In this document: positions 1 to 64,000 of the stretch, in pieces
Layout: each line of letters opens with the position of its first letter
Numbering within the stretch: position 1 is the first letter of the stretch
IMG/VR virus record: IMGVR_UViG_3300016665_000824
Location: 70,297 to 134,296 of that record
DNA: 64,000 bases
Direction: 5' to 3' (one strand)
Source: a virus
The notes under the pieces: generated by a model
Database searches by the model: none
What the model saw: the letters and a program-made list of their open reading frames with translations, nothing else
What the model was told of the DNA's origin: nothing
Made by a program: the position numbers and the translations under genes

Positions 1-297
1 CAAGCTTTCGCCGCAACATCTACCCTAGCGAATGTGGCTAGTAGTGCGACATCAGTTAGCTTGTTAGCTGCCAACAATAACCGCAAAACAGCAATCATTC
101 TAAATGATTCGACTTCAGATTTATACGTTACTCTCAACGCAAGCGCCGCCAGTACGACGAATTATTCATTATTTTTAGCCGCTAAAGTTGGTAACACGCC
201 ATCATTTTTAGCTATAAATGGTGATGATTATTCGGGCGAAATTCGTGGAATTTGGAGTAGTGCTAATGGTTTCGCAAGAATTACGGAGGTCGTGTAA
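1..297 (+). CDS. virion structural protein, C-terminal part (5' end lies outside the window); tail-fibre-like
   Basis: Reading frame is open from nt 1 (no stop before the GTG at 34); Ser/Thr/Ala/Asn-rich low-complexity sequence typical of fibre proteins; stop at 295-297 overlaps start of next gene. Confidence 0.35.
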   Translation, partial: QAFAATSTLANVASSATSVSLLAANNNRKTAIILNDSTSDLYVTLNASAASTTNYSLFLAAKVGNTPSFLAINGDDYSGEIRGIWSSANGFARITEVV

Positions 298-1202
298 TGA
301 TTATTGTTAATAATTCCACTAGTGCTGCTGGCATTGGGAAAAACTATTTTAAGAATCCCAATTTTCAAGTAATCCAAGGCACTGCATCAGGGACGCTCGC
401 CAATTCCACAGCATTACCCACAGCATCACTAGGATACCTAGGTGAGACTGAATGGGGTATTGCGGCGGCGGGTGGCACTCCTGCTTATGCTTTTAGCTCA
501 GCGAATGAATCTGTTACCTTTACGGGTGCAGCATCAACTACCGCTATTTATTTGCTTCAAAGACTTGAAAGCAGAGATATTACTACTCTAGCCAACAAAC
601 TGGCGACAATTACTTTTAGTGCTGAGATATCTAATTCGCTGCTTACTTCGGTAATTTGGGAAGTATTTCGCCCTACTACCACTGCTGACACTCATGGCAC
701 AATTGGCACACCTACGCAGACATTGATTGCTAGTGGAACGTTCACCGTAAACTCAACGCTGACAAAGTATAGCGCCACATTTACCCTTCCTGCATTAGCT
801 GCTAATGGACTGGAGGTAAGACTAAGAGTAGGGGCGCAAACTTCTGGAACTTGGGTGGTGTCAAGGTTGCAATTAGAAGAAGGTAGTGTTGCTACTAACT
901 TCATTTGTGATGATTATTTGACTGAATTGAATCAATGTCAAAGATACTTTAGAAGATTATCAGATTATCTATATGTTTATTTTGGTACTACTGGTGTATT
1001 AAATAGTGAACGAATGCATTTAAATATGTTTGGTACTACTAGAATTAGAAATTTAATAGCACAAAATTCAATAGGTGGAACTGGAGTTACTATATCAGCA
1101 GGACTTAATGAAGATTCAACTAGAGCTAATTATATAAATAATGCTGGAGCTGGTTACTATGGTGGCAATCCATTATATACAGTGTCAGCACACATCCCTT
1201 AA
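297..1202 (+). CDS. putative tail fibre / receptor-binding protein
   Basis: 301 aa, Gly/Ala/Ser/Thr-rich N-terminal part; C-terminal third (about nt 900-1200) is strongly AT-rich with different codon usage; ATG overlaps previous stop (TAATGA). Confidence 0.4.
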
Positions 1203-1219
1203 AAATACAAATAAAAACA

Positions 1220-1600
1220 ATGGAATTTACATATAAACTAATACAAAATCAACCAAACTCCATCATAAGACTTGAAGATGGAGCAATTATCCCAGAAGGG
1301 CATAATGGTGATTGGCAACTTTACGAGGCATGGTTAGCTGAAGGAAATACGCCTGAAGCCGCTGATGCGCTGCCTATTGTAGTGCGGGAAATCGATGCTC
1401 GTAAACTGCGATTAGCTTTGCTTCAATTAGGGCATCTATCTACCGTCACTAGCGCTATTTCTAGCCTTGGTGAGGCTGCAATCATTGATTGGGAATATGC
1501 CACAATCATTCGCGAAGATTACCCTTTGGTACTGGCTTTGGCAAGCAATTTAAATTTGGATATTAAAGCAATATTTGATTTAGCGAATTCATTGGTGTAA
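1220..1600 (+). CDS. hypothetical protein (positionally fibre-associated, possible assembly chaperone)
   Basis: 126-aa ORF directly downstream of fibre-like gene; no recognisable motif. Confidence 0.35.
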
Positions 1601-1602
1601 TT

Positions 1603-2148
1603 GTGGCAGGAGATCTAATCCCAATCTTAAAGAGCTATTTTGATTTTGCGGTGATCGCGCAAATATCGGACAATAGAGGTACGGTTGGGATACCTTCTCA
1701 ATCAAATCCCCCCGACAGCAGCATCAGCCAGATCAGCACTGCTGCTGTCGGTAGTGCTGTCGTTGTTACTGCTCTTTTTAAATTGTTTGAAAAATTTGGA
1801 ACAAATGTAATTGATGGGCAAAAAAGCAGGCTTAGCCTTGATTTAAAGGCTAAAGAGCTAGAGCTAGAATTTGAAAAGGCTGAAAAGTTGGCAGCCAGAA
1901 AAGAGGAAGAGCGCAAAACTGAACTAATCGAACAAATACTGAATAACGCACTGTCACACGTTTACAGCACAGCCAAAGAAAACAAAGAAATTTACCATGA
2001 ATTGCTTGAAAAATTCCAAAAAAGTAACGAAATTAACGAGAAAGCTTGGAGCAAAATAGAAGAACAAAGCCAAGAAATCCATTTGTTAAACCAAACTTTA
2101 AAAGATGTTTTAGCGACGCTAAGTTTGAAAGATCGTCAAAAAACCTAA
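1603..2148 (+). CDS. hypothetical membrane-anchored coiled-coil protein
   Basis: One hydrophobic segment (AAVGSAVVVTALFKLF) followed by Lys/Glu-rich coiled-coil region. Confidence 0.35.
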   Translation: MAGDLIPILKSYFDFAVIAQISDNRGTVGIPSQSNPPDSSISQISTAAVGSAVVVTALFKLFEKFGTNVIDGQKSRLSLDLKAKELELEFEKAEKLAARKEEERKTELIEQILNNALSHVYSTAKENKEIYHELLEKFQKSNEINEKAWSKIEEQSQEIHLLNQTLKDVLATLSLKDRQKT

Positions 2149-2214
2149 AACAAAAGCCCAACTCAAGCTATGGCAAGAATTGGGCGTAGGTTACGGACAG
2201 GGGTGGCTATGGGG

Positions 2215-2634
2215 TCAGGCCATTCCTACTTGATCTTGACCAGATAACGTAGCGATCGCCAACCACTCCGCTAGTCCATCGGCAAATCCTTTGTCACTGT
2301 ATTCGTCAAGGCTGTAGATAGAGTCGATGCGATCACGCACCTCTTCTAGCGTCAAACCTTCTTTTTGCCATTGTTTTAGCTTTCGCCCAATCACTTGATT
2401 GAACTTCTCGATTTGTGGCGCTAGATTTTCTCTCGCCAACTCAGAAATGCGATCGCGCAAATCATTCTCTTCGATTTCGGAGATCTCATCGTCAAACCGT
2501 TGCAGATATTCGGGATTTTCTTGAGCAATGCGAACGCGGAGTAGCTGTATCGCATCATCGAACAGGATGTCGATTTCGTTAGGTGCGATCGCGTCAGTCC
2601 TATAGCCAAGCTTTTCTAATACTTCGAGTTTCAT
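2215..2634 (-). CDS. hypothetical protein
   Basis: 139-aa ORF, last gene of minus-strand structural block; stop overlaps start of upstream gene. Confidence 0.4.
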   Translation of the reverse strand: MKLEVLEKLGYRTDAIAPNEIDILFDDAIQLLRVRIAQENPEYLQRFDDEISEIEENDLRDRISELARENLAPQIEKFNQVIGRKLKQWQKEGLTLEEVRDRIDSIYSLDEYSDKGFADGLAEWLAIATLSGQDQVGMA

Positions 2635-3041
2635 ACCTCTACCGCCTTAACACCATAATCGAAACTGAGAAGCTTGATCAAAAAGCTTGGCAACTCATCT
2701 TCAAGTCTAGTAAATCCAGTCTCTGACTGCCCTTCAAGATACGTGTAAACGTAGTAGGGAGCTTCTTCTTGGAGTAAGAAATAAAATTGATATCCTTGAT
2801 GATCGTAAAAAACAATAGCTTCGTCAGGAAGTTCCTTTAAAAACCCATCCTCTTTGAGCAAAGATTTAAAAGCTGCTTTTACTTCGGAGCAAGAGTGAAC
2901 AAGCAGGGCTATCAACTTGTTGTTCTCGCCTAGTAGTAGTTCTGTACTCATAGACTGATGGAGTCGCTCAAACTCTTCGGTAGGAGCGTCGGAAAAATTT
3001 ATTCTTAGGAGATCCTGAACCTTATCGAAAACTATATACAT
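2631..3041 (-). CDS. hypothetical protein
   Basis: ORF 2631..3146; N-terminal 35 codons look non-coding (Arg/Gly-rich), so start moved to ATG at 3041 (MYIVFDK...). Confidence 0.4.
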   Translation of the reverse strand: MYIVFDKVQDLLRINFSDAPTEEFERLHQSMSTELLLGENNKLIALLVHSCSEVKAAFKSLLKEDGFLKELPDEAIVFYDHQGYQFYFLLQEEAPYYVYTYLEGQSETGFTRLEDELPSFLIKLLSFDYGVKAVEV

Positions 3042-3256
3042 TTTAATCCTAAATCCTTGGTGGCTTTGATAGCGTCCTTTTCTGAGTCGGCGGCGTACAG
3101 GCAAAACTTGTCGGCGATCGCCTGTACCTTCCATAGCCCTGCCCATCCCTGCTCGATCTCAACTGGTTCCTGTGTATTCACAATGTTGGTGGCACGAATC
3201 AAGGTGTTGCTGAGCAGGTGGGAGTTTTGAATATCTTCGAGTGTTAATTTTGCCAT
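3032..3256 (-). CDS. hypothetical small protein
   Basis: 74-aa ORF immediately downstream of putative portal gene; 10-nt overlap with next gene. Confidence 0.3.
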   Translation of the reverse strand: MAKLTLEDIQNSHLLSNTLIRATNIVNTQEPVEIEQGWAGLWKVQAIADKFCLYAADSEKDAIKATKDLGLKCI

Positions 3257-4912
3257 TTATTTGAGTCGTCCCTCAACCCACATCTTAGCAAAGGGAGAGT
3301 CCAAATCCTTAAACAACCGAGAAGCAATTTCTACAGCCGAAACGGAATCCTGTTTAACACCTTCTTCGGGAGGTGTATCTGCTTGACCCTGATCTGCACC
3401 TTGATCGCCAAAGTAGTCGCCACCTTGATCGCCGCCATATCCCTGTAGAGCTGCAAGCTCTTGTTGCTGCTTGGCTAATTCTTCATCCTGCTTCAGTTTT
3501 TCCCACGCTTCCTTATCGAGAGAGACCTCATAGGAGTACTCTGTTCCACCGTAGAGGCTAGCGCGAACTTCATCCTTAGTAATTGCTCCCGACTGGGTTT
3601 GCAGAGCGATAAGCATATTAGTGTGAGCAGTTTGGTTGGCTACTTCATCTTTGCGACTCTCTACATAGAGGGGTTTAAACTTATAAGACCATCCTTCAGG
3701 GATCTTACCCTTCGTAGGGCCATCTTGAGCGAGCCAAATATACTTGTAAAGCATATCCAACTTGCGGTGGCGATAATTCTGCTCTTGATAGGCAGCAACG
3801 GTCTTTGACCAAACCTGATCTTCGGTTTCTCCAGTACCACCTGCCGCTAACCCTTTTGGTCCACGCCCAAAGATCATTGTGTAAGGAATCCCCACCGCAG
3901 CAACCAAATCTTCTTGAAAGCTCGCTTTCATGTCGGACAAGCCTTGGTAGTTCCGCACTAGATAAGTAAGGTCATCTTCCGAGTCTACCGACACCGCCCC
4001 CAGCTTCCGCATCTGCATCTTCATGGCGCGAAACTGTTCTGAAAGAATGGTTAAAGCTTTTGGCACTCCATTGGTAGTGGCAGCTCCACCAGCAGCTTTT
4101 TCTTGGGCAAGATTTTGTTTGATCAGGTTTTGCAGGTTCTTCATCTTGTGGAGAAGAATCGTGTGATCTTGAATCATCTCCGCCATTGCGTCGGAGACTT
4201 TTGTGTAGCGAGCAATTTCTTTGAGTGCTGAGACGATTAGCGGATCGCCCCATCCACCCGTCGATCGCAACAATCTTGGAGGTAATCGAGAACCATCAAA
4301 TCGAATAATCCGCGATTTGTGAATTAAGTTGAACGAGGTGTAGTTTGAGCCTAACTTATCTATCTTGGATTTCGATTCTTGGGAGTAAAAGACCTGATAA
4401 AAGTCGGGGTCATCAGAGGGTGCATCAAGGTTTGGGAAATACGGGCGGATATCCTGCGGGTCAAGCTCGTAGATACCCTTGATGGTTTTAATTTTTGCCG
4501 TGTTAACTGGCTCGTTTGGGGGTAGCCCATCATCGATATTGACGAGAATAGCTGCGCCGCCATAAATATTCGCTAGCCAGTCAGCCTTATTAAATTTGTA
4601 TTTCGCTTCTATCCTTTCTTCGTACTGTTCAAAGGCTGTGGCAATCTTGCGATCAGTGTCCTTAACTAAGCTAATCTCAGTCCATTTTCTTGTTGCCTCG
4701 TCAGGAAACACCGAGACAATTTTCTTTCCTAGCCAGTCCCTAGATAGTTCTTCGAGGGCTTTGTAGCTTAGTCTGCGCCGATCGCCTGTGCTATTCATCC
4801 CCAGATCATTCTGAGCGAGCAGGTTGTTGTTGTACTCAGCCTCATAGAGCGCATCGATAATGGCTCCGTCTTGTCTCACATAGACTTCGGGATAATCTGT
4901 TTCTTTGGACAT
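3257..4912 (-). CDS. putative portal protein (large virion protein)
   Basis: 551 aa, acidic, C-terminal Gly/Asp/Gln-rich disordered tail, located in structural block; size and composition fit phage portals but no diagnostic motif verified. Confidence 0.4.
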   Translation of the reverse strand: MSKETDYPEVYVRQDGAIIDALYEAEYNNNLLAQNDLGMNSTGDRRRLSYKALEELSRDWLGKKIVSVFPDEATRKWTEISLVKDTDRKIATAFEQYEERIEAKYKFNKADWLANIYGGAAILVNIDDGLPPNEPVNTAKIKTIKGIYELDPQDIRPYFPNLDAPSDDPDFYQVFYSQESKSKIDKLGSNYTSFNLIHKSRIIRFDGSRLPPRLLRSTGGWGDPLIVSALKEIARYTKVSDAMAEMIQDHTILLHKMKNLQNLIKQNLAQEKAAGGAATTNGVPKALTILSEQFRAMKMQMRKLGAVSVDSEDDLTYLVRNYQGLSDMKASFQEDLVAAVGIPYTMIFGRGPKGLAAGGTGETEDQVWSKTVAAYQEQNYRHRKLDMLYKYIWLAQDGPTKGKIPEGWSYKFKPLYVESRKDEVANQTAHTNMLIALQTQSGAITKDEVRASLYGGTEYSYEVSLDKEAWEKLKQDEELAKQQQELAALQGYGGDQGGDYFGDQGADQGQADTPPEEGVKQDSVSAVEIASRLFKDLDSPFAKMWVEGRLK

Positions 4913-4961
4913 ATTCAGTGGCGATCGCGTATGTCCATCTGACAGGCGATCGCCACTGAAT
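4913..4961. repeat. perfect 16-bp inverted repeat (ATTCAGTG+HIP1 / HIP1+CACTGAAT) with 17-nt loop abutting the start codon of gene 3257..4912
   Basis: attcagtggcgatcgc ... gcgatcgccactgaat read directly from sequence. Confidence 0.6.
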
Positions 4962-4973
4962 CAGGAGTATTTG

Positions 4974-5013
4974 CTAAAAAAGCAAAACAGGACTGCGTTG
5001 GCAATCCTGTTTT
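4974..5013 (-). terminator. intrinsic terminator for minus-strand gene 5033..5767
   Basis: 9-bp perfect stem aaaacagga/tcctgtttt with 12-nt loop; on the minus strand it is followed by a U-run (plus-strand ctaaaaaag). Confidence 0.5.
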
Positions 5014-5032
5014 AGGTGATTCAGATCGGAAT

Positions 5033-5767
5033 CTATTCTGGGATGTCTATATCCCCAAGCGCTCTTATCTTCTCTCTAAACTCTATAAATGTCCTTACCA
5101 CGCCTATGTAGTCACTAAATCGAGTCTTAAGCTCAGAGACTTCTTTCTGGCTTAGCTGTAGAGACTCAATATAGTTTTGTTCTCGATCCTTGAGGTTCGC
5201 GTTCTCTTCCTTAAGATCCGCAATCTGTCTGCGTAGATCGGCGATCGCTATTAGGATCTGATCAATCTCCTCCTTTGTTATTGCGCTTGGAGGATCTTCA
5301 AACTCCCCATTCTGTAGGGCGATCGCGCCAATCTTCCGAATAGCTTCGCGGTACTGAAGTCTTTCTTTCTGGAGGTCGTAGGCACTTTTCTCGATCTTTG
5401 TATACTCTGCGTCAGTCACGTATGGAGGGGACTCCACTTCGACACACAGAAAGTTCGTGCCAATTCTTGCTAATCTATACCCAATCTCGGACTTAGCTCG
5501 ACGGATATGATTTATCTGGGATTCCAGCTTTGTATAGAACTCGTCGGTCTCAACGTCGGACGGAGAAAAACCTTCGTCTAGCAAGAGCCTGCCAAGATAA
5601 TCAATCTTTTTAGCGAATAGCTTCTTGGTTTCTACTGCTCGTTCGTAGTCTTCTAGCTGCTCAACATAGGTCTGTGCAAGCGTCTGAATACTCTCGTACT
5701 GCGATCGCGGAACGAACCACTTGGAAAGGATGTCGTTAATTAGATTCAAATCAATCCTCCAGCTCAT
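5033..5767 (-). CDS. hypothetical coiled-coil protein (possible scaffold/assembly protein)
   Basis: ORF 5033..5824; likely start at ATG 5767 (MSWRIDLN...); heptad-rich sequence. Confidence 0.4.
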   Translation of the reverse strand: MSWRIDLNLINDILSKWFVPRSQYESIQTLAQTYVEQLEDYERAVETKKLFAKKIDYLGRLLLDEGFSPSDVETDEFYTKLESQINHIRRAKSEIGYRLARIGTNFLCVEVESPPYVTDAEYTKIEKSAYDLQKERLQYREAIRKIGAIALQNGEFEDPPSAITKEEIDQILIAIADLRRQIADLKEENANLKDREQNYIESLQLSQKEVSELKTRFSDYIGVVRTFIEFREKIRALGDIDIPE

Positions 5768-6440
5768 CTGCGTCTGGGGGTGCGGGAGTGCTAACCACAG
5801 TAAGCCAATTAGCTTTTTGCTCAACTAAAGCCGCTTGATAGTCCTGCTCCTCAAGAGTGGAGAGATCGGGGCGCAACTCGGCTAGTTTTTCGTCAGGAAT
5901 GGCAATCAATTTTTCGGCAGTTTTGACTGCGGCGATTTCTTCGGGAGTTACTTGCTGCCCAGTGAGATCTTCTAGGGTTGGCGCTTCAGGAGTTTTTTCG
6001 CCGAAGCCTTTTTTCTTGCGAGATTTCTTTTCTGGTTGAGGCTCCTCCACTGCGGCTTCCGTATTTTGAGGTAACACCGCATTGATAAATTCAATCAGTT
6101 CAGTTGCACCCAAACTTGCTGGCAAGGTGGGGATTAGCTTTCTGAGATTATTCTCCAATGCTACGCGGGGATTCTTGGCGGGGTCTGGCTCGATTTCAGG
6201 GTCTAGGTTTAGAGAGAACAAGAAAGCCGAGTCGCGATCGCTAGATTGTGTTTCCACCATTAGATCCTGAAAGGCTTTTACGGGATCTTTGGTTGTTAGC
6301 GCCGACTCATAGGCTTTGGCGGACGAAATTTTTAAAAGCGACCAAATAATCTTGGTGGCAGGATCGATCGCGGCATCGCCAGAAACGAAGGGGTACTCAA
6401 CGCCGCGCACGGTGATAGTGTTACTCAACGAATTCTCCAT
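5751..6440 (-). CDS. hypothetical acidic protein
   Basis: 229-aa ORF, Glu/Pro-rich central region; tightly packed in structural block. Confidence 0.4.
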   Translation of the reverse strand: MENSLSNTITVRGVEYPFVSGDAAIDPATKIIWSLLKISSAKAYESALTTKDPVKAFQDLMVETQSSDRDSAFLFSLNLDPEIEPDPAKNPRVALENNLRKLIPTLPASLGATELIEFINAVLPQNTEAAVEEPQPEKKSRKKKGFGEKTPEAPTLEDLTGQQVTPEEIAAVKTAEKLIAIPDEKLAELRPDLSTLEEQDYQAALVEQKANWLTVVSTPAPPDADELED

Positions 6441-6951
6441 AAATATTTAGGTTTGACTGATATCGAAAAATCACGCCGAAGGGGATATCGACTATCCATG
6501 CAGGTGACTGCTCATACTGCGTCCTTATGGGCTGTCTTGGTACAGGGGTAATATCCCGTCCGTCCCATTCGACTCCTAAGAAGTTTTTGCTGGGGATTTT
6601 AAATCTGTTGTACTTCGCGATCGCGTGAGAGATGAACGCCAGTTCGACAGGAACTTTTTGTTTGTATTCAGTCTCGTTGGCATATCCTTTGATCGCCAAA
6701 ACCTCAATCCTTTGCATTCGATAAGCCCTGTTTGGGCTGTCGGGACGCTCAGAATCTTTGCCGTGGTCGCCAATTGAAGCTATGCCGACGGTCTCGCCTT
6801 CGATCACGTTGTAGTAATCCCCACTAGTGTCTAAGTGCAGCTCACTGATAATGTGTGCGACAAAGTGATTTATCGACTCGGTTATAAGCCCTTTGTAATA
6901 GTCTTCAAAGTTCATCGTGGCGATCGCAAAATATTGCCTTGATATTACCAC
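6421..6951 (-). CDS. hypothetical protein
   Basis: 176-aa ORF, overlaps downstream gene by 20 nt. Confidence 0.4.
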   Translation of the reverse strand: MVISRQYFAIATMNFEDYYKGLITESINHFVAHIISELHLDTSGDYYNVIEGETVGIASIGDHGKDSERPDSPNRAYRMQRIEVLAIKGYANETEYKQKVPVELAFISHAIAKYNRFKIPSKNFLGVEWDGRDITPVPRQPIRTQYEQSPAWIVDIPFGVIFRYQSNLNIYGEFVE

Positions 6952-7077
6952 AGAAATGCGTTATGGTTGTTATGCGATCGCCAAGTCTCAATTGGCAGGA
7001 AGAATGTCACTGGCGACAAACATAAGGATACGCGGCGAGATACTGGCGATCATCTTAAAAGAAATCGTAAAAACCAC

Positions 7078-7509
7078 ATGAAAGAACTTGAAAACAATAA
7101 AGATCTTGAATCTTTTCTAAAAGAGCTGCGAGAGCAGGCGGTTGCGGGTGACTTTGGTGTGGATGCTCTGCTTAACGAAGTAAGGAAAGCCGCAAAAAAG
7201 TGTGAAGAATTTAGGAATACAGAGTCTAGTCAGCCCAAGGATATTGAGTTTATTCAAGCTCTAATGCGATTTGCCGCTAACCAGCCCAGTCTTGCATTTC
7301 TAACCCCTTATTTTGGCAAACAAAAATCAGAAGAAGAAGTTCAGGCTATTTTTAAATCGTTGCTGCTTAGGGAGTTAGGAGAACTCAAACTCTCTGCTAA
7401 TCACCACAAAGCCAGTATTCAGTTCTATCAATATGAACTAAAAAGGAACGAGAGATATCGAGCAGACATAGAAGAAGCGATCTCCAGAAATTATCCAAAC
7501 CTAAAATAA
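7078..7509 (+). CDS. hypothetical protein
   Basis: ORF 6967..7509 begins at TTG; first ATG at 7078 (MKELENN...). Confidence 0.35.
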   Translation: MKELENNKDLESFLKELREQAVAGDFGVDALLNEVRKAAKKCEEFRNTESSQPKDIEFIQALMRFAANQPSLAFLTPYFGKQKSEEEVQAIFKSLLLRELGELKLSANHHKASIQFYQYELKRNERYRADIEEAISRNYPNLK

Positions 7510-7754
7510 TGAACTTGTATATTTCAATTCTGTCGTACCTATCCCTTGGAGTTGCCTATACTCTTCTGAGGTACAAATACCTTGAAGACAACTGTATTAG
7601 GGCTTTGCGAGACAATTTTTCTTATCTGGATTCACGAACTCAAAATCTTCTGCTAAAACAGGTTCTTTTCTCCGTCGTCTTGACTTATCCTCTGTTTATT
7701 CTTGGAGGCATTTGGGACTGGATATGCGATCGCTTTAATCCGCCCGAAGACTAA
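7509..7754 (+). CDS. small membrane protein
   Basis: 81 aa with two hydrophobic segments; ATG overlaps previous stop. Confidence 0.3.
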   Translation: MNLYISILSYLSLGVAYTLLRYKYLEDNCIRALRDNFSYLDSRTQNLLLKQVLFSVVLTYPLFILGGIWDWICDRFNPPED

Positions 7755-8485
7755 AACCCATCGGGGAAACAAACTCCCCGATCGCGCAGAATTCCCGCAA
7801 TATCATCCTTAACCCCTTCCCAGTATTCCCGATCAATCTTGCCGACTGCGACAGTCCGAGAAGTGGTCGGGAATTTTTGATCTTTCTCGGCATCTTTAGG
7901 ATCTCGCTGGAGGTTAGCAGCTTCCTCAAGAATATCCATGACCATGCCCATGCCAAAACTCTTAAGCACCGTATCGCCAGAGCCTTTGAAATTTAGATGT
8001 ACTGCGGCAATGATGCGAGCGTCCAAATTGCCTGTCGAGAGCGGTGCGGAAGGCTTGTCTTTGGACTGTTTGGGTTGACGACTTTGCTTGGCGGGATAGG
8101 TCAAACCCATCAACAATTGCAGTTGTGATAGACCAGGCATTTCCTGCTCGTAGCCAACGGGTTTAACTGGCTCGGTACAGAAGAAAAAGTTGTGGCGGGA
8201 CTTAGTGGTGAGATTGTCGATATTTAGGAGGCAGTCTGGCTGGGTGCGGCGAAATATCAGCGCGATCGCCTCTAAATGTTTGCGCGATCGATATACCAAG
8301 AACTGATGCACCGTAATTTCATCCTTTAATACTGCGTCGGGCGGATATACTGGTACACCCCTGATGAGTTCGAGCATGTCGTCGATAACAGGGATTAACT
8401 CGGAACGGGTATGAAAAGATGGTTCGCGAATAAATTCCCACGACTCGTCTTCATAGTTAATTTTCTGAGGATAAATTAAGGGCAC
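7751..8485 (-). CDS. hypothetical protein (structural block)
   Basis: 244-aa ORF. Confidence 0.4.
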   Translation of the reverse strand: MPLIYPQKINYEDESWEFIREPSFHTRSELIPVIDDMLELIRGVPVYPPDAVLKDEITVHQFLVYRSRKHLEAIALIFRRTQPDCLLNIDNLTTKSRHNFFFCTEPVKPVGYEQEMPGLSQLQLLMGLTYPAKQSRQPKQSKDKPSAPLSTGNLDARIIAAVHLNFKGSGDTVLKSFGMGMVMDILEEAANLQRDPKDAEKDQKFPTTSRTVAVGKIDREYWEGVKDDIAGILRDRGVCFPDGF

Positions 8486-9212
8486 TTACGGCTAAATTGT
8501 TGTTATCGAAAGCTAATCTCAAGGTGATGTTCTGCGCGTCGGCATCAAAAGCCTCAATTACGGGCAAAACATCCTTGATGACAACATGGTACGGCACTTC
8601 GCTTTTTATTGCCACAAGATTTAATTCGATGGGGGGTAAGGGCTGATTAGTGTTAACAACAACATCGTCCACCAAAACAACTGCCATTTGAGAGACGATC
8701 CGTTTGCCATAAAAGCTCCTGTTAACTTGAAAAGTACCATCGGGTGCGATCGCCACATCATTCCCATCGGTGTATTTGTCAGCAATCCGTAACGAAATAT
8801 TGTCGCAAAGAACTTTGGGCTGGTCGGTTGTATCGAGCTTATAGTTAGCCGTCAATCGCTGAGTTGGTTCTAGCCTGCCCGTACCATCTTGATTGACGTT
8901 GGCTTGAAACAAGTAGCGTTGGCGGTAGTTTTTGTGGACTTTGTAATCTGAGCCAGAGGCGATCGCCACAATCTCCGCGCTATTAACAGTCTCAAATGAC
9001 AATGCGACCACAGGCATTTTTACTGGCGTACTTTCCTGTGATCGCATCTTACCGAAAAACATTTTGTCCGAGCAGGCATCTCGAAAGATCTCCTGCTCGG
9101 AGATGGCGATCGCGCCCAAGGACGGATACGCCGAAACTACTCGGCTTGGCTCCAATACAAGCCAAGCGCGGTAGAACACCATATCGTCGAGACTAGACTC
9201 CACGGGCAGCAC
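8457..9212 (-). CDS. hypothetical protein (structural block)
   Basis: 251-aa ORF. Confidence 0.4.
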   Translation of the reverse strand: MLPVESSLDDMVFYRAWLVLEPSRVVSAYPSLGAIAISEQEIFRDACSDKMFFGKMRSQESTPVKMPVVALSFETVNSAEIVAIASGSDYKVHKNYRQRYLFQANVNQDGTGRLEPTQRLTANYKLDTTDQPKVLCDNISLRIADKYTDGNDVAIAPDGTFQVNRSFYGKRIVSQMAVVLVDDVVVNTNQPLPPIELNLVAIKSEVPYHVVIKDVLPVIEAFDADAQNITLRLAFDNNNLAVSALNLSSEN

Positions 9213-9906
9213 GTAAAGCCTTGATAGACTTGGCGTGTTTAGCAGGTGCTAGGGTAACAACACCACTAGCACTTGCGGCGGTGGGTTGAGCACCGTCGAA
9301 GGACTGGAAGTCCACGCTGACTTGGAAGTAAGCATCGGCATCACCAGAAACACCAGCATTGATATTGGTGGTAAAGATCTTGCCGTAGTTGGGTACACCG
9401 CTCGCAGCCGTCGCAACGGTCGTACTGGAAATTGTAAAAGATGTGCCAGTCTCGGTAACAGCGATCGTGTGGGCTTGACCAGGAACTACCGAGGTTACGG
9501 TAATCGTGTAAGGACTAGCGACAGAAGCGGTGCTGGCGTAGAGATAAGGATTGAGGTTGATTAGAGCCAAGACAATTTCGATTACATCAGCAAGGCTGTC
9601 GCCAGACTGAACCGTGTAAGTCAACTCGCGAGTCTTGGGAGATCCAGAACCGTCGGTTGCCGAGACAATAACAGTGTCGCCTGCGGTAGGAGATGTTGCG
9701 GCAATAGTAAAGGTGGAAACTTGAGCGATCGCGCTAGGGTTGAAAGATAGGTAGTGGTCAACTGTGTTGCGCTTGTTGGAGCCTACAAAGTTGACACTAG
9801 TTTGAGCGGTCAGAGGCAGTGTTGTAGGGGTCGAAGTGGTCGCGGTTTGACCGTAAGTAATCGAAGATACTGCTTGAGCCGAAGCTTCGGGGCTGTAGGA
9901 AGGCAT
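9193..9906 (-). CDS. Ser/Thr-rich virion surface protein (decoration or fibre-like)
   Basis: 237 aa, long Thr/Ser/Ala/Val tracts typical of beta-rich phage surface proteins; first gene of minus-strand block. Confidence 0.4.
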   Translation of the reverse strand: MPSYSPEASAQAVSSITYGQTATTSTPTTLPLTAQTSVNFVGSNKRNTVDHYLSFNPSAIAQVSTFTIAATSPTAGDTVIVSATDGSGSPKTRELTYTVQSGDSLADVIEIVLALINLNPYLYASTASVASPYTITVTSVVPGQAHTIAVTETGTSFTISSTTVATAASGVPNYGKIFTTNINAGVSGDADAYFQVSVDFQSFDGAQPTAASASGVVTLAPAKHAKSIKALRAARGV

Positions 9907-10055
9907 TGAAAGTAATCCTCATGAGGGAATCCCCCGATACTTTCAGTTAAATAAGAAGGCTGTTTTTTTTTAGAGGAATTAGCGAATGTTATTCCCTATT
10001 TACCCTCGTTCTTGAGGTAGAATTACTTCAATCGATAACAAGCAGGGGTCTTCAC

Positions 10056-10334
10056 TTGGTGATTACGCAACAACTACGGGGGCTAGAAAGCTTCCTGTCG
10101 GAACTATGCCCGTCACACGGATCTGGAATTGAATTAACTTCGATAGGCGATCGCGTCGTTAAAATTGCGTGTCAATACGAGGGTCACGCAAGAATTATTA
10201 GTGATCTGCTAAAGCTGCAAAAAAACATAGCCAAGCTCGAAGGGCTTGGCTATGAAAAAGCAATAATTGTCTTTGCCAGCGCGACAAAGAAAGAAGTTAT
10301 CTTGACCGTAGAGACCTGTGACTATCTTCCCTGA
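10056..10334 (+). CDS. hypothetical protein
   Basis: 92-aa ORF in divergent region; convergent overlap with 10297..11199. Confidence 0.3.
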   Translation: MVITQQLRGLESFLSELCPSHGSGIELTSIGDRVVKIACQYEGHARIISDLLKLQKNIAKLEGLGYEKAIIVFASATKKEVILTVETCDYLP

Positions 10335-11199
10335 TTGGCTCAAAGCCTAGTGGCGTTGCTAGCAGCTCCGCCACTGAATAGGGATCTCCATTCTCTTTCT
10401 TAAGGACTTCGAGCTTTGCTAGTTGCTTAACAATGCTCCTGATTTGTCCTAGATAAGAGCTTTCAGAGATTTTGTTTATGATCAGTTCTAGCTCCATCCT
10501 CACAAAGTTTTGTCCATCTTCGTTCATCTGATCGACTAGCGATCGCAGAACCCCGTCTTGAGTTATTCCTCTTAACGTCATTTGCTCTCTAACGTACTTA
10601 CTCAGCAAGTCAGAGATGGTTGTCTCGGATTCCATGCGGTTTTCTTTTGTAGGTATTGTCTTCGACTCTATAGCCTCGACCTTCTTCCGCGAGTCGGCGG
10701 AAGGCGCTTTACTGGCAACTATTAGCGGGATCTCCTTCCTTATCCACGCATTTTTGGGTAGTTTGCCATCATCATTCGTGTCTAAATAATCAAAAACGTT
10801 GTAATCCGAATCCACACTTCCCGTCATACAGAAGAGGAGGAATAATTTAGTCCAAGCTTCGTTCACTTTCGAGTCAGAATATCTTTGTTCTATTTCAAAT
10901 CCGCGAGCCATCTCAGTAAGCTCCCCCCGCAGCCTTTCCTGAGCGGAAAATCTGTCCTTAGCTGTCAAGTTTGTGCCGTCTAGTTTGAGCAGATAGATAA
11001 TAAACTGCTGCATGTAATTACCAAACTCCGCTTGGCTCATTACCATTACATCTTTACGATAGCGCGAGAACCATCTTGAAAATGCCTTAGATCGAATTTT
11101 TGTTCTAGGGTCGTCCTTCCCCTTCTTGAGACTGCCTTGCTTTTCTTTGTCTTTCACCATAGTTGCCGAAGGCATAATTTTCCTCTTGTTTTGCCACAA
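10297..11199 (-). CDS. hypothetical protein
   Basis: 300-aa ORF, Lys-rich N-terminus; isolated minus-strand gene between plus-strand blocks. Confidence 0.4.
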   Translation of the reverse strand: MWQNKRKIMPSATMVKDKEKQGSLKKGKDDPRTKIRSKAFSRWFSRYRKDVMVMSQAEFGNYMQQFIIYLLKLDGTNLTAKDRFSAQERLRGELTEMARGFEIEQRYSDSKVNEAWTKLFLLFCMTGSVDSDYNVFDYLDTNDDGKLPKNAWIRKEIPLIVASKAPSADSRKKVEAIESKTIPTKENRMESETTISDLLSKYVREQMTLRGITQDGVLRSLVDQMNEDGQNFVRMELELIINKISESSYLGQIRSIVKQLAKLEVLKKENGDPYSVAELLATPLGFEPIREDSHRSLRSR

Positions 11200-11226
11200 A
11201 ATTAAAACATTTTTACGTTATATATG

Positions 11227-11277
11227 GTATCCTTATGAGGTGTCCATATATTGGATCAAATCCTAGTATAAGGATAC
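11227..11277. promoter_or_regulatory. 10-bp perfect inverted repeat (gtatccttat / ataaggatac) in divergent intergenic region
   Basis: Read from sequence; lies between starts of 10297..11199 (-) and 11300.. (+), next to a TGCCACAAAATT motif at 11192. Confidence 0.4.
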
Positions 11278-11299
11278 ACCAAAAAACGGAAAAACGAGT

Positions 11300-11755
11300 A
11301 TGTCTAACTCTAGTTCTGCCACAAAATTGGCGATCGCAAGATTAAAAGGATCTGACCTGCCTATTTTTGTTCCAGTTTCAGTCTCTGAGAAAGTCGCAAC
11401 CCTAGTCAGGGAGTGTATTTTACAGTCCGACAGTTTAAAGATATTAAAAGTTACTACTACAGTTTACAACGAGCTTACTAAGCATTTAAAGCAGTACGAA
11501 AAGCCAAAATATACCATTCCTCAGTATCTTTTGATGCTCCTATATACGGTTTCTACTACTTCAGAATTGATCGAAAAACACAACAAGGGTTTAATTTCAG
11601 ATGACGAGTTTATTAACTGTATCAAAAACAACAAAAACGCAAACGGGACTAAAACCTCCCGCAAAATGGGTCGGAAGAAAGCAAGCGTTGATGCCAGCGA
11701 TCGCGCAGTACTTCCCCGCGAGGTTCACAAAAGAACCAGTTCCAAGGTTTCTTGA
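11300..11755 (+). CDS. hypothetical protein (3' end uncertain; overlaps MTase gene in another frame)
   Basis: 151-aa ORF; last ~40 codons look non-coding and overlap the Dam-like ORF. Confidence 0.3.
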   Translation: MSNSSSATKLAIARLKGSDLPIFVPVSVSEKVATLVRECILQSDSLKILKVTTTVYNELTKHLKQYEKPKYTIPQYLLMLLYTVSTTSELIEKHNKGLISDDEFINCIKNNKNANGTKTSRKMGRKKASVDASDRAVLPREVHKRTSSKVS

Positions 11756-12518
11756 TTTCAAAAAGGGTGTCGGCAATTTCCACGACCCTTTCGTTGGTAC
11801 TGGTAGTGCATTTTTGTATTTTGCGGATGGATTTCGAGGCGATCGCAAGATTTTTATTAGTGACAGTAATCCTGAACTCATTAATATTTGGCTGTGCATT
11901 CAAGCCGATCCTCTAAGGCTTTTAAGATCCTTGCTTGAATACAAGCGCCCTGTATTTAACAGCGCCGAATCGTACTATCACGAAAGGCAGATCTTCAATC
12001 AGCAGTTTAAAGGTTCTTACGACTACGAGCTAGCAGCAAGAATGATCTACTTAATTCAGGCTGGTTTCAATAGCCTATGGAGGGTTAACAGCGACGGTGA
12101 AATGAACACGCCTTTTGGCTCTCAGAAGCAAATTGCCCTTCTTACCGAGAATGATTTGACCGCGCTTTCGGTTCTCCTTCAAAAAGCGACAATCAAACAT
12201 CAGCCTTTTGAAGAGTCGCTAAAAGATGTACAACCCAATGATGTCGTCTATCTCGACCCGCCATACATTGAAGTCAAAAAGAATTCCTTCAATAAATACA
12301 CCACAAAAGGTTTTAGCAGAGAGCAGCAGATACTCCTCCGCCAAGAAGCCGATCGCCTGCACGATCTAGGCGCTTATGTATACGCCAGTAATAGCGATAC
12401 CCCCTTGAGTCGCGAAATTTGGTCGGGCTGGAAAATCGCAGAACTGACGAGATCGGGCTGCATGAACTCAGATGCAACCAAGCGTCAACGGGTTGGAGAG
12501 TTGTTATTTTATAAATAA
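11601..12518 (+). CDS. N6-adenine DNA methyltransferase, Dam family (D12 class)
   Basis: KWVGRK (cf. KWAGGK), FVGTGSAF SAM-binding motif, and DPPY catalytic motif (VVYLDPPYIE) in the translation. Confidence 0.8.
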   Translation: MTSLLTVSKTTKTQTGLKPPAKWVGRKQALMPAIAQYFPARFTKEPVPRFLDFKKGVGNFHDPFVGTGSAFLYFADGFRGDRKIFISDSNPELINIWLCIQADPLRLLRSLLEYKRPVFNSAESYYHERQIFNQQFKGSYDYELAARMIYLIQAGFNSLWRVNSDGEMNTPFGSQKQIALLTENDLTALSVLLQKATIKHQPFEESLKDVQPNDVVYLDPPYIEVKKNSFNKYTTKGFSREQQILLRQEADRLHDLGAYVYASNSDTPLSREIWSGWKIAELTRSGCMNSDATKRQRVGELLFYK

Positions 12519-12542
12519 AAAAAGCCAGTCGCGGGACTGGCT
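12516..12542 (-). terminator. hairpin with U-run on minus strand
   Basis: agccagtc-gcgg-gactggct preceded on plus strand by A7; would terminate minus-strand (antisense) transcripts inside a plus-strand gene block. Confidence 0.35.
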
Positions 12543-12618
12543 ACAGGTAAAACAACAAAAGACAACTAAGCGGAAATCAACATATACCGAGCATTTGTGG
12601 AGAACAGCTCAGGCACTT

Positions 12619-13122
12619 ATGGATATTAGCACAGAATTAAAACAAATCACTGTGAGATCGATGCGAGGAGGCAGCTTTTCGTTCGGTCCTCACGATATTC
12701 GAGTCGATCGCGGGTCGATCTTAGGCAATCCCTACGAGATGGCGAAAGATGAATCCAATCGCGATCGCGTATGCCTTGCCTACAAGCACTGGCTATTTGC
12801 AAATATTCGGTACTGGCTGGACATGAAAGAAAAAGGCATTGCAAAGGCTCTCTGGTGGCATATCGATCCAAAGAGCATAGCGATCGCCTCGGATTTAAGA
12901 ATTGCTCCGTCGTGGAAGCAGTTCACTGTTGCTCAGGTGGAGAGTGAATTTACTCGCCTCTGCTATGAAGCAACCCAGCACGATATCAACCTCATTTGCT
13001 GGTGCTTTCCAAAAGCTTGCCATGCGGATGTACTGCGAGCAGCCTTGATCTGGTACTACGAGGAGCATTACTTAAAGGAGTGCTCACGGATTGAAACGAC
13101 TATTAAAGAATTTTTTAGGTAA
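12619..13122 (+). CDS. DUF4326-family protein
   Basis: GNPY and CWCFPKACHADVL motifs resemble the DUF4326 signature as recalled (GNPF ... CWC.P..CH); start moved to ATG 12619 because upstream part of ORF 12472.. contains the hairpin. Confidence 0.45.
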   Translation: MDISTELKQITVRSMRGGSFSFGPHDIRVDRGSILGNPYEMAKDESNRDRVCLAYKHWLFANIRYWLDMKEKGIAKALWWHIDPKSIAIASDLRIAPSWKQFTVAQVESEFTRLCYEATQHDINLICWCFPKACHADVLRAALIWYYEEHYLKECSRIETTIKEFFR

Positions 13123-13127
13123 ACACT

Positions 13128-13394
13128 ATGAGAAAACAAGTCCACTATGCCGTTCGCGCCGTTAAAGCCTTGATGGATGGCGATGTTGTAACAATCGATG
13201 GGATGGATTATATCTATCAAGACGGGCAGATACTGATAAGGGCTACTCGCATTGAAGACGGCGTTGAGTCTGAAGTATGGCTGGGAGGAATGTGCTCCGA
13301 AATGAGTCTCGACTACTTTTTGAATTACTGCGCCAACAAAACTTTTGAAGATCAAGTTCTCGATTTTCCCGTAAAAATTCCATCACGGTACTAA
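13128..13394 (+). CDS. hypothetical protein
   Basis: 88-aa ORF. Confidence 0.4.
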   Translation: MRKQVHYAVRAVKALMDGDVVTIDGMDYIYQDGQILIRATRIEDGVESEVWLGGMCSEMSLDYFLNYCANKTFEDQVLDFPVKIPSRY

Positions 13395-13395
13395 T

Positions 13396-13605
13396 ATGAA
13401 TACACAAATTAAGCTCAGGCATTCCGTTGTTTTACCTACACCCCTAAAAGTTGGCGATCGCGTAGAAATCGCAGGTCCATCTCGCCACGTTGGAATTATT
13501 ACGGAGATTAAAGATAGTCCATATTCGGGGCTATCCTACAGCGTCAAGTTTGGCAGCAATATCCGTCTTGACCGTATCGCCCCAGAAGCCTTGACAAAGT
13601 TATGA
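13396..13605 (+). CDS. hypothetical protein
   Basis: 69-aa ORF, tightly spaced. Confidence 0.35.
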   Translation: MNTQIKLRHSVVLPTPLKVGDRVEIAGPSRHVGIITEIKDSPYSGLSYSVKFGSNIRLDRIAPEALTKL

Positions 13606-13934
13606 TTAAGAAGCGTCCAGCGATCGGGCGGCTAGTAAGGTTGCCAAGTAAAATCGTCACTGTTGTGGGGTATAAGGATGGGGTTTTTCTAGTCCGCGTC
13701 GGCACGGGAAAGACTCAGAAAATCACGGAATCGTTTCTTATGGCGCACGGCGTTCTTGTCGAGAAGGAGTGGCGCGAGGAGAAGAAGTCTGCACCCAAAC
13801 AGGAATACGTGAACCGAGAGTTTAAACGCTTCTTTGAGGAGCGAGCCGAAAGGGACTACCAAGAAAAAGTTCTTAAGGGCTTTAAGATTGAGGATGAAGT
13901 TATCGAAGGATTTGAGGCGATCGCGGAGGAATAA
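13602..13934 (+). CDS. hypothetical protein
   Basis: 110-aa Lys/Glu-rich ORF; ends in ...AIAEE with junction motif GCGATCGCGGAGGAATAAATG. Confidence 0.4.
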   Translation: MIKKRPAIGRLVRLPSKIVTVVGYKDGVFLVRVGTGKTQKITESFLMAHGVLVEKEWREEKKSAPKQEYVNREFKRFFEERAERDYQEKVLKGFKIEDEVIEGFEAIAEE

Positions 13935-14141
13935 ATGGATATCGAAGAACTTGTTGCCGCAGCATCCGTAAGTCGGCATATATATCTTGAGCGCGTCGGC
14001 AAAGGTAGGCTACCAAAAGGATTTCCCTGTGGTGAGCTAATGTGCGTTAATTCGGACGGCAACCGAACTTATTTATTTGATTCGGCGAAAGTCTTAAAGT
14101 GGTGTCGAAAGCAAAATAATCAGGCGATCGCGGAGGAATAA
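13935..14141 (+). CDS. hypothetical protein
   Basis: 68-aa ORF; ends ...AIAEE with same junction motif. Confidence 0.35.
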   Translation: MDIEELVAAASVSRHIYLERVGKGRLPKGFPCGELMCVNSDGNRTYLFDSAKVLKWCRKQNNQAIAEE

Positions 14142-14407
14142 TGCGAAAAATAGACAAGGACTACAGTTTTACAGAACGAGAGATTCAGGCGTTAATGTTG
14201 ATATGCACTATTGGACGAGAAGACTGGCTCACTAAAGAGGTGAAGGAGATATTGTCGCAATACATAAGCAGAAAGATGTATCACAGGACTGCTTCTCAAG
14301 TCTTTGCTCACAGAAAAAGAGTTCTGGGTTCTTTCCCTAGCAATGCGGGTAAATACTTACTTGAAAGGCGAACTAGCTTTATTGAGCGATCGCGGAGGAG
14401 TGAGTAA
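14141..14407 (+). CDS. hypothetical protein
   Basis: 88-aa ORF; ends ...RSRRSE within a third copy of GCGATCGCGGAGGA. Confidence 0.35.
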   Translation: MRKIDKDYSFTEREIQALMLICTIGREDWLTKEVKEILSQYISRKMYHRTASQVFAHRKRVLGSFPSNAGKYLLERRTSFIERSRRSE

Positions 14408-14413
14408 AAATAT

Positions 14414-14450
14414 AAAAAGACGATCCGACGTGAGATCGGATCGTCTTTTT
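14414..14450. terminator. bidirectional intrinsic terminator between convergent gene blocks
   Basis: Perfect 15-bp stem aaaaagacgatccga / tcggatcgtcttttt, 7-nt loop, A/T tracts on both sides. Confidence 0.7.
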
Positions 14451-14578
14451 ATATTTTGGTAGGCTGTGAAACAACTAATACAAAAGGGTTTTAGGGTATT
14501 GGAAGGAATTTTGGTAAGGTGTGAATCTCGCTGCTTTTTAATTACGCGAATACACGTAATTCATATTTACCAATACCT

Positions 14579-16336
14579 CTAGCTAGCGATCGCCATTAAT
14601 TTAGTCAACCCAGCCTTCCGCAACATCTCTTGCTGGAGCTTGGTTTGAAAATATGGCTTATCCTCAGCACTTGCTACTCGATACAGTTCCAGCCAGTATT
14701 TCTCCCGCTTCTCGCAGTGTATATGCTGAATCTTGGCGATCGCACGGTCAACCACTGCCTTGACATCGCCAGCGATCGCCTCTTGCATTGCGTAAGGTAT
14801 GTCCGAAAAGTCATCGTTCAGGAATTTATCCCACAGCGCACAGTGATCGTCATGGGCAAATTCGATCTCTTGAAGCAGGATATACCCCCGCAAATCGGGA
14901 TGATGGACAAAGGCTTTTAGTATCTGCATTTCGGCTAGTTGCAGAGCAGTATAACTGGGTTTTGCGGCAACCTGTGGTGATTCAGATCGGAATACCGATC
15001 GCGCAAGTCGATGTAAATCCTCCTCAATGCGTACGGCAAGGCGAGCATTTCCCTGAGCTAACTTCTGAGCACACTTATGGGTATAGTGGCTACGTCGGGC
15101 ATCCATCGGCAATGGGGCGAGTATTTGCGCGATCGCTTGATTAGCTCGCTGGAAGTCGGCAGAATTGTTAAGGTCTTTGCCCTTAATCTCAAGGTCAATT
15201 AACCAGTCAAGGTATAGCGGCGCTTCGCGGAGCAGCGATAAGTACGCTTCAGAACCATAAGTGGTTAGGTACTCGTCGGCATCTTTTTTGCCCTCAATGG
15301 TTAGTATCCGTAGATTTACCGTACCATCCAGAACTAGCTCTAGGACTTGACTTACGGCTTTTTTAGTTGCCGTAACACCTGCTTTGTCCGAGTCGAAGTT
15401 GCAAACTATACGCTTCGACTCAGTATGGCGTAAAACCTGTTTAATTTGAGCGGCGCTAAGCGCTGTGCCCATTGAGCCGACTGCATGGGTAATTCCATTT
15501 TGGTGCAGGGAAATCACGTCGAGGTGTCCTTCGACAATTACCGCCTCGTCGTTCTTGGCGATCGCCTCACAAGCTTTGTCTAGTCCAAACAGTAGTTCAC
15601 CCTTTTTGAACAACTCGGTTTCGGGCGAGTTGATATACTTTGCGCCGTCGTCCTCACCGCTTAGCGATCGCGCAGAAAATCCAACCACGCGACCACGGAT
15701 ATCGGCGATCGGGATAATCAGGCGATCGCGAAATCGGTCATAGTAGCCTTCGTTTTCTTTGCGAGGTATCGCCAACCCCAATTCTTCAAGAGTTTGAACG
15801 GGGATATTTAACTCGGCAAGGTTACTCCACCCCGCAGGCGCGTAACCGAGCTTGAACTTATTGCAGGTATCTCTGGTGATTTTGCGTTTTTCTAAGTAGG
15901 CAAGGGCTTTGGTGTTGAGCTGTTGCTGGTAGTAACGAGTGACTTTAGCTATTTGATCGAAGAGGTATTCCCTGTGCGATCGCTCCTTAACGATTTGCTC
16001 GGCATGTTCTGGCTCTTCGGTTCTTACTTCAACCCCGTAACGACCAGCCAAATCTAGTACGGCATCTGGGAACGATTTATGACCAATCTCCATCATAAAC
16101 TTGATCGCACCACCCGACGCACCGCAGTTATGGCAGTAATACATGCCTTTGCTGGGGTCTACCGAGAGGGCGCTGGGATTCGTGCCGTTGTGAAATGGGC
16201 AAGCGCCACGAAATGAGTGACCCGACCGCTTAAGTACGACGTTTTCGCTAACGACATCAACGATGTCGGCTTTGTCGTTTACTGCGGCGATCGTATCAGC
16301 ATGGATTCGGAATGATTTAGGTTTGGCGGATTGCAT
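14579..16336 (-). CDS. dnaG: DNA primase DnaG
   Basis: CHC2 zinc finger (CPFHNGTNPSALSV...YYCHNCGASGGAIKF) and TOPRIM-like EGHLDVISL segment. Confidence 0.85.
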   Translation of the reverse strand: MQSAKPKSFRIHADTIAAVNDKADIVDVVSENVVLKRSGHSFRGACPFHNGTNPSALSVDPSKGMYYCHNCGASGGAIKFMMEIGHKSFPDAVLDLAGRYGVEVRTEEPEHAEQIVKERSHREYLFDQIAKVTRYYQQQLNTKALAYLEKRKITRDTCNKFKLGYAPAGWSNLAELNIPVQTLEELGLAIPRKENEGYYDRFRDRLIIPIADIRGRVVGFSARSLSGEDDGAKYINSPETELFKKGELLFGLDKACEAIAKNDEAVIVEGHLDVISLHQNGITHAVGSMGTALSAAQIKQVLRHTESKRIVCNFDSDKAGVTATKKAVSQVLELVLDGTVNLRILTIEGKKDADEYLTTYGSEAYLSLLREAPLYLDWLIDLEIKGKDLNNSADFQRANQAIAQILAPLPMDARRSHYTHKCAQKLAQGNARLAVRIEEDLHRLARSVFRSESPQVAAKPSYTALQLAEMQILKAFVHHPDLRGYILLQEIEFAHDDHCALWDKFLNDDFSDIPYAMQEAIAGDVKAVVDRAIAKIQHIHCEKREKYWLELYRVASAEDKPYFQTKLQQEMLRKAGLTKLMAIAS

Positions 16337-16565
16337 CTTGATCTTCCCTATCTACGCGAGCTTCTCCCTCTAAAACTTTTTGCAGGTCTAAAACTCTGAA
16401 GCCGACTGGGTTGCACTGAGTTAACTTGGCTGCGTCATGGATGGCATGACCATACTCTTCGTAAATCTTTCCCTCTTCTACCCCCGCTTCGGCGCAGGCA
16501 GGGCCAGAATAAGGCTCGGAGGTGTAACGACTCGATTTATTGATGATGTACTTAGGCATATTCAC
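16317..16565 (-). CDS. hypothetical protein
   Basis: 82-aa ORF overlapping primase start by 20 nt. Confidence 0.35.
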   Translation of the reverse strand: MNMPKYIINKSSRYTSEPYSGPACAEAGVEEGKIYEEYGHAIHDAAKLTQCNPVGFRVLDLQKVLEGEARVDREDQDAIRQT

Positions 16566-16600
16566 CTCTTGAGAATCTTTTGTACGATCGCTTGTTGTCG

Positions 16601-16903
16601 TTAAACAAATAGGAAGGACTGAACTTCATCAGCCTTGGTTGCGACCAACGGCAAGTGCTGACGCAGTATCTTGTACCCTTGCATCTCCCAAGTCAAAGCA
16701 ATCCTCTCCGCTAGCTCTAAAGCGTCATAACAAGGATTTAATCGATGAAAAACACCGCTCAGTAATTCGTACCCACACTCAGGGGGGAGTTGCTCAAGAT
16801 CTTGGATTAGCTGAGTAATTTTAGTACTTACCGTGATACCACCTTGATTAACAAAAATAGTCGCGTCAAATGTTTTGCTTAGACCTTTCAAATTGATTGT
16901 CAT
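16601..16903 (-). CDS. hypothetical protein
   Basis: ORF 16601..16987; start moved to ATG 16903 (MTINLKG...). Confidence 0.35.
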   Translation of the reverse strand: MTINLKGLSKTFDATIFVNQGGITVSTKITQLIQDLEQLPPECGYELLSGVFHRLNPCYDALELAERIALTWEMQGYKILRQHLPLVATKADEVQSFLFV

Positions 16904-16913
16904 TTTGTTCTTC

Positions 16914-17378
16914 CTATATCTTTTGCGCGATCGCTTGCTTATGGATGCGATCGCTATGTGTTTGCACTGCCGCCAATTCCCGCTCAAGCTGATCGAATGT
17001 CACTCCATCCCTCTTGTCGCCGTCAACCACTGGGGTTAGTACGGGGTTGATAACTGGGGAGTAGACACACCAGCAGATAGCGATCATGTCGAACTCGGAA
17101 GACAATCCTTCAGCCTTAAAGACCTCTACCGAATCAACAACCCAATCGGACTTACGAGAATGTGTAGTCCCATCGTCACGCTGATGGGACTTGAGAGACT
17201 CGGTTACTGTTACTGGGTGGATAGGTCGATCGCCTTTCTTTGGCACGGGTTTTGATGAGTAGCTAAGAACCGTGTAGAGGATGTCGGTAAATAGATTGCA
17301 GTGAGTTAGCTTGCGATCGCTAGCACCCTCAGTTTGTCCCACTTTTGCCTTATAGATAATATATTTACTCACTGTCAT
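16914..17378 (-). CDS. hypothetical protein
   Basis: 154-aa ORF. Confidence 0.4.
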   Translation of the reverse strand: MTVSKYIIYKAKVGQTEGASDRKLTHCNLFTDILYTVLSYSSKPVPKKGDRPIHPVTVTESLKSHQRDDGTTHSRKSDWVVDSVEVFKAEGLSSEFDMIAICWCVYSPVINPVLTPVVDGDKRDGVTFDQLERELAAVQTHSDRIHKQAIAQKI

Positions 17379-17586
17379 TGTCTCCGTATGTTCTGGGGAA
17401 TTTTGCTTCGCCTTTGTAGAAGCAGTTGTGTGTCAGGATTGGATCTCTTGTCAGCTCGTAATGAGAGTAATCCCAATCGTATTTCTTAGCCATTTTTATA
17501 CATCTTTCTTCGCTTGACGCGCTGTGAGTTGTATAAAACTCCTGTTCTTCGTCGTCGTCATTCTGTGGCAAAATCTCGTTAGCCAT
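17365..17586 (-). CDS. hypothetical acidic protein
   Basis: 73-aa ORF, first gene of minus block divergent from XRE gene. Confidence 0.35.
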   Translation of the reverse strand: MANEILPQNDDDEEQEFYTTHSASSEERCIKMAKKYDWDYSHYELTRDPILTHNCFYKGEAKFPRTYGDNDSE

Positions 17587-17731
17587 TAGACCTCTCAGAT
17601 AGGTTTGTTTGGTTAGAGGTGATTGCTTGTTGAGAGCAGGCGATCGCCTCGATAGAAATATTATTGCAGAAGTATTGCCAAAACGTCAACTATTGTTTTA
17701 CACTTAGAGCATATTAATTCGGTGTAGCGAT

Positions 17732-17965
17732 ATGACTAGTTCTACTTTTGTTGTTGAAGTACCTGTAGAGGTCGGAGACCTACCCCAAAAAATATGGGAG
17801 GCTCGGAGACTTTGCCGACGCAATCATGTTGATTTGTGTAGGGATGCTGGCATAACCCGACAATATTGGACACAAATTGAGAAGGGGCAACGCAAATCAA
17901 TCCCTTTACACACACTAAGAAAAATAGAAAAAGCTTTAGGCGTTGATTTTGGTATTCAGGCTTAG
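17732..17965 (+). CDS. XRE-family helix-turn-helix transcriptional regulator (Cro/CI-like)
   Basis: ...LCRDAGITRQYWTQIEKGQRKSIPLHTLRKIEKALGV is a typical XRE HTH; divergent from minus-strand block. Confidence 0.6.
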   Translation: MTSSTFVVEVPVEVGDLPQKIWEARRLCRRNHVDLCRDAGITRQYWTQIEKGQRKSIPLHTLRKIEKALGVDFGIQA

Positions 17966-17970
17966 AAATT

Positions 17971-18327
17971 ATGAAAAAGTTAGACCCCGATGAAATTATC
18001 AACATCAGCTTTGGCTGGTGCTACTTACTTAAAAATGGCGATCGCGTCTGGGAGCAGGACGACGAAGCTATCTGGGCGCATGATGGTGAGGGTGAAATTC
18101 GGTGGGATCGTGTCAAGGATATTGAGGCGATCGCTGCTCAAGACCCCACCGCCAGATACTTGCTAGTTGTAGACGGAGCCATGTATTCGCGAATATACGA
18201 GCGCTTTGCAACTGGCTGGGTGCAGATTAGGCAGATGCTCGGATTTGCGGATGACTACAGCGCTGAGCTTTTTCAAGAAGAGTTGGAGCGGATTGTTCGT
18301 GAAAAGACATTGTGTTTTGTTGAATAG
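17971..18327 (+). CDS. hypothetical protein
   Basis: 118-aa ORF. Confidence 0.4.
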   Translation: MKKLDPDEIINISFGWCYLLKNGDRVWEQDDEAIWAHDGEGEIRWDRVKDIEAIAAQDPTARYLLVVDGAMYSRIYERFATGWVQIRQMLGFADDYSAELFQEELERIVREKTLCFVE

Positions 18328-18359
18328 GCTGCGATCGCATAAAAATCGAGGAGAAAACC

Positions 18360-18806
18360 ATGAGTTACGACGGGAACATTTACGAGGATGCTATGGAATC
18401 AATTTCACAGTTATCCTCAACGGAAAATCTTTTGTCTTGGGCTAAGAAACTGCGAGAGGCGGCTGAAGTCGAAACGTATCGCAGTCAGTTTTTGATAAAT
18501 ACAGCGTGGAATCTTGAGGAGTGCGCGTGGATGCCTGAGCTATTACAGCAGCTTGAGGATATGGGGATCAAAAGAAACACAATGTTTGGCGGCGCTCCGA
18601 CTGGGAGGGGGCAGACAGGATACTGGACCCATTTAGCCCCCAAGGACTGCGATTTCGATCCTTGTATCTCACCCGTGTTTGGTAAGACTGAGTATGAGTC
18701 ACTGAAAGAGGCGATCGCGCTGGAGGTACAAATCCGAGAGTATATGACTGGTTGGAGCAAAATACCCTTTGCTTGTTCTATACCTGCGGAAGTAGGCGAT
18801 CGCTAA
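18360..18806 (+). CDS. hypothetical protein
   Basis: 148-aa ORF. Confidence 0.4.
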   Translation: MSYDGNIYEDAMESISQLSSTENLLSWAKKLREAAEVETYRSQFLINTAWNLEECAWMPELLQQLEDMGIKRNTMFGGAPTGRGQTGYWTHLAPKDCDFDPCISPVFGKTEYESLKEAIALEVQIREYMTGWSKIPFACSIPAEVGDR

Positions 18807-19170
18807 TTTTTAATCCGCAACGTAATTTTGTTGTGCTATTGTTGTAATCACCAAAGAAGCAAATGAGAGACCCACCTGCTAAAAATAAGCAAAAAATAAA
18901 AGAGCCAACCGCCAAGTCGCTCTTTCATTCTTTGAAAATGATTGTTTGTTTCACTTCAGTTTCGGTTGTTCCTTCCACCTCGTCGTTTACACGCCTTGGC
19001 TGTTTGTGTTCAACACGACACTAATTTCCTGAATACTCTAACACATGGCGATCGCTTTGTGAAGGGGAATTTACGGAATTGGTGAAAAAACTGGAAGACA
19101 AGTGGTTTCTTGGGAATCTCAAGAACGCTTTGGTTGTTTTTTACACTTTAGTTTCGTAGGAAATTTAGTT

Positions 19171-19701
19171 ATGCTCTCAAGCGAAGAATACATACGCGAC
19201 AGACAAGACTTCGGTTGCTGGGAAGCCCGTATATTTTACTCCCCAGAATTAGATGCCGTTGTTGCGGCAGGTTTTATGGATGGGTTGATCTTCAACAAGG
19301 AAGAACTCTTCCAGCTAGGCTCATTACTCCTTGATGCCTCAATTAACGTTTCGGGTAAAGACATCTGCCACCTCAATAATCGGACATCGGCGAGAGGTCG
19401 TTCTGACAAGGATTTTTGGCTACAGCGCAAGAATAGATCTGGACTCGTGTATCTAATCAAGGCGATCGGGACTAACTACTACAAAATTGGTAGAACAAAA
19501 GATATTGAGACTAGATTAGAGACCCTGCAAAAGTCATCTCCATTCGACCTCTCGCTGATTCTTGCCATAGAAACATCAGACTCTTTGGCTCTAGAGAGGT
19601 ACTTCCACGATAAGTACAATGATTGTCGAGTTAGGGGTGAGTGGTTTGAGCTAGATGAGTATGCGATCGCTGAATTTATGAGCTACGAGGAGGTCGCGTG
19701 A
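19171..19701 (+). CDS. T5orf172-domain protein (GIY-YIG-like nuclease fold)
   Basis: C-terminal GLVYLIKAIGTNYYKIGRTKDIETRLETLQ ... ERYFHDKY...GEWFEL matches the T5orf172 pattern; start set at first ATG (ORF track starts at GTG 19102). Confidence 0.55.
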   Translation: MLSSEEYIRDRQDFGCWEARIFYSPELDAVVAAGFMDGLIFNKEELFQLGSLLLDASINVSGKDICHLNNRTSARGRSDKDFWLQRKNRSGLVYLIKAIGTNYYKIGRTKDIETRLETLQKSSPFDLSLILAIETSDSLALERYFHDKYNDCRVRGEWFELDEYAIAEFMSYEEVA

Positions 19702-20924
19702 TGAAAGGATACGAACAGACCTGCCCCAAAGTCGAAGCGATCGGGCAAATCAACTTTCACGGCGACGGTGTTTTTACGCCAAACAACTGGTATCACAACA
19801 TCTGTCACAAGAACGGTAAACCCTATCTCGAAGCAATAATTCTTCTTGCGGATATTGTTTCTTGGTATTTGCCCATCTACGAAAGAGATGAAGTCACTGG
19901 CAAGACGATTGGGGTCAGGAAAAAATTCAAGGCAGACAAACTCCAGCGAAACTACGACTCTTTTGCGGACCATTATGGCATGACCAAAGATCAAGCTAGA
20001 AATGCTCTGAAACACCTAGAAAGAGACGGACTCATAGACCTAGAGCTAAGAACAGTCGAAACTTCAGTACAAAAGCTTGGAAATGTTTTGTTTATCGGTG
20101 TTTACCCAGAAAAAATCAAGGATTACACTTTCACCCTCTCGCCAAAAGAACAGACCCCTGTGCTCACAGAAACCGATAGGGGTATCGACAGAAAAGCAGA
20201 GGGGTCTGCACAGAAACAGACAGCACTCCCCACAGAAGCCCAGACAAATACAGATCAATCTACAGATCTTTCTACTGATCAATCTACTAAAAATATAAGA
20301 GCGGATGAATTTTTTGCGATCGCTCCTTCGTCGCAAATCCAAGAAAATTCTTTTCCCGCACAAACAGAAAATCCGAGAATTGAAGAAACCCCAACACCCC
20401 CTACCCCCTCTTCCCCTTCCGCGCCCGAAAATATCGGCAAGGCGATCGCGCCCTCGGTAGCCACCTCAAAACAGGCAGAAGCGTATATGCAGTTTGAGCA
20501 GCGCTTTAGCCAACCAAAACCTCAAAACCGCCACGTACCCAAACTGCTTGTGGAGGCTGGCTATGCAGAATGGCACAACGGCAAACACCCGAACGACTGG
20601 CGCAAATCCTTGATAGATGTTTGCATCCAAAGGAAGAAAAAGCGTGGCGATGAAGCGACTGTAGGTGCAGCCACCGACTTTATTTTTAACGTAATGAAAG
20701 ACTGTATTTCCCTCGGATTCTGGGGTAAGTTCCAAGAGCTTGTTGATCAAGCCCTAAAGCTCGAAGCCGTCGAAGCGATCGCCGCACAACAAAAACAAAT
20801 TGAAGATCAGCGATTCGAGCAACAGCCAGTTGAATCTAACGCCCCCACAATGACTCTTGAACTTCGCAAGCAATATGCTGCCGAATTGAGACGTAAAGCC
20901 AACAACATGAGACTAATTGCTTAA
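19701..20924 (+). CDS. candidate replication initiation / helicase-loader protein
   Basis: 408 aa immediately upstream of and coupled to dnaB (TGATG overlap with previous stop); winged-helix-like N-terminus, low-complexity linker; function inferred from position only. Confidence 0.3.
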   Translation: MKGYEQTCPKVEAIGQINFHGDGVFTPNNWYHNICHKNGKPYLEAIILLADIVSWYLPIYERDEVTGKTIGVRKKFKADKLQRNYDSFADHYGMTKDQARNALKHLERDGLIDLELRTVETSVQKLGNVLFIGVYPEKIKDYTFTLSPKEQTPVLTETDRGIDRKAEGSAQKQTALPTEAQTNTDQSTDLSTDQSTKNIRADEFFAIAPSSQIQENSFPAQTENPRIEETPTPPTPSSPSAPENIGKAIAPSVATSKQAEAYMQFEQRFSQPKPQNRHVPKLLVEAGYAEWHNGKHPNDWRKSLIDVCIQRKKKRGDEATVGAATDFIFNVMKDCISLGFWGKFQELVDQALKLEAVEAIAAQQKQIEDQRFEQQPVESNAPTMTLELRKQYAAELRRKANNMRLIA

Positions 20925-20928
20925 AACT

Positions 20929-22656
20929 ATGAAAGACCCACAACAGATCCAAAGACTCAACGCTCAGATCGAACCTAGCAACGTTGAAGCCGAACAAACG
21001 ATCATTGCGGGGGTTTTTGAAGGTGGAAGCCTTCTTAGCCTAGTCGCCGACGCAATCACACCTGAGATGTTTTTTTCGAGCCTTCTAGGGGCATTTTTTA
21101 GGGCATCGTTGTTTTTGAGAAATAGCGATCGCGACATAAACACCCTAACCTTAGCCGCCGCGCTACAGGAGATGGGTTTTAAAGACTTTTACGGCTTTGA
21201 CAGTATCTCGGCGCTAGTCCACAACACCTATGCCGACATTATGGGCAGCACGTATATTCAAAGTCCAGCCCACTACGAATCTGCCGCCGCCCTAATCCGT
21301 GAAGCCTCCGTAAGGCGAGACCTGATTAAAGCTGGCAGAGCAGCGATCGCCGCAGCCTACGATCAAGAAATATCTGTGCTTGATGCCTGTACTAAAGCTC
21401 AAGATTTGATTGGGGATGCTATGACATCATCTCAGGTTCGTAGTACCGTGTTTGAGGTTGGTACAACCTACACAAACATGTGTGCGGAACTTCTCGATCC
21501 TCAAATTGGAGAGTTCAATCCCGTAATCCCCAGTGGTTATGCGGCGTGGGATGAAATGCTTGAAGGTGGTTTTCGGGGTGCTGAACTCGCGGTTATTGGT
21601 GGAGACTCGGCGATCGGTAAGTCGATGCTCTTGTTTGGTGCGGCATGGAATATGGCGAAATTCCTTTCGGATCAAGGTAGGGTGGGTTATATCGGCTCGA
21701 TGGAAATGTCCACTCGTAGCGTTGTGCATCGCTGGATTGCTTCCGAAGCGCAAGTGGCTTTATCTCGGATGCGTCGCCGAGAATTAAGCGAAGCCGATTG
21801 CGAAAGGATTATGAAGGCATCTAGCGCTGGCGAAATGTTGAATAACCTTGTAATTGACGAGGACAACAAGGCTACTATCCCCCAAATGCTTAACCGAGCC
21901 AAAGAATTTGCACGTAAACATGCTAGAAAATATGGCGGTAGCGGCGAGCTTGGCTTTATGGTTATCGACAACATCAAGATCGCCGAAAAAGGTGGTGACG
22001 ATTTCAACTTGGTTAACCGATACCTCAAAGATCTCAAGGGGATTGCAAAGGATTACAACATCCCGATAATCTCTTTGTCTCAGCTAACTAGAGAATCCCT
22101 GTTAAAAAGTTCTGACAAACGCCCTACTGTTGAGGGGTTGTATGGCGGCAAAGCGATTGAAGAAAATGCTGACGACATTTTTGGCTTGTATCGAGGTGTT
22201 AAGTACGACGATTTCTCTATCCCCACAAACCGAGCTGAGATTATTCGTCTGAAAGGTCGAAACTCAGACCAGTCAAAGGAAAATAGAACGATTTTGCTTG
22301 GCTTCAATGGCGCTCTTTCTACTTTTTACGACCTTGGCGAACCAAAACTAGCCCAAAAATCGGAGCAAAAACAAGCGATCGCCACACCAGTCACCGAAGA
22401 CATTAACTACTTCGGCGATCTCGAAGATGGATGTCAAGTTGTTCTGGATATTTCCTACTCAACACCTGAAGAAAAATCGGAGATCAGCGATCGTATCAAC
22501 GCAAAGCAGCTACCAAAGCCCAATGAAGTCTGTGGAGTAACCCGCCTAAGCGTTTGCGAAACTCCTGAAGTAGGTAAATTTGGGGTTGCCCACCTAATAC
22601 TGCCCGACAACTCCGAAATGAAGGTTGCAGTAGACGAATTGCGCCGAGTCAGTTAG
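20929..22656 (+). CDS. dnaB: replicative DNA helicase DnaB
   Basis: DnaB-like N-terminal domain (NVEAEQTIIAGVF), Walker A GGDSAIGKS, RecA-like core; start set at ATG 20929 (ORF track TTG 20917). Confidence 0.75.
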   Translation: MKDPQQIQRLNAQIEPSNVEAEQTIIAGVFEGGSLLSLVADAITPEMFFSSLLGAFFRASLFLRNSDRDINTLTLAAALQEMGFKDFYGFDSISALVHNTYADIMGSTYIQSPAHYESAAALIREASVRRDLIKAGRAAIAAAYDQEISVLDACTKAQDLIGDAMTSSQVRSTVFEVGTTYTNMCAELLDPQIGEFNPVIPSGYAAWDEMLEGGFRGAELAVIGGDSAIGKSMLLFGAAWNMAKFLSDQGRVGYIGSMEMSTRSVVHRWIASEAQVALSRMRRRELSEADCERIMKASSAGEMLNNLVIDEDNKATIPQMLNRAKEFARKHARKYGGSGELGFMVIDNIKIAEKGGDDFNLVNRYLKDLKGIAKDYNIPIISLSQLTRESLLKSSDKRPTVEGLYGGKAIEENADDIFGLYRGVKYDDFSIPTNRAEIIRLKGRNSDQSKENRTILLGFNGALSTFYDLGEPKLAQKSEQKQAIATPVTEDINYFGDLEDGCQVVLDISYSTPEEKSEISDRINAKQLPKPNEVCGVTRLSVCETPEVGKFGVAHLILPDNSEMKVAVDELRRVS

Positions 22657-22681
22657 TAAAAAGCCCACGAGACCCATTCTT

Positions 22682-23263
22682 GTGGGCAAAAACACACAAA
22701 ATTACAACAAAACTATGCAAGAAGAAATCTCACAACAGGAAATCGCTGCGATCGCAGCCGCAAAACTGAAAAGAATGCAGCGATCGCAACAACAAGAGCC
22801 GATAACGAAGGTCGAGCCAAAAACTCCAAGTCCCGCACCAGCAAAACAGTCAAAATCAGCAACAAACAGCTACTGGAACAAACCTCAAAGCAGCATCGAC
22901 ATCGTGAAAAACCCCAAGCACGTTGCCGATATTTACACCATGACCCCGTGGATACCCCAGCCACAGGTAGATGATATCTGCGCGATCGCCGAAAGACCCT
23001 ACGGCGACTGGATAGACCTCGAAGCGCAGCATATCGAAGGCAAGTGGGATAGGCAAAGATTCATTGAGTCAGCCTATAACTGGCCTTTCCGCGCCAAGAT
23101 GCGATGTGTTGAAATTTCTGAGGACGGACTGATGGCAACAGTATCCGTCTCAGGAGTCCGCAAACGATTACCACTAGTGTGTTTATGGGAGATGAATGAA
23201 ATAGTTGACACTATGACTAATAGTGAGTATGATGAATCTTGGTTTCAGGTAAGACAATTATGA
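22682..23263 (+). CDS. hypothetical protein
   Basis: 193-aa ORF; its 3' end contains an internal promoter-like element. Confidence 0.4.
   Translation: MGKNTQNYNKTMQEEISQQEIAAIAAAKLKRMQRSQQQEPITKVEPKTPSPAPAKQSKSATNSYWNKPQSSIDIVKNPKHVADIYTMTPWIPQPQVDDICAIAERPYGDWIDLEAQHIEGKWDRQRFIESAYNWPFRAKMRCVEISEDGLMATVSVSGVRKRLPLVCLWEMNEIVDTMTNSEYDESWFQVRQL
23205..23233 (+). promoter_or_regulatory. sigma70-type promoter (TTGACA-N17-TATGAT)
   Basis: Canonical -35 and -10 hexamers with 17-nt spacer about 27 nt upstream of ATG 23260. Confidence 0.45.
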
Positions 23264-23574
23264 CAAAGACTTTAATCTGTAGAGAGATTAAGTGCCTGTA
23301 TTTCGACGTTTCAGACCCAATGAGTTCTGGTTGTAAATTCTACGAAAGCGCTCGTCAATGTCACCTACTGTCTGGGATGCTTTCTACTGAAAAGACAGCA
23401 CTGGCGACTGACTACGAAATAATTGCTGAAGATTTGTATACGGCTGAAGACCTGATCAGGGTTGAAAACGATTTTTACATTAAATGTTCTGAAAAGTATT
23501 TACGCGATTGTGAGCTTCAGGGGCTTACACCTGAACCCGTAAGAGAAAATGTTCGAGCATGGTTTCGTAGATGA
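23260..23574 (+). CDS. hypothetical Cys-containing protein
   Basis: ORF 23239..23574; start at ATG 23260 downstream of promoter. Confidence 0.4.
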   Translation: MTKTLICREIKCLYFDVSDPMSSGCKFYESARQCHLLSGMLSTEKTALATDYEIIAEDLYTAEDLIRVENDFYIKCSEKYLRDCELQGLTPEPVRENVRAWFRR

Positions 23575-23661
23575 CTCCAGCAACTAAAGCAAGATTCACA
23601 AATAGGCGATCGCCTTCTCTGCCTCGTTTTTTAACATTTTGTGGCAGTTAAAAGAAAATGT

Positions 23662-23690
23662 TTGACAGTATGCCTAGTAGTGTGTATGAT
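23662..23690 (+). promoter_or_regulatory. sigma70-type promoter (TTGACA-N17-TATGAT), second copy
   Basis: Same hexamers and spacing as 23205-23233; about 80% identical 50-bp context; 26 nt upstream of ATG 23716. Confidence 0.45.
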
Positions 23691-23715
23691 GGTATTTAGT
23701 TTCAGGTAAAACAAT

Positions 23716-24234
23716 ATGACGAATAGCTTGGCTGTGACCTACCAATCGCTCCCACAGAAAGAACAGCTTGAGATACTAGCAGGAGTATCACACCTTATGA
23801 TAAAGGTAATGGCAGGTAAAATCCCAACAACAGAAGAGATGGACTTGGCTTCAAAAGCCCAGACCCATCCAAGCCTATTTTTAAAATGCTTCTCTGCCGA
23901 ACTTATGGGAGAGGAGTGGAGACCAAAGCTATTGCCTCAAGGCGGAGAAGGGTATATTATTCGCTGGAAATCCGATGAATACGAAGAGGTAGAGACCGAC
24001 TCCTATCCCTTTAAAAAGAGGGTTTACAAAGAAGAGGGCAATGGACTTGAAATCCAAAGCTACGAGCAGGCGATCGCCAATTGTGAATTTCTAAATAAGC
24101 AATACCCAGAGAGGACTTACTGGCACTTCTGGGTAAACCAAGACATCCTCAACAACGCAGAAAGCGAGGGTCTTCAACTCATAGACACTGTTGCTCAGCA
24201 TCTCTTTGAGGCTCTATCACAGGCTCATGGTTAG
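23716..24234 (+). CDS. hypothetical protein
   Basis: 172-aa ORF downstream of promoter copy 2. Confidence 0.4.
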   Translation: MTNSLAVTYQSLPQKEQLEILAGVSHLMIKVMAGKIPTTEEMDLASKAQTHPSLFLKCFSAELMGEEWRPKLLPQGGEGYIIRWKSDEYEEVETDSYPFKKRVYKEEGNGLEIQSYEQAIANCEFLNKQYPERTYWHFWVNQDILNNAESEGLQLIDTVAQHLFEALSQAHG

Positions 24235-24237
24235 TTT

Positions 24238-24528
24238 ATGACCCCAGAAACTAGAGCGCGATTCAAAGAATGGGCGATCGCCTACTGGAAGAAAAATCCA
24301 AAGTTACTGAAGCCACCCGATGACTTTCTCACGCAAGGACAGCAGTTGGCGATCGCTATCTACCATGCCATTCCCGCCGATGGGAAGTTTATTAAAGCTG
24401 ATGCGATCGCTACTAAGCTCAAACGCAAAACCAGACAAATAGAAGAGATTCTGGGGCTAATCAAAGAGCCGTGGCATCTCAAGTCAAGTAAAAACAACAA
24501 GGAAGGAGGATATACGAGAAATGAGTGA
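24238..24528 (+). CDS. hypothetical protein
   Basis: 96-aa ORF. Confidence 0.35.
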   Translation: MTPETRARFKEWAIAYWKKNPKLLKPPDDFLTQGQQLAIAIYHAIPADGKFIKADAIATKLKRKTRQIEEILGLIKEPWHLKSSKNNKEGGYTRNE

Positions 24529-24793
24529 CACAGTTGGTTTGATTTTTGGTAAGGAAGATAGCAGGACAGAGCAGGAAATCTCTGAGCTTGCGGAGGTCGT
24601 AAAAGCGGCTGGAATTAAGAGAAACCCTGCCATGTTTGCAAGATTTATTTACACACTCGACAAGACAAAAACCTGTCACCCGTCGATTGACCGTGAAGCC
24701 TTTCTGCTAACACTTCAAGAAGTATGGGAAGAGAAGGGACTCCAAGGACTTTCTCTCGCTGAAGAAATATATCAAAGAGGTTTTACAAGATGA
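24521..24793 (+). CDS. hypothetical protein
   Basis: 90-aa ORF. Confidence 0.35.
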   Translation: MSDTVGLIFGKEDSRTEQEISELAEVVKAAGIKRNPAMFARFIYTLDKTKTCHPSIDREAFLLTLQEVWEEKGLQGLSLAEEIYQRGFTR

Positions 24794-25527
24794 TTGAAAG
24801 GCAAGTTAAACTGCTGGTTCTAGACAAAGACGGTACACTCGTTCGCCCCAAATCTGGCAATACCTTCGTCCAGCACCCCGAAGATCAGGAGCTAATCGAA
24901 GGAGTGGCTGAAGCTATTCAGAGGTATGTTGCTGATGGATGGCAGTTGGCGATCGCGTCAAATCAGGGTGGATGCGAAGTGCGATGGTGTCACCCCGCCG
25001 AATTACCTGTAGGTAGTTACTGCAATGTAGATAACATTGCCATCAAGGTTGAATACCTTCAAGACACTGGTGAGTTTATACTCGTAAATGGGCATCACCC
25101 ACTACCAAAAACTAGGTTTGCGAAGTTCCAATACAAGACTCTCGGCATAGCGATCGCAGAGATGCAGTATGCGATGAAGCTGATCGGCATTCAGTATCAT
25201 GGTCTATTCTGTCCAGACATGCAAGGGAATGAATGCTACATGACTTCGGACTTTGCTGCTCCGCCATTACACAAGGTTGATAGATACAAACACTTAATAG
25301 GCTCGTTCCGTAAGCCCAGTGGTGGAATGTTGCTAGCATTAAAGCAGCACTTTGAAACACATCTTGATGATGTTGATCGGCTGCTCATGATCGGCGATCG
25401 TCCCGAAGATTTGGGATCGGCTCAAGCCGCAGGATTCGATTTTGTGTGGGCAGAAGACTGGCGAAATAACGAACTAGACAAAGTTCTGCCCTACAGGAGC
25501 GAAGAATGGATCGCTCTGAACTCCTAA
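24790..25527 (+). CDS. HAD-superfamily (subfamily IIIA-like) phosphatase
   Basis: Motif I LDKDGTL, motif II ASNQGG, conserved Lys in FRKPSGGML, motif IV MIGDRPED; same fold as polynucleotide 3'-phosphatases and GmhB. Confidence 0.6.
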   Translation: MIERQVKLLVLDKDGTLVRPKSGNTFVQHPEDQELIEGVAEAIQRYVADGWQLAIASNQGGCEVRWCHPAELPVGSYCNVDNIAIKVEYLQDTGEFILVNGHHPLPKTRFAKFQYKTLGIAIAEMQYAMKLIGIQYHGLFCPDMQGNECYMTSDFAAPPLHKVDRYKHLIGSFRKPSGGMLLALKQHFETHLDDVDRLLMIGDRPEDLGSAQAAGFDFVWAEDWRNNELDKVLPYRSEEWIALNS

Positions 25528-25805
25528 CTCGCATCCAAGTCCAGCGAATGTGGCTAGAGGACATCCGTGGCAAGTCTCTAGCTCCTCAGTTGGAGATTTG
25601 GAAGAACAAATACCTTGCCGCAAATAATCTCACGCATCTGGATGCTCAGGGGCTGGAGCAACTGCTTAAGGCTCTTGAGTCTATGACTAAGGCTACGGTG
25701 AGTAACGCCGAGGAATTGGATAGTCAGATGCGCGAGAGGATTAAGAGTGGCGACTACTCGATTCGATTTGTTGAAAAGATTGTTGAAGATGATGAATATT
25801 TTTAG
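25506..25805 (+). CDS. hypothetical protein
   Basis: 99-aa ORF; 3' end carries 29-bp repeat R1. Confidence 0.35.
   Translation: MDRSELLTRIQVQRMWLEDIRGKSLAPQLEIWKNKYLAANNLTHLDAQGLEQLLKALESMTKATVSNAEELDSQMRERIKSGDYSIRFVEKIVEDDEYF
25776..25804. repeat. 29-bp direct repeat R1 copy a (aagattgttgaagatgatgaatattttta)
   Basis: Identical copy at 26321-26349. Confidence 0.7.
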
Positions 25806-25824
25806 GAGGAGGTAAACCCCAACC

Positions 25825-26040
25825 ATGCGAAACGCCTACTTAACACTTTTTGTGATCAACACCCGTTCAGGACTCGCAGTTAATTATTCAATCAATACCG
25901 CAGCCGACCAGAAGGAGGCTAGAGCCGATGCTCTACTACTCATCGATGAGAGATATCGAGGTCAAAATATTCAGGTTCTAGAAACATCTATTATTCCAAA
26001 CGAAGTTATCGATCAGGTTTATGAGTCTCGACACGAGTAA
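25825..26040 (+). CDS. hypothetical protein
   Basis: 71-aa ORF. Confidence 0.35.
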   Translation: MRNAYLTLFVINTRSGLAVNYSINTAADQKEARADALLLIDERYRGQNIQVLETSIIPNEVIDQVYESRHE

Positions 26041-26059
26041 ACTCGATCGCCACTTTTTC

Positions 26060-26088
26060 AGATCTGAATTACCACAAAAGCACAATGA
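26060..26088. repeat. 29-bp direct repeat R2 copy a (agatctgaattaccacaaaagcacaatga)
   Basis: Identical copy at 26801-26829; both include a start codon. Confidence 0.7.
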
Positions 26089-26318
26089 TTTTAGAGGCCT
26101 ATTATGAAACGTGGGTATCTCGCCCCATTCAAAAGAGAGCTAAAGGTCGAGCCACCTATAGTAAGCCGCAGTGGGAGCATACCTCAGACACAGAAGAAGA
26201 GGCGATCGCTCACAACAAGATGCTTTCGGCTTACTACCCCGACTGGAAGATTGAAATCAGGGCTGTCGAACAAAAACGAGAATACTGGGATGTCAAGACT
26301 GCGGCAGTTCGAGATTAA
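26085..26318 (+). CDS. hypothetical protein
   Basis: 77-aa ORF starting inside R2 copy a. Confidence 0.35.
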   Translation: MILEAYYETWVSRPIQKRAKGRATYSKPQWEHTSDTEEEAIAHNKMLSAYYPDWKIEIRAVEQKREYWDVKTAAVRD

Positions 26319-26320
26319 AG

Positions 26321-26349
26321 AAGATTGTTGAAGATGATGAATATTTTTA
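26321..26349. repeat. 29-bp direct repeat R1 copy b
   Basis: Identical to 25776-25804. Confidence 0.7.
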
Positions 26350-26359
26350 AGAGGTTAAT

Positions 26360-26851
26360 ATGGCAAGTGTCAAGCATTATTTAAGTTGCCCAGCTAAGCC
26401 CTACGAAGAAGGGATACCCTTATACTCCGATCGCCTGAGAGAATGGTTTCACGATATCGGTGATGTCTGGGAATACTACGAAGATCAGATCGGAGAAGAT
26501 GAGGATATTGATCTTGAATGGGCGGAAGCCAAGCAATCGCCTCAAGGTATTTGTGAAATGGCTCGTCTTTTCTTAGGTAGACCAGTTTATTTGCCGTGGG
26601 CTGAGATTCCTGAATTTGATCTACCTGATGGTGTTGACGATATCTCGGAAATACTGCCGCCAAGCCACGAGATCAACATAAAACTTGCCGAGTTAAACAA
26701 GCTTATCGAAGAAACAAAGCTGGTTGTTTGCTACGAGGAGTCTAGCTACCGCCCAGATCCAGAAACCTTGGACTTTAAGTGCGCGATCGTCGCTTTTTTT
26801 AGATCTGAATTACCACAAAAGCACAATGAAAGCTCGACAGTTCGAGATTAA
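26360..26851 (+). CDS. hypothetical acidic protein
   Basis: 163-aa ORF; 3' end runs through R2 copy b. Confidence 0.35.
   Translation: MASVKHYLSCPAKPYEEGIPLYSDRLREWFHDIGDVWEYYEDQIGEDEDIDLEWAEAKQSPQGICEMARLFLGRPVYLPWAEIPEFDLPDGVDDISEILPPSHEINIKLAELNKLIEETKLVVCYEESSYRPDPETLDFKCAIVAFFRSELPQKHNESSTVRD
26801..26829. repeat. 29-bp direct repeat R2 copy b
   Basis: Identical to 26060-26088. Confidence 0.7.
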
Positions 26852-27080
26852 ATTTAGAAACCATCCAGAGTGCGATCGCCTAGTCGAAGCCACCAGTCAT
26901 GCCAAAGCCAAGATGAAGCTCGCCTACGAGTTGGTTGAGGCGGGAGTATTTAATACTTTTGGAGAGGCTTTACTGGCGATCGCCACCTGCCGAGTCTTAC
27001 AGCCAATGAAGCGAGGGAAACCCGAAGGGTGGTATCGGGTGAACCCTAAACGAAAAACAACAAGGAACAAAAAGCAGTGA
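26826..27080 (+). CDS. hypothetical basic protein
   Basis: ORF 26724..27080; start moved to ATG 26826 inside R2 copy b (MKARQFEIKF...). Confidence 0.35.
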   Translation: MKARQFEIKFRNHPECDRLVEATSHAKAKMKLAYELVEAGVFNTFGEALLAIATCRVLQPMKRGKPEGWYRVNPKRKTTRNKKQ

Positions 27081-27643
27081 TTGACAAAACAAGATTAGAA
27101 ATAGCGAACAAGGTCTTAGCAGTACTCAGTGAGTCTTATCGTAAGACTGAGTTTGTAGTTAGCGATCGCAACCGACTTTACCTGAACTGGTTCGATTATT
27201 ACGGCAAGGCATATAGTCGTCCTTGGGCAACAAGATGTGGCTCGGCGTATCCAAGCTGGAGCGACAAACTGTCTTGCGGCGGCACGATGATGACGGCGAT
27301 CGCGCAGTTGGCTTTATGGGTTCGCGGATTGCCTTGCTACCCCATTCAGACTTGGGAGTATTGGTGCGGAGAGACGGTTGGAATGAGAGGTGGGGAGAAA
27401 ATTCTTCCACTCTTAAGGGACAGTGGCTGTTATCCCGATGGACTTAGTTGTGCTTTTTGTGGGGCTAGGGATGTCGAGAGGGATTGGTATTGGTTCTCGC
27501 CTCACCCTAAGCACTCTGGGTTTGGATGCCAGCGCCCAGAATGCCAGCCAATTATAGATCTTAGGAATAGTTTGGACGTAAAACAACAAAATCGCGTCAA
27601 AAGAATTTTATCCTCGCAACGTATCCCTGCTTCCGTAAAATAG
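27077..27643 (+). CDS. hypothetical Cys/Trp-rich protein
   Basis: 188 aa with many Cys and Trp (CGSAYPSW, CAFCG, CQRPEC); GTG start. Confidence 0.4.
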   Translation: MIDKTRLEIANKVLAVLSESYRKTEFVVSDRNRLYLNWFDYYGKAYSRPWATRCGSAYPSWSDKLSCGGTMMTAIAQLALWVRGLPCYPIQTWEYWCGETVGMRGGEKILPLLRDSGCYPDGLSCAFCGARDVERDWYWFSPHPKHSGFGCQRPECQPIIDLRNSLDVKQQNRVKRILSSQRIPASVK

Positions 27644-27790
27644 TTTGATCGGTAACGTAAATTTGTGGCAATATTAACAGAAGCGTTTCAAGAACAATGA
27701 ACAAACTAATTGCCTATCTGGTAAACAAAATCGAATCTGCTTACCACACTGCAAGATTCCTGCTATCTATACTTAAATTGGAGTTTCCCC

Positions 27791-28105
27791 ATGCTAGACC
27801 CCATAGAGCTACAGGTCAGTATTTTCGAGATGGAGTTCACGCAGGCGATCGCGCACCAATCCCTCCCAGAAGCAAGAAAGGCAGTAGCCGATTATTTGCA
27901 GCTACTGGAGCACAAGAAGGACTCGACAATCAGGCTGAGACCCCAAGTGACATCCTTGGTTTCTGGGCTGGAGACCCTCTCGATAGATTTACTAATTCAA
28001 TCAACCGAAAGTCGGGAGGAACTCAAGGCGATCGCGGTAAGGATTTGCAGGATGTTGCTGAAACTAAACACGCTGCTCAAGGAAGCGGTGAGCGGGATCT
28101 GCTAA
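27791..28105 (+). CDS. hypothetical helical protein
   Basis: 104-aa ORF; overlapping 212-aa ORF 27697..28335 in another frame looks non-coding through this stretch. Confidence 0.35.
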   Translation: MLDPIELQVSIFEMEFTQAIAHQSLPEARKAVADYLQLLEHKKDSTIRLRPQVTSLVSGLETLSIDLLIQSTESREELKAIAVRICRMLLKLNTLLKEAVSGIC

Positions 28106-28331
28106 CCCAGCAGGACATTATCCTAGACAAGATGCGTCGGAAGCAATCGGAATTTGAAGACTACTACGTTTTTAGCACTCACGACATAGTGACCCTATGT
28201 GAGGACAGTCATCTGGACTGGGACTTGGCTTTTGACCAGCTAATAGCTTTAAACAAGAGGAATCTAGTTGCTATAAATCCGACATATTGCGATCGCACAG
28301 GCAAATTTATCGGATTGTTGTGGGGTTTAAA

Positions 28332-29276
28332 ATGAGTAAAACCGTAGCCACGATGTATTCTGGCTTTGGCGGAGTTGATCAGGGTTTCGTTTTGGCAGGG
28401 TATACGCCAGTCTTTGCGATCGATAACAATCCTGATGCAGTAGCGGTTTATATCGAGAATTTTGGCAACCACTGTCTAGAGAAGGACGTTTGTGAGTTTG
28501 ATTATTCAAGAGTTAAAGCAGATCACCTCCATGCTTCTCCAAGCTGCAAAGAGTTTAGTAGCGCCAATCACCGTAGTAGCGAAACCGATCTCGATATTCG
28601 ATGCGCCCAAGCTACGGTTAAGGCGATCGCACAGATAAACCCTCAAACATTTTCCCTCGAAAATGTAAAGCAGTACGCTAAGTCTAAGTCTTTTGATTTG
28701 ATTAGGCGATCGCTACGAGAAATGGGCTACGCCTGCAACGTAACCGTAGTCAACGCGAAGGATTTCGGTGTATCCCAATCACGAGAAAGGCTAATTCTTC
28801 GAGCATGGGTTAAATCCCGCAAACGCCCTAGACCTTTGGCGTTGTACAAACAGTGTTTAACAATGGGGTGGCATGACGCGATCGCCGATTTAATCCCCAC
28901 TCTCAAACCACAACCATTGAATAATTGGCAGCTAGCCTCTCTTGAGGAGCAGGGTATAGACCCCACCAACCTAACTGCACTGGTTAGCAAAGATGGGTCT
29001 CGCAAGAAAAAAGGCTTTAAAAATACTTTTGCCTTGGTAATCCCCTCGTCCAAGCCTTGCCCAACCCTCAAGGCAATGGGGCATAATCAGCACTGTCAGC
29101 AGTATTCGATTGTGGTTAACGGTGTTGGTTATCGGATTTCTACCGAGGCGATCGCGAGACTAATGAGCTTTCCCGACTCATTCAAATTCTCAGGAGTGAA
29201 TTATAAAGACTGTATGGGTTTAGGTAATGCAGTACCGCCATTATTGGTAAGAGCGATCGCGGAAAGTTTTGCTTAA
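28332..29276 (+). CDS. DNA (cytosine-5)-methyltransferase
   Basis: Motif I YSGFGG, motif IV PSCKEFS (Pro-Cys catalytic dipeptide), ENV, QSRER, GNAV; start at ATG 28332. Confidence 0.8.
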   Translation: MSKTVATMYSGFGGVDQGFVLAGYTPVFAIDNNPDAVAVYIENFGNHCLEKDVCEFDYSRVKADHLHASPSCKEFSSANHRSSETDLDIRCAQATVKAIAQINPQTFSLENVKQYAKSKSFDLIRRSLREMGYACNVTVVNAKDFGVSQSRERLILRAWVKSRKRPRPLALYKQCLTMGWHDAIADLIPTLKPQPLNNWQLASLEEQGIDPTNLTALVSKDGSRKKKGFKNTFALVIPSSKPCPTLKAMGHNQHCQQYSIVVNGVGYRISTEAIARLMSFPDSFKFSGVNYKDCMGLGNAVPPLLVRAIAESFA

Positions 29277-29309
29277 AAATCCATAAAACTACCACAAAAT
29301 CGAGTTATC

Positions 29310-29579
29310 ATGAAGGAATCTGATTTAGACAATGCGATCACGCAGGCAGAACAGTTTTTAATTCTCGCAAAAGAGCTAAAAGCTGGCTTTCAAGCTCAGA
29401 AGAAGGTGATCGCCGAGGCAGAAGCCGAGGTGATTCGCGAAAATCTATCTGAGACATACGCGGAAAATAAAATCTTTTTCGCCCGTTACAACAACAAGAT
29501 GGAGGGAACGAGACTAATGGGTGCAGTAAAGCATTCCTGTGTTACCCTCTCCCTCTTTTTAGCAAAGCTGAGGAAATAA
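29310..29579 (+). CDS. hypothetical protein
   Basis: 89-aa ORF. Confidence 0.35.
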   Translation: MKESDLDNAITQAEQFLILAKELKAGFQAQKKVIAEAEAEVIRENLSETYAENKIFFARYNNKMEGTRLMGAVKHSCVTLSLFLAKLRK

Positions 29580-29821
29580 TGACCCAGTATATACAGACCG
29601 AATTCTGCCTTGATTTAAGGCAAGGTGATACCGAATCACTGCCTACATGGATGAAAAGCGTAGGCGATCGCCCACCGATTCTCCCTTTAAAACCACTCTC
29701 AATTCAATTGCCACTATTCGATACAACACCCTATGCCTCAACCCAAGCTCCTGCTAAAACCAAAACCGCCAGAGGCGATCGCTATAAGCAAGTTGCTATT
29801 TCGACCCCGCAACACCTCTAG
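29579..29821 (+). CDS. hypothetical protein
   Basis: 80-aa ORF coupled to previous (stop/start overlap). Confidence 0.3.
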   Translation: MTQYIQTEFCLDLRQGDTESLPTWMKSVGDRPPILPLKPLSIQLPLFDTTPYASTQAPAKTKTARGDRYKQVAISTPQHL

Positions 29822-30179
29822 CCCCAACCAGTCCCGCAGATTGATGTCTGATGGTCTGGTTGCTCACTATCCCGTACACGCCGAAGCAAGCTTGGTAATT
29901 ACTGAATATACCTCCGAGATACTTCAGGAGCACCAGTCTTGCTTGGGTAAGGGTATTGATCACTTCGCGATCGCTATCTACTGGGGTAACAAAATCCGTA
30001 TTGAGGCTAAACCCCTTGAGTGATTGCGCTGGCTACAGGATTCTAATTGGCGTACTGCTTTTTGGAAAGAGTTAGGCGATCGGGCGGAGAGCTATAACCC
30101 CACCACCCATCTCAATATCGGGTACATCTCTGGAGATGGGTTGGGATGCACAAAATTACAGGCGATTTTGGAGGTGTGA

Positions 30180-30686
30180 TTGATACTTGTAGACAGGCAA
30201 ATAAGAAGGTTGTGCGAACAAGGAATGGTAACACCTTTCGACCCATCCCTTCTCAACTCTCACTCTATCGATGTCCGAATAGGCGATCGCGCCAAGATTG
30301 AAGACGGAGAAGATCTTAAGGATATTCACTTGGATTGGTACGACAAGGAGAACCCCTACAAGGTTAGACCCAACCAGTTCTTCCTATCCTGTACCCTAGA
30401 ACTTGTTGACATCCCCCCTAATATCGCGGCAGAGTTTCGACTCAAATCTACCAGAGCGAGAGAAGGTTGGGTTCATGCTCTGGCGGTATGGATAGATGGT
30501 GGGTTTAACGGCTCTATTACTCTTGAGTTGGGCAATGCTCGTCAACACAAAAGCCTACCCATATACACGGGTATGAAAATTGGTCAGTTGATATTTCACG
30601 AAACTGAGACCCCTGACGTTAGCTACGCAGAAGTCGGGAGGTATAACGGCTATACCACGGTGCAGGAGGCTAAGCCAGATGCCTAG
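30180..30686 (+). CDS. dcd: dCTP deaminase family protein (dUTPase superfamily)
   Basis: N-terminal LVDRQIRRL...VTPFDPSLLNSHSIDVRIG resembles Dcd; TTG start 6 nt after GGAGGT. Confidence 0.65.
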   Translation: MILVDRQIRRLCEQGMVTPFDPSLLNSHSIDVRIGDRAKIEDGEDLKDIHLDWYDKENPYKVRPNQFFLSCTLELVDIPPNIAAEFRLKSTRAREGWVHALAVWIDGGFNGSITLELGNARQHKSLPIYTGMKIGQLIFHETETPDVSYAEVGRYNGYTTVQEAKPDA

Positions 30687-31071
30687 ACGTAAAAACTACT
30701 CTGTTCCAGAACCACCACCGATCGCAACCGATGAACCCGCAATCATCGACCTAGCAATCGAGGATATTGAAACCTATGGTGGTGAATTTAAGATACTTAT
30801 TCCCCACCTGCGCGATCGCCTAGCTATGGGCATAGCTAAACATGGTACTCCCCTCCAGAAATCCAACGGGCGAAACCATAGGGTCGATGGATTTCAAGAG
30901 CTTGAAGACTTTATTGCTTACATGAAGCAAGGTCTTGAGCGAGGGGATGAGGAGATGAGGTGGTTTTATTATCAAGGGCTTATCCTTGCCACCGATTTCG
31001 CCAAGCTCCTAGAGGGCAAGCAATTTAACTACAACGTCAAGAAGAAAACCGTACTAAGACCAAACGAATAG
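30679..31071 (+). CDS. hypothetical protein
   Basis: 130-aa ORF. Confidence 0.4.
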   Translation: MPRRKNYSVPEPPPIATDEPAIIDLAIEDIETYGGEFKILIPHLRDRLAMGIAKHGTPLQKSNGRNHRVDGFQELEDFIAYMKQGLERGDEEMRWFYYQGLILATDFAKLLEGKQFNYNVKKKTVLRPNE

Positions 31072-31077
31072 GAGCCA

Positions 31078-31410
31078 GTGATGACCACAAAGAAGACAAT
31101 CCCGCAAGAGCCAAAGATTGATTTTGCCTTAATTGCAGAGGCGATCGCCTTTAAAACCCACGATGCTATACGAAGCGCCTTGAGATCTACCGATTCTCTA
31201 TATGTGGAGAAGGCTTCCGAGGTAGCGATCGGGGACTTGGTGGCAAATATTTCCGATCTAACCGTGGGTGCTAGCTGTCTAGATAGCGTCGGCACGGTAC
31301 TGGAGATTCGGGATGGCGAAATCGAAGTTCGCCGCATAGATGGAGTTACTTGGTGTGTGCTCCCTGCGATCGGTACTTATGTTGCGGCAAAAGGGGTTAG
31401 TAATGGTTGA
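31078..31410 (+). CDS. hypothetical protein
   Basis: 110-aa ORF. Confidence 0.4.
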   Translation: MMTTKKTIPQEPKIDFALIAEAIAFKTHDAIRSALRSTDSLYVEKASEVAIGDLVANISDLTVGASCLDSVGTVLEIRDGEIEVRRIDGVTWCVLPAIGTYVAAKGVSNG

Positions 31411-31615
31411 TTTTTTTGGCGTAGCGATCGGTAAATACTATCGCAATATTAAAACTGGAGACATATACCAAGTAGTTCTTCTTTCATTTTCATCTGAGTT
31501 GGGTACGGAACTTCTAGTTAGCTATAAGAAACAAGGAGACGCGCTTCCTTGGACTCGTCCCTTAGCTCTTTTTATTATTAAATTTGAGGAGGTCGGAAGT
31601 AATGTTCCAGCCTAA
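31403..31615 (+). CDS. DUF1653-like small protein
   Basis: GKYYRNIKTGDIYQVV ... LPWTRPLALF resembles the DUF1653 pattern; start at ATG 31403. Confidence 0.35.
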   Translation: MVDFFGVAIGKYYRNIKTGDIYQVVLLSFSSELGTELLVSYKKQGDALPWTRPLALFIIKFEEVGSNVPA

Positions 31616-32456
31616 AGTAACGATTATTGCCGACAGCGTAAATCCGTGGGGGACGAGGCTGACCTCCTTTGCTCTTACCTATCCACGGTTTATACATGCA
31701 GAAATGTTGCGGCACAGAGTCTTTTCTCGCTGTGTATCAAGTTCACGGGCTATTCCGATCGCCAAGATGATCAAAGCTGTCGAAGAAGCCGATCTGTATC
31801 CAGTCTTTTGGGGTGCAGCGCAAAAAGGCATGGCGGCTGACCACGAAATTAAAGAGGAAGATAAATGGTACGCGATCGCTATATGGGACGAACACAGAAA
31901 AGCGACCATAGAAGCGGTCAAAAAGCTCTCCGACTTGGAACTGCACAAGCAAATTCCGAATAGACTGCTAGAACCATTTGCGCCAGTAACCGAACTGGTC
32001 ACGGCAACTGAATATCAAAATTTCTTTGAGCTGCGAGATCACCCTGCGGCTCAGCCAGAAATTCAGGCGATCGCCAAGCTAATGCGTAAAGCATATACGG
32101 AAGGCAAACCCAAAGAGTGCGAGCTAGGTCAATGGCACATCCCGTTCATAGACCCAGAGAAAGACAAGGATTTAGATCCTGAAATTGTACTTAAGGTTGC
32201 GGTCGGTCGGTGCGCCAGAGTGAGCTATCTAACTCATGACGGCATTCGAGATCCACAGGAGGATGTCAGATTGTGCGATCGCCTATGGAATAGCAAGCCA
32301 AAGCACCTGTCTCCGTTTGAACACGTAGCAAGGGTCGCTCCTTGGAAAACCAAGAACGATAACTTTGATGAATGGGCTAGCCTACGCCATGAGCTAAAGG
32401 TTGGCGCATTAATTTATGAGAATGGAAAAATCAAGGAGGGTCGTCGTGCTAAATAA
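31602..32456 (+). CDS. thyX: FAD-dependent thymidylate synthase ThyX
   Basis: ThyX signature RHRxxSxxxxSxR present (LRHRVFSRCVSSSRAIP); GAGGAGG upstream of ATG 31602. Confidence 0.85.
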   Translation: MFQPKVTIIADSVNPWGTRLTSFALTYPRFIHAEMLRHRVFSRCVSSSRAIPIAKMIKAVEEADLYPVFWGAAQKGMAADHEIKEEDKWYAIAIWDEHRKATIEAVKKLSDLELHKQIPNRLLEPFAPVTELVTATEYQNFFELRDHPAAQPEIQAIAKLMRKAYTEGKPKECELGQWHIPFIDPEKDKDLDPEIVLKVAVGRCARVSYLTHDGIRDPQEDVRLCDRLWNSKPKHLSPFEHVARVAPWKTKNDNFDEWASLRHELKVGALIYENGKIKEGRRAK

Positions 32457-32895
32457 CGAACAGATTGAAGCGATCGCCGAATCTCTTTATTGTAAAACCA
32501 GTGACGGTTTTTGGGAAGACTCACCTCCCGAAAAGAAACAATCAGTCAAGGAGGGAATAGCTTTTATCGCAAACAGAGCGATCGCTATCCAATCAGAGCA
32601 AGACCGCCGCAGCTTCATCGCCGTCGGGAAGTATATCGGCGTTACATTCACCTCTGAGACCGACGTGGTTTCCGCAGTCTACGACAAGCTCGACGAAATC
32701 ATGACGGTGTTTAGAGAGCATAGTCAAGAGATTGCGATCGCGCAGCAAATTAAAACCTTGAACAATCTACTGGAGAAATATGTCAAGCAACAGGAAGCCT
32801 CGCCTATTTGTACAGGGGCAGTGGGTGAAGAAACGGGAAGATCCTTTTGTGCTGGAGAAGAGTGCGTCGGAGGCTCTGAGGATTCAAACCTCTAG
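32416..32895 (+). CDS. hypothetical protein
   Basis: 159-aa ORF; 3' portion overlaps next ORF. Confidence 0.3.
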   Translation: MRMEKSRRVVVLNNEQIEAIAESLYCKTSDGFWEDSPPEKKQSVKEGIAFIANRAIAIQSEQDRRSFIAVGKYIGVTFTSETDVVSAVYDKLDEIMTVFREHSQEIAIAQQIKTLNNLLEKYVKQQEASPICTGAVGEETGRSFCAGEECVGGSEDSNL

Positions 32896-33100
32896 GAGAG
32901 GTGAATCCAACTACGGCGTTGTTATTTCGTCAACAGAAAACAACAAAATTAACACAAAACTACGGATTTTATTTTACCCTCAAGGTAAGATAGAGGAGGT
33001 TGCAAAGAGTCGGCTAGACTTTGCGATCGCCCCTACTGATATCAATAGCGCTAGCCATAAATTTTTGGATACTTACAATGAACGAATTAGAACTGCTTAA
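32780..33100 (+). CDS. hypothetical protein
   Basis: 106-aa ORF, overlapping neighbours; true boundaries uncertain. Confidence 0.3.
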   Translation: MSSNRKPRLFVQGQWVKKREDPFVLEKSASEALRIQTSRRGESNYGVVISSTENNKINTKLRILFYPQGKIEEVAKSRLDFAIAPTDINSASHKFLDTYNERIRTA

Positions 33101-33515
33101 CCAAAAGGTCGCAGAAAAAGCTGGCTGGATTGACATTCACGAATGGAGTCCTAACCCTAAATACCCGCGTCCGCGAAAATCTTACAAAGGAACAAACCCT
33201 GCCCATCCTGAACTAGGGGCTTTTATCCCAAACTATGTCGAGGACTTGACCGCGATCGCAAAGGTATTCACCTCCCTAGGTATTGAATGGACTCTCTCCA
33301 GCATTGGACACGCAAACACCGTAGACCCAGAAGAGATAATAACTTCTGGACTGTGTGACAGTCCCGCGATCGCACTTTGCCAACTCCTAATAAACATTGA
33401 TCCCGAACCGATAAAACCCAAAGTCGAATGCGAAAAGTGTAAGACTGCTCCTAGAGACTTTCAGGCAGAAGCAGCGAAAAACAATTCTGGAGTTATCGAG
33501 GTGAGTTTTGGATGA
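33078..33515 (+). CDS. hypothetical protein
   Basis: ORF 33021..33515; start moved to ATG 33078 (MNELELLNQ...). Confidence 0.4.
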   Translation: MNELELLNQKVAEKAGWIDIHEWSPNPKYPRPRKSYKGTNPAHPELGAFIPNYVEDLTAIAKVFTSLGIEWTLSSIGHANTVDPEEIITSGLCDSPAIALCQLLINIDPEPIKPKVECEKCKTAPRDFQAEAAKNNSGVIEVSFG

Positions 33516-33769
33516 TGACTGTCGAGTATTCCATGCCCTGTCCACATTGCGGCGAACCTGCAACCCATAAGATTGGATTCACAAAGAAGACTGGTTATCG
33601 AAGATTCAGGTGTCCTACATGTGGCAAAAACTTTAGTAACTCTCCCCATCCCAAGGGTAGCCGCCCTCACGGAGAGGAGCCTAAGCCTAAGTCTGTAATT
33701 GCAATGCGATCGCGTCAAAAGAAAAAACAAGAAGCTCTGCTCGCAAAAGAAAATCATGAAATTAGCTAG
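33512..33769 (+). CDS. C4 zinc-ribbon protein
   Basis: CPHCGEPATH ... CPTCGKNF followed by basic tail. Confidence 0.4.
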   Translation: MMTVEYSMPCPHCGEPATHKIGFTKKTGYRRFRCPTCGKNFSNSPHPKGSRPHGEEPKPKSVIAMRSRQKKKQEALLAKENHEIS

Positions 33770-34043
33770 ACTACAAAAAATATTCGAGGAATTACAGACG
33801 GCTCAAAAGGAGGAGTGCGGGTTTGGGGATACCACTCCTTACTCACTCCTGATTGAGCGGATGCTTCAAGACGAAGATTCTGATTTCTGCCTAATGATTG
33901 TCGAGAGAGCGATCAACATCGGAAGAAAGAAAGAAGGGATCTTTGATCGCCAAAACCCTGAACCTGTTGTGCCAGTGATTGCTCCTGTTAAGAGAGGGCG
34001 GAAGCCCAAGGCTCAAGCAATATATGGAGCGACGGATGGCTAA
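33756..34043 (+). CDS. hypothetical protein
   Basis: ORF 33699..34043; start at ATG 33756. Confidence 0.35.
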   Translation: MKLARLQKIFEELQTAQKEECGFGDTTPYSLLIERMLQDEDSDFCLMIVERAINIGRKKEGIFDRQNPEPVVPVIAPVKRGRKPKAQAIYGATDG

Positions 34044-34503
34044 GCGATCGCAACCTCAACCACTTCTATCCGACGAAGAATTAAGGGACTATGCGATCGC
34101 CAAGTATATCGGGAACTTGCTTAAAGCGGAGAACGAGTCAATTGTTTTTCGCTTGCAAGGCTCGGTAGTACCCAAAGCACGACCAAGAGTGACTAAAACT
34201 GGTCAGGCATATATACCCCCGAACTATCGAGCATGGAAAGAAGAGGCGATCGCGTGTTTGAGAGGGATTAAGTTTCTCTACCCGCAGCACACTTTCCCGC
34301 TCGAACAAGCTAACGCCATGTTCACCCTTGACGGCAAGCATAGCCGAGGCAGTGACGGAGACAATATTTCTGGGGCATTAAATGATGCTCTAGTACAGGC
34401 AGGGATAATGAAGGAAGACAATCTACTCCATATTCCTGAGCAGGCGGTTATTTTGAATTATGACAAGACGCGATCGCCATCCACATTAATTGTTTTGTAC
34501 TAG
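34036..34503 (+). CDS. rusA: Holliday-junction resolvase RusA-like
   Basis: VPKARPRV ... DGDNISGALNDALVQAGIMKEDNLL resembles the RusA catalytic-core pattern (DxDN...K...D.L). Confidence 0.5.
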   Translation: MAKRSQPQPLLSDEELRDYAIAKYIGNLLKAENESIVFRLQGSVVPKARPRVTKTGQAYIPPNYRAWKEEAIACLRGIKFLYPQHTFPLEQANAMFTLDGKHSRGSDGDNISGALNDALVQAGIMKEDNLLHIPEQAVILNYDKTRSPSTLIVLY

Positions 34504-34507
34504 AACT

Positions 34508-34864
34508 ATGTCTATAAAAGTAAAAATCCTCCCAAAAGATGTTCTATGGCCACCCGAATTAGAGGGCTATGGTTTTGATGTTACTTCTGCCGACGTAGGT
34601 ATCTGTGGAAAGAATGCCTATTGCCGTCTTCGGCGCTCTAAAATGAAGGCTGTTGAAGCGCTGTTTAGGGCGATCAAAGGCCAACAGAATTGTTCCGCGA
34701 TATCAAGCGTGAATTTTGGCAGCTACTTTAGCGCTTCCTATAACGCGGACGGATCTATAACCTCAAGACCAAGAACAATGATGATCGATGGTGAGGAATA
34801 CCTTGAATCATACATAGAAATCAATTACAGCTATCCGATCGCGATCATTGATCCCGTCGATTAA
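34508..34864 (+). CDS. hypothetical protein
   Basis: ORF 34490..34864; start at ATG 34508. Confidence 0.35.
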   Translation: MSIKVKILPKDVLWPPELEGYGFDVTSADVGICGKNAYCRLRRSKMKAVEALFRAIKGQQNCSAISSVNFGSYFSASYNADGSITSRPRTMMIDGEEYLESYIEINYSYPIAIIDPVD

Positions 34865-34944
34865 CTGACGTATATTTGTGGTAGTATTATTTTATTAGGC
34901 GATCGCCACAAGAATCGCATTAAACTTTTATCAGGTGAATAAAT

Positions 34945-35301
34945 ATGAGTTATCCCCAAGACAGGGAGACTGCTAATGACTATCAAGAGTATGTCGTGAA
35001 GTATTCTAAGGGTTATGCTATCTATGGAACCGCAAATGCGTTGCCAGTCTATTCGCTCGGACTTGCTGGAGAAACTGGAGAAGTCTCAGAACTGTTGAAG
35101 CGGCATTTTAGAGGTGACGATGTTAGCCCTGAAGCCTTTAAGGAAAAACTAACGCTCGAACTGGGTGATGTAATTGCCTATGCAGCGCTAATTGCCCATT
35201 CTTTTGATATCCGCTTGGATGACGTGCTTCAGGCTAATCTGCACAAGGCGGCTAAACGAAACGCCGCAAATACTCAACTAGGATCGGGAAGCGATCGCTA
35301 A
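34945..35301 (+). CDS. MazG-like nucleotide pyrophosphohydrolase
   Basis: AGETGEVSELLKRH and ELGDVIAYAALIA motifs typical of the MazG/all-alpha NTP-PPase fold. Confidence 0.5.
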   Translation: MSYPQDRETANDYQEYVVKYSKGYAIYGTANALPVYSLGLAGETGEVSELLKRHFRGDDVSPEAFKEKLTLELGDVIAYAALIAHSFDIRLDDVLQANLHKAAKRNAANTQLGSGSDR

Positions 35302-35303
35302 CT

Positions 35304-35657
35304 ATGGCTACACAACTAGTCCACTATGAATATCTCTGTCACGGTAAGGCGTGGAAGATGCTCGCAGTAATTGGTGAACAGTTACTAAGCTACGATCAGC
35401 TATCAAGAAAGTACTTGGAGTTTGAGGGCGATTTCACTGGCGTTGTTACTACACCTGAAAAATGGGATATAGACACAACCTTGGAGGAGTTCACAAGGGC
35501 TGGAGCTATTTGTCAACGAAACACATTACTTGGAGTCAAATATTCACTCCCTCCTGAAGTCCTCGCCCTGAGCACTGACCCTCATTCTTACGAAGCTTGG
35601 GCGACCGTATTTAGCCGAGCCTCCTTTGACGACTGGAAGACGTTACCCAAAAACTAA
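35304..35657 (+). CDS. hypothetical protein
   Basis: 117-aa ORF. Confidence 0.4.
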   Translation: MATQLVHYEYLCHGKAWKMLAVIGEQLLSYDQLSRKYLEFEGDFTGVVTTPEKWDIDTTLEEFTRAGAICQRNTLLGVKYSLPPEVLALSTDPHSYEAWATVFSRASFDDWKTLPKN

Positions 35658-35663
35658 CTAACT

Positions 35664-36119
35664 ATGAACAAACTTATATTGTCGCCCCTGACGCTGTTGG
35701 AGGGGAGAGCATCTAACACTAAAGACTCTACCCGATTTGATGGCGTGGGGTCATTCCATGAAGCCTATGGCGATCGCGCAGTTCGCCAGATTCACATCCT
35801 TGCATTTGGCAAGACGGCTGAGCGATTGAAGGATATCGTGATCGGTAGCAAGCTGGAAACCTCTGGTGAATACCGTAGCGAGACAAGAGATCTTGGTAAT
35901 GGCAGAAAAGAATATCTGAATATATTCTTGATCAACAAAATCACTAGGGTTGGCAAACCATCTGAGGTTAGCGAAGCCATTGAAGTCGAACAAGAGGCGA
36001 TCGCGCCAGTAGTTGAGGCTAAGAAAGTGGCGCAGAAGACAAAGGTTGCTCCTGTTTATACACCACCCGCAGTAACAGACAGTACTGCCGACATAGATCT
36101 AGGGGACATCCCCTTTTAA
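35664..36119 (+). CDS. SSB-like protein (divergent OB-fold paralogue)
   Basis: Ends with the SSB-type C-terminal tail ...DLGDIPF; sits immediately upstream of canonical ssb. Confidence 0.4.
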   Translation: MNKLILSPLTLLEGRASNTKDSTRFDGVGSFHEAYGDRAVRQIHILAFGKTAERLKDIVIGSKLETSGEYRSETRDLGNGRKEYLNIFLINKITRVGKPSEVSEAIEVEQEAIAPVVEAKKVAQKTKVAPVYTPPAVTDSTADIDLGDIPF

Positions 36120-36133
36120 TTCAGGAGAATATA

Positions 36134-36496
36134 ATGATAAACGAAGCTATTTTTGTTGGCAGAGTAGGCAGAAATCCCGATATCAAATATTTTGAATCGG
36201 GCAAGTGTAACGCGACGTTATCGATCGCTGTTAATCGTAAAGGCAAAGACCTCCCTCCCGACTGGGTGAACCTTGTTGCATGGGAGAAGACCGCCGAAGT
36301 CTTTGCTCAGTACGTTCGTAAGGGCGACCTTATCGAGGTTGAAGCTAATCTAAAATTTGAGACATGGGAAGATCGCCAGACAGGGGAGCCTAGATCTAAA
36401 GCCGTGTTCCAAGTCGAGAGGTTAGGCTTGCTAGGTAAATCAAGAGGCAGTAGCCAGAATGATGCCGACTACGGAGACTATGACGACGACTTCTAG
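36134..36496 (+). CDS. ssb: single-stranded DNA-binding protein
   Basis: OB-fold N-terminus (AIFVGRVGRNPDIKYFESGK...), acidic tail ...DYGDYDDDF. Confidence 0.8.
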   Translation: MINEAIFVGRVGRNPDIKYFESGKCNATLSIAVNRKGKDLPPDWVNLVAWEKTAEVFAQYVRKGDLIEVEANLKFETWEDRQTGEPRSKAVFQVERLGLLGKSRGSSQNDADYGDYDDDF

Positions 36497-36677
36497 TCCA
36501 TGCGATCGCTGCCGACACAACAGCGATCGCTACTGCAAGATTCTTGATGTGGCGATCGCTGAATATCCTCCCTGCCAGTATTGGTATCACAAAGCCCCTC
36601 ATAGCAGGGGTATAGAATTACAACTAACAACAATTGAGGAGTTAATTAATGCACACAAAGCTAAAGCTCTCGCATGA
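36480..36677 (+). CDS. small Cys-rich protein
   Basis: ORF 36459..36677; CDRCRH...C...C pattern; overlaps ssb 3' end. Confidence 0.3.
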   Translation: MTTTSSPCDRCRHNSDRYCKILDVAIAEYPPCQYWYHKAPHSRGIELQLTTIEELINAHKAKALA

Positions 36678-36960
36678 TGAGATGGTGGTATTGGCGGCGA
36701 TCGCTGATCAGGAATTAATGTTCTCCGAAATAAAAGAAGAAATAGGCGAATCCTGTCAAGAGGTCTTTGGTGGCAGCAACCTAAATGGGATGGTTCTTCT
36801 TCAGGGATTGATTGACAAGGGACATGTACTAAGAACATCTCCATTCAGATCGTCTCTCTTCCGTCCCTACCCACACTATTACTATAAGATCGCACCAGAA
36901 ACCCTCTCGCTAAACCATCCGCCATATTCTTATGAAAGCTGGAGAAACTTAAGTGAGTAA
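36649..36960 (+). CDS. hypothetical protein
   Basis: 103-aa ORF. Confidence 0.35.
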   Translation: MHTKLKLSHDEMVVLAAIADQELMFSEIKEEIGESCQEVFGGSNLNGMVLLQGLIDKGHVLRTSPFRSSLFRPYPHYYYKIAPETLSLNHPPYSYESWRNLSE

Positions 36961-37183
36961 AAAGTCTGTCTACTGGCTAGATGAAGAATACTATCTTTAT
37001 GAACTGGAGGAGTGTGACTCTGACGAATATTTCGCCACTCTAGAAATAGACGAAGACTTTCTTCAAAAGTATCGTGACATCAAAAAGGAGTGTCTTGAGA
37101 TGCAAAACCAAATTTCAAGAATGATCTGCAAGCAACATCCGCAGGAATGCCCTATCGTGAATTACAAGCCCGAAGATGAATAA
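36953..37183 (+). CDS. hypothetical acidic protein
   Basis: 76-aa ORF. Confidence 0.35.
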   Translation: MSKKSVYWLDEEYYLYELEECDSDEYFATLEIDEDFLQKYRDIKKECLEMQNQISRMICKQHPQECPIVNYKPEDE

Positions 37184-38372
37184 AATTATTTGGAAAGGCG
37201 ATCGCTTTGAATGCAGTAGCCCCGAACTAGAAGGCGCAAAATGGCAAGTCCTAGCTTCTAACCATTTAAAGCTAAGGGATTTCATGGTTTGCTACGATTT
37301 GCGTCTCGACGAGTTTATATGCCACGCTGATCGCAGTATCACAATTCTTAAACTCAAGGAGGATCTGTCTTTTGCGGAGTTTCCGATCGCCGATGAAGGC
37401 GCAGGTTTTAATATTTGCTTTCACTTGGGAGCTTATGCGATCGCGTCAATGAATCTCGGTCAAAAGCTTGAGATCTGCGCGTACTCATTTAAGCCCTTAC
37501 TGCATCCAGTACTGTTTCAAGGTTTGGGTAAATGGTTTCGCGATCGCAGATCTTCTACTATTGATAGGAAATGTCCTTATTTTAGTGGCAGTTACGAGCT
37601 TAAGTGCGCGGTCAATCCTTCGTTGCCTTGTAATGAATGTGCCGAGGCTTCTGCAAGCTTCAGAGAGAATCTATTCGTATGGACTGCCGCCGATTTAGGC
37701 GATCGCATCCCTAGTGGCTTTGATTGGTTTAAAGCCATTGAGGATACCGTTAATCAAGGTCGAGGTTTCGACGAGATGAGACAAGCTTTTTGGGCAGCAC
37801 AAGAATCAATGCGATCGCAGATGGTAGAGATTCCTCGTATGGTCATAGGCGTAGATGAGGGTTCTGGGCAGGATACTACTGCGATCGCAATGGGACTCAC
37901 TACTGAAGATGGAACTATTCTTACTGACGGTCTTGAGATCCGAGCAAATATTTCCGAGGCTGAGGCAAAAATAGAGGTAGCGATTACCAAACTTCAAGTC
38001 GCGGCTCATAAACTTCTCGATCAAAGATTGTTGGATGTATGTCAGCACGGACTAAGCGATCACATTACACCTCTACCGCCCAGACTTGAGGAGGAACGTC
38101 AACGGTATACGGAGGAGAGGAAACGGGCGAGGATCTGGTCTCACTTTGAAGGAGTAGTGGTATATCCTCAGCCCCACAGAATGCCAACGCCTCAAGAACT
38201 TTATGGCTTGTCAACGAATACCGAGGAAGACCTCTCTAGTCGGCTAGGACTATCCCCAGAAGAGATGGCGGAGCATAAGGCTAACGGGACATTGTTTGCT
38301 GAATTGCATAGGCGATGGCTACTAAAAAGAAACAATAGGCTTGATATTCACGATGAAAATATTCAAGGATAA
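37176..38372 (+). CDS. hypothetical protein
   Basis: 398-aa ORF, Cys-containing N-terminal half; no motif recognised. Confidence 0.45.
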   Translation: MNKIIWKGDRFECSSPELEGAKWQVLASNHLKLRDFMVCYDLRLDEFICHADRSITILKLKEDLSFAEFPIADEGAGFNICFHLGAYAIASMNLGQKLEICAYSFKPLLHPVLFQGLGKWFRDRRSSTIDRKCPYFSGSYELKCAVNPSLPCNECAEASASFRENLFVWTAADLGDRIPSGFDWFKAIEDTVNQGRGFDEMRQAFWAAQESMRSQMVEIPRMVIGVDEGSGQDTTAIAMGLTTEDGTILTDGLEIRANISEAEAKIEVAITKLQVAAHKLLDQRLLDVCQHGLSDHITPLPPRLEEERQRYTEERKRARIWSHFEGVVVYPQPHRMPTPQELYGLSTNTEEDLSSRLGLSPEEMAEHKANGTLFAELHRRWLLKRNNRLDIHDENIQG

Positions 38373-38501
38373 AGAAACCTTTGGTGAACCTACGTGGATT
38401 TGTTTCCACGACTGTTACATGTACACAGATGCGACATTCTGGGGCTTGATCGCTCAGATGCTGCGTGAGTGGAATGACGGCAAAAATCTTATAGGGTAGA
38501 T

Positions 38502-38864
38502 ATGGGTACTTGGACTGCATTTGTATTTAACGCGGTAATCAAAGATGATTCTGCCGCTAGTAGTTGGTTCTTGATTGAGCTTGATAATAAATTAGAGCAA
38601 TTTCGCGATCGCCGAAGCTGTTACTTTCCTGCGGTAAAGCATTACGCCGTATTTAAGCAAGAGCCTACCGAGTGCTACGAAGTTGAGAATACTGTGTCGA
38701 TTTGCTGTTCGACTAAAAACTATCACAACAAAATTGAAGGCTTCTTGGATTGGATTAATCCCCATCTTGCGGAATGGCAAAAGCCGACTCAGTGTCTTGG
38801 CTATAAGCAGGTTATGGAGAACGAAAATCCGCCAGAGTTTATTTTTCGGAGGGTCTATGACTAG
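38502..38864 (+). CDS. hypothetical protein
   Basis: 120-aa ORF. Confidence 0.4.
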   Translation: MGTWTAFVFNAVIKDDSAASSWFLIELDNKLEQFRDRRSCYFPAVKHYAVFKQEPTECYEVENTVSICCSTKNYHNKIEGFLDWINPHLAEWQKPTQCLGYKQVMENENPPEFIFRRVYD

Positions 38865-39090
38865 AGAAGATGCTGAAGAATGCTTAGCTAAAAATCTAAA
38901 GGTTGTAACGCGCTATGGGCTAGGCGAAATTATTTCGATCGCCAAGAAAAGCGACCCAGTACAATGGGCAGAGATAAAACAACTTGACCGCGATCGCCAG
39001 TTTGAAGTACCCAGATGTCTATACCTATCGAGCATCAGCAGATATACTGCTGTTTTGGTTGAGCAAAGTGAAGTAGAAAGTATTTTTTAA
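38857..39090 (+). CDS. hypothetical protein
   Basis: ORF 38683..39090; start at ATG 38857 overlapping previous stop; last plus-strand gene before packaging block. Confidence 0.35.
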   Translation: MTREDAEECLAKNLKVVTRYGLGEIISIAKKSDPVQWAEIKQLDRDRQFEVPRCLYLSSISRYTAVLVEQSEVESIF

Positions 39091-40715
39091 TATCCCGATC
39101 GCCACACGATATCCATCAGAGTTTCCCTACCAGCGAAAGCAATAACACAAGCGTCACTACAATTAGGCGATCGCCCCAATCTACGAATAGTTTTAGAAGC
39201 CTTATCCTCAATGCGTAACTTCGCGTTGGGGGTTTCTTCGTAGTAGACGTTACTAAAGTCCGTCATCAGATATTCTTCCTCCTCTAGTGGTGCGATCGCC
39301 GATATATCGTCATTGCCATCGGCAGCAGCAAAGAATTCACGCAGTTTCCAATACCATTGAGCCTTCCAGTTCATATATAGCTGATCGAAGTCTTGGTTGG
39401 CATCTTCTTCTACCGCATCACCAAAGTTAGCTGCCCATACTTGCGCTCCCCATCCGCGATCGAGCAAGTAAGCTAATGTACCCGAACCAACACCCGTGGC
39501 ATCTATACCCACTTTACAGTTAGGATAGACGCGCAGATATTCTTCCTCAATGATTTGGGCAATACGAATAACGTCTTTGCGATCGCCTACACAGGGGATA
39601 ACCCTCGCGATCTTAAGCACATTACCTTGAAACCCACAAATAGCATGGTCATCACTCATGGAGCCGACATCTACACCAAAACTCCAAGGTGTATTGACAT
39701 TGATAATTGTTTCCCACAGATCGGGATTGAGATCGTATCTTGCCCGTGCCGCAACAAAGTAGCTCTTGGGAAGTATAGACGCGCCACCCGATTCCGAGAA
39801 CAAGCCCTCAATACGAGTCAGCCAGAAAGGTGAGTTTTCACCCTTCTTGATACGCATCCTTTCAATCCATGCGATCGAGATAGCACCCTTGATTACATCT
39901 CTGGGTAAGTCAGCATCCCATTCGGATTGAGGTTTGATTGGCTCGTCGCGAGAGTTGGGGTCATTAGGCGATCGCTTAATCTTTGCCTCGACCTCTGGTT
40001 TAAGTCGGTGCATCCCATCAAGATGCAGGTCGTAAGCCCATTCAACATTTGGGTGCTGCCATGCACTGCATCTGATATGGCTGAGGTTGCAAGCAGTATA
40101 GAAAGGGGAGTCACATCTGGTTGGGTTGCCAATACGAAGAATCTTATTTTGTTCCCCTGTAAGACAGCTTTCTAGGGAGGTATCTACGGCAGGACTGATA
40201 CCACAGGCTTCATCTTCAATAATAAGCATTCGTTCTGAGTGGATACCCTGCGCTGCCGAATCATTATGGTCACTACTGGAAAAGCCGTATGCCTCAACCC
40301 CTTCTTCGAGGAATACCCGCAGCTCATTTCTCTTGCCGCCGAGCTTCTTCTTGTGTTTGTCGTATAGACGACGGACAACGCCCCAAAGCAACTTAGTAAC
40401 CTGTCGGTGAGTTGGTGCGGTAGAGATAACAAGCGATCGCACAGCAAATACCGCCCAGAGGACTAACCACCCACTCAAGTATGTCTTGCCTAAACCGTGG
40501 CAGGCGGCAACATTGGTAACACGCTTGTTCTTGACCGATTCAAGAATGGTGATCTGTTGTCCCGTGATAACAATATCGGGTTCAAGGTATCGAATAAATC
40601 CTTCGGGGTCGTCGGCAAATCGGGTTAAGTCTTCACCGATCGCCACATCCCCCTCATTACCTGATACCAGCTTAATCTGCGTATTACAGCTCGTCTTCAG
40701 TCTCGCAAAGCCCAC
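39087..40715 (-). CDS. terminase large subunit
   Basis: Walker A ACHGLGKT, Walker B LIIEDEA, C-terminal RNase-H-like nuclease segment (FGVDVGSMSDD ... VGIDATGVGSG). Confidence 0.7.
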   Translation of the reverse strand: MGFARLKTSCNTQIKLVSGNEGDVAIGEDLTRFADDPEGFIRYLEPDIVITGQQITILESVKNKRVTNVAACHGLGKTYLSGWLVLWAVFAVRSLVISTAPTHRQVTKLLWGVVRRLYDKHKKKLGGKRNELRVFLEEGVEAYGFSSSDHNDSAAQGIHSERMLIIEDEACGISPAVDTSLESCLTGEQNKILRIGNPTRCDSPFYTACNLSHIRCSAWQHPNVEWAYDLHLDGMHRLKPEVEAKIKRSPNDPNSRDEPIKPQSEWDADLPRDVIKGAISIAWIERMRIKKGENSPFWLTRIEGLFSESGGASILPKSYFVAARARYDLNPDLWETIINVNTPWSFGVDVGSMSDDHAICGFQGNVLKIARVIPCVGDRKDVIRIAQIIEEEYLRVYPNCKVGIDATGVGSGTLAYLLDRGWGAQVWAANFGDAVEEDANQDFDQLYMNWKAQWYWKLREFFAAADGNDDISAIAPLEEEEYLMTDFSNVYYEETPNAKLRIEDKASKTIRRLGRSPNCSDACVIAFAGRETLMDIVWRSGY

Positions 40716-41271
40716 CGCTTAGTACCTCCCTGATAGTTGTTTGCGCTTGATCGGCGATCGCCATAATCGTCTCGGCTTTGGACTGCGGTAGTATTCCCTC
40801 GTTAGCCATTTGCGTCGCTAGTACATCGATTGTTGTCCGAGGTATCGCTGGCATAATCATCTCGATAATCTTGGGAGGGCAGCGCAGGATAACCTCGTTA
40901 GTAGTCTCTACCTCGTCAATGCAATCTAAGACTAATTCATCGGGCTTTTTCTTGTTTGGGACATACCGAGTCCTTTTAGTTCGAGAGGTGGTAGTCCTTG
41001 GAGACTTGTGGCAGGTTAAATAGTCTTCTACGCAAGCCTTAGCTAAGTTAATAAAGTAATCGGGCTGCGATCGCCTGTAGGCTAGTAGCGCGTCGTCAAT
41101 TTCTTCGCTCAGAGTTGGACACTCCTGTCTCAATCTGAGATACGTGTCTTTCGATAGAATACGAGGATCGTTTTTATAAATGGATTCGACCTCACCAGTT
41201 ATCCTGATGCGGTCTTTTATCTCCTTTATTAATGCGGGAGTTACCTGCTTGATTACGCCTTTCTTAGCCAT
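40684..41271 (-). CDS. candidate terminase small subunit
   Basis: 195-aa basic protein directly upstream of and overlapping the TerL gene; assignment by position only. Confidence 0.35.
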   Translation of the reverse strand: MAKKGVIKQVTPALIKEIKDRIRITGEVESIYKNDPRILSKDTYLRLRQECPTLSEEIDDALLAYRRSQPDYFINLAKACVEDYLTCHKSPRTTTSRTKRTRYVPNKKKPDELVLDCIDEVETTNEVILRCPPKIIEMIMPAIPRTTIDVLATQMANEGILPQSKAETIMAIADQAQTTIREVLSGGLCETEDEL

Positions 41272-41302
41272 TCATCGACGAAAGCATGTCCTAACGCAGA
41301 TT

Positions 41303-41551
41303 CTAGCCGATTTTGTGGTAATAGCGATCGCATTCTGCTAATTCTGACTCAATATACTTAAGATCGGACTCAAGATGAGGGGACAGAGGATTTAGATGGG
41401 CGTATCTCATCTCGGCGGAATATCTTCTATAGAGGATCTTAAGCTCTTCCTTTGTTGGCTCAGGTAGCGATCGCCTAGCTCTGTCCTTGATCATTACATC
41501 GGAATACTGTTCAAAAGCCAATTTATTCATTACTGATTCTGCTGATCGCAT
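41303..41551 (-). CDS. hypothetical protein
   Basis: 82-aa ORF. Confidence 0.35.
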   Translation of the reverse strand: MRSAESVMNKLAFEQYSDVMIKDRARRSLPEPTKEELKILYRRYSAEMRYAHLNPLSPHLESDLKYIESELAECDRYYHKIG

Positions 41552-41829
41552 AACACCACATTGTCAAAAGAAAATGGGACTAACTCCCCGTTGTCGAAGC
41601 GAATCCACACCCTCTCACAAGCGATCGCCACTGTCTCTACGGTTGCCTCAAGCCCATACTTGCCATTGCCAGGGTATAGGCATACTACGCGATCGCCTTC
41701 TTCGGGAGTATATCTTCCGAGGCGTTTTAGAACTGTCTTTAGCTTGTGTATCATATTTTGCTTATTACTAACGGCAAGCCTGTTAGGAGATCGCATATTA
41801 ACGACAAACTTCAAGCTATAGACTTTCAA
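41530..41829 (-). CDS. hypothetical protein
   Basis: 99-aa ORF. Confidence 0.35.
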   Translation of the reverse strand: MKVYSLKFVVNMRSPNRLAVSNKQNMIHKLKTVLKRLGRYTPEEGDRVVCLYPGNGKYGLEATVETVAIACERVWIRFDNGELVPFSFDNVVLCDQQNQ

Positions 41830-42169
41830 AAGTTACAGCTTGATTAGCAAACATCCTGATCTGCTGAATCAACATCATTTTGTTTTCAGGGTTCGATTCT
41901 GCTTTGAGTTGATCATGCAGATTTAAAATCCACTCAGTAACCTTGACTGTGGATTCTTTTGCGGGGCTATCAAACAACCCTATGATTTGTGCGATCGCCT
42001 CCTTAGAGATTTCGTCCCACCCCATAGAGTCAATACTGCTAGCCAAAACAAAACTCAGCCTATTAACCGCTTCGTGTTTAGCTTTTCTATCCTCGGTTGT
42101 GGGCGGATGATATTTAAACCAATCACTCAACGGGATACCTAGATATAGTGCTTCCATAATTCTCCTCAA
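41816..42169 (-). CDS. hypothetical protein
   Basis: 117-aa ORF; first gene after the 0.65-kb ORF-free region. Confidence 0.4.
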   Translation of the reverse strand: MRRIMEALYLGIPLSDWFKYHPPTTEDRKAKHEAVNRLSFVLASSIDSMGWDEISKEAIAQIIGLFDSPAKESTVKVTEWILNLHDQLKAESNPENKMMLIQQIRMFANQAVTFESL

Positions 42170-42186
42170 ATGCTTTATAAAGGTAG

Positions 42187-42287
42187 GTTAAAACCCATCA
42201 GTTAAACCTTCAAGCACTGCCTTCAACAATATACGCGGCGCGTGTATCTCTGGCTTAGCTCTATTGATTTAACTGATGGGTTTTGCA
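42187..42287. repeat. 17-bp perfect inverted repeat (AAAACCCATCAGTTAAA) with ~60-nt spacer in leader of minus-strand operon
   Basis: gttaaaacccatcagttaaacc at 42187-42208 and gatttaactgatgggttttgc at 42267-42287. Confidence 0.6.
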
Positions 42288-42826
42288 GAGAGTGGATTTT
42301 GCCTTTTTAGGAGCGCCAAGTAATTAGTTTTGGAAGAACAATTACTAACAAACTTTTATGCGATCGCACAACATGGCTTTTTCCTGATTCCTACATAGGC
42401 TTTTACCCTGTAATGCCATGAATTTATAGGTTCAGCGATCGCATGGTAGACAGATTACTCTGTCCGCACTTTCTCTGGACAAGAAAGTAGTGGGATAATC
42501 AACCGCCAGCACCATATCTGGCATTCGTCACCACGAGGGCTTAAGGTGTGTGTTGCCACAGTTGATTGTTTGCTAGCGTACTGGAAAGGCGATCACTATT
42601 GCCTCATGACCACCTAAAACTCGCTCATATATTAAGGTTAGGCTTCGAGCAAGGCTTAATCTCAGGTCTAGCACCCCCTGTTCGACACCTTACTGCCGCA
42701 GGGACGGTGCGATCGCCTACCAACTAGGGAAATTTATTCAATAACCACACGGAGAGACCCCGACGTTCATTGATAGTGCGATCGCAACATAATTCTAACA
42801 CAGTCTTGTGGTGGTTCAGATCGGAA

Positions 42827-43309
42827 TTAGTTGGCTGCTCGACCACCACATCTAGTACCATCTGCGGCAGTCTGCCATGAGTATTGACAGTTTCCAGAGT
42901 ATCCAGAAGTGTTTGAGGGTGGATTGTCTAGCAAATAAACAGGCTTTTGCTGACAAGTTAAAGAAGCACTATCAAAGGTTGAATCCGTCGGGCAGGGGGC
43001 AGTACAAAGAGTCCCATCCCCACGTCTGTCGATAGTTCCTTTTGGGCAAGCACTACCAACCAGAAACCCTTGACTTGGAGAAGTTTTTTGTGATGAGGTT
43101 GGGATGCTTCTTGATTCGCTAGTCGTATTGATAGAAGTCCCATTGTTGCCCGTACATAGATGGTCCAGATTTACCAGAACCCCTCGGCTGTTGACCATAT
43201 AACACAAGGGCAAGTTGCTGGGTAGCCCCTCAAAAGGATCTTTAGCGATCGCTAGTTGAGGCAAGGCAAAAATAGTAACAAGAGACAACAAGACACCGAT
43301 CTTTTTCAA
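42827..43309 (-). CDS. secreted Cys-rich protein
   Basis: N-terminal signal-peptide-like segment (MKKIGVLLSLVTIFALPQLAIA), many Cys; a 42-nt inverted repeat (gtggtggt / accaccac) spans its stop codon. Confidence 0.45.
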   Translation of the reverse strand: MKKIGVLLSLVTIFALPQLAIAKDPFEGLPSNLPLCYMVNSRGVLVNLDHLCTGNNGTSINTTSESRSIPTSSQKTSPSQGFLVGSACPKGTIDRRGDGTLCTAPCPTDSTFDSASLTCQQKPVYLLDNPPSNTSGYSGNCQYSWQTAADGTRCGGRAAN

Positions 43310-43375
43310 GATTTCTTCCTCTTTTTAGAATATATAAATGATTATTTCACTAAAGCCCGATCATTGGGTAGGCAT

Positions 43376-44035
43376 CTAGCCTCCGTAATAGTCAGCACAT
43401 AAATACTCAAGCGATCGCCCTATTTTAACCGAGTAATTCTCACCCTCGATACTAGCTTCCTGCATCACCTTTTCTAAAGCCGCTCTCACGATCTCCACAG
43501 CGTCCGTAGGAACACTAAAGATCATTCGAGTGAATTCATCACTGGCTTCGGGAGGAGCTTTCTCCTTGGCGGCTTCGAGCATCTTGGCGAGACTTTCCTT
43601 TGTGTGAGGTGTGGGGAGATAAGCGCGATCGCCTAATTTCTTTTCAACCCTTTTGAGGGAAACACTTAGCTTAACTGGATCTTCTTCGCCGTGAGCCTTG
43701 GATGCGGAGGTGTATAACTCGTATTCTTCATCCTGTAAGCCCGTAATGACATTGCAATAGTAGTATTCCAGCCCCTCTAAGTATCTATGTTCGCCATTTA
43801 CAATCTCGTACTCACCCTCAATATGCGGATGGGGGCGAACAACAAGCGGCTCAATTTGGGTAAACATCTTTAAGCTCTCCCCCAAAGCCTTTTGGTGGTG
43901 AGGCTGCAAAACGTTTGAGTTCCAAGAGTTCGGATGTATCTTTGAGGTCTCAATCTTTACATTCCACTCTTTCTGGATTCGTTGCGCGATCGGTAGCGAA
44001 TAATCAATCTTCTTCGTCATCTTCATCCTCTTCAA
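43376..44035 (-). CDS. ParB-like nuclease-domain protein
   Basis: N-terminal segment (IHPNSW ... QIEPLVVRP ... YEIVNGEHRY) resembles the ParB N-terminal domain. Confidence 0.4.
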   Translation of the reverse strand: MKRMKMTKKIDYSLPIAQRIQKEWNVKIETSKIHPNSWNSNVLQPHHQKALGESLKMFTQIEPLVVRPHPHIEGEYEIVNGEHRYLEGLEYYYCNVITGLQDEEYELYTSASKAHGEEDPVKLSVSLKRVEKKLGDRAYLPTPHTKESLAKMLEAAKEKAPPEASDEFTRMIFSVPTDAVEIVRAALEKVMQEASIEGENYSVKIGRSLEYLCADYYGG

Positions 44036-45185
44036 ATTTCTTGGGCATAATTACCGATGTCAGGAATGATTCCTGCTCTACTCCGTCGCAAGGGCTAACC
44101 ATTACTAGCGGTCGAGTTCCCTCGTATACCTCCAGCTTAATGTGTTTTGATTTTGTGGTATCCAAAATATGCTGCAAGTATTTTATGTTGAACCGAGCAG
44201 CAAATCCTGACACGCCAACATCGCATGGCAGTGATTCTTCCACCCTGCCAACACCCGCAACTTCAGCAACAAGTATCAACTCATCACCCTTGATAGTGAT
44301 GTCAACCAAGTAGCTAGTAATCTCACCCTCACACAACGAAGCAACGGTCTTCAAGCTGGTAATCAGCTCTTTGCGATCGCACTTTACCGACCCAGACATC
44401 TCTTTGAGCCGTACGTTAACGAGACTCGATCGTACTGGTGGAAATGGTTGAGCAATTAGTGGTGAGATGATGGTTAGCGCGTGGCTATAAAACCAAATAT
44501 GGTTACTGGCTAAACGCACTTCAGTCTCTGCTTGGGTGATGTGCAGAACCTCTTTGAGCGATCGCGCAGGTATTGTCGCATTAATCAGCTTTTCACTCAA
44601 TTCGGGGTGGACAAATCTGATACAAGATCCTCGACAGCCATCGGTTGCTGTGAAGGATAGGAATCTCGTCGGGTCATCTTCACCATCAATGATTTCGTCG
44701 TACTCCGCTAGGTTCACACCCGTAAGTGCAGGCTTAGTTTCGTCGTTAGATACGAGCTTTAAGGTAGCCACAATGCCGTCCCGCAGTATATCTGTGGCGA
44801 TCGCAAAGGTGTCAGCATCAGTAATCTTGGGGGTGCTTGGGTATGAGTCGGCGCTGATAGTTGGTAGTGAGATTTTACTCTTACCACACTTAATAGTGGC
44901 AATACCTTCGGATACCTTGATTAAAACCTCTTCACCGTTGAGGGACTTTACCGCGTCGGAGAATCGCTTGGCATTGAGCGCGATCGCGCCCTCTTCTTTG
45001 ATACTATCGGAATCCTCTCTGCGGATTAGCCAAAGCTTTAGGTCGGTAGCTGTGATGGTGAAGAGATCGTTCTTCGCTTCGAGTCGAAAGTTTGTTAAGA
45101 TTTCCTGCGGTGGAGACTTAGAAACAGCTTCCTTTACTGCGTCCACCATCGATTTCAACGTTTTGAGAGGGAGTGTTAGTTGCAT
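44004..45185 (-). CDS. dnaN: DNA polymerase III beta sliding clamp
   Basis: 393 aa; N-terminus (LKTLKSMVDAV ... FTITATDLKLWL) matches DnaN pattern and length. Confidence 0.75.
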   Translation of the reverse strand: MQLTLPLKTLKSMVDAVKEAVSKSPPQEILTNFRLEAKNDLFTITATDLKLWLIRREDSDSIKEEGAIALNAKRFSDAVKSLNGEEVLIKVSEGIATIKCGKSKISLPTISADSYPSTPKITDADTFAIATDILRDGIVATLKLVSNDETKPALTGVNLAEYDEIIDGEDDPTRFLSFTATDGCRGSCIRFVHPELSEKLINATIPARSLKEVLHITQAETEVRLASNHIWFYSHALTIISPLIAQPFPPVRSSLVNVRLKEMSGSVKCDRKELITSLKTVASLCEGEITSYLVDITIKGDELILVAEVAGVGRVEESLPCDVGVSGFAARFNIKYLQHILDTTKSKHIKLEVYEGTRPLVMVSPCDGVEQESFLTSVIMPKKFEEDEDDEED

Positions 45186-45210
45186 TTAGTATTATTACCA
45201 CAAGATTGCG

Positions 45211-45444
45211 TTACAAAAAGTTATCAATAACATTCTTCGCTCTGGCGATCGCCGCTCCAGAAGTTGTTTCTCCGCAGTCATGGGTATTGTCGCTGAGAAC
45301 CCCCTTAAAGGCGCGATCACATACAAACCAGAAGTAGTGCGGAGGGTATTGAGGTGAAGCCTGCTCCGTAATAACAATGCCTTTCTTTTTGTATTTTTCG
45401 ACGGCAACAACGTGGACGGATTTAAACAGGTCTGGCGGTTTCAT
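45211..45444 (-). CDS. hypothetical protein
   Basis: 77-aa ORF. Confidence 0.3.
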   Translation of the reverse strand: MKPPDLFKSVHVVAVEKYKKKGIVITEQASPQYPPHYFWFVCDRAFKGVLSDNTHDCGETTSGAAIARAKNVIDNFL

Positions 45445-45479
45445 TTTCTGCTCCTAAACTCTTTGGATGATTGTTATCG

Positions 45480-45983
45480 CTATTCAAAAACCGAGTGGCA
45501 AACGAGACATACATAAGCAGCGATCGCGTAGACATACTTATACTCCGATGGGAGGAATGTCGGTTGCAATAGGGCATATCCAAAGACTCCTGTGAAAACA
45601 AAGGCGATCGCTGCCACCATCTTTTTACCGATCAGTTTTGCCCATAGGTTGGCAAGACCTAAAACCAGCAACCAGAAAAGTAGTGACGGACGGAGCAACA
45701 GCCAGTTAACGAAGAATCTAACCGCATGGATGTCATGCCTGCGATGGAATAATCTAGAAACAGGGTGGACTATGCCGTGGTGAACGAAGTTACTTAAGGG
45801 TATGCAGTCTCGAAGTAGTAACTCGCGAGAAAGATTAGCGTAGGTCATGTGATGGGTCTGATTAGATTTTAGGAACGGGAATACAGCACACCTGTCGAAC
45901 ATAATGCTACGAAATTTTCGAGACTTCTGCTGCCAATCTTTTGAATGAATGTAGGCTTGATAATCTACTCTTACTTTTGTCAT
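45480..45983 (-). CDS. integral membrane protein with His-box-like motifs
   Basis: Hydrophobic C-terminal half; HHGIVH and HRRHDIH motifs; last gene of coupled operon. Confidence 0.4.
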   Translation of the reverse strand: MTKVRVDYQAYIHSKDWQQKSRKFRSIMFDRCAVFPFLKSNQTHHMTYANLSRELLLRDCIPLSNFVHHGIVHPVSRLFHRRHDIHAVRFFVNWLLLRPSLLFWLLVLGLANLWAKLIGKKMVAAIAFVFTGVFGYALLQPTFLPSEYKYVYAIAAYVCLVCHSVFE

Positions 45984-47128
45984 TGTTTTTTGAATCTCTT
46001 ATAAACAGTTTCTGTATACTCAGCAATACTGGGGTAGGAGTTTCCACCATAGGTTTGGGGACGAGTGTTGTTAAATAGAGCTGGATCTCCCGAATACCAA
46101 ATCGAAGCAGCCTTCCGAATTTGTTCTTCTTCGGATTTCGATGTTGGGGCGACCTGTTTTAGAGCTTCCTCTAACTTGCAGTCAATGATCTTGACCTGCT
46201 TAGTCTTGTCTTTAAGGAATTCCTGTTCGGTTAATGGAGAGCCGAGGCATTGAGTACTCCACGACTTGATGTTTTCAGGCATTATCTGCCCATAACCCAA
46301 TGCGCCGCTATCTGCATTGATAGCTTTATGGTCGTGGTTTGATTCTTGACCAGCGATCGCATTACGAAGTCTCTCAACGACAGGTTTGGCTGGAGCCTTG
46401 GTCGGCTCTGTCCCCTGCAATAACCACGAGACAATACCTCTTGGAGGATTAATCAACTCGCCCTTGAACTTAACTCCGACGTGCAGGTGTGGACCGCTAG
46501 ATGCTCCCGAATTTCCAGATTTGGCAATCATCGATCCGACGGGATGCCTACCTGAATAGCACTCGTTTAAGTGGAATAACTGGATTTCATATTCGGGTAG
46601 CAGAGGGCTGGTTACATAAGCTGCCACCCCTTCTGGCGGATTGAATGGGCTGAACGGGCAGGCAACATCTACAAAACCGTCATGAAATGCACTTTTAGAG
46701 CCTAATTTCCCGATCGCGTAAACAGGAGTTCCAACTGGAGTTGCGATGTCAACGCCTTTGTGGTCTTCGCTACATGATGGGCATGGTTTTTCTCTCTTAC
46801 CAAAGCCAGAAGTGACTTCATAGCCAAGTATTTTGTCCCCAACTTTAAGTGGCTCGTTAAAGTCCTCATCGGGCTTGAAGTTAACTTCAAGAGATGTCTT
46901 TGCGACTGTTGGTAGTCCCAGAAACCTGTAAGCCCACTTAACCGAATCGTTTGCTGGCTTGTAGAGGATCGCGATCGCAATTAACGCGATCGCGAATAAT
47001 TTACCGTTTCTCCAGCGAGTCTCCTTTGCTTCGAGCTTCTCGTGGTAAACGATCTGAAACTCTTTGCTGGTTTCCTCCAGTTTCGGTTTTGGTGGTAGAA
47101 GGGGTCTCTTCTGGTGGCTTAAAACCAT
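45980..47128 (-). CDS. membrane-anchored bifunctional peptidoglycan hydrolase (M23 peptidase + lytic transglycosylase)
   Basis: N-terminal TM segment (LFAIALIAIAILY); M23 motifs HKGVDIATPVGTPVYA and SGPHLHVGV; SLT-like segment GQESNHD ... GALGYGQIMPEN. Confidence 0.7.
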   Translation of the reverse strand: MVLSHQKRPLLPPKPKLEETSKEFQIVYHEKLEAKETRWRNGKLFAIALIAIAILYKPANDSVKWAYRFLGLPTVAKTSLEVNFKPDEDFNEPLKVGDKILGYEVTSGFGKREKPCPSCSEDHKGVDIATPVGTPVYAIGKLGSKSAFHDGFVDVACPFSPFNPPEGVAAYVTSPLLPEYEIQLFHLNECYSGRHPVGSMIAKSGNSGASSGPHLHVGVKFKGELINPPRGIVSWLLQGTEPTKAPAKPVVERLRNAIAGQESNHDHKAINADSGALGYGQIMPENIKSWSTQCLGSPLTEQEFLKDKTKQVKIIDCKLEEALKQVAPTSKSEEEQIRKAASIWYSGDPALFNNTRPQTYGGNSYPSIAEYTETVYKRFKKQ

Positions 47129-47567
47129 ATCTAATAGGCTCGTCTAGACCTTGATCGAGTTGCACGTAAAGTTGTTTGGTTGAGTTGGTAAGGAATTTAA
47201 GATAAGTAACCGATCCTTTCTTGCCTTCACAAAAATAGTTGGGGAATTCTTTGAGAACCTGTCTTGTTGTTTTACCTTCAAGCTTGAGGGCTTGACTCAT
47301 TGGTACAGGTATTGTCTGAGATGAAGTGGTAAGGCAATCTTCGGTGTTGCCATCGAGTACTTTTGCTAGCTGTGTCTCCGCGATCGGGCGGAGATCTACG
47401 AAGGCGAGATAGCCTTCTTCTGGAAGATTTAAAGAAATAGCGATAAGCGCACCTAGCAGCAATGCGTTTATCGCTATGTCACGTTTTTTCATTGGTTTAG
47501 CGACGCTCAGCCCTTGCTTGACGAGGAGAAAATGCCACATCGTCATTTTTTTTAGTGTTCTCGGCAA
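47001..47567 (-). CDS. hypothetical exported protein
   Basis: Signal/TM-like N-terminus; 3' part overlaps hydrolase gene in another frame (boundary uncertain). Confidence 0.35.
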   Translation of the reverse strand: MPRTLKKMTMWHFLLVKQGLSVAKPMKKRDIAINALLLGALIAISLNLPEEGYLAFVDLRPIAETQLAKVLDGNTEDCLTTSSQTIPVPMSQALKLEGKTTRQVLKEFPNYFCEGKKGSVTYLKFLTNSTKQLYVQLDQGLDEPIRYGFKPPEETPSTTKTETGGNQQRVSDRLPREARSKGDSLEKR

Positions 47568-48015
47568 CGATGTCGTTAACCTTTTTTTCTGCGATCACAC
47601 CAGTAAACTCTTTAACCGCAGAAACTCCGTTAAAAGCCCATGCGTTAGGCATTCCACCAGCTTCCGAGGTAGTGAGATAACGAGGCGTGGGATTGAAAAA
47701 ACTAAGAAGAGCCATAATGCCCATAGGAATAACCACGATCGCTGTGCATCCGTATAGAAGCGCCCATCGTTTGTTGCTCAAAACAGAGTCTATAAATGCT
47801 CTAGCGGAAACGATGATTGCCTGATGCTGATCTTTGTCGATCAAGTAAACTCTTTTACCTGATTCAAGTCCATCAACAAGACCATCACCGTTGATATCGC
47901 CACTAAAAGCCGTCTTACCTGCTTTCCCGTAAACAACAATATCGCATTCTGCTCGTTTCATTGTCATTGGTTTTCCTCCTCCACCGCCCTGTGGCGGCAT
48001 ATTTCCTGCGTTCAT
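47497..48015 (-). CDS. hypothetical membrane protein
   Basis: Gly-rich N-terminus and one TM segment (WALLYGCTAIVVIPMGIMALL). Confidence 0.4.
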   Translation of the reverse strand: MNAGNMPPQGGGGGKPMTMKRAECDIVVYGKAGKTAFSGDINGDGLVDGLESGKRVYLIDKDQHQAIIVSARAFIDSVLSNKRWALLYGCTAIVVIPMGIMALLSFFNPTPRYLTTSEAGGMPNAWAFNGVSAVKEFTGVIAEKKVNDIVAENTKKNDDVAFSPRQARAERR

Positions 48016-48018
48016 GTT

Positions 48019-49362
48019 TTAAGCCGTTCTTGGAAACAGCACTAGGTTGTCTTTACCGATCGCGAGGATTCTATCAAGAGCTTCCTCCACCGATTCTTCA
48101 GTGACTTCCGACTTCTCGGAATCAAACCTGAAGCCGTCCAGATGCTTGAGATCTGGCATTAATGCAATCTTGGGTATACCCATTGTGGTTAGCAATACTG
48201 GGCGATCGCCTTGCTTCTTAGCCATTGCGATCGCATCTCCAAGCATCCCCGCAAGAGATAATCTTTGCTGCTTATTAGGGAATAGTTTTGCATCGGCAAG
48301 AGCTGCTTCAATGGGCCTATAGCCAACATCATTCTTTTCACCCATGCGACCTAGCGCAAGAACTGAGAAGCAGCCTCGCACTGGGTCGCTGAAGCCAATT
48401 TGAGTACAAAGGTGAGTTTGCGCGACAAGAATAAGGCGAACACACATCTCTCTTCCCATAGCAACTATCTGATTGAGCATTCCAAAAAATTCTGCCTCTC
48501 TTTTTGAGGAAGCAATCATGTCTTGTAGTACCCACCACTCGTCAAGGATTAGATATTGAGGGGCAAAGACTGGGCGCTTCCCGCCTTCTCGTAATATCTT
48601 TTGTACTGCGCGAATCCTATTCTTCATGATCTTAAAGGCGCGGCTAATCTGCTCGGAAGCAGCATCAAGCTGCTCGTCTTGCGTGTCTTGATCTAAGTAG
48701 GTGACGATGCCATCTTCGCTTTGAAGCCCTAGCCAGTCCGTTGTCTTTGGATCGACAATACCGAATTTAGAAGCGGGGTTGATCTTCTTTATTCGCTGGA
48801 TAAGCGCCTTTAGCAAGGTAGACTTACCCGCGCCAGACTTGGTGGCAATCAGTACATGAAGATCTGTGTGAGCCACCTCGCCGATAATATCTCCAGTAAA
48901 CACTCCTTTCGAGTACTCGGTAACAGCTATAGGCTCTTCGTCCGTATAAGGCTCGTCATCAAACTGAGGAGGTCTAACTGCTGCTACTGGTTGAGGGCGA
49001 GGCGCGGATGTGCGCTGAACATTGGTATTGCGAATAATTACTGGGGCAGCAACTTGCTGTTGAGCGTGAGGCAGAGCTACTGGAGTCTCCTCGCCTTTGG
49101 GTTGTTCATCTTCAAGGTTGCTTGCCAAGCCGACACCTGACGCGATCGCCATGCCAAGAAAAGCCAAAGTAGCAATAGGATTATTGTAGGAACTGGGCTG
49201 AAGTACAGCCTGTTGCCCATGATCGTTAACACTTGAGTCTACCCTCCTGTATTCGTCTGCGGACTTAAATAGGACATCTCTCGGTAATACCGACCATCCA
49301 GCAGCTCCTAGCCATGCTGCACAGCTAATGCCTAATAGTAGGTTTACTGTTGACTTCTTCAT
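48019..49362 (-). CDS. membrane-anchored P-loop ATPase, FtsK/SpoIIIE/VirD4-like
   Basis: N-terminal TM segments, Pro/Gln-rich linker, Walker A TKSGAGKST, Walker B YLILDEWW. Confidence 0.55.
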   Translation of the reverse strand: MKKSTVNLLLGISCAAWLGAAGWSVLPRDVLFKSADEYRRVDSSVNDHGQQAVLQPSSYNNPIATLAFLGMAIASGVGLASNLEDEQPKGEETPVALPHAQQQVAAPVIIRNTNVQRTSAPRPQPVAAVRPPQFDDEPYTDEEPIAVTEYSKGVFTGDIIGEVAHTDLHVLIATKSGAGKSTLLKALIQRIKKINPASKFGIVDPKTTDWLGLQSEDGIVTYLDQDTQDEQLDAASEQISRAFKIMKNRIRAVQKILREGGKRPVFAPQYLILDEWWVLQDMIASSKREAEFFGMLNQIVAMGREMCVRLILVAQTHLCTQIGFSDPVRGCFSVLALGRMGEKNDVGYRPIEAALADAKLFPNKQQRLSLAGMLGDAIAMAKKQGDRPVLLTTMGIPKIALMPDLKHLDGFRFDSEKSEVTEESVEEALDRILAIGKDNLVLFPRTA

Positions 49363-50093
49363 AGCTTCTTGTTCAGTTTTCCAGCTTGGGCATTGGGGCT
49401 GGACTCGATTAGGTCTAGCCTTATTCTTTGAAGCTCGTCAAGATTGCTTCTTACTACTTCTGGAGCGGTTTCAACCAGTTCAACTCTTCCCTCGCGAGCC
49501 GCCTCAATAGCTAAAAGATTTGCGTTTGCGAGAATCATCTCCTTGGCATCTCTAGCGCGAGAAGCAGCTTGCTGGCGAGCTAGCCAAGCGTCTCGTTTTC
49601 TGTTTAGATCGCAGTCAATCCCTTTCTCGGATCGAAGGCAGTCTTTATCGTTTTTATCCTTGACCGCTTTGTTTGCGGCTTGGAGATAATCATTCGCTAG
49701 AATTTTTATTGCAGCGTCCGTGTCTTTGTCTAAGGCTGCTTTAGCACCAGCTTTCGCCTCGCTAAAACTAATCTTTTTGCCTTCTAAAGATTTTTGGAGC
49801 AACTCCTCGGATCTTTGGTCAAAGGATTTAGGAACGAAAGGATCTATTCTTTCTGCGGGTTTGGGTTGGCTGTTGACCACTGCCGCGATCGCAATAACAG
49901 TAGAGACAACGCCTAGCCCGATATATATTAAGTTTTTTGGAGTAGCCCAAGCGAGGTTCGACTGAGCGGGTGCTGTAGCTGCGGGTGTCGTGGGAGCAAG
50001 TCGGCTGGGCTGTCTTTCTGTGATTCGAGGGGTAGCGATTGGAGTATCCGCTACTTCCTCAAACTCATCTTGCATTGCGGCAGTGTCAAGCAT
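49359..50093 (-). CDS. membrane-anchored coiled-coil protein
   Basis: Pro-rich N-terminus, TM segment (IYIGLGVVSTVIAIAAVV), Lys/Ala-rich coiled coil. Confidence 0.4.
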   Translation of the reverse strand: MLDTAAMQDEFEEVADTPIATPRITERQPSRLAPTTPAATAPAQSNLAWATPKNLIYIGLGVVSTVIAIAAVVNSQPKPAERIDPFVPKSFDQRSEELLQKSLEGKKISFSEAKAGAKAALDKDTDAAIKILANDYLQAANKAVKDKNDKDCLRSEKGIDCDLNRKRDAWLARQQAASRARDAKEMILANANLLAIEAAREGRVELVETAPEVVRSNLDELQRIRLDLIESSPNAQAGKLNKKL

Positions 50094-50095
50094 AT

Positions 50096-50458
50096 CTACC
50101 TCCCCGCCGAAGGAAGAAATTGACTGATTGGGCGGTTCGTAGGAAGAAAAGGATTGTCTTCCGAGTTGTTCACGCCAGTAAAAAAATCACCGAGAACTTC
50201 TCCGCTATAGGCGATCGCGTCAGGGAGTTTTTGAATTACGTTGAGCGCAATCTGTTCTCCAACCGCAAAGGCGATCGTTCCTGCGATTTCATTGCCGACT
50301 TGAGTTCCGACTGTGCCAACCTGAGTGCGAACCTGCATTTGTACCTGTTCTGGGGTTAGAAGGGCGGACTGGGGAGCAGTAGCCCTAACATCTTCTACAG
50401 GAGTTACATCTAGCAAGGCTTGCTCTTCTTCGGTTAAATGAGCGTTATCTTTGGACAT
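50096..50458 (-). CDS. hypothetical protein
   Basis: 120-aa ORF, coupled. Confidence 0.35.
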   Translation of the reverse strand: MSKDNAHLTEEEQALLDVTPVEDVRATAPQSALLTPEQVQMQVRTQVGTVGTQVGNEIAGTIAFAVGEQIALNVIQKLPDAIAYSGEVLGDFFTGVNNSEDNPFLPTNRPISQFLPSAGR

Positions 50459-50720
50459 CTTCGTATGTACTCTCTAAAAAATCTGAACATTTTTGGTAAT
50501 TAGACAGGGCAGCTTTTTTTGTAAAACCTCTTGCTTTGAGGCTGGTCTCTTTTCCGATTGCGGCTATCTGTCTTGCAGTTTTAAGACCGCAAGGAGATTT
50601 GATTCTTACTCCTCTCTTCTTTAAAAGGCGGTATCCCCAATCCTTAAAAGTCCCAAAAGGTATGCCAATCTGCTCTGCCCACTCGTGAAGGTGGCGTTCT
50701 ACTTGGCTTGTTTGCGTCAT
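50445..50720 (-). CDS. hypothetical basic protein
   Basis: 91-aa ORF, coupled. Confidence 0.35.
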   Translation of the reverse strand: MTQTSQVERHLHEWAEQIGIPFGTFKDWGYRLLKKRGVRIKSPCGLKTARQIAAIGKETSLKARGFTKKAALSNYQKCSDFLESTYEDVQR

Positions 50721-50908
50721 AGGTCTTCAAAGTTTTCTGGAACAAGGTCGAACGAATCAAAGTTTGCGAGCTGAGATTCTACCTGTTCTAGTTCCAAGCT
50801 AAGATTCTGGGCATCTTCTCCTTGACTCTGTAACTCAGAGATAGACCTCTTAAGTTGATACTTTCTATTAAATAATGATCTAATCAACTCGTCTTGGGCG
50901 TTTTGCAT
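50717..50908 (-). CDS. hypothetical coiled-coil protein
   Basis: 63-aa ORF, first gene of coupled operon. Confidence 0.3.
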   Translation of the reverse strand: MQNAQDELIRSLFNRKYQLKRSISELQSQGEDAQNLSLELEQVESQLANFDSFDLVPENFEDL

Positions 50909-50930
50909 AAGCTTTATGGATAAATATTCG

Positions 50931-50986
50931 TCTGATTAGACTGTCCGATCACCTGTCCAATGGACATCTGATTAGACTGTCCGATC
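50931..50986. promoter_or_regulatory. two 20-bp direct repeats (TCTGATTAGACTGTCCGATC), candidate operator
   Basis: Copies at 50931-50950 and 50967-50986 in the divergent region between the operon start (50908) and RHH gene (51089). Confidence 0.45.
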
Positions 50987-51088
50987 AGAATAAAATTAGT
51001 GTACTTAAGTTATTCGCACTTGTCAACAAAATAGTAGAAACTCGTTTTGAATGCGCTAATATTGGGCAATTCAACCTATTAAGACCTT

Positions 51089-51352
51089 ATGAGCGTCACT
51101 CAGACTGCGCGTTTCCCCGATGATTTACATGCTGCATTGAAAGAACACTGCGATCGCACAGGAAATAGCGCCAACGCAGAAATAATCCTCGCAGTGCGAA
51201 AACATCTGGGTATGCCAACAGTCGAAGATCGTCTCGATAGTCTTGAAGAGGGATTGAGAAAATGTATTGATAGGTTGAATAGGCTAGAGGCTAGCGCGAT
51301 CGCCACTCAGCAATCTTCCGACACCGATATTCGGTCCAGTGCGGATGATTAG
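51089..51352 (+). CDS. ribbon-helix-helix (Arc/MetJ/CopG-type) transcriptional regulator
   Basis: N-terminal TARFPDDLHAALKEHCDRTGNSANAEIILAVRKHL fits beta-strand/helix/helix RHH pattern. Confidence 0.45.
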   Translation: MSVTQTARFPDDLHAALKEHCDRTGNSANAEIILAVRKHLGMPTVEDRLDSLEEGLRKCIDRLNRLEASAIATQQSSDTDIRSSADD

Positions 51353-51593
51353 TCGGCGTGTACCAATTTTCATATTTGTAAGTACCCTTTGACCTGTTGC
51401 AAGGCGTACAAGCTGGTACGGTATTTGCAAAGTCGTCGCTACCCGAATCATGGCGCGGAATGATATGGTCTAGTCCGTTTGCCTCGTTACCGCAGTAGGC
51501 ACATTTATAGTCAAACTCTTGGAACGTATAATCTCTAATCTTTTGCAAAACATCTTTTTTCCTAATGCAGTCAGATAGGGATATATAGAGCAT
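51291..51593 (-). CDS. HNH endonuclease
   Basis: CAYCG ... LDHIIP ... ACTPCNRSKG HNH motif; start set at ATG 51593 (ORF track 51638). Confidence 0.7.
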   Translation of the reverse strand: MLYISLSDCIRKKDVLQKIRDYTFQEFDYKCAYCGNEANGLDHIIPRHDSGSDDFANTVPACTPCNRSKGTYKYENWYTPTNHPHWTEYRCRKIAEWRSR

Positions 51594-51709
51594 ATTCAAT
51601 ACCCATGTTTTGACAATGCTGCCACAAAATTGAAACAAGTGCGGCGATCGCTACAGATTTGGCGAACCAAATATCGCTATACTGACACAAGAAGATTTTT
51701 AAAAACTAA

Positions 51710-51916
51710 ATGCTTAAGTACAAACAAGCTGAAGTGGCGATCGCTCCCAACGGTTCGTGCGAAATTCTTTGGGGAAATAACCACCCCACAATGGCTGGAA
51801 TGAAGCAAGATGTACATCTGCCTGAAGAGATCAAGGGCCACCTTGTTGCAGTAAATCAGTACGTCAGTCAGTACATTGATATCGTGACGGAGCCAGCAGA
51901 TGTCTTGGACTTATAG
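51710..51916 (+). CDS. hypothetical protein
   Basis: 68-aa ORF. Confidence 0.35.
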   Translation: MLKYKQAEVAIAPNGSCEILWGNNHPTMAGMKQDVHLPEEIKGHLVAVNQYVSQYIDIVTEPADVLDL

Positions 51917-52145
51917 AGTCTGCCGTGATTTTGAACCTAATGGGGAAGAGTTCCTCAGTATTCGCGAATGCTGGGTTAGAGAGGGCGCTTCCCCTCCCTA
52001 TAAAGACGAGGACTATACTTCTTGGTCTGCCGAGCCTATTTCTGTGGTCGGAGATAATCTTGAAGAGCTGGCATGGAAGCTAGAGAAGATGGCGATCGCT
52101 CTGAAGAAAAACATTCTTGATATACCACGCGATCGCCCTGAGTAA
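51900..52145 (+). CDS. hypothetical protein
   Basis: 81-aa ORF. Confidence 0.35.
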   Translation: MSWTYRVCRDFEPNGEEFLSIRECWVREGASPPYKDEDYTSWSAEPISVVGDNLEELAWKLEKMAIALKKNILDIPRDRPE

Positions 52146-52188
52146 ATGCACAAGAAATCCCGAAATCGTGTGCATGTTTATTCAATAT

Positions 52189-52241
52189 ACACAAGCAACC
52201 CGCCAAGCCTCTCTACGATGCTGAAACTGGCGGGTTGCTTG
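52189..52241. terminator. stem-loop between convergent genes
   Basis: cacaagcaacccgcc ... ggcgggttgcttgtg, ~14-bp stem with ~23-nt loop, followed by T-rich tgttgtg. Confidence 0.45.
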
Positions 52242-52249
52242 TGTTGTGA

Positions 52250-52633
52250 TTATACCTGAGTGGCGAAGTATTTAGAGGCGATCGCGATAAGCCTTAATTG
52301 TTCGCTGGGATAAATCCCTGAAGGTCCAACTGCCTCATATAGTCTCTTTAGCACCTCAGCTTTGCCGTACTCGGAAATCAGTAAAGCCCATCCAAGTACA
52401 TGTAGCTGGAACAAAAGCTCTTTCTGGAGCCGTTCCTTATGAGCTGTACTCTTACCCTTAAACGTCGGATGTCGAACCTCTCGTACTCGCAGCTTGTTTT
52501 TCGGGAAGGAAATGTAGAGACTTGAGGTTAGGTATTCATCTATCAGAACGAGAAGTTCTTGGCGATCTTTTTGTAAGAGTTCTGCTTGCATAGACATACT
52601 CAAAAACCTTTGTATTTCTGCCAAGAAGTCCAA
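52250..52633 (-). CDS. hypothetical protein
   Basis: 127-aa ORF. Confidence 0.4.
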   Translation of the reverse strand: MDFLAEIQRFLSMSMQAELLQKDRQELLVLIDEYLTSSLYISFPKNKLRVREVRHPTFKGKSTAHKERLQKELLFQLHVLGWALLISEYGKAEVLKRLYEAVGPSGIYPSEQLRLIAIASKYFATQV

Positions 52634-53190
52634 AGGTTTTTTACTTCAATACCCTTTTTCTTGGCATATTTCACACAGTTAGCCGTACCACCTCTCGACC
52701 CGTCCCATAGTGCGAGCATTCTGTTAGCCCGATCGCACATCCACTCATTCCTAATCTGCATCGCCGCAGCCGAGTATGGCACATCAGGGCAATGCACGGC
52801 GATCGCCTTGTCGCAGATATACTGCCATTGGTCTTGCTGCGACTGACTCCACTTAAATGAGTGGTTTAAGCAAGGTACTGCGGCGACGAGAGGTATTTCT
52901 AATTCGATCGCTGCTAATGCGATCGCGGTGTCCCATCCCAAAGCCATGCCAGAAATAACAATTACAGGTCTTTCTTGCATCAAGGCATTCTTAGCAAGGG
53001 TAGTAAGTCTGGGCAGGGTTAAGGATTCGTATTGACTCCACGTACTTTGCAGCTTCTGGGGGCGATGTCCTGTGCCAGCAACGACTAATTGCCCGTCGGT
53101 AAGATCGAGTTTAATGTCGGAGGAGTCTGATTCGCTACCTATAGGAATATTAACTTGGAGCCAGTGATCGGTGATTGATATTGTTTTCAT
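52600..53190 (-). CDS. SLOG-superfamily protein (DUF1273/YpsA- or DprA-like Rossmann fold)
   Basis: VVAGTGHRP, VIVISGMALGWDTAIALAA and GSRGGTANCV motifs. Confidence 0.4.
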   Translation of the reverse strand: MKTISITDHWLQVNIPIGSESDSSDIKLDLTDGQLVVAGTGHRPQKLQSTWSQYESLTLPRLTTLAKNALMQERPVIVISGMALGWDTAIALAAIELEIPLVAAVPCLNHSFKWSQSQQDQWQYICDKAIAVHCPDVPYSAAAMQIRNEWMCDRANRMLALWDGSRGGTANCVKYAKKKGIEVKNLWTSWQKYKGF

Positions 53191-53465
53191 TCTAAAATCC
53201 CTGCGCTTACTAGGTCTGGTTTTAGATCTCTGACGGCTTCGCTCATGGTTTTTACGATTTTATTTCGTTTCACCAAGAGGGATCTAATCTCGCCTGCTTT
53301 GGTTGTTGAGTCGTATAGAGCGAACCTCCCCCCTTGCAAGAGTTCGTCAGCGATCGCTTCAAATTCTGCGGACAAAACCCTGAAGTCCTCAGCTAAAAGC
53401 TTTGCCTCGGCAACAGCTTCTAGAAACTCGTCAAGTCTCTCAAGCCTCCAGTCTTTTTGTGTCAT
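53187..53465 (-). CDS. hypothetical protein
   Basis: 92-aa ORF. Confidence 0.35.
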   Translation of the reverse strand: MTQKDWRLERLDEFLEAVAEAKLLAEDFRVLSAEFEAIADELLQGGRFALYDSTTKAGEIRSLLVKRNKIVKTMSEAVRDLKPDLVSAGILE

Positions 53466-53836
53466 TGCTTCTTAAAACCTTCAAAAGGGATATAAGGCTC
53501 TTGCTCCATCCACTGCTTAAGGCGATCGCGGGCAAAAGCTTCTCGATATTGCGGTGGAACAAGACTAACTTCCTGTGCTGCTGCTTCGTACTTGTCTAAC
53601 TCGGCGATCGCATCATCAGCCGACATTCTCCCAAACAGTACTTCCTGATTAAGTAACGCATACTGAAGTTCGTACATTAATTCAGGATCTGTGGGCGTAT
53701 ATTCGGGAACAAGCTTGGACAGGTCTTCAATCGCACTGCACCAGTGTTGGTCGCTGGAGCAAGGTGCATCATCGGCTTTGACTCGTGACCATAACAAGTT
53801 GACAAGGATTAATTCGAGTTGTTTAGGATCTGCCAT
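53462..53836 (-). CDS. hypothetical protein
   Basis: 124-aa ORF. Confidence 0.4.
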   Translation of the reverse strand: MADPKQLELILVNLLWSRVKADDAPCSSDQHWCSAIEDLSKLVPEYTPTDPELMYELQYALLNQEVLFGRMSADDAIAELDKYEAAAQEVSLVPPQYREAFARDRLKQWMEQEPYIPFEGFKKQ

Positions 53837-54344
53837 GTGGGTAATACGAAAAACTATTGGGGAATATAGAACCTATTAGCAAGGAAATACCTGTATCGAC
53901 GTAGTTGCAAATAGCAAATACTTCTTTCTTATTTAGGTCTAAGAATGGCAAGTCTTCCTTGAGAAACGCCTCAATACGCTTGGTAAAGATTACGCAGTTA
54001 TCGGGGCAAAAACGCTCAATATTGCCTGCGTCTACTGCTATATATCTTTTATGGTCGGCAAAGAAGAAGCTTTGGGCGTTATAAGCGCTACCAAAGTCAA
54101 TAACCGTCCAGTGCGTCGGGATTATCTTGGATAAGTAGTAGTAAGTATCGACAAACCCAAGAAAGCTTGGTTCGATATCGACGTATTCTTGGTTGAACAC
54201 GCGATCGCCCTGCTCTTTAGGCAGCAAAGCCAACAGTTTGGCATTGATCGATTCAGCTTCTTGCCAGCGAAGGGCATTGTCATTAGGTATTATCATCGTC
54301 ATACTCCTCACGATCGCGTGCTTCTTGTTCTTGGTAGCCACCAA
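53823..54344 (-). CDS. hypothetical protein
   Basis: 173-aa ORF. Confidence 0.4.
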   Translation of the reverse strand: MVATKNKKHAIVRSMTMIIPNDNALRWQEAESINAKLLALLPKEQGDRVFNQEYVDIEPSFLGFVDTYYYLSKIIPTHWTVIDFGSAYNAQSFFFADHKRYIAVDAGNIERFCPDNCVIFTKRIEAFLKEDLPFLDLNKKEVFAICNYVDTGISLLIGSIFPNSFSYYPHGRS

Positions 54345-54522
54345 AAGTCAGCAACATCCCACGGATTACGGACAGATTAACTTCATTGGATGAATACTTT
54401 TTAGTCGGGAGGGATTCTTCTAAGTGATCAAGGGTGTCCCGAACCCTGTAAATTAGCCGCAGCCACTCAGGAATTTCTAGAATTATTGCTGACGCGATCG
54501 CGTAAAGGACTATTAGGTTCAT
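54283..54522 (-). CDS. hypothetical protein
   Basis: 79-aa ORF, overlaps neighbour. Confidence 0.3.
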   Translation of the reverse strand: MNLIVLYAIASAIILEIPEWLRLIYRVRDTLDHLEESLPTKKYSSNEVNLSVIRGMLLTFGGYQEQEARDREEYDDDNT

Positions 54523-54942
54523 TTACAGAAGCTCCTTAGAGAAGAAAGTTGTTTCTTTAGCCACGTCGATATCGACAGGATGAAGACCAACCGCCAACGA
54601 CTCTAAAGCCTCACTCGCGTTACTAGGATCTACTACCCACGTTTTTGCGTCAACTTCGGGCACTTGAGACCAGTATCTTTGCAACCACTTTAACCAGCCG
54701 TTGCGAGAAAACGGTTTAGGCGGATCGATTGCCGCCAATTTTTCAACAGCTTCTTTTACAAGGATCGCATCCTCTTCTAGGCTTGCTGAGTCAATCCAGA
54801 AACCGCATTTTTTGCAGTAAACAATATAGTTGCCACTGCGCTTTGAGATCTGAATCCCCAAAGAAATGGTCTTGCGAGCAAATCCTTGACTAACTTTTCC
54901 GTAGTTAGGATCGATCGCTTTCCGTCTTTTAGCTTCACCCAT
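54523..54942 (-). CDS. hypothetical protein
   Basis: 139-aa ORF with CKKCG pattern. Confidence 0.4.
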   Translation of the reverse strand: MGEAKRRKAIDPNYGKVSQGFARKTISLGIQISKRSGNYIVYCKKCGFWIDSASLEEDAILVKEAVEKLAAIDPPKPFSRNGWLKWLQRYWSQVPEVDAKTWVVDPSNASEALESLAVGLHPVDIDVAKETTFFSKELL

Positions 54943-55192
54943 TAAATTTCTCCCTTGATGTTAATTCGTATAGTCCCATCTCTTCAGTTATCCTAACCAA
55001 CTCACTCAAAGCGTCCATCCTCGCAACCTTCTCCTTGGCTCGCTCAACTTCTTCAAGCATTTCACCATAGGCGAATGGTTCGTATTGCTCAATCGCCTTT
55101 GCGAGGCGATCGCGATCTAATTCATCCAAGGCAGACTTAAATTTGAGATAGGCGATCGCCTCGTTTAGATTGCTTGGTAGTTGGGTTCTCAT
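54935..55192 (-). CDS. hypothetical protein
   Basis: 85-aa ORF. Confidence 0.35.
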   Translation of the reverse strand: MRTQLPSNLNEAIAYLKFKSALDELDRDRLAKAIEQYEPFAYGEMLEEVERAKEKVARMDALSELVRITEEMGLYELTSREKFNG

Positions 55193-55295
55193 TGCGATAC
55201 CACTTATTTATTATTAAAAAATACATAGAAGAAATGCGGCAATTCATATTAAATGAATTACGCTCAACTCCTGAAAAGTGCAAGATATTTCGTAG

Positions 55296-56387
55296 TTAAT
55301 TATGTGTTAAGGGGGTTATCTTGGAGGTTTTAGCACCCTCCTCAGAAAGCCTTGCTAGGTAAGCAGACACCCGCCGTCGCAAACTTTTTTTCGACAGTAA
55401 ATCATACTCTTTTTCAAAGATACAGCAAAGTGATTTGTAAAACAAGTTTTTATACTTGAAATAATGAGTATTCACCCTTTCTGCATCAGCAAAATGTCGA
55501 GACAGATAATAGGAATAGTTTACTTCCGCATTGGAGTCTGTTTGACAAATATGTACTCGTCTCAATCTACTGAGAGACCTGCGATCGCGTACTTCTTCGT
55601 CAATGGCTCGAATCGCATCAAGGATCTCAAGGTCATCGCTAAATGGTTCGGCGGCTTGATGGATCTCTTTTAAGTAGGAGTCCCATCGCCGAGTTAGCGA
55701 TCGCTCCTTGAGATGATTTGATATGGTTCGAGCTGTGACTCCCAATGACTTAGCTATTTCTAGCTGAGAAGCGCCATAAGGTACGAAGTTCTCGTTAGTA
55801 TAAATCCTGTCCTTAGATACTGCCTCAACACCCTCAATCCCCATAGAACATAATTCAGAGGCTTGGAGTTTTAGCAAGTCCTTTGCAGGTACTAACCTGA
55901 GTTTTTTCTTTACTTTGCGCTGCTTGTTTTTTTCTTTTTCTGCCAGTCCAGCAGCAAATTTAGAACGAGCTTGTTTTGCAAGTAATTCGGCGCGAGTACA
56001 GTGATACTTAACTTGAGTGATCTGAATCGGACTTAGTTCGACTATCGACCCAAGTTTGGCAACATCATGTTGTTTGCAGACCTTGCCAATACTTGTGTAT
56101 CGCACCCATGCTCGACCTTCTGGTAGCCACCGATAATCGATAAGCAATCCAGCTTTGTGAGACTCCCTAATCCATTTTTTGAGTGTGTCGGGTTTTACGC
56201 CGCAATCACTCGCCAAATGACTGATATTGAATTTAACCCAGCCTTTCCCGCGATCGCTTCTAGATGAAAACTGATCTAGCCCACGCACGACATGCCAAAT
56301 ATTTACTGCGCCGATCGCATGATTTTTGATCACGGCGTAGAGAATATTTGTGTAAGTTGTGGCAATTATGGGGTAATATAGTTTCAT
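55296..56387 (-). CDS. winged-helix/HTH DNA-binding protein, candidate plasmid-type replication initiator
   Basis: 363 aa with two HTH-like segments (IWHVVRGLDQFSS... and SQLEIAKSLGVTARTISNHL); Rep role inferred from neighbourhood (par genes, tandem repeats). Confidence 0.3.
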   Translation of the reverse strand: MKLYYPIIATTYTNILYAVIKNHAIGAVNIWHVVRGLDQFSSRSDRGKGWVKFNISHLASDCGVKPDTLKKWIRESHKAGLLIDYRWLPEGRAWVRYTSIGKVCKQHDVAKLGSIVELSPIQITQVKYHCTRAELLAKQARSKFAAGLAEKEKNKQRKVKKKLRLVPAKDLLKLQASELCSMGIEGVEAVSKDRIYTNENFVPYGASQLEIAKSLGVTARTISNHLKERSLTRRWDSYLKEIHQAAEPFSDDLEILDAIRAIDEEVRDRRSLSRLRRVHICQTDSNAEVNYSYYLSRHFADAERVNTHYFKYKNLFYKSLCCIFEKEYDLLSKKSLRRRVSAYLARLSEEGAKTSKITPLTHN

Positions 56388-56526
56388 CTGAGCGCTACTA
56401 TCGCTTGGGTCTGCATCTCATCAGGTTGATTAAGGAATTGAGCCTCCTTAGCCAACTGGCAGTAAAAACAATATAACACAAAACCCCCGCAAACAACTTA
56501 TTCTTGTGGGGGTTTTGTTGTAAAAT

Positions 56527-57237
56527 ATGTTTATGCGATCGCGTATCTCACTACCGATCGCTGACCATCCAACCATACTGGACAGTAAAAATATTATGTC
56601 ATACATAGACAGCCTGAAAGTAACTGCGAAGAAACATGCAATAATACAGGATATTATTTCTAGGTGCTGGAATTACTGTGTTCAACCACCCAAGAGACTC
56701 AATTCTGAGATACTTAACCATCCTGACATCATCAGCCTTATTGACCATAGCTGGGATAGCAGTATTGTTGGGCTAAACGAGTACCAAAAGCTTGTATTTT
56801 CCCTTGTCAGTGAAGGGGTAAGCGTTAGAAGCGAGTACCCTCTTTGTTTTCACGACATCTTTGTTAGGTTTCTATCGGAGATGTGCCCACTAAGCCAAAG
56901 GATTTCGATAGAGGAGAACTCTATCGACGAGATACACTTAAAATTTCCAGCCAAAAGAGGGATTTATTTTTGCTTGCGTACGGTTATTGGCTTTCGCCTT
57001 GACGGTTTTAAAAACGAAGTTTGGTATGTCGGGAAGTCGGGAAATTTTAGAGAGAGGTGGAAAAGTCACCACAAGTTTGAGGCTTTAAAGGCTATCAAGA
57101 ACGTTGCAGTGTGTTGGCTGCCCCTCGAAGATTACTCTGATGAGCAGCTAAGCTACGCAGAAGAAGTATATATTTACATGCTTCAACCCGTATTTAATGG
57201 CACTTCCAAGCCTGAAAGGTGTCTAGTGGTTAACTAA
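56527..57237 (+). CDS. GIY-YIG nuclease-domain protein
   Basis: C-terminal KRGIYFCL ... VWYVGKSGNFRERWKSHH ... EEVYIYMLQPVFN fits GIY-YIG. Confidence 0.5.
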   Translation: MFMRSRISLPIADHPTILDSKNIMSYIDSLKVTAKKHAIIQDIISRCWNYCVQPPKRLNSEILNHPDIISLIDHSWDSSIVGLNEYQKLVFSLVSEGVSVRSEYPLCFHDIFVRFLSEMCPLSQRISIEENSIDEIHLKFPAKRGIYFCLRTVIGFRLDGFKNEVWYVGKSGNFRERWKSHHKFEALKAIKNVAVCWLPLEDYSDEQLSYAEEVYIYMLQPVFNGTSKPERCLVVN

Positions 57238-57250
57238 CAAACAGTCTAAT

Positions 57251-57296
57251 AGCCAGACAAAAAAAGATCCGAAACTGGATCTTTTTTTGTCTGGCT
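57251..57296. terminator. bidirectional intrinsic terminator
   Basis: Perfect 20-bp stem agccagacaaaaaaagatcc / ggatctttttttgtctggct with 6-nt loop, between convergent genes. Confidence 0.7.
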
Positions 57297-57342
57297 TGGT
57301 TTTCAACAAAAAAGCACCCCGCCTAAACGAGATGCTTTTCAC

Positions 57343-57912
57343 TTACCTTGGCAGATCCCTCACGATCGCCCTAACAATCCCCTCGAACTCTCGTTCTATA
57401 AGCATGAAAGACTCCTGCCTCGACTCCGCTCGCCTAGCCATAACGGCATCAAATATCTCCGCGTCGCGTTGCTTCAATACTAATGCTGGCTCAGTATTCG
57501 GCGAGAAGCCCCTAACGTAATACGGGAAATAATCAACCCTCCAGTACCGCACTAAGCCATCGTCGGGATTGAGGAAATCTACAGGCGCGATCACCGTGTA
57601 AATAAAGTCCAAATTAATCCCGTCTAGCTCGACCTCCTCCTCGCATTGAGGGCAGATCCATCCCCGTTGAATGGTTGCATTGTCAGGTATTGAGGTGACT
57701 GGGGCTTCAGAACAGATGTGATAGACCAAATACTTGCGGGTAAACCTTCTAGGGTAATCCTTTACAAAGCTATCTAGTAATGCGATCGCCTCTACTCTTT
57801 TTAATCCCAATCTTTGGGCTGCGACATGCGGCTGAGTCCAATCTCCCACCGAACGGAAGATATCTTGGAGGGCGCTCCTCTGGCTATCGGTCAAGCTGGT
57901 TTCGATATACAT
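57343..57912 (-). CDS. hypothetical protein
   Basis: 189-aa ORF with CPQCEEE pattern. Confidence 0.4.
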   Translation of the reverse strand: MYIETSLTDSQRSALQDIFRSVGDWTQPHVAAQRLGLKRVEAIALLDSFVKDYPRRFTRKYLVYHICSEAPVTSIPDNATIQRGWICPQCEEEVELDGINLDFIYTVIAPVDFLNPDDGLVRYWRVDYFPYYVRGFSPNTEPALVLKQRDAEIFDAVMARRAESRQESFMLIEREFEGIVRAIVRDLPR

Positions 57913-57985
57913 AAAATTTTGCTACAGTGAATACATAAAATTGCCACAAATCTGCGATAATTCGACATCGTTTCAAAATAAACCC

Positions 57986-58195
57986 ATGTCAATTTGCGGA
58001 ATCTGTGGCGCGGAAGAAGATAACGGCAACATTTCTTTGGAGTTCGATCGCAAGCGAGGTCTCATCACCTCCAACAGAGATGTTCACTTTACGAAATGCT
58101 GCCAACACGCGATCGCCAAGGGTCGAACAGGATGCCCAAATAAAAAGGGCAAAGTCCTTGACCTGCCCTATCTACGTGTCCGACCTATTGTTTAG
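57986..58195 (+). CDS. small Cys-rich protein
   Basis: ORF 57941..58195 starts at TTG; first ATG at 57986 (MSICGICGAEED...); TGCCACAAA motif upstream. Confidence 0.35.
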   Translation: MSICGICGAEEDNGNISLEFDRKRGLITSNRDVHFTKCCQHAIAKGRTGCPNKKGKVLDLPYLRVRPIV

Positions 58196-58440
58196 CTCCA
58201 CGCCAGCTTGTAGCCACAACCCTTGGCGATCGCTCCAGCTTGGTCAAGAGTATCAAAGCCACAAACATTGCGAATGTTCAAATCTGTGTGACTGATCAAG
58301 CCGACTAAATAGTAGCGATCGTCTGGTCCTAGTTCGTAGTTCAAAGTCCCTTGCATAGCCTCCTCCTCGCGAATATCACGCGCTTTTGTGCTAAATTTAT
58401 GGCAATACTAACACAATAGGCGGAATACTGCCACAAAAAA

Positions 58441-58692
58441 ATGCCAAAAGGGATTAAGAAAATTAAAAGAGGGGTGGGGCAGCCTCGGAAGTACAGAAAG
58501 TCGAAGTGTCCACACTGCAAGTCGCACTGGCATACCAGTAATGGAGGCGGGCGCGAAAAGTGTAATGACTGCGGCAAGACATGGGCTAAGAGGAAGGGTG
58601 ATGACGAGCTATTGGCAGCACCACCCGCATCCGTCACCACAAAGAAAAAGGAAGCCCCCGTCAGTATCGCAGATCAAAGACCTGCTGCTTGA
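58441..58692 (+). CDS. C4 zinc-ribbon protein
   Basis: CPHCKSHW ... CNDCGKTW; CTGCCACAAAAAA directly before the ATG. Confidence 0.4.
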   Translation: MPKGIKKIKRGVGQPRKYRKSKCPHCKSHWHTSNGGGREKCNDCGKTWAKRKGDDELLAAPPASVTTKKKEAPVSIADQRPAA

Positions 58693-58757
58693 AAACCACG
58701 ATATTGTCGCTGAGGCGATCACACAAATAACTATTGAAGAAGGTCAAGTAAAAGGCT

Positions 58758-59033
58758 ATGTCAAGGAAGAAGGCAGGTGGTACAAGTTCACCATCTATAA
58801 GTGTTGATCCACTCCGCGCTGAGTTGGACGAGATTTTTAGCGAGTTTCCGAGCGGGGCGGCGATCGCCTATGGATTCCTAAAAACAGAAAGCTCTAGCCC
58901 GTTTATCCAGATTGGTGATGGGGTGAATGTCTGGAGGGTGCGAAGAAATGCCGTCGATTTCTATATTAATGGTGTTAGCGATCGCGTAGAACTCAAATGG
59001 ACGAAGAACAGCAACCAGAACATCGAACCATAA
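58758..59033 (+). CDS. hypothetical protein
   Basis: 91-aa ORF; overlaps next ORF. Confidence 0.3.
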   Translation: MSRKKAGGTSSPSISVDPLRAELDEIFSEFPSGAAIAYGFLKTESSSPFIQIGDGVNVWRVRRNAVDFYINGVSDRVELKWTKNSNQNIEP

Positions 59034-59575
59034 CGCAGATGTGGAATACCCTTCTTGAACAAGACCCAAGGTTCAAGATGGTAGTGGACTTAGCAACCCC
59101 ACGAGGTAATCGCAAAAATGTGATGCCCCTCACCCGCGAGAATGTTCGGATTGCCTTCGCCGCATTTAATGACGGTATTGCTGAGCAGTTAACCGACTTG
59201 GCGATCGCCTGTTTTAACCGTTCCCACTCTCCTCGATTCGTCACCACCGATGAAGGTGATGAATTTATTGAAACTAGCGAAGAAGAAATCTATTATCAAT
59301 GGGAGCCTGAAGCGGCTTTGAGGATCTGCAACCAACGCCTTGATGGGTTTCTAATTGAGATCAGCGATCGTGGCACTATTACCAAATTTAAGTACGAGCG
59401 ACCACCTTTCCTGTATCCTCACGGCTGGGCCTATCAACCAACCATGCCCGAAGTTCCCGACGATCCTGAATGCTGCACGTTATTTGATCGAAGAAGCCAT
59501 GCTCGTCGCCGTCGAAGATTTGGGAATGTCGGCGACAAGTATGACCTGCATGGTAAAGCGTGGAAGAAGGGTTAA
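58997..59575 (+). CDS. hypothetical protein
   Basis: 192-aa ORF. Confidence 0.35.
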   Translation: MDEEQQPEHRTITQMWNTLLEQDPRFKMVVDLATPRGNRKNVMPLTRENVRIAFAAFNDGIAEQLTDLAIACFNRSHSPRFVTTDEGDEFIETSEEEIYYQWEPEAALRICNQRLDGFLIEISDRGTITKFKYERPPFLYPHGWAYQPTMPEVPDDPECCTLFDRRSHARRRRRFGNVGDKYDLHGKAWKKG

Positions 59576-59823
59576 GGCAGTATCCTGTCCAGCAGGTAGA
59601 TAATTAAGTGCATAGCCTTAACATTCCTGTTCGCGCAGTATATCTTCAGGCGAGTATGCAGTGAAGCAGGTAGATCAACCGTGATCCGCACAGTCCGCTC
59701 CTTCTCCCCTTCCACGGGCAACCCATCCAAAATATTTCCCGCAGTATTGTTTGTGTTCAGATCGGAATTAGCCTTGATAAAATTCTGCTCAATTGTTTCG
59801 GTAAGAGGTATACGCTTAGACAC
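59572..59823 (-). CDS. ParG-like ribbon-helix-helix protein (candidate centromere-binding partner of ParA)
   Basis: C-terminal RITVDLPASLHTRLKIYCANRNVKAMHLIIYLLDRIL is RHH-like; immediately downstream of and overlapping parA. Confidence 0.45.
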   Translation of the reverse strand: MSKRIPLTETIEQNFIKANSDLNTNNTAGNILDGLPVEGEKERTVRITVDLPASLHTRLKIYCANRNVKAMHLIIYLLDRILP

Positions 59824-60448
59824 AGCTCAGCACCTCCTCAAATAAAGCTTCGTACTCTGCCGCCGAATCTTGGGCGGCTTTGCTGTTTAATCCCCAGACA
59901 GTTGTGCGTTGACCAGACGAGTCGGCGATCGCCTGTTTCTGGTGAATCACTGTTTCTAACAATGGGATAACCGATATGGCTTTTAAGGTGGCGATCGCCT
60001 CTTCCTTGAGCATGGTTCGAGGGACTGCGCGGTTTAAAAAGAATGCGGCTCTGGGTAAACCCCCTCGCACTGACTGAGCTTGCAGTATTAGCTTTACTGA
60101 GTCCATTGCCGAGTTGAGGTCTAACCTTGTTGGTTGACATGGAACAATTGCTAGATCAGTTCTTAGTAGGATTGCGCGAGTTACCTCCGACAAGTTGGCG
60201 GGACCATCGAGGATTAAGTAGTCGCTCTTTAGGGCTGGTATTTTGTCGAGAATGCTGTCGGAATCGGACATGATTGTATATGCGATCGGAGTGGCGATCG
60301 TGCCTGCCCATTTACTTGAAGATTGCTGACCATCGGCATCGACCAGGATTACGTCTTTATCGTGGCGGCGCAGATACTCTGCCAAGTGGACTGAAGTGGT
60401 GGACTTGCCACAACCACCTTTTTGATTGACCAACGAGATTACAGTCAT
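59816..60448 (-). CDS. parA: partition ATPase ParA (small, type Ib-like)
   Basis: Deviant Walker A NQKGGCGKST, 210 aa. Confidence 0.8.
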   Translation of the reverse strand: MTVISLVNQKGGCGKSTTSVHLAEYLRRHDKDVILVDADGQQSSSKWAGTIATPIAYTIMSDSDSILDKIPALKSDYLILDGPANLSEVTRAILLRTDLAIVPCQPTRLDLNSAMDSVKLILQAQSVRGGLPRAAFFLNRAVPRTMLKEEAIATLKAISVIPLLETVIHQKQAIADSSGQRTTVWGLNSKAAQDSAAEYEALFEEVLSCV

Positions 60449-60597
60449 AGTTATTCGTGGGAGTATTACCTCCGCGCATTAAACCATGATCGTTGCGATA
60501 CTGCAATCAGTAAGTACTGAAGGTGTCCGCGCAAACGTTATTTGTGATGCTGGAAGCTTTACTGGGAAAGGGTTTTAGAATGTCCTTGCAAATAAGA

Positions 60598-60798
60598 TTA
60601 GTTGACTGACCTTATTTTAAAATGCTTGCAATTCACTGGGCAGCGATCGCCTAACCAAGATGCTTCGGTATGGACGTGGAGATCGCTAGTTTTCCAGATT
60701 TGTGGGTTATAGCAATGGTCGGCGCAATCGGGGCTGTACGACTCCCACTTCGGATTAACCCCGTTCCAGTAACAGTCGAGTCGGGTTTCGGTGTGCAT
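60598..60798 (-). CDS. hypothetical Cys-rich protein
   Basis: 66-aa ORF. Confidence 0.3.
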   Translation of the reverse strand: MHTETRLDCYWNGVNPKWESYSPDCADHCYNPQIWKTSDLHVHTEASWLGDRCPVNCKHFKIRSVN

Positions 60799-60801
60799 GT
60801 C

Positions 60802-61050
60802 CTACCAGAACCAATTATCGTAGAAAGTTATAGTCAAGCAAAAAGCAAGTAGTTCAAGCCCAAACTGGATCTCTCCAGTATCGTCATAACAAAATATCCT
60901 AAGCCATGTCTCTGGATAGGAATGTGTGATTTGAAAATCTAGCTTAACCAACGGGATCTGACTAGGCTCAATCAGTATCCAAGCATTGTCCTGATATGGC
61001 AGCTCGTATGGATTGTTGTGGTCGTATTCAAATTTTTTGATTTTGAACAT
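60802..61050 (-). CDS. hypothetical protein
   Basis: 82-aa ORF. Confidence 0.3.
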   Translation of the reverse strand: MFKIKKFEYDHNNPYELPYQDNAWILIEPSQIPLVKLDFQITHSYPETWLRIFCYDDTGEIQFGLELLAFCLTITFYDNWFW

Positions 61051-61250
61051 AAATATTAAAAAGCGATCGCCAATAGGCTATGTGATTTTTACGATTCTAA
61101 ACTTGATATCTCGATATGTCCGACGCAAAGATGACAGCTCCACCTTGGCTTCTTTCTTGTCGTACTGATACTTATTTTGTCTAACCCATACGTTAGGCTG
61201 CTCAAACTTTGTTACTAACTTTTCAATTGCGTACATCGTTGTAACTGGTT

Positions 61251-61440
61251 TAAAAAGCGATCGCTATCCTGAAGAGAGGTGGATAGGCGATCGCAAAATG
61301 TACATCATGAAAAATCCTCTCCCCACAATCTTAACTTGGATTCGCATTAAAAAGCGATCGCTATCCTGAAGAGAGGTGGACAGGCGATCGCTAAAATGAT
61401 TATCTAACATGACCTCTCCCCACAATTTTAACTTGATTTT
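61251..61440. repeat. two tandem ~97-bp repeats, each with a pair of HIP1 sites
   Basis: taaaaagcgatcgctatcctgaagagaggtgga(t/c)aggcgatcgc ... cctctccccacaat(c/t)ttaacttg at 61251 and 61348; ORF-free region upstream of the par operon. Confidence 0.6.
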
Positions 61441-61594
61441 GTGGCAAAAAAATACCGACGTCCTGTGGAGTGGTGGACGACGGGCTATGTAATCTCGATG
61501 GTCTGGAAATATTCTACGCGGTTTTGTGGCGCTTTTATTATCGAATCCCGCATTTAATCGATAATAACGAGAAAATTATTCCTAGATATTATCA

Positions 61595-62068
61595 GTGCCA
61601 ATAACAACCACCATGACTCTCGACTACACCCTCGGATATCTCACGGCAACCTTTGACTCCAACGATTCCCACGGCAAGAGTAGCTCGCCCGAATATGCCG
61701 TGTGGAAATCAATGGTGAACCGATGTACCAATAAGTCGAATAACAACTACGTCAACTATGGCGGTAAGGGTGTCACGGTATCAAAGGAGTGGCGAGACTT
61801 CGAGCAGTTCTACAAGGACATGGGGAAGAAGCCTGCGGGGGCATCGCTGGATAGAATTGACCCGAAGAAGGGCTACAGCAAAGGTAATTGCCGATGGGCT
61901 GAAGCTGGCGATGCTGGCGCGAGGACAAACGATGTGTATATCAAGGTGGGCGGGAAGAAAAAACGGCTCAAGGATGTTGCTGCGGCGAAGGGGTTGAAGG
62001 AGGATACCCTGCGGAAGCGGGTTAATCGAGGGATGGACATGAAGACTGCGGTGACGAAGAAGGCGTAA
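61595..62068 (+). CDS. phage-family DNA-binding protein (HNH_3/AP2-like fold)
   Basis: YAVWKSMVNRC ... YGGKGVTVSKEW ... SLDRIDPKKGYSKGNCRWA motif common in phage genes; G-rich codon usage and no HIP1, unlike surroundings. Confidence 0.4.
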   Translation: MPITTTMTLDYTLGYLTATFDSNDSHGKSSSPEYAVWKSMVNRCTNKSNNNYVNYGGKGVTVSKEWRDFEQFYKDMGKKPAGASLDRIDPKKGYSKGNCRWAEAGDAGARTNDVYIKVGGKKKRLKDVAAAKGLKEDTLRKRVNRGMDMKTAVTKKA

Positions 62069-62892
62069 ATACGTTTTAAATCTCAAGAAAGCTCTCATTT
62101 GTTAACAGTAACTGGAAGATTTCTTTGTAAAAGACCTAATAAAAAAGACCTAGCTCGATCCGTGATCCAGAGATCCAAAATCTCCACGTCCAAAACAGTT
62201 AACTTTTTGAGTGATTCAGGGGGTTGCTATTGGGAATTTTCGCGCGTGTGCATAGAAATAGCAAATTTGACCGTCAAAAAAATAAGCTTTATAGTGTCAT
62301 CACTTAGCTGTGTGACAGGCATCTAAGTAAGGGCTTTACAGTTCTCTAGTCACTTATATATGGCTAGCAAGCGTAAACAAAGGAATAGTAAAGACAGCTA
62401 ACAAGCTGTTTGTAACTAGGGTAGAAATTCGGTTAAGTAGCTACGAAGAAACATAGCTACTTTGAACTTAAGAAAGAGTTTTTTGTTTGCGGGTTTTAAT
62501 GCCTCACTTGCAAGGTAGATAGGATGAACAAAGAGATTAAACAGTGAATTAACACGGTATAGGCTGTAACTAGTAGATAAAGCACTCTAAGCTCAAACAA
62601 CGATCGCACTAAGTTAAACGGTTACTTAGTAAAGCGATCGCACTCATTCCCATTGCTTACGAGATAGGCAAAAAGTGAGGGAATAAAGCGATCGGCGATC
62701 GGGTAGTTCGATCCCGTCATGGGTAAGGACTACAGCACTTAGGAATAGCTCTAAAGTAGCTAGGGTTAAGTGAGTTAGTAGCTATTTGCGAGTAATAGCT
62801 TAAGCGTAGGTACTAATCACTTCATACGCAAATTAGATCAAAGAGATAAACCGTTAAAACTATTCACACTATATTTTTTGAGGGTTAAAACC

Positions 62893-63405
62893 ATGTCTAA
62901 TCTTAATACTGAGTTTTCCGAATTGATTGCGATCGCTGATTTTCACGGTGTAAGCATTGATGAAGCAGTTGCGCTAAAAACTGCTAGCGAAAGCGCTAGT
63001 AAAAAGCTTACTCGTAATCTTTCTACAGCGATCGCTGATCGTCTTGTTGCGACAATCGAAAATGATTGGAGCGCTACTAACTCTAATTATCTTGATGTGC
63101 TAACTCGTAGAATGCAACGCGCTAACCGTAAAGAACGCTTAGCCGATCCTGTTGCAAAACTTGAAGCACCCGTTGAAGTAGTAGTTGAAGCACCCGTTGA
63201 GACTGAAAAAGTTACCGTTGAAGCACCCGTTGAAGTAGTAGTTGAAGCACCCGTTGAGACAGCTATCGACAGATCACCAACGCAGGCACGCCGCAAACGT
63301 GGCGCTACAGTTGCAACGGTTGAAGCACTCGCACCCGTTGAGACTGAAAAAGTTACCGTTGAAGCACCCGTTGCGAGAAAAACTAGATCACGTAGAGCTA
63401 AGTAA
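62893..63405 (+). CDS. protein with tandem EAPVE(V/T) peptide repeats
   Basis: ORF 62878..63405; start at ATG 62893; nucleotide tandem repeats at about 63166-63380 encode repeated EAPVEVVVEAPVETEKVTV units. Confidence 0.45.
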   Translation: MSNLNTEFSELIAIADFHGVSIDEAVALKTASESASKKLTRNLSTAIADRLVATIENDWSATNSNYLDVLTRRMQRANRKERLADPVAKLEAPVEVVVEAPVETEKVTVEAPVEVVVEAPVETAIDRSPTQARRKRGATVATVEALAPVETEKVTVEAPVARKTRSRRAK

Positions 63406-63414
63406 AGCTCTTAG

Positions 63415-63455
63415 CACCCCGATCGCTTATCCTATGGCGATCGGGGTGTTTTTTT
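63415..63455 (+). terminator. intrinsic terminator
   Basis: 12-bp stem caccccgatcgc / gcgatcggggtg, 10-nt loop, followed by T7. Confidence 0.75.
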
Positions 63456-63479
63456 GTTAGCCCCTACCCTATTAATCCA

Positions 63480-63980
63480 ATGAGAAACAAAGCAAAAGAA
63501 ATTAACTCTCTGAAGTCACAAGGCTTTACACTTCACACCGATCGCAAGTTTTCTAAACACCAGCTCCCCGATCGCTCTGATGTCTCTCTATCTCAAAACA
63601 GCAAAAAATCATCACACAATAAACCCGTCCATGCTAACGAAATTTCTACGGTAGTAGACAGCTTTAATACCTCCATAGGTCAGTTTGTGATCCTGCGATC
63701 AGGCAGGATCTCTTTCTATATCAAGGGGATATCTAGGGATGTAACAGTCATTATGTCATCTCTAAGAGATGAAGAAAGCGCTATTGCTGAATACAAAGGA
63801 TTGCCAATTACTCCTATACATATAGGAGGAAAACTTAGAATTAACCCTAGCAAGGTAGTAGAGCGTTACAACCACGCGATCGCTAGATGTCAAGAGTCAT
63901 ATTTCCTTTACTTAGCAAGTATAGGAAAACAAGTTAACCCAGAAAGGGAATTACTAAGATCTTTGATGAGATTAGGGTAA
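63480..63980 (+). CDS. hypothetical protein
   Basis: 166-aa ORF. Confidence 0.4.
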   Translation: MRNKAKEINSLKSQGFTLHTDRKFSKHQLPDRSDVSLSQNSKKSSHNKPVHANEISTVVDSFNTSIGQFVILRSGRISFYIKGISRDVTVIMSSLRDEESAIAEYKGLPITPIHIGGKLRINPSKVVERYNHAIARCQESYFLYLASIGKQVNPERELLRSLMRLG

Positions 63981-64000
63981 ACAAGGCAATAAAAAAAGCA

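Follow-up and report, generated by a model that had tools for sequence, protein, structure and literature searches.

Nine minus-strand open reading frames (ORFs), g1 to g9, and a divergent gene for a ribbon-helix-helix (RHH) protein make up the locus (Table 1), which lies in the window, the 64 kb of a 134-kb contig analysed here. A sequence-only reading had presented the nine as one unit with an RHH gene at its head; all nine frames are present where it placed them, the RHH gene is real on its Pfam match, and the tight junctions exist, but the nine do not form a discrete unit. The same-strand array runs past them, through gaps of 25-35 nt, to an ORF of 77 aa and the genes for the sliding clamp and a ParB-like protein, reaching TerL beyond them, and tight gene coupling is in any case common in phage genomes and not significant by itself. 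Among the five phage lineages compared, g4-g8 are the only genes conserved across the relatives, and their order is kept in all five with ATPase identity down to 34%. None of the proteins of this conserved core has five or more transmembrane (TM) helices. The start of g7 at Met26 is indicated by its homologues.

Table 1. Features of the locus, listed from the RHH gene to g9, with coordinates in the window.
Feature	Coordinates	Strand	Basis	Hydropathy segments	Junction with next gene
Divergent RHH regulator, 87 aa	51089..51352	+	Pfam FitA-like_RHH 1e-3, TraY 0.0097; PHROG Arc-like repressor families
Best sigma-70-like promoter match, toward g1	50998..51026	-	consensus match only
Two perfect 21-bp direct repeats	50931..50987 (50931-50951, 50967-50987)		between -10 element and g1 ATG
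g1, 63 aa, soluble, helical, acidic; variable accessory	50717..50908	-	ORF		4-nt overlap
g2, 91 aa, soluble, basic; variable accessory	50445..50720	-	ORF		14-nt overlap
g3, 120 aa, Gly/Ala-rich amphipathic middle; variable accessory	50096..50458	-	ORF		2-nt gap
g4 (core), bitopic: acidic Pro-rich N-terminal tail, TM 55-73, helical periplasmic part	49359..50093	-	hydropathy	1	4-nt overlap; g4 stop over ATPase start
g5 (core), membrane-anchored FtsK-clade P-loop ATPase, 447 aa	48019..49362	-	profiles, fold, topology	2	3-nt gap
g6 (core), bitopic: TM 86-104, conserved N-terminal domain	47497..48015	-	hydropathy, five lineages	1	4-nt gap if g7 starts at Met26 (47492)
g7 (core), N-terminal signal-anchor, small highly conserved periplasmic alpha/beta domain 45-128, disordered tail	47001..47492	-		1, N-terminal	128-nt out-of-frame overlap; g7 tail over g8 start
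g8 (core), membrane-anchored bifunctional peptidoglycan hydrolase	45980..47128	-	Pfam, motifs, hydropathy		4-nt overlap
g9, 167 aa, Cys/His-rich N-terminal part then 2 or 3 TM helices; accessory	45480..45983	-	ORF, hydropathy	2 or 3, C-terminal

The best promoter match (TTGACA, 17 nt, TACACT; 10/12 matches) is a consensus match only, and such sites are no commoner in the region than in shuffled sequence. The direct repeats downstream of it had been given as 20 bp long; the repeat is indeed present and perfect, but its unit (TCTGATTAGACTGTCCGATCA) measures 21 bp, and the two copies, spaced 36 bp apart, sit where an operator would be expected and may be called operator-like. Other direct repeats occupy the same place in relatives, 23 nt twice in L005 and 11 nt three times in L014, and a small divergent gene is likewise found in relatives at the position of the RHH gene. 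The RHH protein probably represses the module promoter; its profile resemblance to TraY is weak.

The genes outside the core are variable. g1 turned up in no contig other than that of the window and has no family match, g2 has no significant family match and its homologues are limited to L008/L009 and L014, and g3 has a weak match of 27% in L005-L007 only; none of the three matches WXG100 in Pfam. The last gene, g9, occurs only in the lineage of the window and in L005/L007, and is absent from three of the five lineages (L008/L009, L013 and L014/L015); a g9-like tblastn match of 67.7% lies in L006, where the gene is not called. It had been described as polytopic with His-box-like motifs. The supposed His boxes look, on the sequence, more like a degenerate HNH-type pattern; no Pfam match backs the HNH reading and g9 as a whole has no significant family match.

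In the core ATPase g5, two TM helices (8-26 and 63-81) are joined through ~70 disordered residues to a motor domain (150-405), and past residue 405 comes a conserved, disordered acidic tail of ~40 aa with one short helix; no C-terminal DNA-recognition domain (TraB/FtsK gamma wHTH) was found. The Walker A (TKSGAGKST) and Walker B (YLILDEWW) sequences reported before are present and conserved, with GAGKST and LILDEW as the motifs proper, and are joined by an arginine motif GRE-x-x-V-x-LILV-x-Q with the variants GRE(L/M)(G/C)V-LILV-Q. Both the profile and the AF2 model (pLDDT about 85 for the motor domain) support a membrane-anchored motor of the FtsK clade, as had been proposed. The best Foldseek matches are the FtsK motor (1e-7), EccC (1e-6) and TcpA of pCW3 (5e-6), and the profile compared with the PDB ranks EccC best (4.4e-8), followed by FtsK and TcpA. 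By blastp g5 matches Orf21 of Tn916 with 31% identity over 190 aa (E 2e-13), and Orf21, at 461 aa, has the same two N-terminal TM helices. Cyanobacterial relatives score 86.9 (Leptolyngbya), 61-66 (Nostoc) and 43.3 bits (Oscillatoria) with the g5 profile, and the characterised motors 45.5 (Orf21), 17.7 (FtsK), 16.0 (TcpA), 11.5 (Tra of pIJ101) and 5.1 bits (TrwB). On this ranking by pairwise and profile scores, the closest characterised relative of g5 is a conjugative coupling protein, Orf21. g5 has the architecture of the TcpA/Orf21 family: a single ATPase domain of FtsK type, bearing Walker A, Walker B and RAAG-type motifs, behind a pair of N-terminal TM helices. Assignment to the VirD4/TrwB coupling proteins was rejected: g5 has no Pfam match to a T4SS-DNA_transf/TraG-type domain at E <= 0.1, TrwB scores low and lies outside the top 50 fold matches, and the motor of ~250 aa leaves no space for the inserted all-alpha domain of that family. 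Among VirB4 proteins TrwK and TcpF gave nothing with the profile and Orf16 gave -1.5 bits.

Of the other core proteins, g8 starts with a basic tail and a TM helix at ~43-56, called from a short hydrophobic stretch of 13 residues, and goes on to an M23 endopeptidase and an SLT lytic transglycosylase domain. The M23 and lytic transglycosylase assignments made for it earlier hold at the level of domains, the former by a Pfam match of 4.1e-9 with HKGVD and HLH motifs and the latter by a match of 4.5e-4, just under the Pfam cut-off, together with ES, GYGQIM and WYSG motifs. g4 is present in all five phage lineages, belongs to a family confined to 12 clusters, carries a conserved Cys pair in its periplasmic part and has no match in the PDB. 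Proteins of like architecture are encoded on an Oscillatoria plasmid (TM 55-73, just upstream of the ATPase) and on a Leptolyngbya plasmid (TM 52-74, with three small genes between it and the ATPase), and their homology to g4 is not significant. g6 has no PDB or family match; its relatives show a DYDGDGKAD motif in the N-terminal domain, and at the g6 position the Leptolyngbya plasmid encodes a protein of 185 aa whose TM helix lies mid-chain. The periplasmic domain of g7 is weakly BLIP/BamE-like, and a VirB8-like identity was rejected because the fold is not NTF2-like. No homologues of g4, g6 or g7 were detected beyond the phage lineage.

The carrier of the module is a large cyanobacterial tailed phage bearing plasmid genes. 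Its tailed-phage hallmarks are a portal (1.5e-57), TerL (phrog_2 8e-28; 25-29% identity to phage terminases) and a tail fibre, ParA is a plasmid trait, and the cyanobacterial HIP1 octamer occurs in 186 copies in the 64 kb. The P-loop proteins found in the window are DnaB, TerL, g5 and ParA, and the module sits amid genes of replication and partition (clamp, ParB-like, ParA, DnaB). Since the element has its own terminase and portal, the module is a second, non-packaging system; a packaging module of PRD1 type is ruled out by the portal, TerL and the membrane anchor of g5.

The module is not specific to phages, as the pair of ATPase and M23 hydrolase is also found on cyanobacterial plasmids. Relatives of g5 occur on plasmids of Nostoc, Leptolyngbya, Oscillatoria and Tolypothrix, some of them small (35-65 kb), and MOB-suite types several of these plasmids as relaxase carriers, in keeping with transfer; all relatives are metagenomic or unstudied. 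A wall hydrolase is linked to the ATPase in five of eight independent contexts: the phage lineage, Leptolyngbya p1 and pOSCIL6304.02, where an M23+DUF2927 and an M23+GH108 protein respectively follow 1-2 genes after the ATPase, and the distant metagenomic relatives P0070 (NlpC/P60, M23, SLT) and P0080 (M23), with M23 genes after the ATPase. No hydrolase adjoins the ATPase on the Nostoc plasmids or in L024. The plasmids with the pair have no annotated phage structural genes, and the pairing there argues that the function is transfer of plasmid type rather than a part in the virion, in entry or in lysis.

A VirB4-family ATPase is the signature subunit of every described type IV secretion system (T4SS) (PMC12857230). 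Searches of the 64-kb window and of 20 kb of flanks, out of the 134-kb contig, turned up no VirB4, VirB6 or VirB8 and no relaxase; those flanks contain no Pfam match to VirB4 or a relaxase, and an Oscillatoria MOBP relaxase found nothing in the window by tblastn. In the search for a VirB6-like protein, HMM comparison with the ORFs of pCW3, Tn916 and R388 gave no matches. On the window and these flanks a recognisable T4SS of any MPF class was rejected, since VirB4 was not found and g7 is not VirB8-like, and with no VirB4, VirB6, VirB8 or relaxase found the machine would be TraB/Spd-like rather than classical. The module contains no oriT or clt candidate besides the operator-like repeats, no local 8-mer cluster except those repeats and HIP1, and no evident outer-membrane component; cyanobacteria have two membranes.

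Our tentative explanation, possible rather than probable, is that g4-g8 form a VirB4-less, TraB/Spd-like DNA-transfer module that moves DNA across the envelope without a virion. The second DNA-translocation apparatus, one of two options offered from the sequence, survives in this form, with an FtsK-clade motor nearest to Orf21 in an element that has its own terminase and portal, but no recognisable T4SS goes with it. Weighing against the explanation are the failure to find VirB4, VirB6, VirB8 or a relaxase in window and flanks, the missing oriT or clt candidate, C-terminal DNA-recognition domain and evident outer-membrane component, the confinement of g4, g6 and g7 to the phage lineage, and the ATPases of Nostoc plasmids and L024 with no hydrolase beside them. 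We infer that g5 would assemble as a ring in the inner membrane, anchored by its two N-terminal helices, and pump DNA of the element outward, while g8 would open a local passage through the wall, with SLT acting on glycan strands and M23 on peptide cross-links. The fast-evolving bitopic proteins g4, g6 and g7 may scaffold or gate the periplasmic part, and g7, whose gene is interlocked with that of g8, might restrain or position the hydrolase by means of its BLIP/BamE-like domain; the RHH protein, acting at the 21-bp repeats, would repress the operon as in a kil-kor pair. If this is true, envelope-spanning DNA translocation would be a property of cyanobacterial mobile elements, carried here by a tailed phage-plasmid.

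The closeness of g5 to a genuine coupling protein would also suit a helper-dependent mobilisation, in which g5 couples and g8 breaches the wall so that DNA docks onto the T4SS of a co-resident plasmid, for example of class MPF_C. MPF_C systems with VirB4 do exist in Nostocales (PMC4027160; PMC8600333), and MOB-suite types several plasmids with g5 relatives as relaxase-bearing and calls them 'mobilizable', that is, with a relaxase and without mating-pair genes. However, the phage yielded no relaxase in window or flanks, and a coupling protein alone does not account for the conservation of a hydrolase and three bitopic proteins. Relatives are also present in MAGs of Microcystaceae, Crocosphaera and Cyanothece; in one plasmid survey the predicted mobile plasmids were mostly from Nostocales, with single cases in Chroococcales and Oscillatoriales (PMC8600333). 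We regard this reading as unlikely. The substrate might also be protein. EccC/EssC are the best PDB and NCBIfam sequence matches of g5, small soluble proteins are encoded upstream of it, and a minimal type-VII-like system could export g1-g3 or the hydrolase. FtsK-clade motors are indeed also protein exporters (EssC/EccC), which counts against DNA, and Firmicutes type VII systems also employ a wall hydrolase. Nevertheless, Orf21, a true DNA coupling protein run as a control, likewise has EccC/EssC models as its best match, which makes such matches of g5 non-discriminating; g5 moreover has a single ATPase domain and no FHA domain, and g1-g3 lack a WXG100 match and are not conserved, leaving protein export improbable.

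The FtsK fold, the position of the module amid clamp, ParB-like, ParA and DnaB genes and the large size of the elements (at least 134 kb) could point to maintenance, with g5 working at closing septa like SpoIIIE/SftA to clear or partition element copies, tied to the division site by the hydrolase and bitopic proteins. We give this little credence, as g5 has neither a gamma domain nor an FtsK-like multi-TM domain, relatives reside on the small plasmids, pairing with lytic wall enzymes suits wall breaching better than division, and the closeness to Orf21 favours transfer. An envelope role in the phage cycle would fit a module that lies in the same leftward array as the genes for replication and terminase: lysis, with g8 as a membrane-tethered endolysin (its M23/SLT domains resemble phage lysins) and g4, a TM and coiled-coil protein with conserved cysteines, as spanin-like, or else superinfection exclusion or an aid to genome entry. 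The ATPase-hydrolase pair on plasmids speaks against it, g8 has a 42-aa cytoplasmic tail before its TM helix, unlike signal-anchor-release endolysins, and we know of no lysis cassette that uses an ATPase; we consider such a role doubtful to a similar degree. Least likely by far is an anti-phage defence system, suggested by a match of g5 to the PADLOC model mad8 (5.8e-10), since the match spans the generic P-loop core only, PADLOC finds no other defence component among g1-g9, the multi-gene mad set of MADS is not present and the gene set fits no known defence architecture.

No published description of the module was found in the literature. The cyanobacterial MPF_C system (pCC7120alpha) shares the host phylum and a plasmid-borne transfer function, but MPF_C is defined around VirB4, plus VirB3/6/8/9/10 homologues and a VirD4 protein (PMC4027160), none of which was detected here. 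FtsK/SpoIIIE share the motor-domain fold and provide the top Foldseek matches of g5, which differs in its TM helices (two, where these proteins have four or five), its short linker, its missing gamma domain and its low profile score with FtsK, and in being encoded by mobile elements. EssC/EccC also have an FtsK-clade P-loop domain, and EccC is the best PDB sequence match; these ATPases are accompanied by WXG100 substrates, and three ATPase stretches align in the solved EccC chain, against one in g5. Closer is the Gram-positive MPF_FA type (Tn916 Orf21, pCW3 TcpA), with a single FtsK-fold ATPase of ~450 aa behind two N-terminal TM helices, the same Walker A, Walker B and RAAG-type arginine motif (RELG/REMC in g5) and a membrane-anchored multidomain wall hydrolase as partner, such hydrolases being a fixture of Gram-positive conjugation systems (PMC12857230). 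In contrast to these, no VirB4 (Orf16/TcpF), VirB6 (Orf15/TcpH) or VirB8 (Orf13/TcpC) was found near the module, no MPF_FA genes or MOBT/MOBM relaxase adjoin g5, the host is enclosed by two membranes, a tailed phage acts as carrier and the accessory proteins are unrelated.

From the Streptomyces TraB/Spd system (pIJ101, pSVH1) the module is set apart by the low score of Tra of pIJ101 with g5 and the failure to find homology to other pIJ101 ORFs including spdA, spdB and kilB, by a g5 without the C-terminal wHTH that recognises clt (8-bp repeats) and a module without clt repeats, by a regulator of RHH rather than GntR type, by an enzymatic M23/SLT hydrolase, and by a cyanobacterial host, which need not be filamentous. 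The organisation is nevertheless analogous, with an FtsK-like motor beside which no VirB4 or relaxase was found and, as in the pIJ101 layout, an operon encoding varied small membrane proteins with translational coupling and a divergent repressor, overlapping stop and start codons being a feature of tra/spd operons (PMC4447253). The TraB/Spd system comprises 3-7 translationally coupled spd genes, its motor can act without other T4SS subunits, and its small membrane proteins interact with the wall and together with the motor transfer double-stranded DNA without a virion.

The ATPase g5 is a membrane-anchored P-loop motor of the FtsK type, as the sequence-only reading had proposed, and it has two TM helices. 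Pfam returned weak generic P-loop matches only; a profile of 20 g5-family sequences found EccC first among solved structures (4.4e-8), followed by FtsK and TcpA, the coupling protein of pCW3, in an alignment that spans both Walker motifs (A and B) and the arginine motif GR-x-x-G/V-hLhLhSQ, which characterizes motors of the FtsK clade. The AlphaFold model, confident at residues 150-405, gave the FtsK motor (1e-7), EccC (1e-6) and TcpA of pCW3 (5e-6) as best PDB matches; TrwB lies outside the top 50. Many Enterococcus plasmid matches and two 'phage' matches all showed 31% identity over the same g5 range, and the 'phage' match inspected, from Streptococcus phage IPP61, proved to be Orf21 of a Tn916-like element. 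Orf21 aligns with g5 over 190 residues (31% identity, E 2e-13), is of equal length and likewise has two N-terminal TM helices. The g5-family profile scores the Leptolyngbya plasmid protein at 86.9 bits, Nostoc plasmid proteins at 61-66, Tn916 Orf21 at 45.5, the Oscillatoria plasmid protein at 43.3, FtsK at 17.7, TcpA at 16.0, Tra of pIJ101 at 11.5 and TrwB at 5.1 bits, while VirB4 proteins give no score; judged by sequence, g5 is nearest to coupling proteins of the Orf21/TcpA type. When 1.84 billion cluster representatives (50% identity) were scanned exhaustively by HMM, 241 g5 relatives emerged at E <= 1e-10, with 25 of them reaching E <= 1e-30, and the ten looked up were unnamed or 'hypothetical protein'.

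The acidic C-terminal tail of g5 (window 48019-48150; ELDRILAIGK-DN-L/V-V-P/L-F) and its N-terminal TM region are conserved, and both are kept in a sub-lineage (P0032/P0034, from loci L008/L009) in which the P-loop core has diverged strongly or been replaced. The sequence of the tail end (NLVLF / NVVPF) bears a loose likeness to a beta-clamp-binding motif, and all phage relatives examined have a sliding-clamp gene immediately downstream of the module.

The hydrolase g8 matches Peptidase_M23 (4.1e-9), with HxxxD and HxH motifs recognizable by eye, as are the ES, GYGQIM and WYSG motifs of SLT. Both domains of the bifunctional TM-anchored enzyme envisaged earlier are recognizable; the SLT score (4.5e-4) falls just below the Pfam cut-off, and the hydrophobic stretch is short. 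Informative homologues were found for only two of the five core proteins and none for the other three. Against Pfam, PHROG and NCBIfam, g1-g4, g6, g7 and g9 gave nothing significant; profiles of g4, g6 and g7 matched no PDB sequences; database-wide searches with g4 and g7 retrieved only 12 and 15 clusters respectively, all belonging to the phage lineage of the module; and HMMs of g4, g6, g7 and g8 found nothing among all ORFs of pCW3, pIJ101, R388 and the Tn916 segment. The periplasmic domain of g7 has a confident predicted structure, for which Foldseek gave no match.

All nine minus-strand ORFs described from the sequence are present, and hydropathy analysis bears out the membrane character of g4-g9, g8 having only a short hydrophobic stretch (see table).

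Features of the module and of the array downstream of it (window positions)
Feature	Position	Strand	Remarks
Divergent ribbon-helix-helix (RHH) gene	51089-51352		head of module
g1	50717-50908	-	
g2	50445-50720	-	
g3	50096-50458	-	
g4	49359-50093	-	one TM segment, 55-73 (hydropathy)
g5	48019-49362	-	two TM segments, 8-26 and 63-81 (hydropathy)
g6	47497-48015	-	one TM segment, 86-104 (hydropathy)
g7	47001-47567 (ORF)	-	N-terminal anchor (hydropathy)
g8	45980-47128	-	only short hydrophobic stretch ~43-56 (hydropathy)
g9	45480-45983	-	2 or 3 C-terminal TM segments (hydropathy)
DNA polymerase III beta clamp	44004-45185	-	array beyond g9
ParB_N-like gene	43376-44035	-	array beyond g9
Terminase large subunit (TerL)	39087-40715	-	phrog_2 8e-28

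Seven of the eight junctions are overlaps of 4 or 14 nt or gaps of 2-4 nt, that of g6 and g7 being small only with a g7 start at Met26 (47492), where its homologues start. The eighth, between g7 and g8, is a 128-nt out-of-frame overlap (window 47001-47128); the g8 ATG, the g7 stop and both open frames are kept in five diverged lineages, which points to genuine dual coding or to a tight translational link between the hydrolase and its possible regulator. The coupling noticed earlier is real, but the nine genes are not a unit: the minus-strand array runs past g9 through a 77-aa ORF, the clamp and the ParB_N-like gene on to TerL, and only g4-g8 recur, in constant order, in five diverged relatives (the window's own contig and the phage loci L005-7, L008/9, L013 and L014/15). 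In every one of these the clamp and ParB-like genes follow the core, whereas g9 is absent from three of the five and other small genes stand in place of g1-g3. Thus the functional unit consists of five core genes, to which variable accessories and a divergent regulator are added. The g8 and clamp sequences are 89-92% identical to those of L014/L015, g5 65%, and g4 and g6 39-47%, an unevenness of sequence identity that indicates recombination between lineages inside the operon (mosaicism).

The divergent RHH gene is present together with its direct repeats, which are of 21 bp rather than the 20 bp first read. Two perfect copies (50931-50951 and 50967-50987) lie in the 180-bp intergenic region between the RHH gene and g1, where they are flanked on one side by the best promoter match of the minus strand (51026-50998) and on the other by the g1 ATG. 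Relatives have direct repeats of different sequence at the same place, a pattern that fits putative lineage-specific repressor/operator pairs. An HNH endonuclease ORF (window 51291-51638, minus strand; PADLOC PDC-M01B/PtuB-like matches, about 1e-7) is convergent with the regulator gene and overlaps its 3' end by 62 nt.

The carrier of this module looks, from its gene content and sequence, like a phage-plasmid: a tailed phage that has plasmid-type genes for its maintenance and has long resided in cyanobacteria. In a metagenomic contig of 134,398 bp the window corresponds to positions 50483-114482, reverse-complemented. The window encodes a portal (Phage_portal_3, 1.5e-57), TerL and a tail-fibre protein, with Mu_F and tail_S genes just outside it, and DnaB, DnaG, the clamp, a DprA-like protein, a C5 methylase and a ParA-type partition ATPase (window 59816-60448, minus strand); no integrase was seen in the window. 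TerL is at most 25-29% identical to deposited phage terminases, three related viral contigs occur in IMG/VR, and a 12-kb megablast against phages and plasmids found no match. The palindromic HIP1 octamer GCGATCGC occurs 186 times in the 64 kb, or 2.9 per kb, where shuffles lead one to expect 1.1 occurrences in all; it is spread evenly across structural, replication and module genes and reaches 1.7-3.1 per kb in all related phage loci. The DNA that carries the ATPase family is rich in HIP1 and hence cyanobacterial.

Several further features of the element were observed. The DprA-like gene (DNA_processg_A, 1.3e-6; window 52600-53190, minus strand) lies upstream of the module. Adjoining parA is an 83-aa gene (L019 6150-6401, roughly window 60441-60692) with a faint 56B_RHH match, a small RHH partner. 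Near parA a unit of ~66 nt is repeated three times at a spacing of exactly 97 bp (intergenic, window 61219-61478; HIP1 in two copies), and these repeats may serve as iterons, as a centromere or as a regulatory array. In a plus-strand ORF (62878-63405) a 12/24-nt unit, GTTGAAGCACCC..., recurs in frame about six times and encodes VEAPVE-type peptide repeats, and a 117-aa ORF (window 41816-42169, minus strand) has a weak Acb2/Tad1 hairpin match (0.005), a sequence resemblance that hints at an anti-defence sponge.

The ATPase family extends to plasmids of Nostoc (18 records), Leptolyngbya, Tolypothrix and Oscillatoria and to MAG contigs of Microcystaceae, Crocosphaera and Cyanothece. In Leptolyngbya boryana p1 and Oscillatoria acuminata pOSCIL6304.02 a TM-anchored M23 hydrolase follows one or two small genes after the ATPase; local profile searches support these relationships, with 4e-26 and 6e-13 for the ATPases and 8e-21 and 2e-24 for the hydrolases. 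The second domain beside M23 is DUF2927 in Leptolyngbya, GH108 in Oscillatoria and SLT in the phage. Flanking plasmid proteins have architectures like g4, g6 and g7: the protein encoded upstream of the ATPase is acidic and rich in Pro and has a TM helix (55-73 or 52-74), its stop overlapping the ATPase start in Oscillatoria, and after the ATPase come a mid-chain-TM protein or N-terminally anchored small proteins. The ATPases themselves have two clear N-terminal hydrophobic segments in Oscillatoria (16-32, 63-79) and one scored in Leptolyngbya (52-75). Since g4 and g6 gave no significant hhalign score with their architectural counterparts on the plasmids, we claim shared architecture and not homology. 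Two more distant relatives also have wall enzymes nearby: P0070 is followed by NlpC/P60, beta-lactamase-fold, M23 and SLT genes, and P0080 lies in an array [249 aa][ATPase][174][94][M23][121][270]; Nostoc plasmids and locus L024 have no recognizable hydrolase near the ATPase. Linkage of ATPase and wall hydrolase was found in five of eight independent contexts. The complete 50.7-kb pOSCIL6304.02 encodes a MOBP relaxase, ParM, ParA and a DUF5906 replicase, and its annotation is without VirB4 and without phage genes. Three readings did not hold: the PGAP name 'type IV secretory system conjugative DNA transfer family protein' in Nostoc, a weak annotation not reproducible with Pfam/NCBIfam; a relaxase beside a NikA-like gene in L024, where the large protein has DUF3854 and no relaxase support; and a GH19-type lysozyme in L011, without Pfam support.

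Among P-loop proteins the window yielded DnaB, TerL, g5 and ParA, and neither in the window nor in 20 kb of flanking DNA was a VirB4, VirB6, VirB8 or relaxase found. Every type IV secretion system has VirB4 as its signature subunit (PMC12857230), the cyanobacterial MPF_C class included (PMC4027160), and within the DNA searched the module is not recognizable as such a system; by its predicted structure g7 is not VirB8-like. The element does carry the terminase-type packaging enzyme noted earlier, and because it has both portal and terminase the module is not a PRD1-type packaging module as in membrane-containing phages. A lysis cassette is dismissed because plasmids without phage genes keep the ATPase-hydrolase pair; an envelope function in the phage cycle we consider quite unlikely. 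Helper-dependent mobilization through a co-resident MPF_C system has a slightly better but still small chance. Type-VII-like protein export would accord with the EccC matches of g5, but the control Orf21, a genuine DNA coupling protein, also matches EccC/EssC NCBIfam models best, so these matches are silent on DNA versus protein as substrate; we rate export no higher than the envelope function, and the same low standing goes to a septal segregation pump, which the FtsK motor fold might suggest. Defence, with only a generic mad8 match and no known system, is very improbable.

We tentatively favour a VirB4-less DNA-transfer module. For g5 the fold, topology and relationships are established, as are the g8 domains, conservation of the core and the occurrence of the ATPase-hydrolase pair on plasmids; substrate, direction of transport, ring assembly, accessory-protein roles and outer-membrane crossing are inferred, all functional statements being computational. 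In this proposal g5 would form a membrane ring that pumps the element's DNA, g8 would open the wall by cutting glycan strands and peptide cross-links, and g4, g6 and g7 would form a fast-evolving periplasmic scaffold, in which g7, its gene interlocked with g8, may restrain the hydrolase; repression of the operon would come from the RHH protein acting through the 21-bp repeats. A bolder version, by analogy with TraB/Spd of Streptomyces, would have a tailed phage-plasmid with a second, virion-independent means of spread, whose self-sufficient, VirB4- and relaxase-less FtsK-type apparatus pumps double-stranded DNA from cell to cell, an unrecognized conjugation type common to many cyanobacterial plasmids; this we hold to be rather unlikely as a whole.

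No paper describing the module was found, and public names are 'hypothetical protein' or an unsupported coupling-protein name, in keeping with the earlier suggestion of an undescribed system. FtsK-clade motors and M23/SLT hydrolases are known kinds; what sets the module apart is their combination, the VirB4 absence, its distribution in cyanobacteria and its carriage by a tailed phage. The module bears on how cyanobacterial plasmids move: in one survey (PMC8600333) 88% of them were predicted immobile under the VirB4/VirD4/relaxase model. A conserved ATPase family of ~240 clusters, hydrolase-linked and most closely related to a coupling protein of conjugation, offers a concrete, testable candidate for the transfer machinery that is missing. 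If the proposal is true, such machinery in the conserved core of a tailed phage lineage would make the boundary between transduction and conjugation less sharp and give the element two independent ways to spread. Related modules that pair the ATPase with an M23 hydrolase sit on plasmids of two culturable strains, Oscillatoria acuminata PCC 6304 and Leptolyngbya boryana, so the hypothesis is directly testable. PLSDB MOB-suite typing calls the self-transmissible pCW3 'mobilizable' and pIJ101 'non-mobilizable', so its labels on module-carrying cyanobacterial plasmids say little about autonomous non-canonical transfer.

The nearest working analogue is the TraB/Spd conjugation system of Streptomyces, the comparison resting on the pIJ101 gene layout and published work; clt-like 8-mer clusters were not found in the module. 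TraB/Spd combines an FtsK-like motor with three to seven diverse spd genes joined by overlapping stop/start codons, wall interactions and a divergent repressor, and it transfers double-stranded DNA without a relaxase (PMC4447253).

What the first reader, a model, noticed from the sequence alone, without database searches (positions are those of the whole stretch)
50931..51352. RHH regulator with two 20-bp direct repeats at the head of the membrane operon
The direct repeats TCTGATTAGACTGTCCGATC (50931-50950 and 50967-50986, 36 bp apart) lie exactly between the divergently oriented Arc/CopG-type RHH gene (51089) and the first gene of the nine-gene coupled operon. RHH dimers typically bind tandem repeats, so this is a plausible repressor-operator switch for the membrane module.
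Basis: inference. Interest (0 to 1): 0.5.

Follow-up and report, generated by a model that had tools for sequence, protein, structure and literature searches.

The report
Phage RHH regulator; repeats probably not its operator
The two 20-bp repeats and the small ribbon-helix-helix gene are real and sit at a conserved two-way promoter in a large cyanobacterial phage genome, but comparison with related phages suggests the repeats belong to the operon's own swappable front end and are not the binding site of this regulator; this is an ordinary kind of phage gene switch.

Summary
Observation confirmed. TCTGATTAGACTGTCCGATC(A) occurs exactly twice (50931-50951, 50967-50987; 0 of 100 shuffles gave two matches). 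Both copies lie between a leftward operon of membrane proteins and a DNA-translocase-like ATPase, and a divergent 87-aa gene.

That gene encodes an Arc/Mnt-like ribbon-helix-helix domain followed by a C-terminal coiled coil. The link to Pfam Arc is transitive, through an intermediate protein. The window is a large cyanophage-like genome (portal, DnaG/DnaB/DnaN, ParA).

Interpretation partly supported.
- A sigma70-type promoter, TTGACA-17-TACACT on the minus strand (51026-50998), is conserved in relatives. It puts the repeats at about +5 to +61 of the operon leader.
- Each 21-mer is a quasi-palindrome flanking the palindrome TGTCCAATGGACA.
- Eight related locus types were compared. Six share an invariant DNA-reading ribbon (MSVTQTARFPDD) and a conserved ~90-bp promoter block.
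- Those six carry three unrelated leader-repeat types, and each type goes with a different first gene of the operon.
- Where the ribbon changes (L042, L047), the promoter block changes instead.

My reading: the RHH probably acts on the conserved promoter block. The repeats are probably a cassette-specific operator, possibly for the 91-aa protein; this is inferred, with no binding evidence. Ordinary in kind, a new member of a known kind, modest interest.

The parts
50931..50951 (.). Direct repeat copy 1 (21 bp, TCTGATTAGACTGTCCGATCA). It is itself an imperfect palindrome. It lies at about +41 to +61 of the predicted leftward transcript.
50954..50966 (.). Central palindrome TGTCCAATGGACA. This is the only TGTCC-N3-GGA in the window. 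It is homologous to the TGTCC(G/A)TTGGA units of relatives L005 and L015.
50967..50987 (.). Direct repeat copy 2 (21 bp, identical to copy 1). It lies at about +5 to +25 of the predicted leftward transcript.
50998..51026 (-). Predicted sigma70-type promoter of the leftward operon: -35 TTGACA (51026-51021), 17-nt spacer, -10 TACACT (51003-50998). The -35 is invariant in 7 related locus types and the -10 in 6.
50998..51088 (.). Conserved non-coding block (63-83% identity among 7 locus types, against about 40-60% for the leader). It holds the leftward promoter, the invariant GCGCTA(A/G)TATTG(G/T)GCA with a candidate rightward -10 TAATAT (51057-51062), and the short RHH leader. It is the candidate site of RHH action.
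   Evidence: the -10 assignment is inference
51089..51352 (+). Gene for the 87-aa Arc/Mnt-like RHH protein: ribbon residues about 3-9, helices 11-24 and 28-39, coiled-coil helix 45-76, acidic tail.
50717..50908 (-). First leftward ORF (63 aa, acidic, coiled-coil-like). Its stop overlaps the next gene's start (ATGA). It is specific to this window, so its status as a gene is uncertain.
50445..50720 (-). 91-aa protein, homologous (39-43% identity) to the 76-aa first gene of L005 and L015, the loci that share TGTCC-type repeats. It is a candidate cassette-specific DNA-binding protein; this is inferred from a helix-turn-helix-like sequence pattern only.
   Evidence: no support
45480..50458 (-). Rest of the leftward membrane operon: 120 aa, 244 aa (TM), FtsK/T4-coupling-protein-like ATPase of 447 aa (48019-49362), two TM proteins, an M23 peptidase plus SLT hydrolase of 382 aa (45980-47128), and a 167-aa TM protein.
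51291..51638 (-). HNH endonuclease gene, convergent with the RHH gene and overlapping its 3' end by 62 bp. The overlap is conserved in relatives.

Best explanation
The 180-bp intergenic region is a back-to-back divergent control region of a large cyanophage-like (possibly phage-plasmid) genome.

The conserved part (50998-51088) carries the leftward promoter of the membrane/DNA-translocase operon (TTGACA-17-TACACT) and the promoter and leader of an Arc/Mnt-like RHH protein with a C-terminal coiled coil. That protein most likely binds within this conserved block, around the leftward -10/spacer and/or its own -10. It would thereby control the operon and itself, as P22 Mnt does at the divergent Pant/Pmnt promoters.

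The two 21-bp repeats are not part of that conserved unit. Together with the central palindrome TGTCCAATGGACA, they form an array of TGTCC-type quasi-palindromic sites in the transcribed leader (about +5 to +61). This array belongs to a variable cassette made of the leader repeats plus the small first gene(s). The cassette sits between the conserved promoter and the conserved body of the operon.

The repeats are most likely the operator of a cassette-specific factor. The best candidate is the 91-aa protein, giving a second, Cro-like autoregulatory input by promoter-proximal blocking.

Shown: the repeats, their symmetry, the conservation pattern, and the RHH fold assignment.
Inferred: promoter activity, the transcription start site, and every protein-DNA pairing.
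For: 1. The repeats are real and non-random.

2. The minus-strand promoter was found by scan. Its hexamers are invariant while its spacer varies across relatives, as expected of a working promoter.

3. The RHH ribbon and first 12 residues are identical in six locus types. Four-fold degenerate sites in the same codons are only about 30-65% identical. The RHH ribbon is the portable determinant of DNA specificity (PMC3413123, read, which also cites Knight & Sauer 1989 for Arc/Mnt). These six proteins should therefore read the same DNA.

4. The only non-coding DNA shared by those six loci is the block from the leftward -10 to the RHH ATG, at 63-83% identity. Leaders are about 40-60% identical between classes.

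5. Leader repeats sort with the first gene:
- Class A (window, L005, L015): 91/76-aa gene with TGTCC-N3-GGA units. L005 has three 11-bp tandem copies, unchanged in 12 contigs.
- Class B (L013, L021): a different first gene with TCATAAGGT twice, 35-36 bp apart.
- Class C (L016, L042): a ~90-aa protein with TTGnTGAGTC units; its N-terminus reads as helix-turn-helix by inspection, with no database support. L042 has about three copies with a 23-bp period.
The operon body downstream is the same in classes A and C.

6. When the RHH reading head changes, the promoter block changes:
- L042 (ribbon VQTIRL) replaces AGTGTACnTA with a palindrome of 14-bp arms across the leftward -10/spacer.
- L047 has a different N-terminal domain and a homologous coiled coil (hhalign 91.8%). 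Its intergenic region is entirely different, with TATTTAAT-type repeats over the leftward promoter and next to the RHH start.

7. The Mnt-like architecture, RHH plus C-terminal coiled coil, is supported.
Against: - No binding data exist. Every protein-site pairing is inferred from co-variation in only eight locus types, of which just two have an altered RHH head.
- No clear repeated or palindromic RHH site could be identified inside the conserved block of the window type.
- Searches with block motifs found no further convincing copies in the window.
- Co-variation of leader and first gene could partly reflect simple physical linkage.
- The 91-aa protein has no detectable DNA-binding domain. 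Pfam, PHROGs and PDB searches were empty, and its AlphaFold model is unusable (pLDDT 56).
- In the window, a 63-aa ORF lies between the 91-aa gene and the repeats.
- A 21-bp quasi-palindrome is the size of an Arc or Mnt operator, so RHH binding to the repeats is structurally plausible.
Confidence: 0.45

Rival explanations
1. One reading: the RHH protein itself binds the two 21-bp repeats, one dimer-of-dimers per quasi-palindrome as Arc and Mnt do on their 21-bp operators. It would repress the leftward operon by occupying +5 to +61.
For: - The repeat units are 21-bp quasi-palindromes immediately downstream of the predicted promoter.
- The protein has an Arc-like RHH domain plus a coiled coil that could make tetramers.
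- The divergent arrangement is conserved.
- The TGTCC core loosely resembles the invariant TGTCAA of the conserved block. This is an observation on the sequence and may be chance.
Against: - An identical ribbon in six loci is paired with three unrelated leader-repeat types.
- L013, L021 and L016 lack TGTCC units altogether.
- L016 and L042 share a leader motif although their ribbons differ.
- Ribbon sequence determines RHH specificity (PMC3413123).
Confidence: 0.17
2. The repeats act at the RNA level. The leader transcript folds into a long 5'-terminal hairpin that stabilises the operon mRNA or serves as a processing or attenuation signal, with no protein operator involved.
For: The minus-strand RNA 50992-50906 folds to -28.1 kcal/mol, against -16.3 ± 3.1 for shuffles (z = -3.8, 0 of 200 shuffles as stable). 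The hairpin starts within a few nucleotides of the predicted 5' end.
Against: - The closest leader relatives, L005 and L015, which share the TGTCC motif, form no significant structure (z = -0.4 and +0.2). The conserved feature is therefore a DNA motif, not an RNA fold.
- There is no Rfam match.
- The hairpin follows automatically from a palindromic DNA site array.
- No U-tract follows it, so it is not an intrinsic terminator.
Confidence: 0.12
3. The perfect 21-bp repeat is a recent 36-bp local duplication (replication slippage) within an older site array. The second copy has no function of its own, or the whole leader is neutral sequence.
For: - The two copies are 100% identical while the surrounding leader is diverged from all relatives.
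- Only 1.6 copies of a 36-bp unit are present, and Tandem Repeats Finder reports nothing.
- The window has one more TGTCC unit than L015 in an otherwise alignable stretch.
Against: - Repeat arrays occupy the same position in most relatives: L005, L021 and L042 by the repeat finder, and L013, L015 and L016 by inspection of the sequences.
- The L005 array is identical in 12 contigs from different samples.
- Palindromic symmetry and helical-turn spacing are typical of protein-binding sites.
Confidence: 0.13
4. The repeats are a cis-site for DNA handling rather than transcription: an oriT or clt-like site recognised by a TraY-like RHH or by the FtsK-like translocase, a partition site, or replication iterons.
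For: - There is a weak TraY-domain hit (E = 0.0097) and weak PHROG 'partition' hits.
- The operon encodes an FtsK-like ATPase whose distant relatives on Nostoc plasmids are annotated as T4SS coupling proteins, and an M23/SLT hydrolase.
Against: - The TraY score is below Pfam's cutoff (16.4 vs 21.3 bits).
- No relaxase was seen among the ORFs scanned.
- The element has its own ParA plus RHH partition pair 8 kb away (59572-60448).
- There are only two copies, at a non-integral helical spacing, and none elsewhere in the window.
- The site varies among relatives that share the same translocase family.
Confidence: 0.05

Closest known systems
Phage P22 immI region: Mnt repressor at the divergent Pant/Pmnt promoters, with Arc (established knowledge; Knight & Sauer 1989 is cited in PMC3413123)
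   Same: - A small phage RHH protein with an Arc-type N-terminal domain followed by a C-terminal coiled coil.
- It is transcribed divergently from an operon, with a compact shared control region.
- A 21-bp quasi-palindromic site lies next to the promoter.
   Different: - There is no detectable sequence similarity to Mnt or Arc chains in the PDB.
- The link to Pfam Arc is only transitive, through P0015.
- The controlled operon encodes membrane proteins and a DNA-translocase-like ATPase, not an antirepressor.
- Comparative data suggest the conspicuous 21-bp sites belong to another factor.
Lambdoid-type divergent repressor/Cro switches (established knowledge)
   Same: Two small DNA-binding proteins are encoded divergently. 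The first gene of the 'early' operon is a small HTH-like protein in classes C and D and possibly class A. Operators are clustered at and just downstream of the promoters, and specificity modules are swapped among related phages.
   Different: One partner is an RHH rather than an HTH. No shared tripartite operator was identified. Lysogeny is not demonstrated; only a ParA module hints at plasmid-like maintenance.
Plasmid RHH regulators of transfer or partition genes, such as pSK41 ArtA and TP228 ParG (PMC2777438, title and abstract as listed; PMC3413123, read)
   Same: An RHH protein on a mobile element lies next to genes that resemble DNA-transfer functions. Cooperative binding to arrays of short boxes spaced about one helical turn apart is typical of this group.
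   Different: The protein is not adjacent to ParA, and a separate ParA/RHH pair exists. No relaxase was found. Box arrays are not conserved with the ribbon.

Membership tests
Ribbon-helix-helix superfamily, Arc-like domain (Pfam PF03869 and relatives) | Sequence match to a curated RHH family model above its threshold | tested here: not met
   Direct hits are all sub-threshold: FitA-like_RHH 19.4 bits (cutoff 27), TraY 16.4 (21.3), NCBIfam YlcI/YnfO_N 20.1 (30).
Ribbon-helix-helix superfamily, Arc-like domain (Pfam PF03869 and relatives) | Homology to a bona fide family member (transitive) | tested here: met
   The family profile A1 aligns to P0015 at hhalign probability 97.5% (E = 8e-12) over 60 columns that include the ribbon and both helices. 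P0015 passes Pfam Arc (26.6 bits, cutoff 20.4).
Ribbon-helix-helix superfamily, Arc-like domain (Pfam PF03869 and relatives) | Beta-alpha-alpha fold of about 45 residues | tested here: inconclusive
   The AlphaFold monomer (pLDDT 74) shows residues 1-10 extended, then helices 11-24 and 28-39. Foldseek E-values are all above 0.7, but the hits are mostly Arc, CopG, FitA, VapB, ParD and NikA; Arc 1bdv aligns at 1.7 Å over 34 columns. The strand forms only in the dimer, which was not modelled.
Ribbon-helix-helix superfamily, Arc-like domain (Pfam PF03869 and relatives) | Dimerises and reads the DNA major groove with the paired ribbon | not testable with these tools
   Needs biochemistry or protein-DNA co-folding.
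Mnt-type repressor (RHH plus C-terminal tetramerising coiled coil) | C-terminal coiled-coil helix after the RHH domain | tested here: met
   The model has a helix at 45-76. The heptad pattern is L49/L52/L56/I60/L63/L66/A70, and D61, R62, L63, L66, E67 are invariant. Oligomeric state was not tested.
Mnt-type repressor (RHH plus C-terminal tetramerising coiled coil) | Sequence relationship to P22 Mnt | tested here: not met
   A profile search of all PDB chain sequences at E ≤ 10 returned no Mnt or Arc chain.
Cognate repressor-operator pair (RHH with the 21-bp repeats) | Operator sequence conserved, or co-varying, with the regulator's DNA-reading residues across relatives | tested here: not met
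   The ribbon is identical in six locus types, but there are three unrelated repeat types at this position. The repeats follow the first operon gene instead.
TraY-like relaxosome accessory protein / oriT | TraY-domain match above threshold, and an adjacent relaxase with an oriT | tested here: not met
   TraY scores 16.4 bits, below the 21.3 cutoff. No relaxase domain was found in the ORFs scanned; not every ORF of the 134-kb contig was scanned.
Type Ib partition centromere-binding protein (ParG-like) | Encoded immediately downstream of a ParA ATPase, with repeats forming the centromere or operator upstream | tested here: not met
   The ParA (59816-60448) has its own 83-aa RHH partner (59572-59823; 56B_RHH and RHH_10 hits), 8 kb from this locus.
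Type II toxin-antitoxin RHH antitoxin (FitA/VapB/ParD-like) | A co-directional, adjacent toxin gene in the same operon | tested here: not met
   No co-directional gene abuts the RHH gene. A convergent HNH gene overlaps its 3' end, and the next plus-strand ORF starts 358 bp downstream.

The most novel reading that the evidence does not exclude
The control region is a modular two-regulator switch specific to a so far undescribed group of large freshwater cyanophages or phage-plasmids. An orphan Arc/Mnt-like RHH is fixed to a conserved divergent promoter. A freely exchangeable cassette, made of an operator array plus a small DNA-binding protein, is plugged in between that promoter and a conserved operon. 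The operon encodes a conjugation-like membrane DNA-translocase (FtsK/coupling-protein-like ATPase, M23/SLT hydrolase, TM proteins). Related phages would thus keep the same machinery but carry different 'immunity' specificities for it.
Probability: 0.25. Interest if true: 0.5.

Novelty: new member of a known kind. Interest (0 to 1): 0.3.

Why it matters
If the reading is right, it gives a concrete and cheap experiment for an uncultured cyanophage lineage: two proteins, two DNA fragments, and a clear prediction of which binds which. It also shows that the obvious repeats next to a regulator gene need not be that regulator's site.

The switch controls an unusual phage-borne operon (FtsK-like ATPase, peptidoglycan hydrolase, membrane proteins) whose role is unknown. 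Knowing its regulators would help decide when in the phage or plasmid life cycle it is expressed. In kind, however, a small RHH repressor at divergent phage promoters is textbook.

Tried and rejected
- DNA searches of 50400-51700 against plasmid and phage collections found no match.
- A protein search of the RHH against plasmids found no match.
- Searching the 91-aa protein in the 5.8-billion-protein database returned only itself.
- An exhaustive profile search with the RHH family found only one other 50% cluster, one remote Arc-like protein, and two hits that appear spurious (a multi-stretch match to the coiled-coil region and a 13-residue match).
- Two DNA-pattern scans of IMG/VR with conserved block motifs returned only the already known contig plus chance hits.
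- An IMG/VR scan with the L042-type RHH found nothing.
- The genome-contig scan with the FtsK-like protein gave three distant loci (39-42% identity). L002 was inspected and has a different upstream context; L003 and L004 were not examined.
- The repeat half-sites and block motifs have no convincing further copies in the window.
- Single-sequence AlphaFold of the 91-aa protein gave pLDDT 56, so no fold search was run on it.
- Profile comparison of class A and class C first-gene proteins showed no relationship. PDB profile searches for both were empty.
- Rfam gave only a sub-threshold chance hit, and TRF found nothing.
- A cyanobacterial LexA-box reading of AGTGTACTTAAGT was considered and dropped, because the second half-site is not conserved in relatives (sequence inspection).

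Full report
**1. The observation**

The 20-mer TCTGATTAGACTGTCCGATC occurs at 50931-50950 and 50967-50986, exactly as reported. The identity runs to 21 nt, with a 36-bp start-to-start spacing. Allowing three mismatches, there is no other copy in the 64-kb window. None of 100 dinucleotide-preserving shuffles gave two matches.

- Each copy is a quasi-palindrome, TGAT-TA-GAC-T-GTC-CG-ATCA. The degenerate palindrome pattern hits only these two sites.
- The spacer contains the palindrome TGTCCAATGGACA.
- CTGTCC(G/A)AT occurs three times at 12- and 24-bp spacing.
- The whole stretch forms an inverted repeat with 37-nt arms.

**2. The setting**

The window comes from a 134-kb metagenome contig. It carries the cyanobacterial HIP1 palindrome GCGATCGC. 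Its genes include:
- a phage portal (Pfam E = 1.5e-57), closest to the cyanosiphoviruses S-CBS4, vB_AphaS-CL131 and PaV-LD at about 30% identity;
- DnaG, DnaB, DnaN and ThyX;
- Dam- and Dcm-type methylases and HNH endonucleases;
- a ParA plus small RHH partition pair at 59572-60448.

A related contig is listed in IMG/VR. The element is therefore a large cyanophage-like genome, possibly maintained as a plasmid.

The leftward 'membrane operon' (50908 down to 45480) encodes:
- small proteins of 63, 91 and 120 aa;
- a 244-aa TM protein;
- a 447-aa FtsK-like ATPase with N-terminal TM segments. Its distant relatives (26-28% identity) on Nostoc plasmids are annotated as T4SS coupling proteins;
- two further TM proteins;
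- an M23 peptidase plus SLT hydrolase;
- another TM protein.

**3. The protein**

Direct family hits are weak and below threshold: FitA-like RHH, TraY and YlcI/YnfO. The AlphaFold model (pLDDT 74) has an extended N-terminus, helices 11-24 and 28-39, and a long helix 45-76.

Foldseek E-values are individually insignificant, but the list is dominated by Arc, CopG, FitA, VapB, ParD and NikA. Arc co-crystal chains superpose at 1.7 Å over 34 columns.

An exhaustive profile search of 1.84 billion representatives shows the family is tiny, with only one other 50% cluster. It also recovered a 76-aa protein (P0015) that passes Pfam's Arc threshold and aligns to the family at 97.5% hhalign probability across both the RHH domain and the C-terminal helix.

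I therefore accept 'Arc-type RHH plus C-terminal coiled coil'. This is the domain architecture of P22 Mnt (established knowledge), although there is no sequence similarity to Mnt itself.

**4. The promoter**

The only sigma70-type match in 50600-51500 is on the minus strand: TTGACA (51026-51021), a 17-nt spacer, and TACACT (51003-50998). In aligned relatives both hexamers are invariant while the spacer varies, which is how a functional promoter behaves.

The predicted start near 50991 puts repeat copy 2 at about +5 to +25, the central palindrome at +26 to +38, copy 1 at +41 to +61, and the first ATG at +84. These positions are inferred, not mapped.

**5. Comparative test of the operator claim**

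I collected eight locus types in which an RHH gene diverges from the same operon:
- the window;
- L005 (many contigs), L015, L013, L021 and L016;
- L042/L044, reached through the conserved HNH gene;
- L047, reached through the FtsK-like protein in IMG/VR.

Six of them encode proteins only 61-84% identical overall, yet all six begin with the same MSVTQTARFPDD. Four-fold degenerate sites in the same codons are about 30-65% identical, close to saturation. The N-terminal ribbon is the portable specificity determinant of RHH proteins (PMC3413123). These six proteins should therefore recognise the same DNA.

The non-coding DNA they share is a block running from the leftward -10 to the RHH start codon (63-83% identity). 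It includes the invariant stretch GCGCTA(A/G)TATTG(G/T)GCA. The leader to its left is at background similarity between classes. At the position of the window's repeats there are three unrelated motif families, and each accompanies a different first gene:

| Class | Loci | First gene | Leader motif |
|---|---|---|---|
| A | window, L005, L015 | 91/76-aa family (39-43% identity) | TGTCC-N3-GGA units |
| B | L013, L021 | different first gene | TCATAAGGT twice, 35-36 bp apart |
| C | L016, L042 | ~90-aa protein, HTH-like by inspection only (50% identity) | TTGnTGAGTC units |

Further details:
- In class A, L005 has three perfect 11-bp tandem copies, unchanged in 12 contigs.
- The window's centre and right part (TGTCCAATGGACATCTGATTAG) matches L015 (TGTCCATTGGATGTCTGATGAG) at 18 of 22 positions.
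- In class C, L042 has about three copies with a 23-bp period.
- The operon body downstream is the same in classes A and C.

The leader and first gene thus behave as a cassette flanked by conserved DNA on both sides.

**6. What follows the RHH head instead**

L042 has the ribbon VQTIRL in place of TQTARF. It keeps the class C leader but replaces the otherwise invariant AGTGTACnTA over the leftward -10/spacer with a palindrome of 14-bp arms.

L047 has a different N-terminal domain (YLGLNIS...) joined to a homologous coiled coil (hhalign 91.8%). Its intergenic region is entirely different. TATTTAAT-type repeats lie over the leftward promoter and again beside the RHH start.

With only two altered heads this is suggestive, not conclusive. 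It does point to the promoter block as the RHH target.

**7. Alternatives**

- RNA hairpin: the window leader folds to -28 kcal/mol (z = -3.8), but L005 and L015 leaders do not fold significantly. The shared feature is therefore a DNA motif. There is no Rfam family match.
- Recent duplication: a 36-bp duplication explains the perfect identity of the two copies and may be part of the history. It does not explain why most relatives have a repeat array at the same place.
- oriT, clt, partition or iteron roles: the evidence is thin. The TraY hit is sub-threshold, no relaxase was seen, a separate ParA/RHH pair exists, and there are only two copies.

**8. Verdict**

The conspicuous repeats, however, are probably not its operator.

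My best model (confidence about 0.45) is an Mnt-like RHH acting on the conserved divergent promoter block, plus a cassette-specific operator array in the leader. The 91-aa protein is the leading candidate binder for that array, but this is purely inferred. Its DNA-binding nature has no database or structural support.

In kind this is a familiar phage control region, a new member of a known kind and of modest interest. The cassette-like exchange and the unusual operon it controls are the parts worth a follow-up.

Noticed in passing
window 51291-51638 (-), overlapping 51089-51352 (+): An HNH endonuclease gene converges on the RHH gene, and the two 3' ends overlap by 62 bp. The same overlap is seen in L013/L014 and L042. 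The HNH protein is 85-88% identical across loci, whereas the RHH is only 61-67% and orf68 70-78%. This suggests either a mobile (homing) gene or antisense coupling with the RHH.
   Followed up: partly
window 45480-50908 (-), especially 48019-49362 and 45980-47128: A phage-like genome carries an operon resembling a minimal conjugation or DNA-translocation module: a TM-anchored FtsK/coupling-protein-like ATPase, an M23 plus SLT peptidoglycan hydrolase, and several TM proteins. DnaN (44004-45185) and a ParB_N-domain protein (43376-44035) follow it. Distant relatives of the ATPase sit on Nostoc plasmids and are annotated as T4SS coupling proteins. Almost nothing similar exists in sequenced phages.
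   Followed up: partly
window 59572-60448 (-): A ParA-type ATPase (210 aa) is followed by an 83-aa RHH protein (56B_RHH and RHH_10 hits). This is a type Ib-like partition module in a genome that also has a phage portal (3257-4912), which suggests a phage-plasmid lifestyle.
   Followed up: partly
window 50717-50908 (-): A 63-aa acidic, coiled-coil-like ORF is translationally coupled (ATGA) to the 91-aa gene. It is absent from all related loci and was not called by the metagenome gene caller. It may be a window-specific insertion between the repeats and the 91-aa gene.
   Followed up: partly
L005 5240-5632 (-) and equivalents in L006-L011, L015: In the L005 class a second, paralogous HNH endonuclease gene (130 aa, about 37% identical to the window HNH) sits inside the operon between the 76-aa and 133-aa genes. 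The window has no such gene there.
   Followed up: no
L042 1056-1087: A nearly perfect palindrome with 14-bp arms (ACAAGTAGTAATAC / GTAATACTACTTGT) spans the leftward promoter spacer and -10. It occurs only in the locus whose RHH ribbon differs (VQTIRL).
   Followed up: partly
window 51150-51157 and 51296-51303; also 51643-51650: HIP1 octamers (GCGATCGC) lie inside the RHH coding sequence. The first sits in the invariant CDR codons and is kept in all relatives. This marks the host as a cyanobacterium.
   Followed up: no
window 11601-12518 (+), 28287-29276 (+); repeats at 50946-50949 and 50982-50985: The genome encodes Dam-class (D12) and C5 cytosine methyltransferases. Each 21-bp repeat contains a GATC, so methylation could affect binding at these sites. 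This is speculation only.
   Followed up: no

What the first reader, a model, noticed from the sequence alone, without database searches (positions are those of the whole stretch)
52250..55192. Minus-strand block of eight unknown genes headed by a SLOG-fold protein
The block 55192 to 52250 is tightly packed. Its SLOG-superfamily member (GTGHRP, GMALGWD, GSRGGT motifs) belongs to a fold used for nucleotide binding and processing in DNA-uptake and signalling systems. None of the other seven proteins is recognisable, so the block is a candidate accessory or anti-defence cassette.
Basis: partly seen in the sequence, partly recalled or inferred. Interest (0 to 1): 0.4.

Follow-up and report, generated by a model that had tools for sequence, protein, structure and literature searches.

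The report
Phage accessory operon with SLOG gene
This is a real eight-gene operon in a variable, non-structural part of a cyanobacterial phage genome; it carries a common phage YpsA/YoqJ-type SLOG nucleotide-binding protein, a small methyltransferase-fold protein and six lineage-specific unknowns, so it is ordinary phage accessory content and not a new system.

Summary
Eight same-strand ORFs lie at 55192-52250, with gaps of -14 to +8 nt. All eight have phage-like codon usage in the called frame. The five genes for which dN/dS could be calculated against a relative give 0.05-0.16.

The SLOG call is confirmed. The gene at 52600-53190 belongs to the YpsA/YoqJ (DUF1273) clade: a family profile hits PDB YpsA 2NX2 at 5.6e-11, and Foldseek on the AF2 model (pLDDT 91.5) ranks YpsA first (TM 0.72/0.79). 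It is gene 7 of 8, so it does not head the block.

One other gene is recognisable. g4 (53823-54296) belongs to a large family without a Pfam entry and has a minimal class-I SAM-methyltransferase fold.

The block is not one cassette. Relatives keep only g5+SLOG, or lack g3 and g8, or lack g1-g4 and g6.

The element is a phage of a cyanobacterium (portal, terminase, DnaB/DnaG; HIP1 186 times against about 1 expected).

Stand-alone YpsA-like SLOGs are already described as common in phages and predicted to counter ADP-ribose-type immune signals. A distant relative, DruSM1 ORF83, shows an anti-AVAST-III phenotype. An anti-defence role is therefore plausible but untested. Verdict: a new member of a known kind, of low to moderate interest.

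The parts
55282..55310 (-). Sigma-70-like promoter match (TTAACA-17-TATCTT) upstream of g1, overlapping the 3' end of the 363-aa HTH gene
   Evidence: Consensus scan. The sequence is shown. The scan found fewer promoter-like sites than shuffled sequence gives, so this is only a candidate.
54935..55192 (-). g1: 85-aa acidic, probably helical protein of unknown function
   Evidence: ORF. No Pfam, PHROG, NCBIfam or PADLOC hit. 69% identical to the C-terminal part of a longer ORF in L023/L025; absent from L001, L072, L073 and L077. Codon score +0.34. pI 4.8.
54523..54942 (-). g2: 139-aa protein of unknown function, a near-ORFan
   Evidence: Only 3 homologue clusters in 5.8 billion proteins. No IMG/VR relative. 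68% identical in L023 with dN/dS 0.05. There is only a sub-threshold DUF2839 N-terminal match, E 0.02.
54283..54522 (-). g3: 79-aa ORF with an N-terminal hydrophobic segment and an acidic tail, found only in this window
   Evidence: Absent from every relative compared; in L023, g2 abuts g4. Codon score +0.25 in frame. Hydrophobic residues 3-21. It contains a HIP1 site at 54494.
53823..54296 (-). g4: 157-aa protein with a minimal class-I SAM-methyltransferase-like fold, belonging to a widespread phage family that has no Pfam entry
   Evidence: 400 representative clusters at E<=1e-3 and 233 at E<=1e-10. Conserved motifs VIDxGCAYxxQ, YIGVD and FAICNYVP. AF2 pLDDT 93, five-stranded Rossmann sheet. 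All top 50 PDB Foldseek matches are SAM methyltransferases, E 1e-3 to 1e-2. The BFVD top hit is labelled 'Methyltransferase [Myoviridae sp. ctPoO4]', TM 0.80/0.86. Weak sequence hits to methyltransferases. The family is in 42 IMG/VR loci.
53462..53836 (-). g5: 124-aa acidic protein (net charge -11); the one neighbour that stays next to the SLOG gene in every element of this lineage
   Evidence: 10 homologues only. Invariant motif RVKAxDAPxxSDQHWC. It lies next to the SLOG gene in L001, L023-25, L072-74 and L077-78. dN/dS 0.11. No PDB or family hit.
53187..53465 (-). g6: 92-aa acidic, probably helical protein of unknown function; its stop overlaps the SLOG start (ATGA)
   Evidence: Present in L023-25 and L077-78. 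Absent from L001 and L073-74. Other small ORFs occupy its place in L072. No family hit.
52600..53190 (-). g7: 196-aa stand-alone SLOG protein of the YpsA/YoqJ (DUF1273) clade, with a roughly 35-residue N-terminal beta extension specific to this lineage
   Evidence: Pfam DprA 1.3e-6 and YpsA 1.3e-3, both below the curated cut-offs. phrog_289 at 3.1e-19. 552 or more homologues, mostly PF06908, named 'YoqJ' or 'DUF1273' by their sources. Family profile against PDB 2NX2 YpsA 5.6e-11. AF2 pLDDT 91.5. Foldseek ranks 2NX2 first, TM 0.72/0.79. Invariant residues T40 G41 H42 R43 P44, G81, D87, R147 N148, G168 T169, N171.
52250..52591 (-). g8: 113-aa basic protein of unknown function (127 aa if the TTG at 52633 is used), found only in this window
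   Evidence: No homologue in relatives or in IMG/VR. No PDB or family hit. Codon score +0.13 in frame only. HIP1 site at 52278.
52189..52244 (.). Long hairpin starting 6 nt after the g8 stop, between convergent g8 and the plus-strand 81-aa ORF (51900-52145); the likely 3' end of the operon
   Evidence: RNA fold of 52140-52260(-): stem of about 21 bp, MFE -47.2 kcal/mol, z = -7.6 against shuffles. No clean U-tract follows, so its role as a terminator is inferred.

Best explanation
The region is one transcription unit of eight small genes in the non-structural half of the genome of a phage, possibly a phage-plasmid, that infects a cyanobacterium.

It is a mosaic of at least three segments that vary independently: (363-aa HTH gene)-g1-g2-(g3)-g4, then g5-(g6)-g7, then g8. 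It is not a co-inherited system.

g7 is a stand-alone YpsA/YoqJ-clade SLOG protein. This is a Rossmannoid nucleotide-binding domain whose invariant polar residues (TGHRP loop, GxD motif, RN, GGTxN) line the site where relatives bind AMP, ADP-ribose derivatives or DNA. The most likely job (inferred, about 0.35-0.4) is to bind or cleave a nucleotide-derived small molecule, such as an ADP-ribose-type immune signal or AMP, early in infection and so blunt a host defence. This is what has been predicted for viral YpsA-like SLOGs.

g4 is a minimal SAM-methyltransferase-fold protein. It probably binds SAM; its substrate is unknown.

g1, g2, g3, g5, g6 and g8 are lineage-restricted small proteins with no assignable function. 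They are typical phage accessory genes.

Shown: the gene structure, the two folds, the family membership, the variability among relatives and the phage/cyanobacterial context. Inferred: early expression, ligand identity and any counter-defence role.
For: Gene structure and selection.

Operon limits: promoter-like site and a strong hairpin after g8.

Phage context: portal, terminase large subunit, minor head protein, DnaB, DnaG, SSB, sliding clamp and several DNA methyltransferases.

Cyanobacterial signature: HIP1 occurs 186 times against 1.1 expected, at the same density inside the block.

SLOG/YpsA clade.

The family is widespread in phages: 191 cultured phage genomes, including Dolichospermum phage Dfl-JY45, and 21 IMG/VR loci.

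Links to ADP-ribose systems:
- A family member (P0017) and Myxococcus phage Mx1 carry DUF4326-SLOG fusions.
- The window has its own DUF4326 gene at 12472-13122, Pfam 1.6e-13. DUF4326 is the domain that PMC9503650 links to SLOG/Macro/NADAR ADP-ribose processing.

Precedent:
- Deleting DruSM1 ORF83 (described as a DprA/Smf Rossmann protein) lowers infectivity on AVAST type III hosts (10.1101/2024.04.14.589459).
- Seurat gp80, a protein from a phage of the same subfamily as DruSM1 that I take to correspond to ORF83, has exactly the residues the EVADES preprint names (R89, N90, T112, D114). It falls in the same PHROG as g7 (phrog_289).
- Seurat gp80 aligns to the g7 family with RN matching R147-N148 and GT matching G168-T169.

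Mosaic structure.

g4 fold and family.
Against: No experiment or sequence feature here shows a counter-defence activity. PADLOC gave nothing significant.

The link to ORF83 is distant: hhalign E 0.009 for a single comparison, 26% identity, and a different Pfam family (YAcAr PF10686 against YpsA PF06908). The ORF83 phenotype comes from a preprint and its mechanism is unknown.

I did not see Macro, NADAR or Nudix among the window's Pfam hits, but only the best 25 of 35 families were listed.

The only YpsA proper with a tested phenotype affects cell division and oxidative stress, not immunity (PMC6459960).

g7's own scores are below the Pfam gathering thresholds.

g4's Foldseek E-values against the PDB are modest. 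Its motif I lacks GxGxG, and the model has no beta6-beta7, so it may not be catalytic.

Early expression is assumed from position only.
Confidence: 0.55

Rival explanations
1. g7 is a DprA-like DNA-processing or recombination-mediator protein that works with the phage replication genes around it. On this reading the block is part of the replication/recombination module and not host-directed.
For: The best Pfam hit of g7 itself is DNA_processg_A (1.3e-6). DprA and the DprA-like ShosA are the next structural matches after YpsA. Several phage genomes label homologues 'putative ssDNA binding protein'. Neighbours include an HTH_36 protein, an HNH endonuclease, the sliding clamp, ParB, DnaB, DnaG and SSB.
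Against: The DprA score is below the gathering cut-off (28.2 against 29.6 bits) and TIGR00732 scores 15.6 against 191. TM-scores to DprA are about 0.5, against 0.72-0.79 to YpsA. g7 is a single domain apart from its short N-terminal extension; from my own knowledge, DprA also has flanking domains. Family members are fused to DUF4326, not to DNA-binding modules. The gene moves among unrelated contexts without any conserved replication partner.
Confidence: 0.15
2. g7 acts like Bacillus YpsA, as a host-takeover factor that blocks cell division or alters redox/NAD physiology. It would not be directed against an immune system.
For: YpsA is the closest solved structure and the closest Pfam family. 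YpsA overproduction inhibits division in B. subtilis and S. aureus, and its authors raise the same possibility for the prophage homologue YoqJ (PMC6459960). The GxD/E motif needed for YpsA function is conserved here as G85-W-D87.
Against: The same paper notes that several residues essential for YpsA's division phenotype are not conserved in the phage-type YoqJ, and that the gpsB linkage is specific to Firmicutes. No gpsB-like neighbour is found here. Identity to YpsA is only 19%.
Confidence: 0.15
3. The eight genes form one functional multi-protein cassette, in which the SLOG sensor/enzyme works together with the other seven products.
For: Tight packing with overlapping stops and starts, and a single hairpin at the end. 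g5 stays next to g7 in all five variants of this lineage.
Against: Relatives carry g5+g7 alone, or lack g3 and g8, or lack g1-g4 and g6. A 74%-identical SLOG in another phage has unrelated neighbours. A 60%-identical one sits alone beside an IS605-type transposase pair. No conserved neighbour was found across 29 loci.
Confidence: 0.08
4. Some of the eight ORFs (g3, g8) are chance ORFs and not genes.
For: Neither has any homologue in relatives, in IMG/VR or in the family libraries.
Against: Both score positive for phage codon usage only in the called frame. Both fit the operon with 0 to +8 nt spacing. Both were called independently on the source contig. The strong hairpin follows g8, not g7.
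Confidence: 0.1

Closest known systems
YpsA / YoqJ family (Pfam PF06908, DUF1273; COG 'uncharacterized phage-like protein YoqJ'); structure 2NX2
   Same: The fold matches (Foldseek top hit, TM 0.72/0.79) and a family profile hits 2NX2 at 5.6e-11. The glycine-rich loop after strand 1 and the GxD motif are shared. Homologues about 45-50% identical to g7 pass the PF06908 threshold. Like SPbeta YoqJ, g7 is a stand-alone gene carried by a phage.
   Different: Identity to B. subtilis YpsA is only 19%. g7's own PF06908 score is 19.2 bits against a cut-off of 27.7. There is no gpsB linkage. The first-loop motif is TGHRP where YpsA has TGYKP. g7 has an extra N-terminal extension of about 35 residues, predicted as three beta strands, which only its closest relatives share.
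Viral YpsA-like SLOG domains described by Iyer, Burroughs, Anantharaman and Aravind 2022 (PMC9503650)
   Same: It is a stand-alone SLOG of the YpsA-like clade in a tailed phage with a genome over 100 kb. A DUF4326 gene occurs in the same genome, and DUF4326-SLOG fusions occur within the family.
   Different: That paper's proposed function, sensing or degrading cADPR-type signals, is a prediction. No Macro or NADAR partner was seen next to g7.
DruSM1 ORF83, taken here to correspond to Seurat gp80 (Pfam YAcAr PF10686), reported as anti-AVAST type III
   Same: Seurat gp80 falls in the same PHROG as g7 (phrog_289) and has the same SLOG fold class. Its RN and GT motifs align with g7 R147-N148 and G168-T169. 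It is likewise a small stand-alone gene in a run of small phage genes.
   Different: It belongs to a different Pfam family. It is 130 aa against 196, 26% identical, with hhalign E 0.009. Its nearest solved structures are LOG proteins, not YpsA. Its hosts are enterobacteria.
DprA/Smf and the DprA-like antitoxin ShosA (Shosta)
   Same: They share the SLOG Rossmannoid core and are the second-best structural and profile matches.
   Different: Scores are below the family thresholds. g7 lacks the extra DprA domains. There is no ShosT-like phosphoribosyltransferase partner.
Class I SAM-dependent methyltransferases (for g4)
   Same: The strand order and the motif-I and motif-II positions match (D67/G69; acidic D89 at the end of beta2). 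All top Foldseek matches are methyltransferases.
   Different: g4 is only 157 aa with five strands, so beta6-beta7 are missing. Motif I reads DxGxxxxxQ and not GxGxG. There is no target-recognition domain, no Pfam model matches, and the E-values are modest.

Membership tests
SLOG superfamily | Three-layered alpha/beta Rossmannoid sandwich with a central parallel sheet | tested here: met
   AF2 model with pLDDT 91.5. The Foldseek matches with E<=1e-3 are almost all SLOG proteins: YpsA, ShosA, DprA, Moco carrier protein and TM1055; LOG and the ThsA SLOG domain follow just above that threshold.
SLOG superfamily | Conserved glycine-rich or polar loop after strand 1, plus a GxD/E-type motif after strand 2 | tested here: met
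   T40-G41-H42-R43-P44 and G81...G85-W86-D87 are invariant or nearly invariant in 36 sequences. The GxD/E motif is described for the YpsA clade in PMC6459960.
YpsA/YoqJ family (PF06908, DUF1273) | Score above Pfam's gathering threshold | tested here: not met
   g7 itself scores 19.2 bits against 27.7. Its homologues pass: P0113 43.7 bits, Serratia phage Smarc1 52.5 bits, P0017 34.8 bits.
YpsA/YoqJ family (PF06908, DUF1273) | YpsA is the closest relative by profile and by structure | tested here: met
   The profile of A1 hits 2NX2 at 5.6e-11, ahead of DprA at 6.5e-7. Foldseek rank 1, TM 0.72/0.79. Most of the listed homologues carry a PF06908 hit.
YpsA sensu stricto (Firmicutes cell-division regulator) | Conserved gene coupling with gpsB | tested here: not met
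   No neighbour has any family hit of that kind, and no neighbour is conserved across the family's phage loci. The coupling is described as Firmicutes-specific.
DprA/Smf | Passes the PF02481 and TIGR00732 thresholds; multi-domain architecture | tested here: not met
   28.2 bits against 29.6, and 15.6 against 191. g7 is a single domain plus a short N-terminal extension.
LOG (cytokinin riboside 5'-monophosphate phosphoribohydrolase) | PGGxGTxxE motif with the catalytic glutamate (motif recalled from my own knowledge) | tested here: not met
   g7 has D-G-S-x-G-G-T-x-N-C, with N171 where the acidic residue would be. LOG structures match only at E about 1e-3.
YAcAr (PF10686; the family of Seurat gp80, taken here as the counterpart of DruSM1 ORF83) | Pfam hit to PF10686 | tested here: not met
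   g7 has no PF10686 hit at E<=0.1. Seurat gp80 hits it at 4.9e-18. The two share only phrog_289 and a weak hhalign match.
ThsA-type SLOG sensors (Thoeris) | SLOG fused to an effector (SIR2 or transmembrane) and encoded beside a TIR protein | tested here: not met
   g7 is stand-alone, with no TIR or SIR2 in the block. The structural match to the BcThsA SLOG domain is weak (E 1.8e-3, TM 0.42).
Phage anti-defence protein (functional class) | Demonstrated relief of a defined defence system | not testable with these tools
   Only precedent and prediction are available.
Class I SAM methyltransferase (g4) | Rossmann-like methyltransferase fold with strand order 3-2-1-4-5(-7-6) | tested here: inconclusive
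   Five strands are predicted at pLDDT 93. All top 50 PDB matches are methyltransferases, but at E 1e-3 to 1e-2 and TMq 0.4-0.53, and beta6-beta7 are absent.
Class I SAM methyltransferase (g4) | Motif I GxGxG, and an acidic residue at the end of beta2 | tested here: inconclusive
   D67 and G69 are invariant, but the loop reads DxGCAYxxQ. D89 at the end of beta2 is conserved.
Class I SAM methyltransferase (g4) | Match to a curated methyltransferase HMM | tested here: not met
   g4 has no Pfam or PHROG hit. Only 2 of 39 family members hit Methyltransf_31/25/23, at E 0.005-0.03, and 2 hit methyltransferase PHROGs.

The most novel reading that the evidence does not exclude
The conserved pair g5+g7 could be a cyanophage counter-defence module. 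g5 is an acidic 124-aa protein with an invariant SDQHWC motif. g7 is a SLOG with a lineage-specific N-terminal beta extension. Together they might destroy or sequester a nucleotide-derived immune signal (for example Thoeris gcADPR-type molecules) or disarm an Avs-type sensor. Separately, the g4 family (hundreds of clusters, no Pfam model) could be a previously undescribed minimal SAM-dependent enzyme that phages use for self-protection.
Probability: 0.15. Interest if true: 0.55.

Novelty: new member of a known kind. Interest (0 to 1): 0.27.

Why it matters
Even so, no member of this exact family has a demonstrated function. A cyanophage example with a fixed partner gene (g5) and a DUF4326 gene in the same genome is one more test case for the published idea that viral SLOGs neutralise ADP-ribose-type immune signals.

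On its own the locus adds little. It is typical variable accessory content of a phage genome.

The small methyltransferase-fold family of g4 is a modest by-product worth cataloguing. It is abundant in uncultured phages, absent from Pfam, and gave no tblastn match in the 50,697 deposited phage genomes.

Tried and rejected
- DNA similarity of 50001-58000 to the phage and plasmid collections found nothing useful, only a 49-nt match to a Nostoc plasmid.
- A single-sequence PDB search with g7 gave only spurious WD40 matches. The family profile was needed.
- PADLOC on all eight proteins plus neighbours gave nothing significant.
- NCBIfam gave nothing for the block.
- I looked for a conserved neighbour of the SLOG gene across 29 loci and found none beyond the close lineage. 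The neighbours of the 74%-identical SLOG in L026 are unrelated to g5, g6 and g8.
- Single-protein IMG/VR scans with g4, g8 and g2 found no relatives. An alignment-based scan did recover the g4 family.
- The neighbourhoods of the g4 family showed no informative conserved partner. They are mostly gut-phage early or DNA-metabolism regions.
- tblastn of g4 against cultured phage genomes gave no match.
- PDB sequence searches with g5 and g8 found nothing.
- Two scans of GTDB genomes for g5 relatives, meant to identify a host or prophage, found none.
- I could not obtain the DruSM1 ORF83 sequence itself. I used Seurat gp80, which has the same residue numbering, as a proxy.
- The idea that g3 or g8 are recent foreign insertions is not favoured. 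HIP1 density and codon usage match the rest of the element.

Full report

Between 55192 and 52250 the minus strand carries eight consecutive ORFs:
- g1 54935-55192 (85 aa)
- g2 54523-54942 (139 aa)
- g3 54283-54522 (79 aa)
- g4 53823-54296 (157 aa from ATG; an upstream TTG would give 173)
- g5 53462-53836 (124 aa)
- g6 53187-53465 (92 aa)
- g7 52600-53190 (196 aa)
- g8 52250-52591 (113 aa from ATG; 127 from the TTG at 52633)

Successive genes are separated by -8, 0, -14, -14, -4, -4 and +8 nt. An independent gene caller made the same eight calls on the source contig, a 134,398-nt ENA metagenome contig.

A codon-usage model trained on the window's confidently annotated genes scores every one of the eight positive in the called frame and negative in the other five frames. 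Against the syntenic relative L023, dN/dS is 0.05 for g2, 0.11 for g5, 0.13 for g7 and 0.16 for the upstream 363-aa gene. For g4 and g6, dS is saturated and no ratio could be calculated.

The block is therefore a real, tightly packed gene array. A promoter-like hexamer pair lies just upstream of g1 at 55310-55282 (weak evidence). A stem of about 21 bp (52189-52244; -47 kcal/mol; z = -7.6) starts 6 nt after the g8 stop, between g8 and a convergent plus-strand ORF.

Two details of the finding need correcting. The SLOG gene is the seventh gene of the array, so it is not the head. And g3 and g8 have no homologue anywhere I looked.

**2. What element is this?**

The window encodes a portal protein, a terminase large subunit, a minor head protein, DnaG, DnaB, SSB, a sliding clamp, ThyX, dCTP deaminase, several DNA methyltransferases, HNH endonucleases, and ParA- and ParB-like proteins. 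It is a tailed phage, possibly one with a plasmid-like prophage state.

The cyanobacterial HIP1 octamer GCGATCGC occurs 186 times against 1.1 expected. Ten of these are inside the block, including in g3 and g8.

There is no nucleotide-level relative among deposited phages or plasmids. There is no tRNA gene. No relative of g5 was found in GTDB representative genomes.

The block sits between a 363-aa HTH_36 protein (55296-56387) and an HNH endonuclease (51291-51638), in the replication/partition half of the genome. It is not structural.

**3. The SLOG gene (g7)**

On its own sequence, g7 hits Pfam DNA_processg_A (1.3e-6) and YpsA (1.3e-3). Both are below the curated cut-offs. It hits phrog_289, labelled 'GTP-binding domain', at 3.1e-19.

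It has at least 552 homologues. Most of those listed carry PF06908 (YpsA/DUF1273), and their sources call them 'uncharacterized phage-like protein YoqJ' or 'DUF1273 family protein'.

A 36-sequence alignment shows these invariant residues:
- T40 G41 H42 R43 P44
- G81, with D87 in the motif SGMALGWD
- R147 N148 in the motif MQxRN
- G164, G168, T169 and N171 in the motif DGSxGGTxNC

The profile of this alignment finds B. subtilis YpsA (2NX2) at 5.6e-11, and DprA and the DprA-like ShosA at about 6e-7. An AlphaFold2 model (pLDDT 91.5, pTM 0.89) matches 2NX2 best (TM 0.72/0.79). The next matches are ShosA, DprA, Moco-carrier proteins, LOG and the ThsA SLOG domain.

The SLOG assignment is therefore confirmed and can be sharpened to the YpsA/YoqJ clade. 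The roughly 35-residue N-terminal extension, predicted as three beta strands at pLDDT 73-81, is shared only by the closest relatives.

**4. How common is this family, and what is known about it?**

tblastn finds homologues in 191 deposited phage genomes. The hosts include Streptomyces, Erwinia, Bacillus, Microbacterium and Klebsiella, and the list includes the cyanophage Dolichospermum phage Dfl-JY45. The labels range from 'GTP-binding domain' to 'SLOG family protein'. In Myxococcus phage Mx1 the label is 'DUF4326 and YspA-like SLOG domain protein'.

Iyer et al. 2022 (PMC9503650) surveyed viral SLOG domains and reported the following:
- They are mostly of the YpsA-like clade.
- They occur in 7%, 19% and 31% of small, medium and jumbo phages.
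- They are usually stand-alone.
- They co-occur with Macro, NADAR, Nudix and DUF4326 domains.
- They are predicted to sense or degrade cADPR-type immune signals.

Consistent with this, one family member (P0017) is a DUF4326-SLOG fusion. The window has a separate DUF4326 gene at 12472-13122 (Pfam 1.6e-13).

The only family member with a tested phenotype is cellular YpsA, whose overproduction blocks cell division. The same authors note that the phage-type YoqJ lacks several residues needed for that effect (PMC6459960).

The nearest experimental precedent in a phage is DruSM1 ORF83, described as a 'DprA/Smf Rossmann' protein. Its deletion lowers infectivity on AVAST type III hosts (10.1101/2024.04.14.589459). 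The EVADES preprint predicts that it binds AMP through R89, N90, T112 and D114.

I could not get the ORF83 sequence. Seurat gp80, from a phage of the same subfamily as DruSM1, has exactly those residues at those positions, so I used it as a proxy. It belongs to Pfam YAcAr (PF10686) and to the same phrog_289 as g7. It aligns over 121 columns with the g7 family, with RN matching R147-N148 and GT matching G168-T169. The match is distant: E 0.009 for a single comparison and 26% identity.

A counter-defence role for g7 is therefore plausible by analogy, but nothing here shows it.

**5. The other seven genes**

g4 is recognisable after all.
- A full HMMER search finds 400 representative clusters at E<=1e-3 and 233 at E<=1e-10.
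- The family has conserved motifs FLGFxxxY, VIDxGCAYxxQ, YIGVD and FAICNYVP.
- No Pfam or PHROG model covers it. A few members and the family profile give weak methyltransferase hits.
- The AF2 model (pLDDT 93) is a five-stranded Rossmann sheet behind an N-terminal helical segment.
- All top 50 PDB matches are class-I SAM methyltransferases, at modest scores.
- The best BFVD match is a 146-aa family member labelled 'Methyltransferase' (TM 0.80/0.86).
- The family occurs in 42 IMG/VR contigs but gave no tblastn match in the deposited phage genomes.

I read g4 as a minimal methyltransferase-fold protein that probably binds SAM. Its substrate is unknown, and whether it is catalytic is uncertain: the model has no beta6-beta7 and the GxGxG motif is missing.

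g5 has only 10 homologues and a strikingly conserved motif, RVKAxDAPxxSDQHWC. g2 has three homologue clusters. g1, g3, g6 and g8 have no family or PDB match. g3 has an N-terminal hydrophobic segment. g1, g3, g5 and g6 are acidic and g8 is basic.

**6. Is it a cassette?**

Comparison with related contigs says no.

| Element | Genes present |
|---|---|
| Window | HTH363-g1-g2-g3-g4-g5-g6-g7-g8 |
| L023/L025 | HTH-g1-g2-g4-g5-g6-g7 (no g3, no g8) |
| L077/L078 | g5-g6-g7, plus a remnant of the g4 C-terminus |
| L001/L073/L074 | g5-g7 only, with a different 161-aa gene upstream |
| L072 | g5, two unrelated small ORFs, then g7 |
| L026-29 (a different phage, SLOG 74% identical) | SLOG with unrelated neighbours |
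| L075 (SLOG 60% identical) | SLOG alone, beside an IS605-type TnpA/TnpB pair |

Across 29 loci the SLOG gene has no conserved neighbour outside this lineage. The block is therefore a mosaic of independently gained and lost small genes. Only g5+g7 behave as a stable pair.

**7. Most likely mechanism and rivals**

Best-supported reading: this is an operon of accessory genes. g7 binds or processes a nucleotide-derived small molecule (an ADP-ribose-type signal or AMP) through its conserved loop residues, probably to the phage's advantage against host immunity. g4 is a small SAM-binding methyltransferase-fold protein. The rest are lineage-specific proteins of unknown function.

Rivals:
- A DprA-like DNA-processing role. 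The Pfam hit and the replication neighbours favour it. Sub-threshold scores, the weaker structural match and the DUF4326 fusions count against it.
- A YpsA-like effect on host division or redox state. YpsA is the closest structure, but the key residues are reported as not conserved in phage-type members.
- A single eight-gene functional system. The presence/absence pattern contradicts it.
- g3 or g8 being chance ORFs. Codon usage and packing argue against this.

**8. Novelty and verdict**

The SLOG family, its abundance in phages and the anti-defence hypothesis are all in the literature. This locus is a new, cyanophage-borne member with a lineage-specific N-terminal extension and a fixed small partner gene.

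'Accessory' is supported, 'anti-defence' is untested, and 'cassette' and 'headed by' are not supported.

Interest is low to moderate. The most useful by-products are the g5-g7 pairing and the uncatalogued g4 mini-methyltransferase family.

Noticed in passing
window 12472-13122 (+): A DUF4326 protein (Pfam 1.6e-13; phrog_464), about 40 kb from the SLOG gene. DUF4326 is fused to SLOG in a homologue (P0017) and in Myxococcus phage Mx1. PMC9503650 links it to ADP-ribose processing.
   Followed up: partly
whole window: The cyanobacterial HIP1 palindrome GCGATCGC occurs 186 times (about 1 per 344 nt) against 1.1 expected. This is unusually dense for a phage-like element and points to a cyanobacterial host and long residence in it.
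   Followed up: partly
window 57251-57296: A perfect 20-bp hairpin with T-runs on both sides, between the plus-strand 236-aa ORF (weak GIY-YIG hit) and the minus-strand 189-aa ORF. It looks like a bidirectional terminator.
   Followed up: no
window 59572-60448 (-) and 43376-44035 (-): A ParA-like ATPase with a small RHH-like gene after it, and a ParB_N-like protein next to the sliding-clamp gene. The relative L023 also carries a resolvase. This suggests a plasmid-like (phage-plasmid) lifestyle.
   Followed up: no
window 45980-49362 (-): An M23-peptidase/SLT-domain protein and a 447-aa protein whose L023 homologue has a weak FtsK_SpoIIIE hit, followed by a 244-aa protein with a strongly hydrophobic segment. 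Whether this is DNA-translocation/injection machinery or something conjugation-like is unclear.
   Followed up: no
window 51900-52145 (+) together with g8 at 52250-52591 (-): The convergent pair p_81 and g8, plus the hairpin between them, is absent from all relatives. In L023 only about 180 nt separate the SLOG gene from the conserved 68-aa ORF. It looks like a roughly 500-nt two-gene insertion specific to this phage.
   Followed up: partly
L075:5867-8498: A 60%-identical SLOG homologue sits alone, immediately downstream of an IS605-type Y1 transposase and an OrfB/TnpB gene, in another metagenomic element.
   Followed up: no
window, several loci (for example 28287-29276): The phage carries at least four DNA-methyltransferase hits (C5 and D12/Dam classes; phrog_116 twice, phrog_56, phrog_363), a restriction-endonuclease-like gene (phrog_8790), a PNK3P-domain protein, ThyX and dCTP deaminase. 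That is a heavy investment in DNA modification and nucleotide metabolism. I did not map all the coordinates.
   Followed up: no
L030-L066 (IMG/VR, many from sample 3300045988): In many viral loci the g4-type mini-methyltransferase family lies near a RuvC-like resolvase, a dUTPase-like protein and a roughly 464-aa protein that looks like DUF2400/TIGR02757. These labels are my reading of the sequences and I did not test them. The family has no Pfam or PHROG model.
   Followed up: partly
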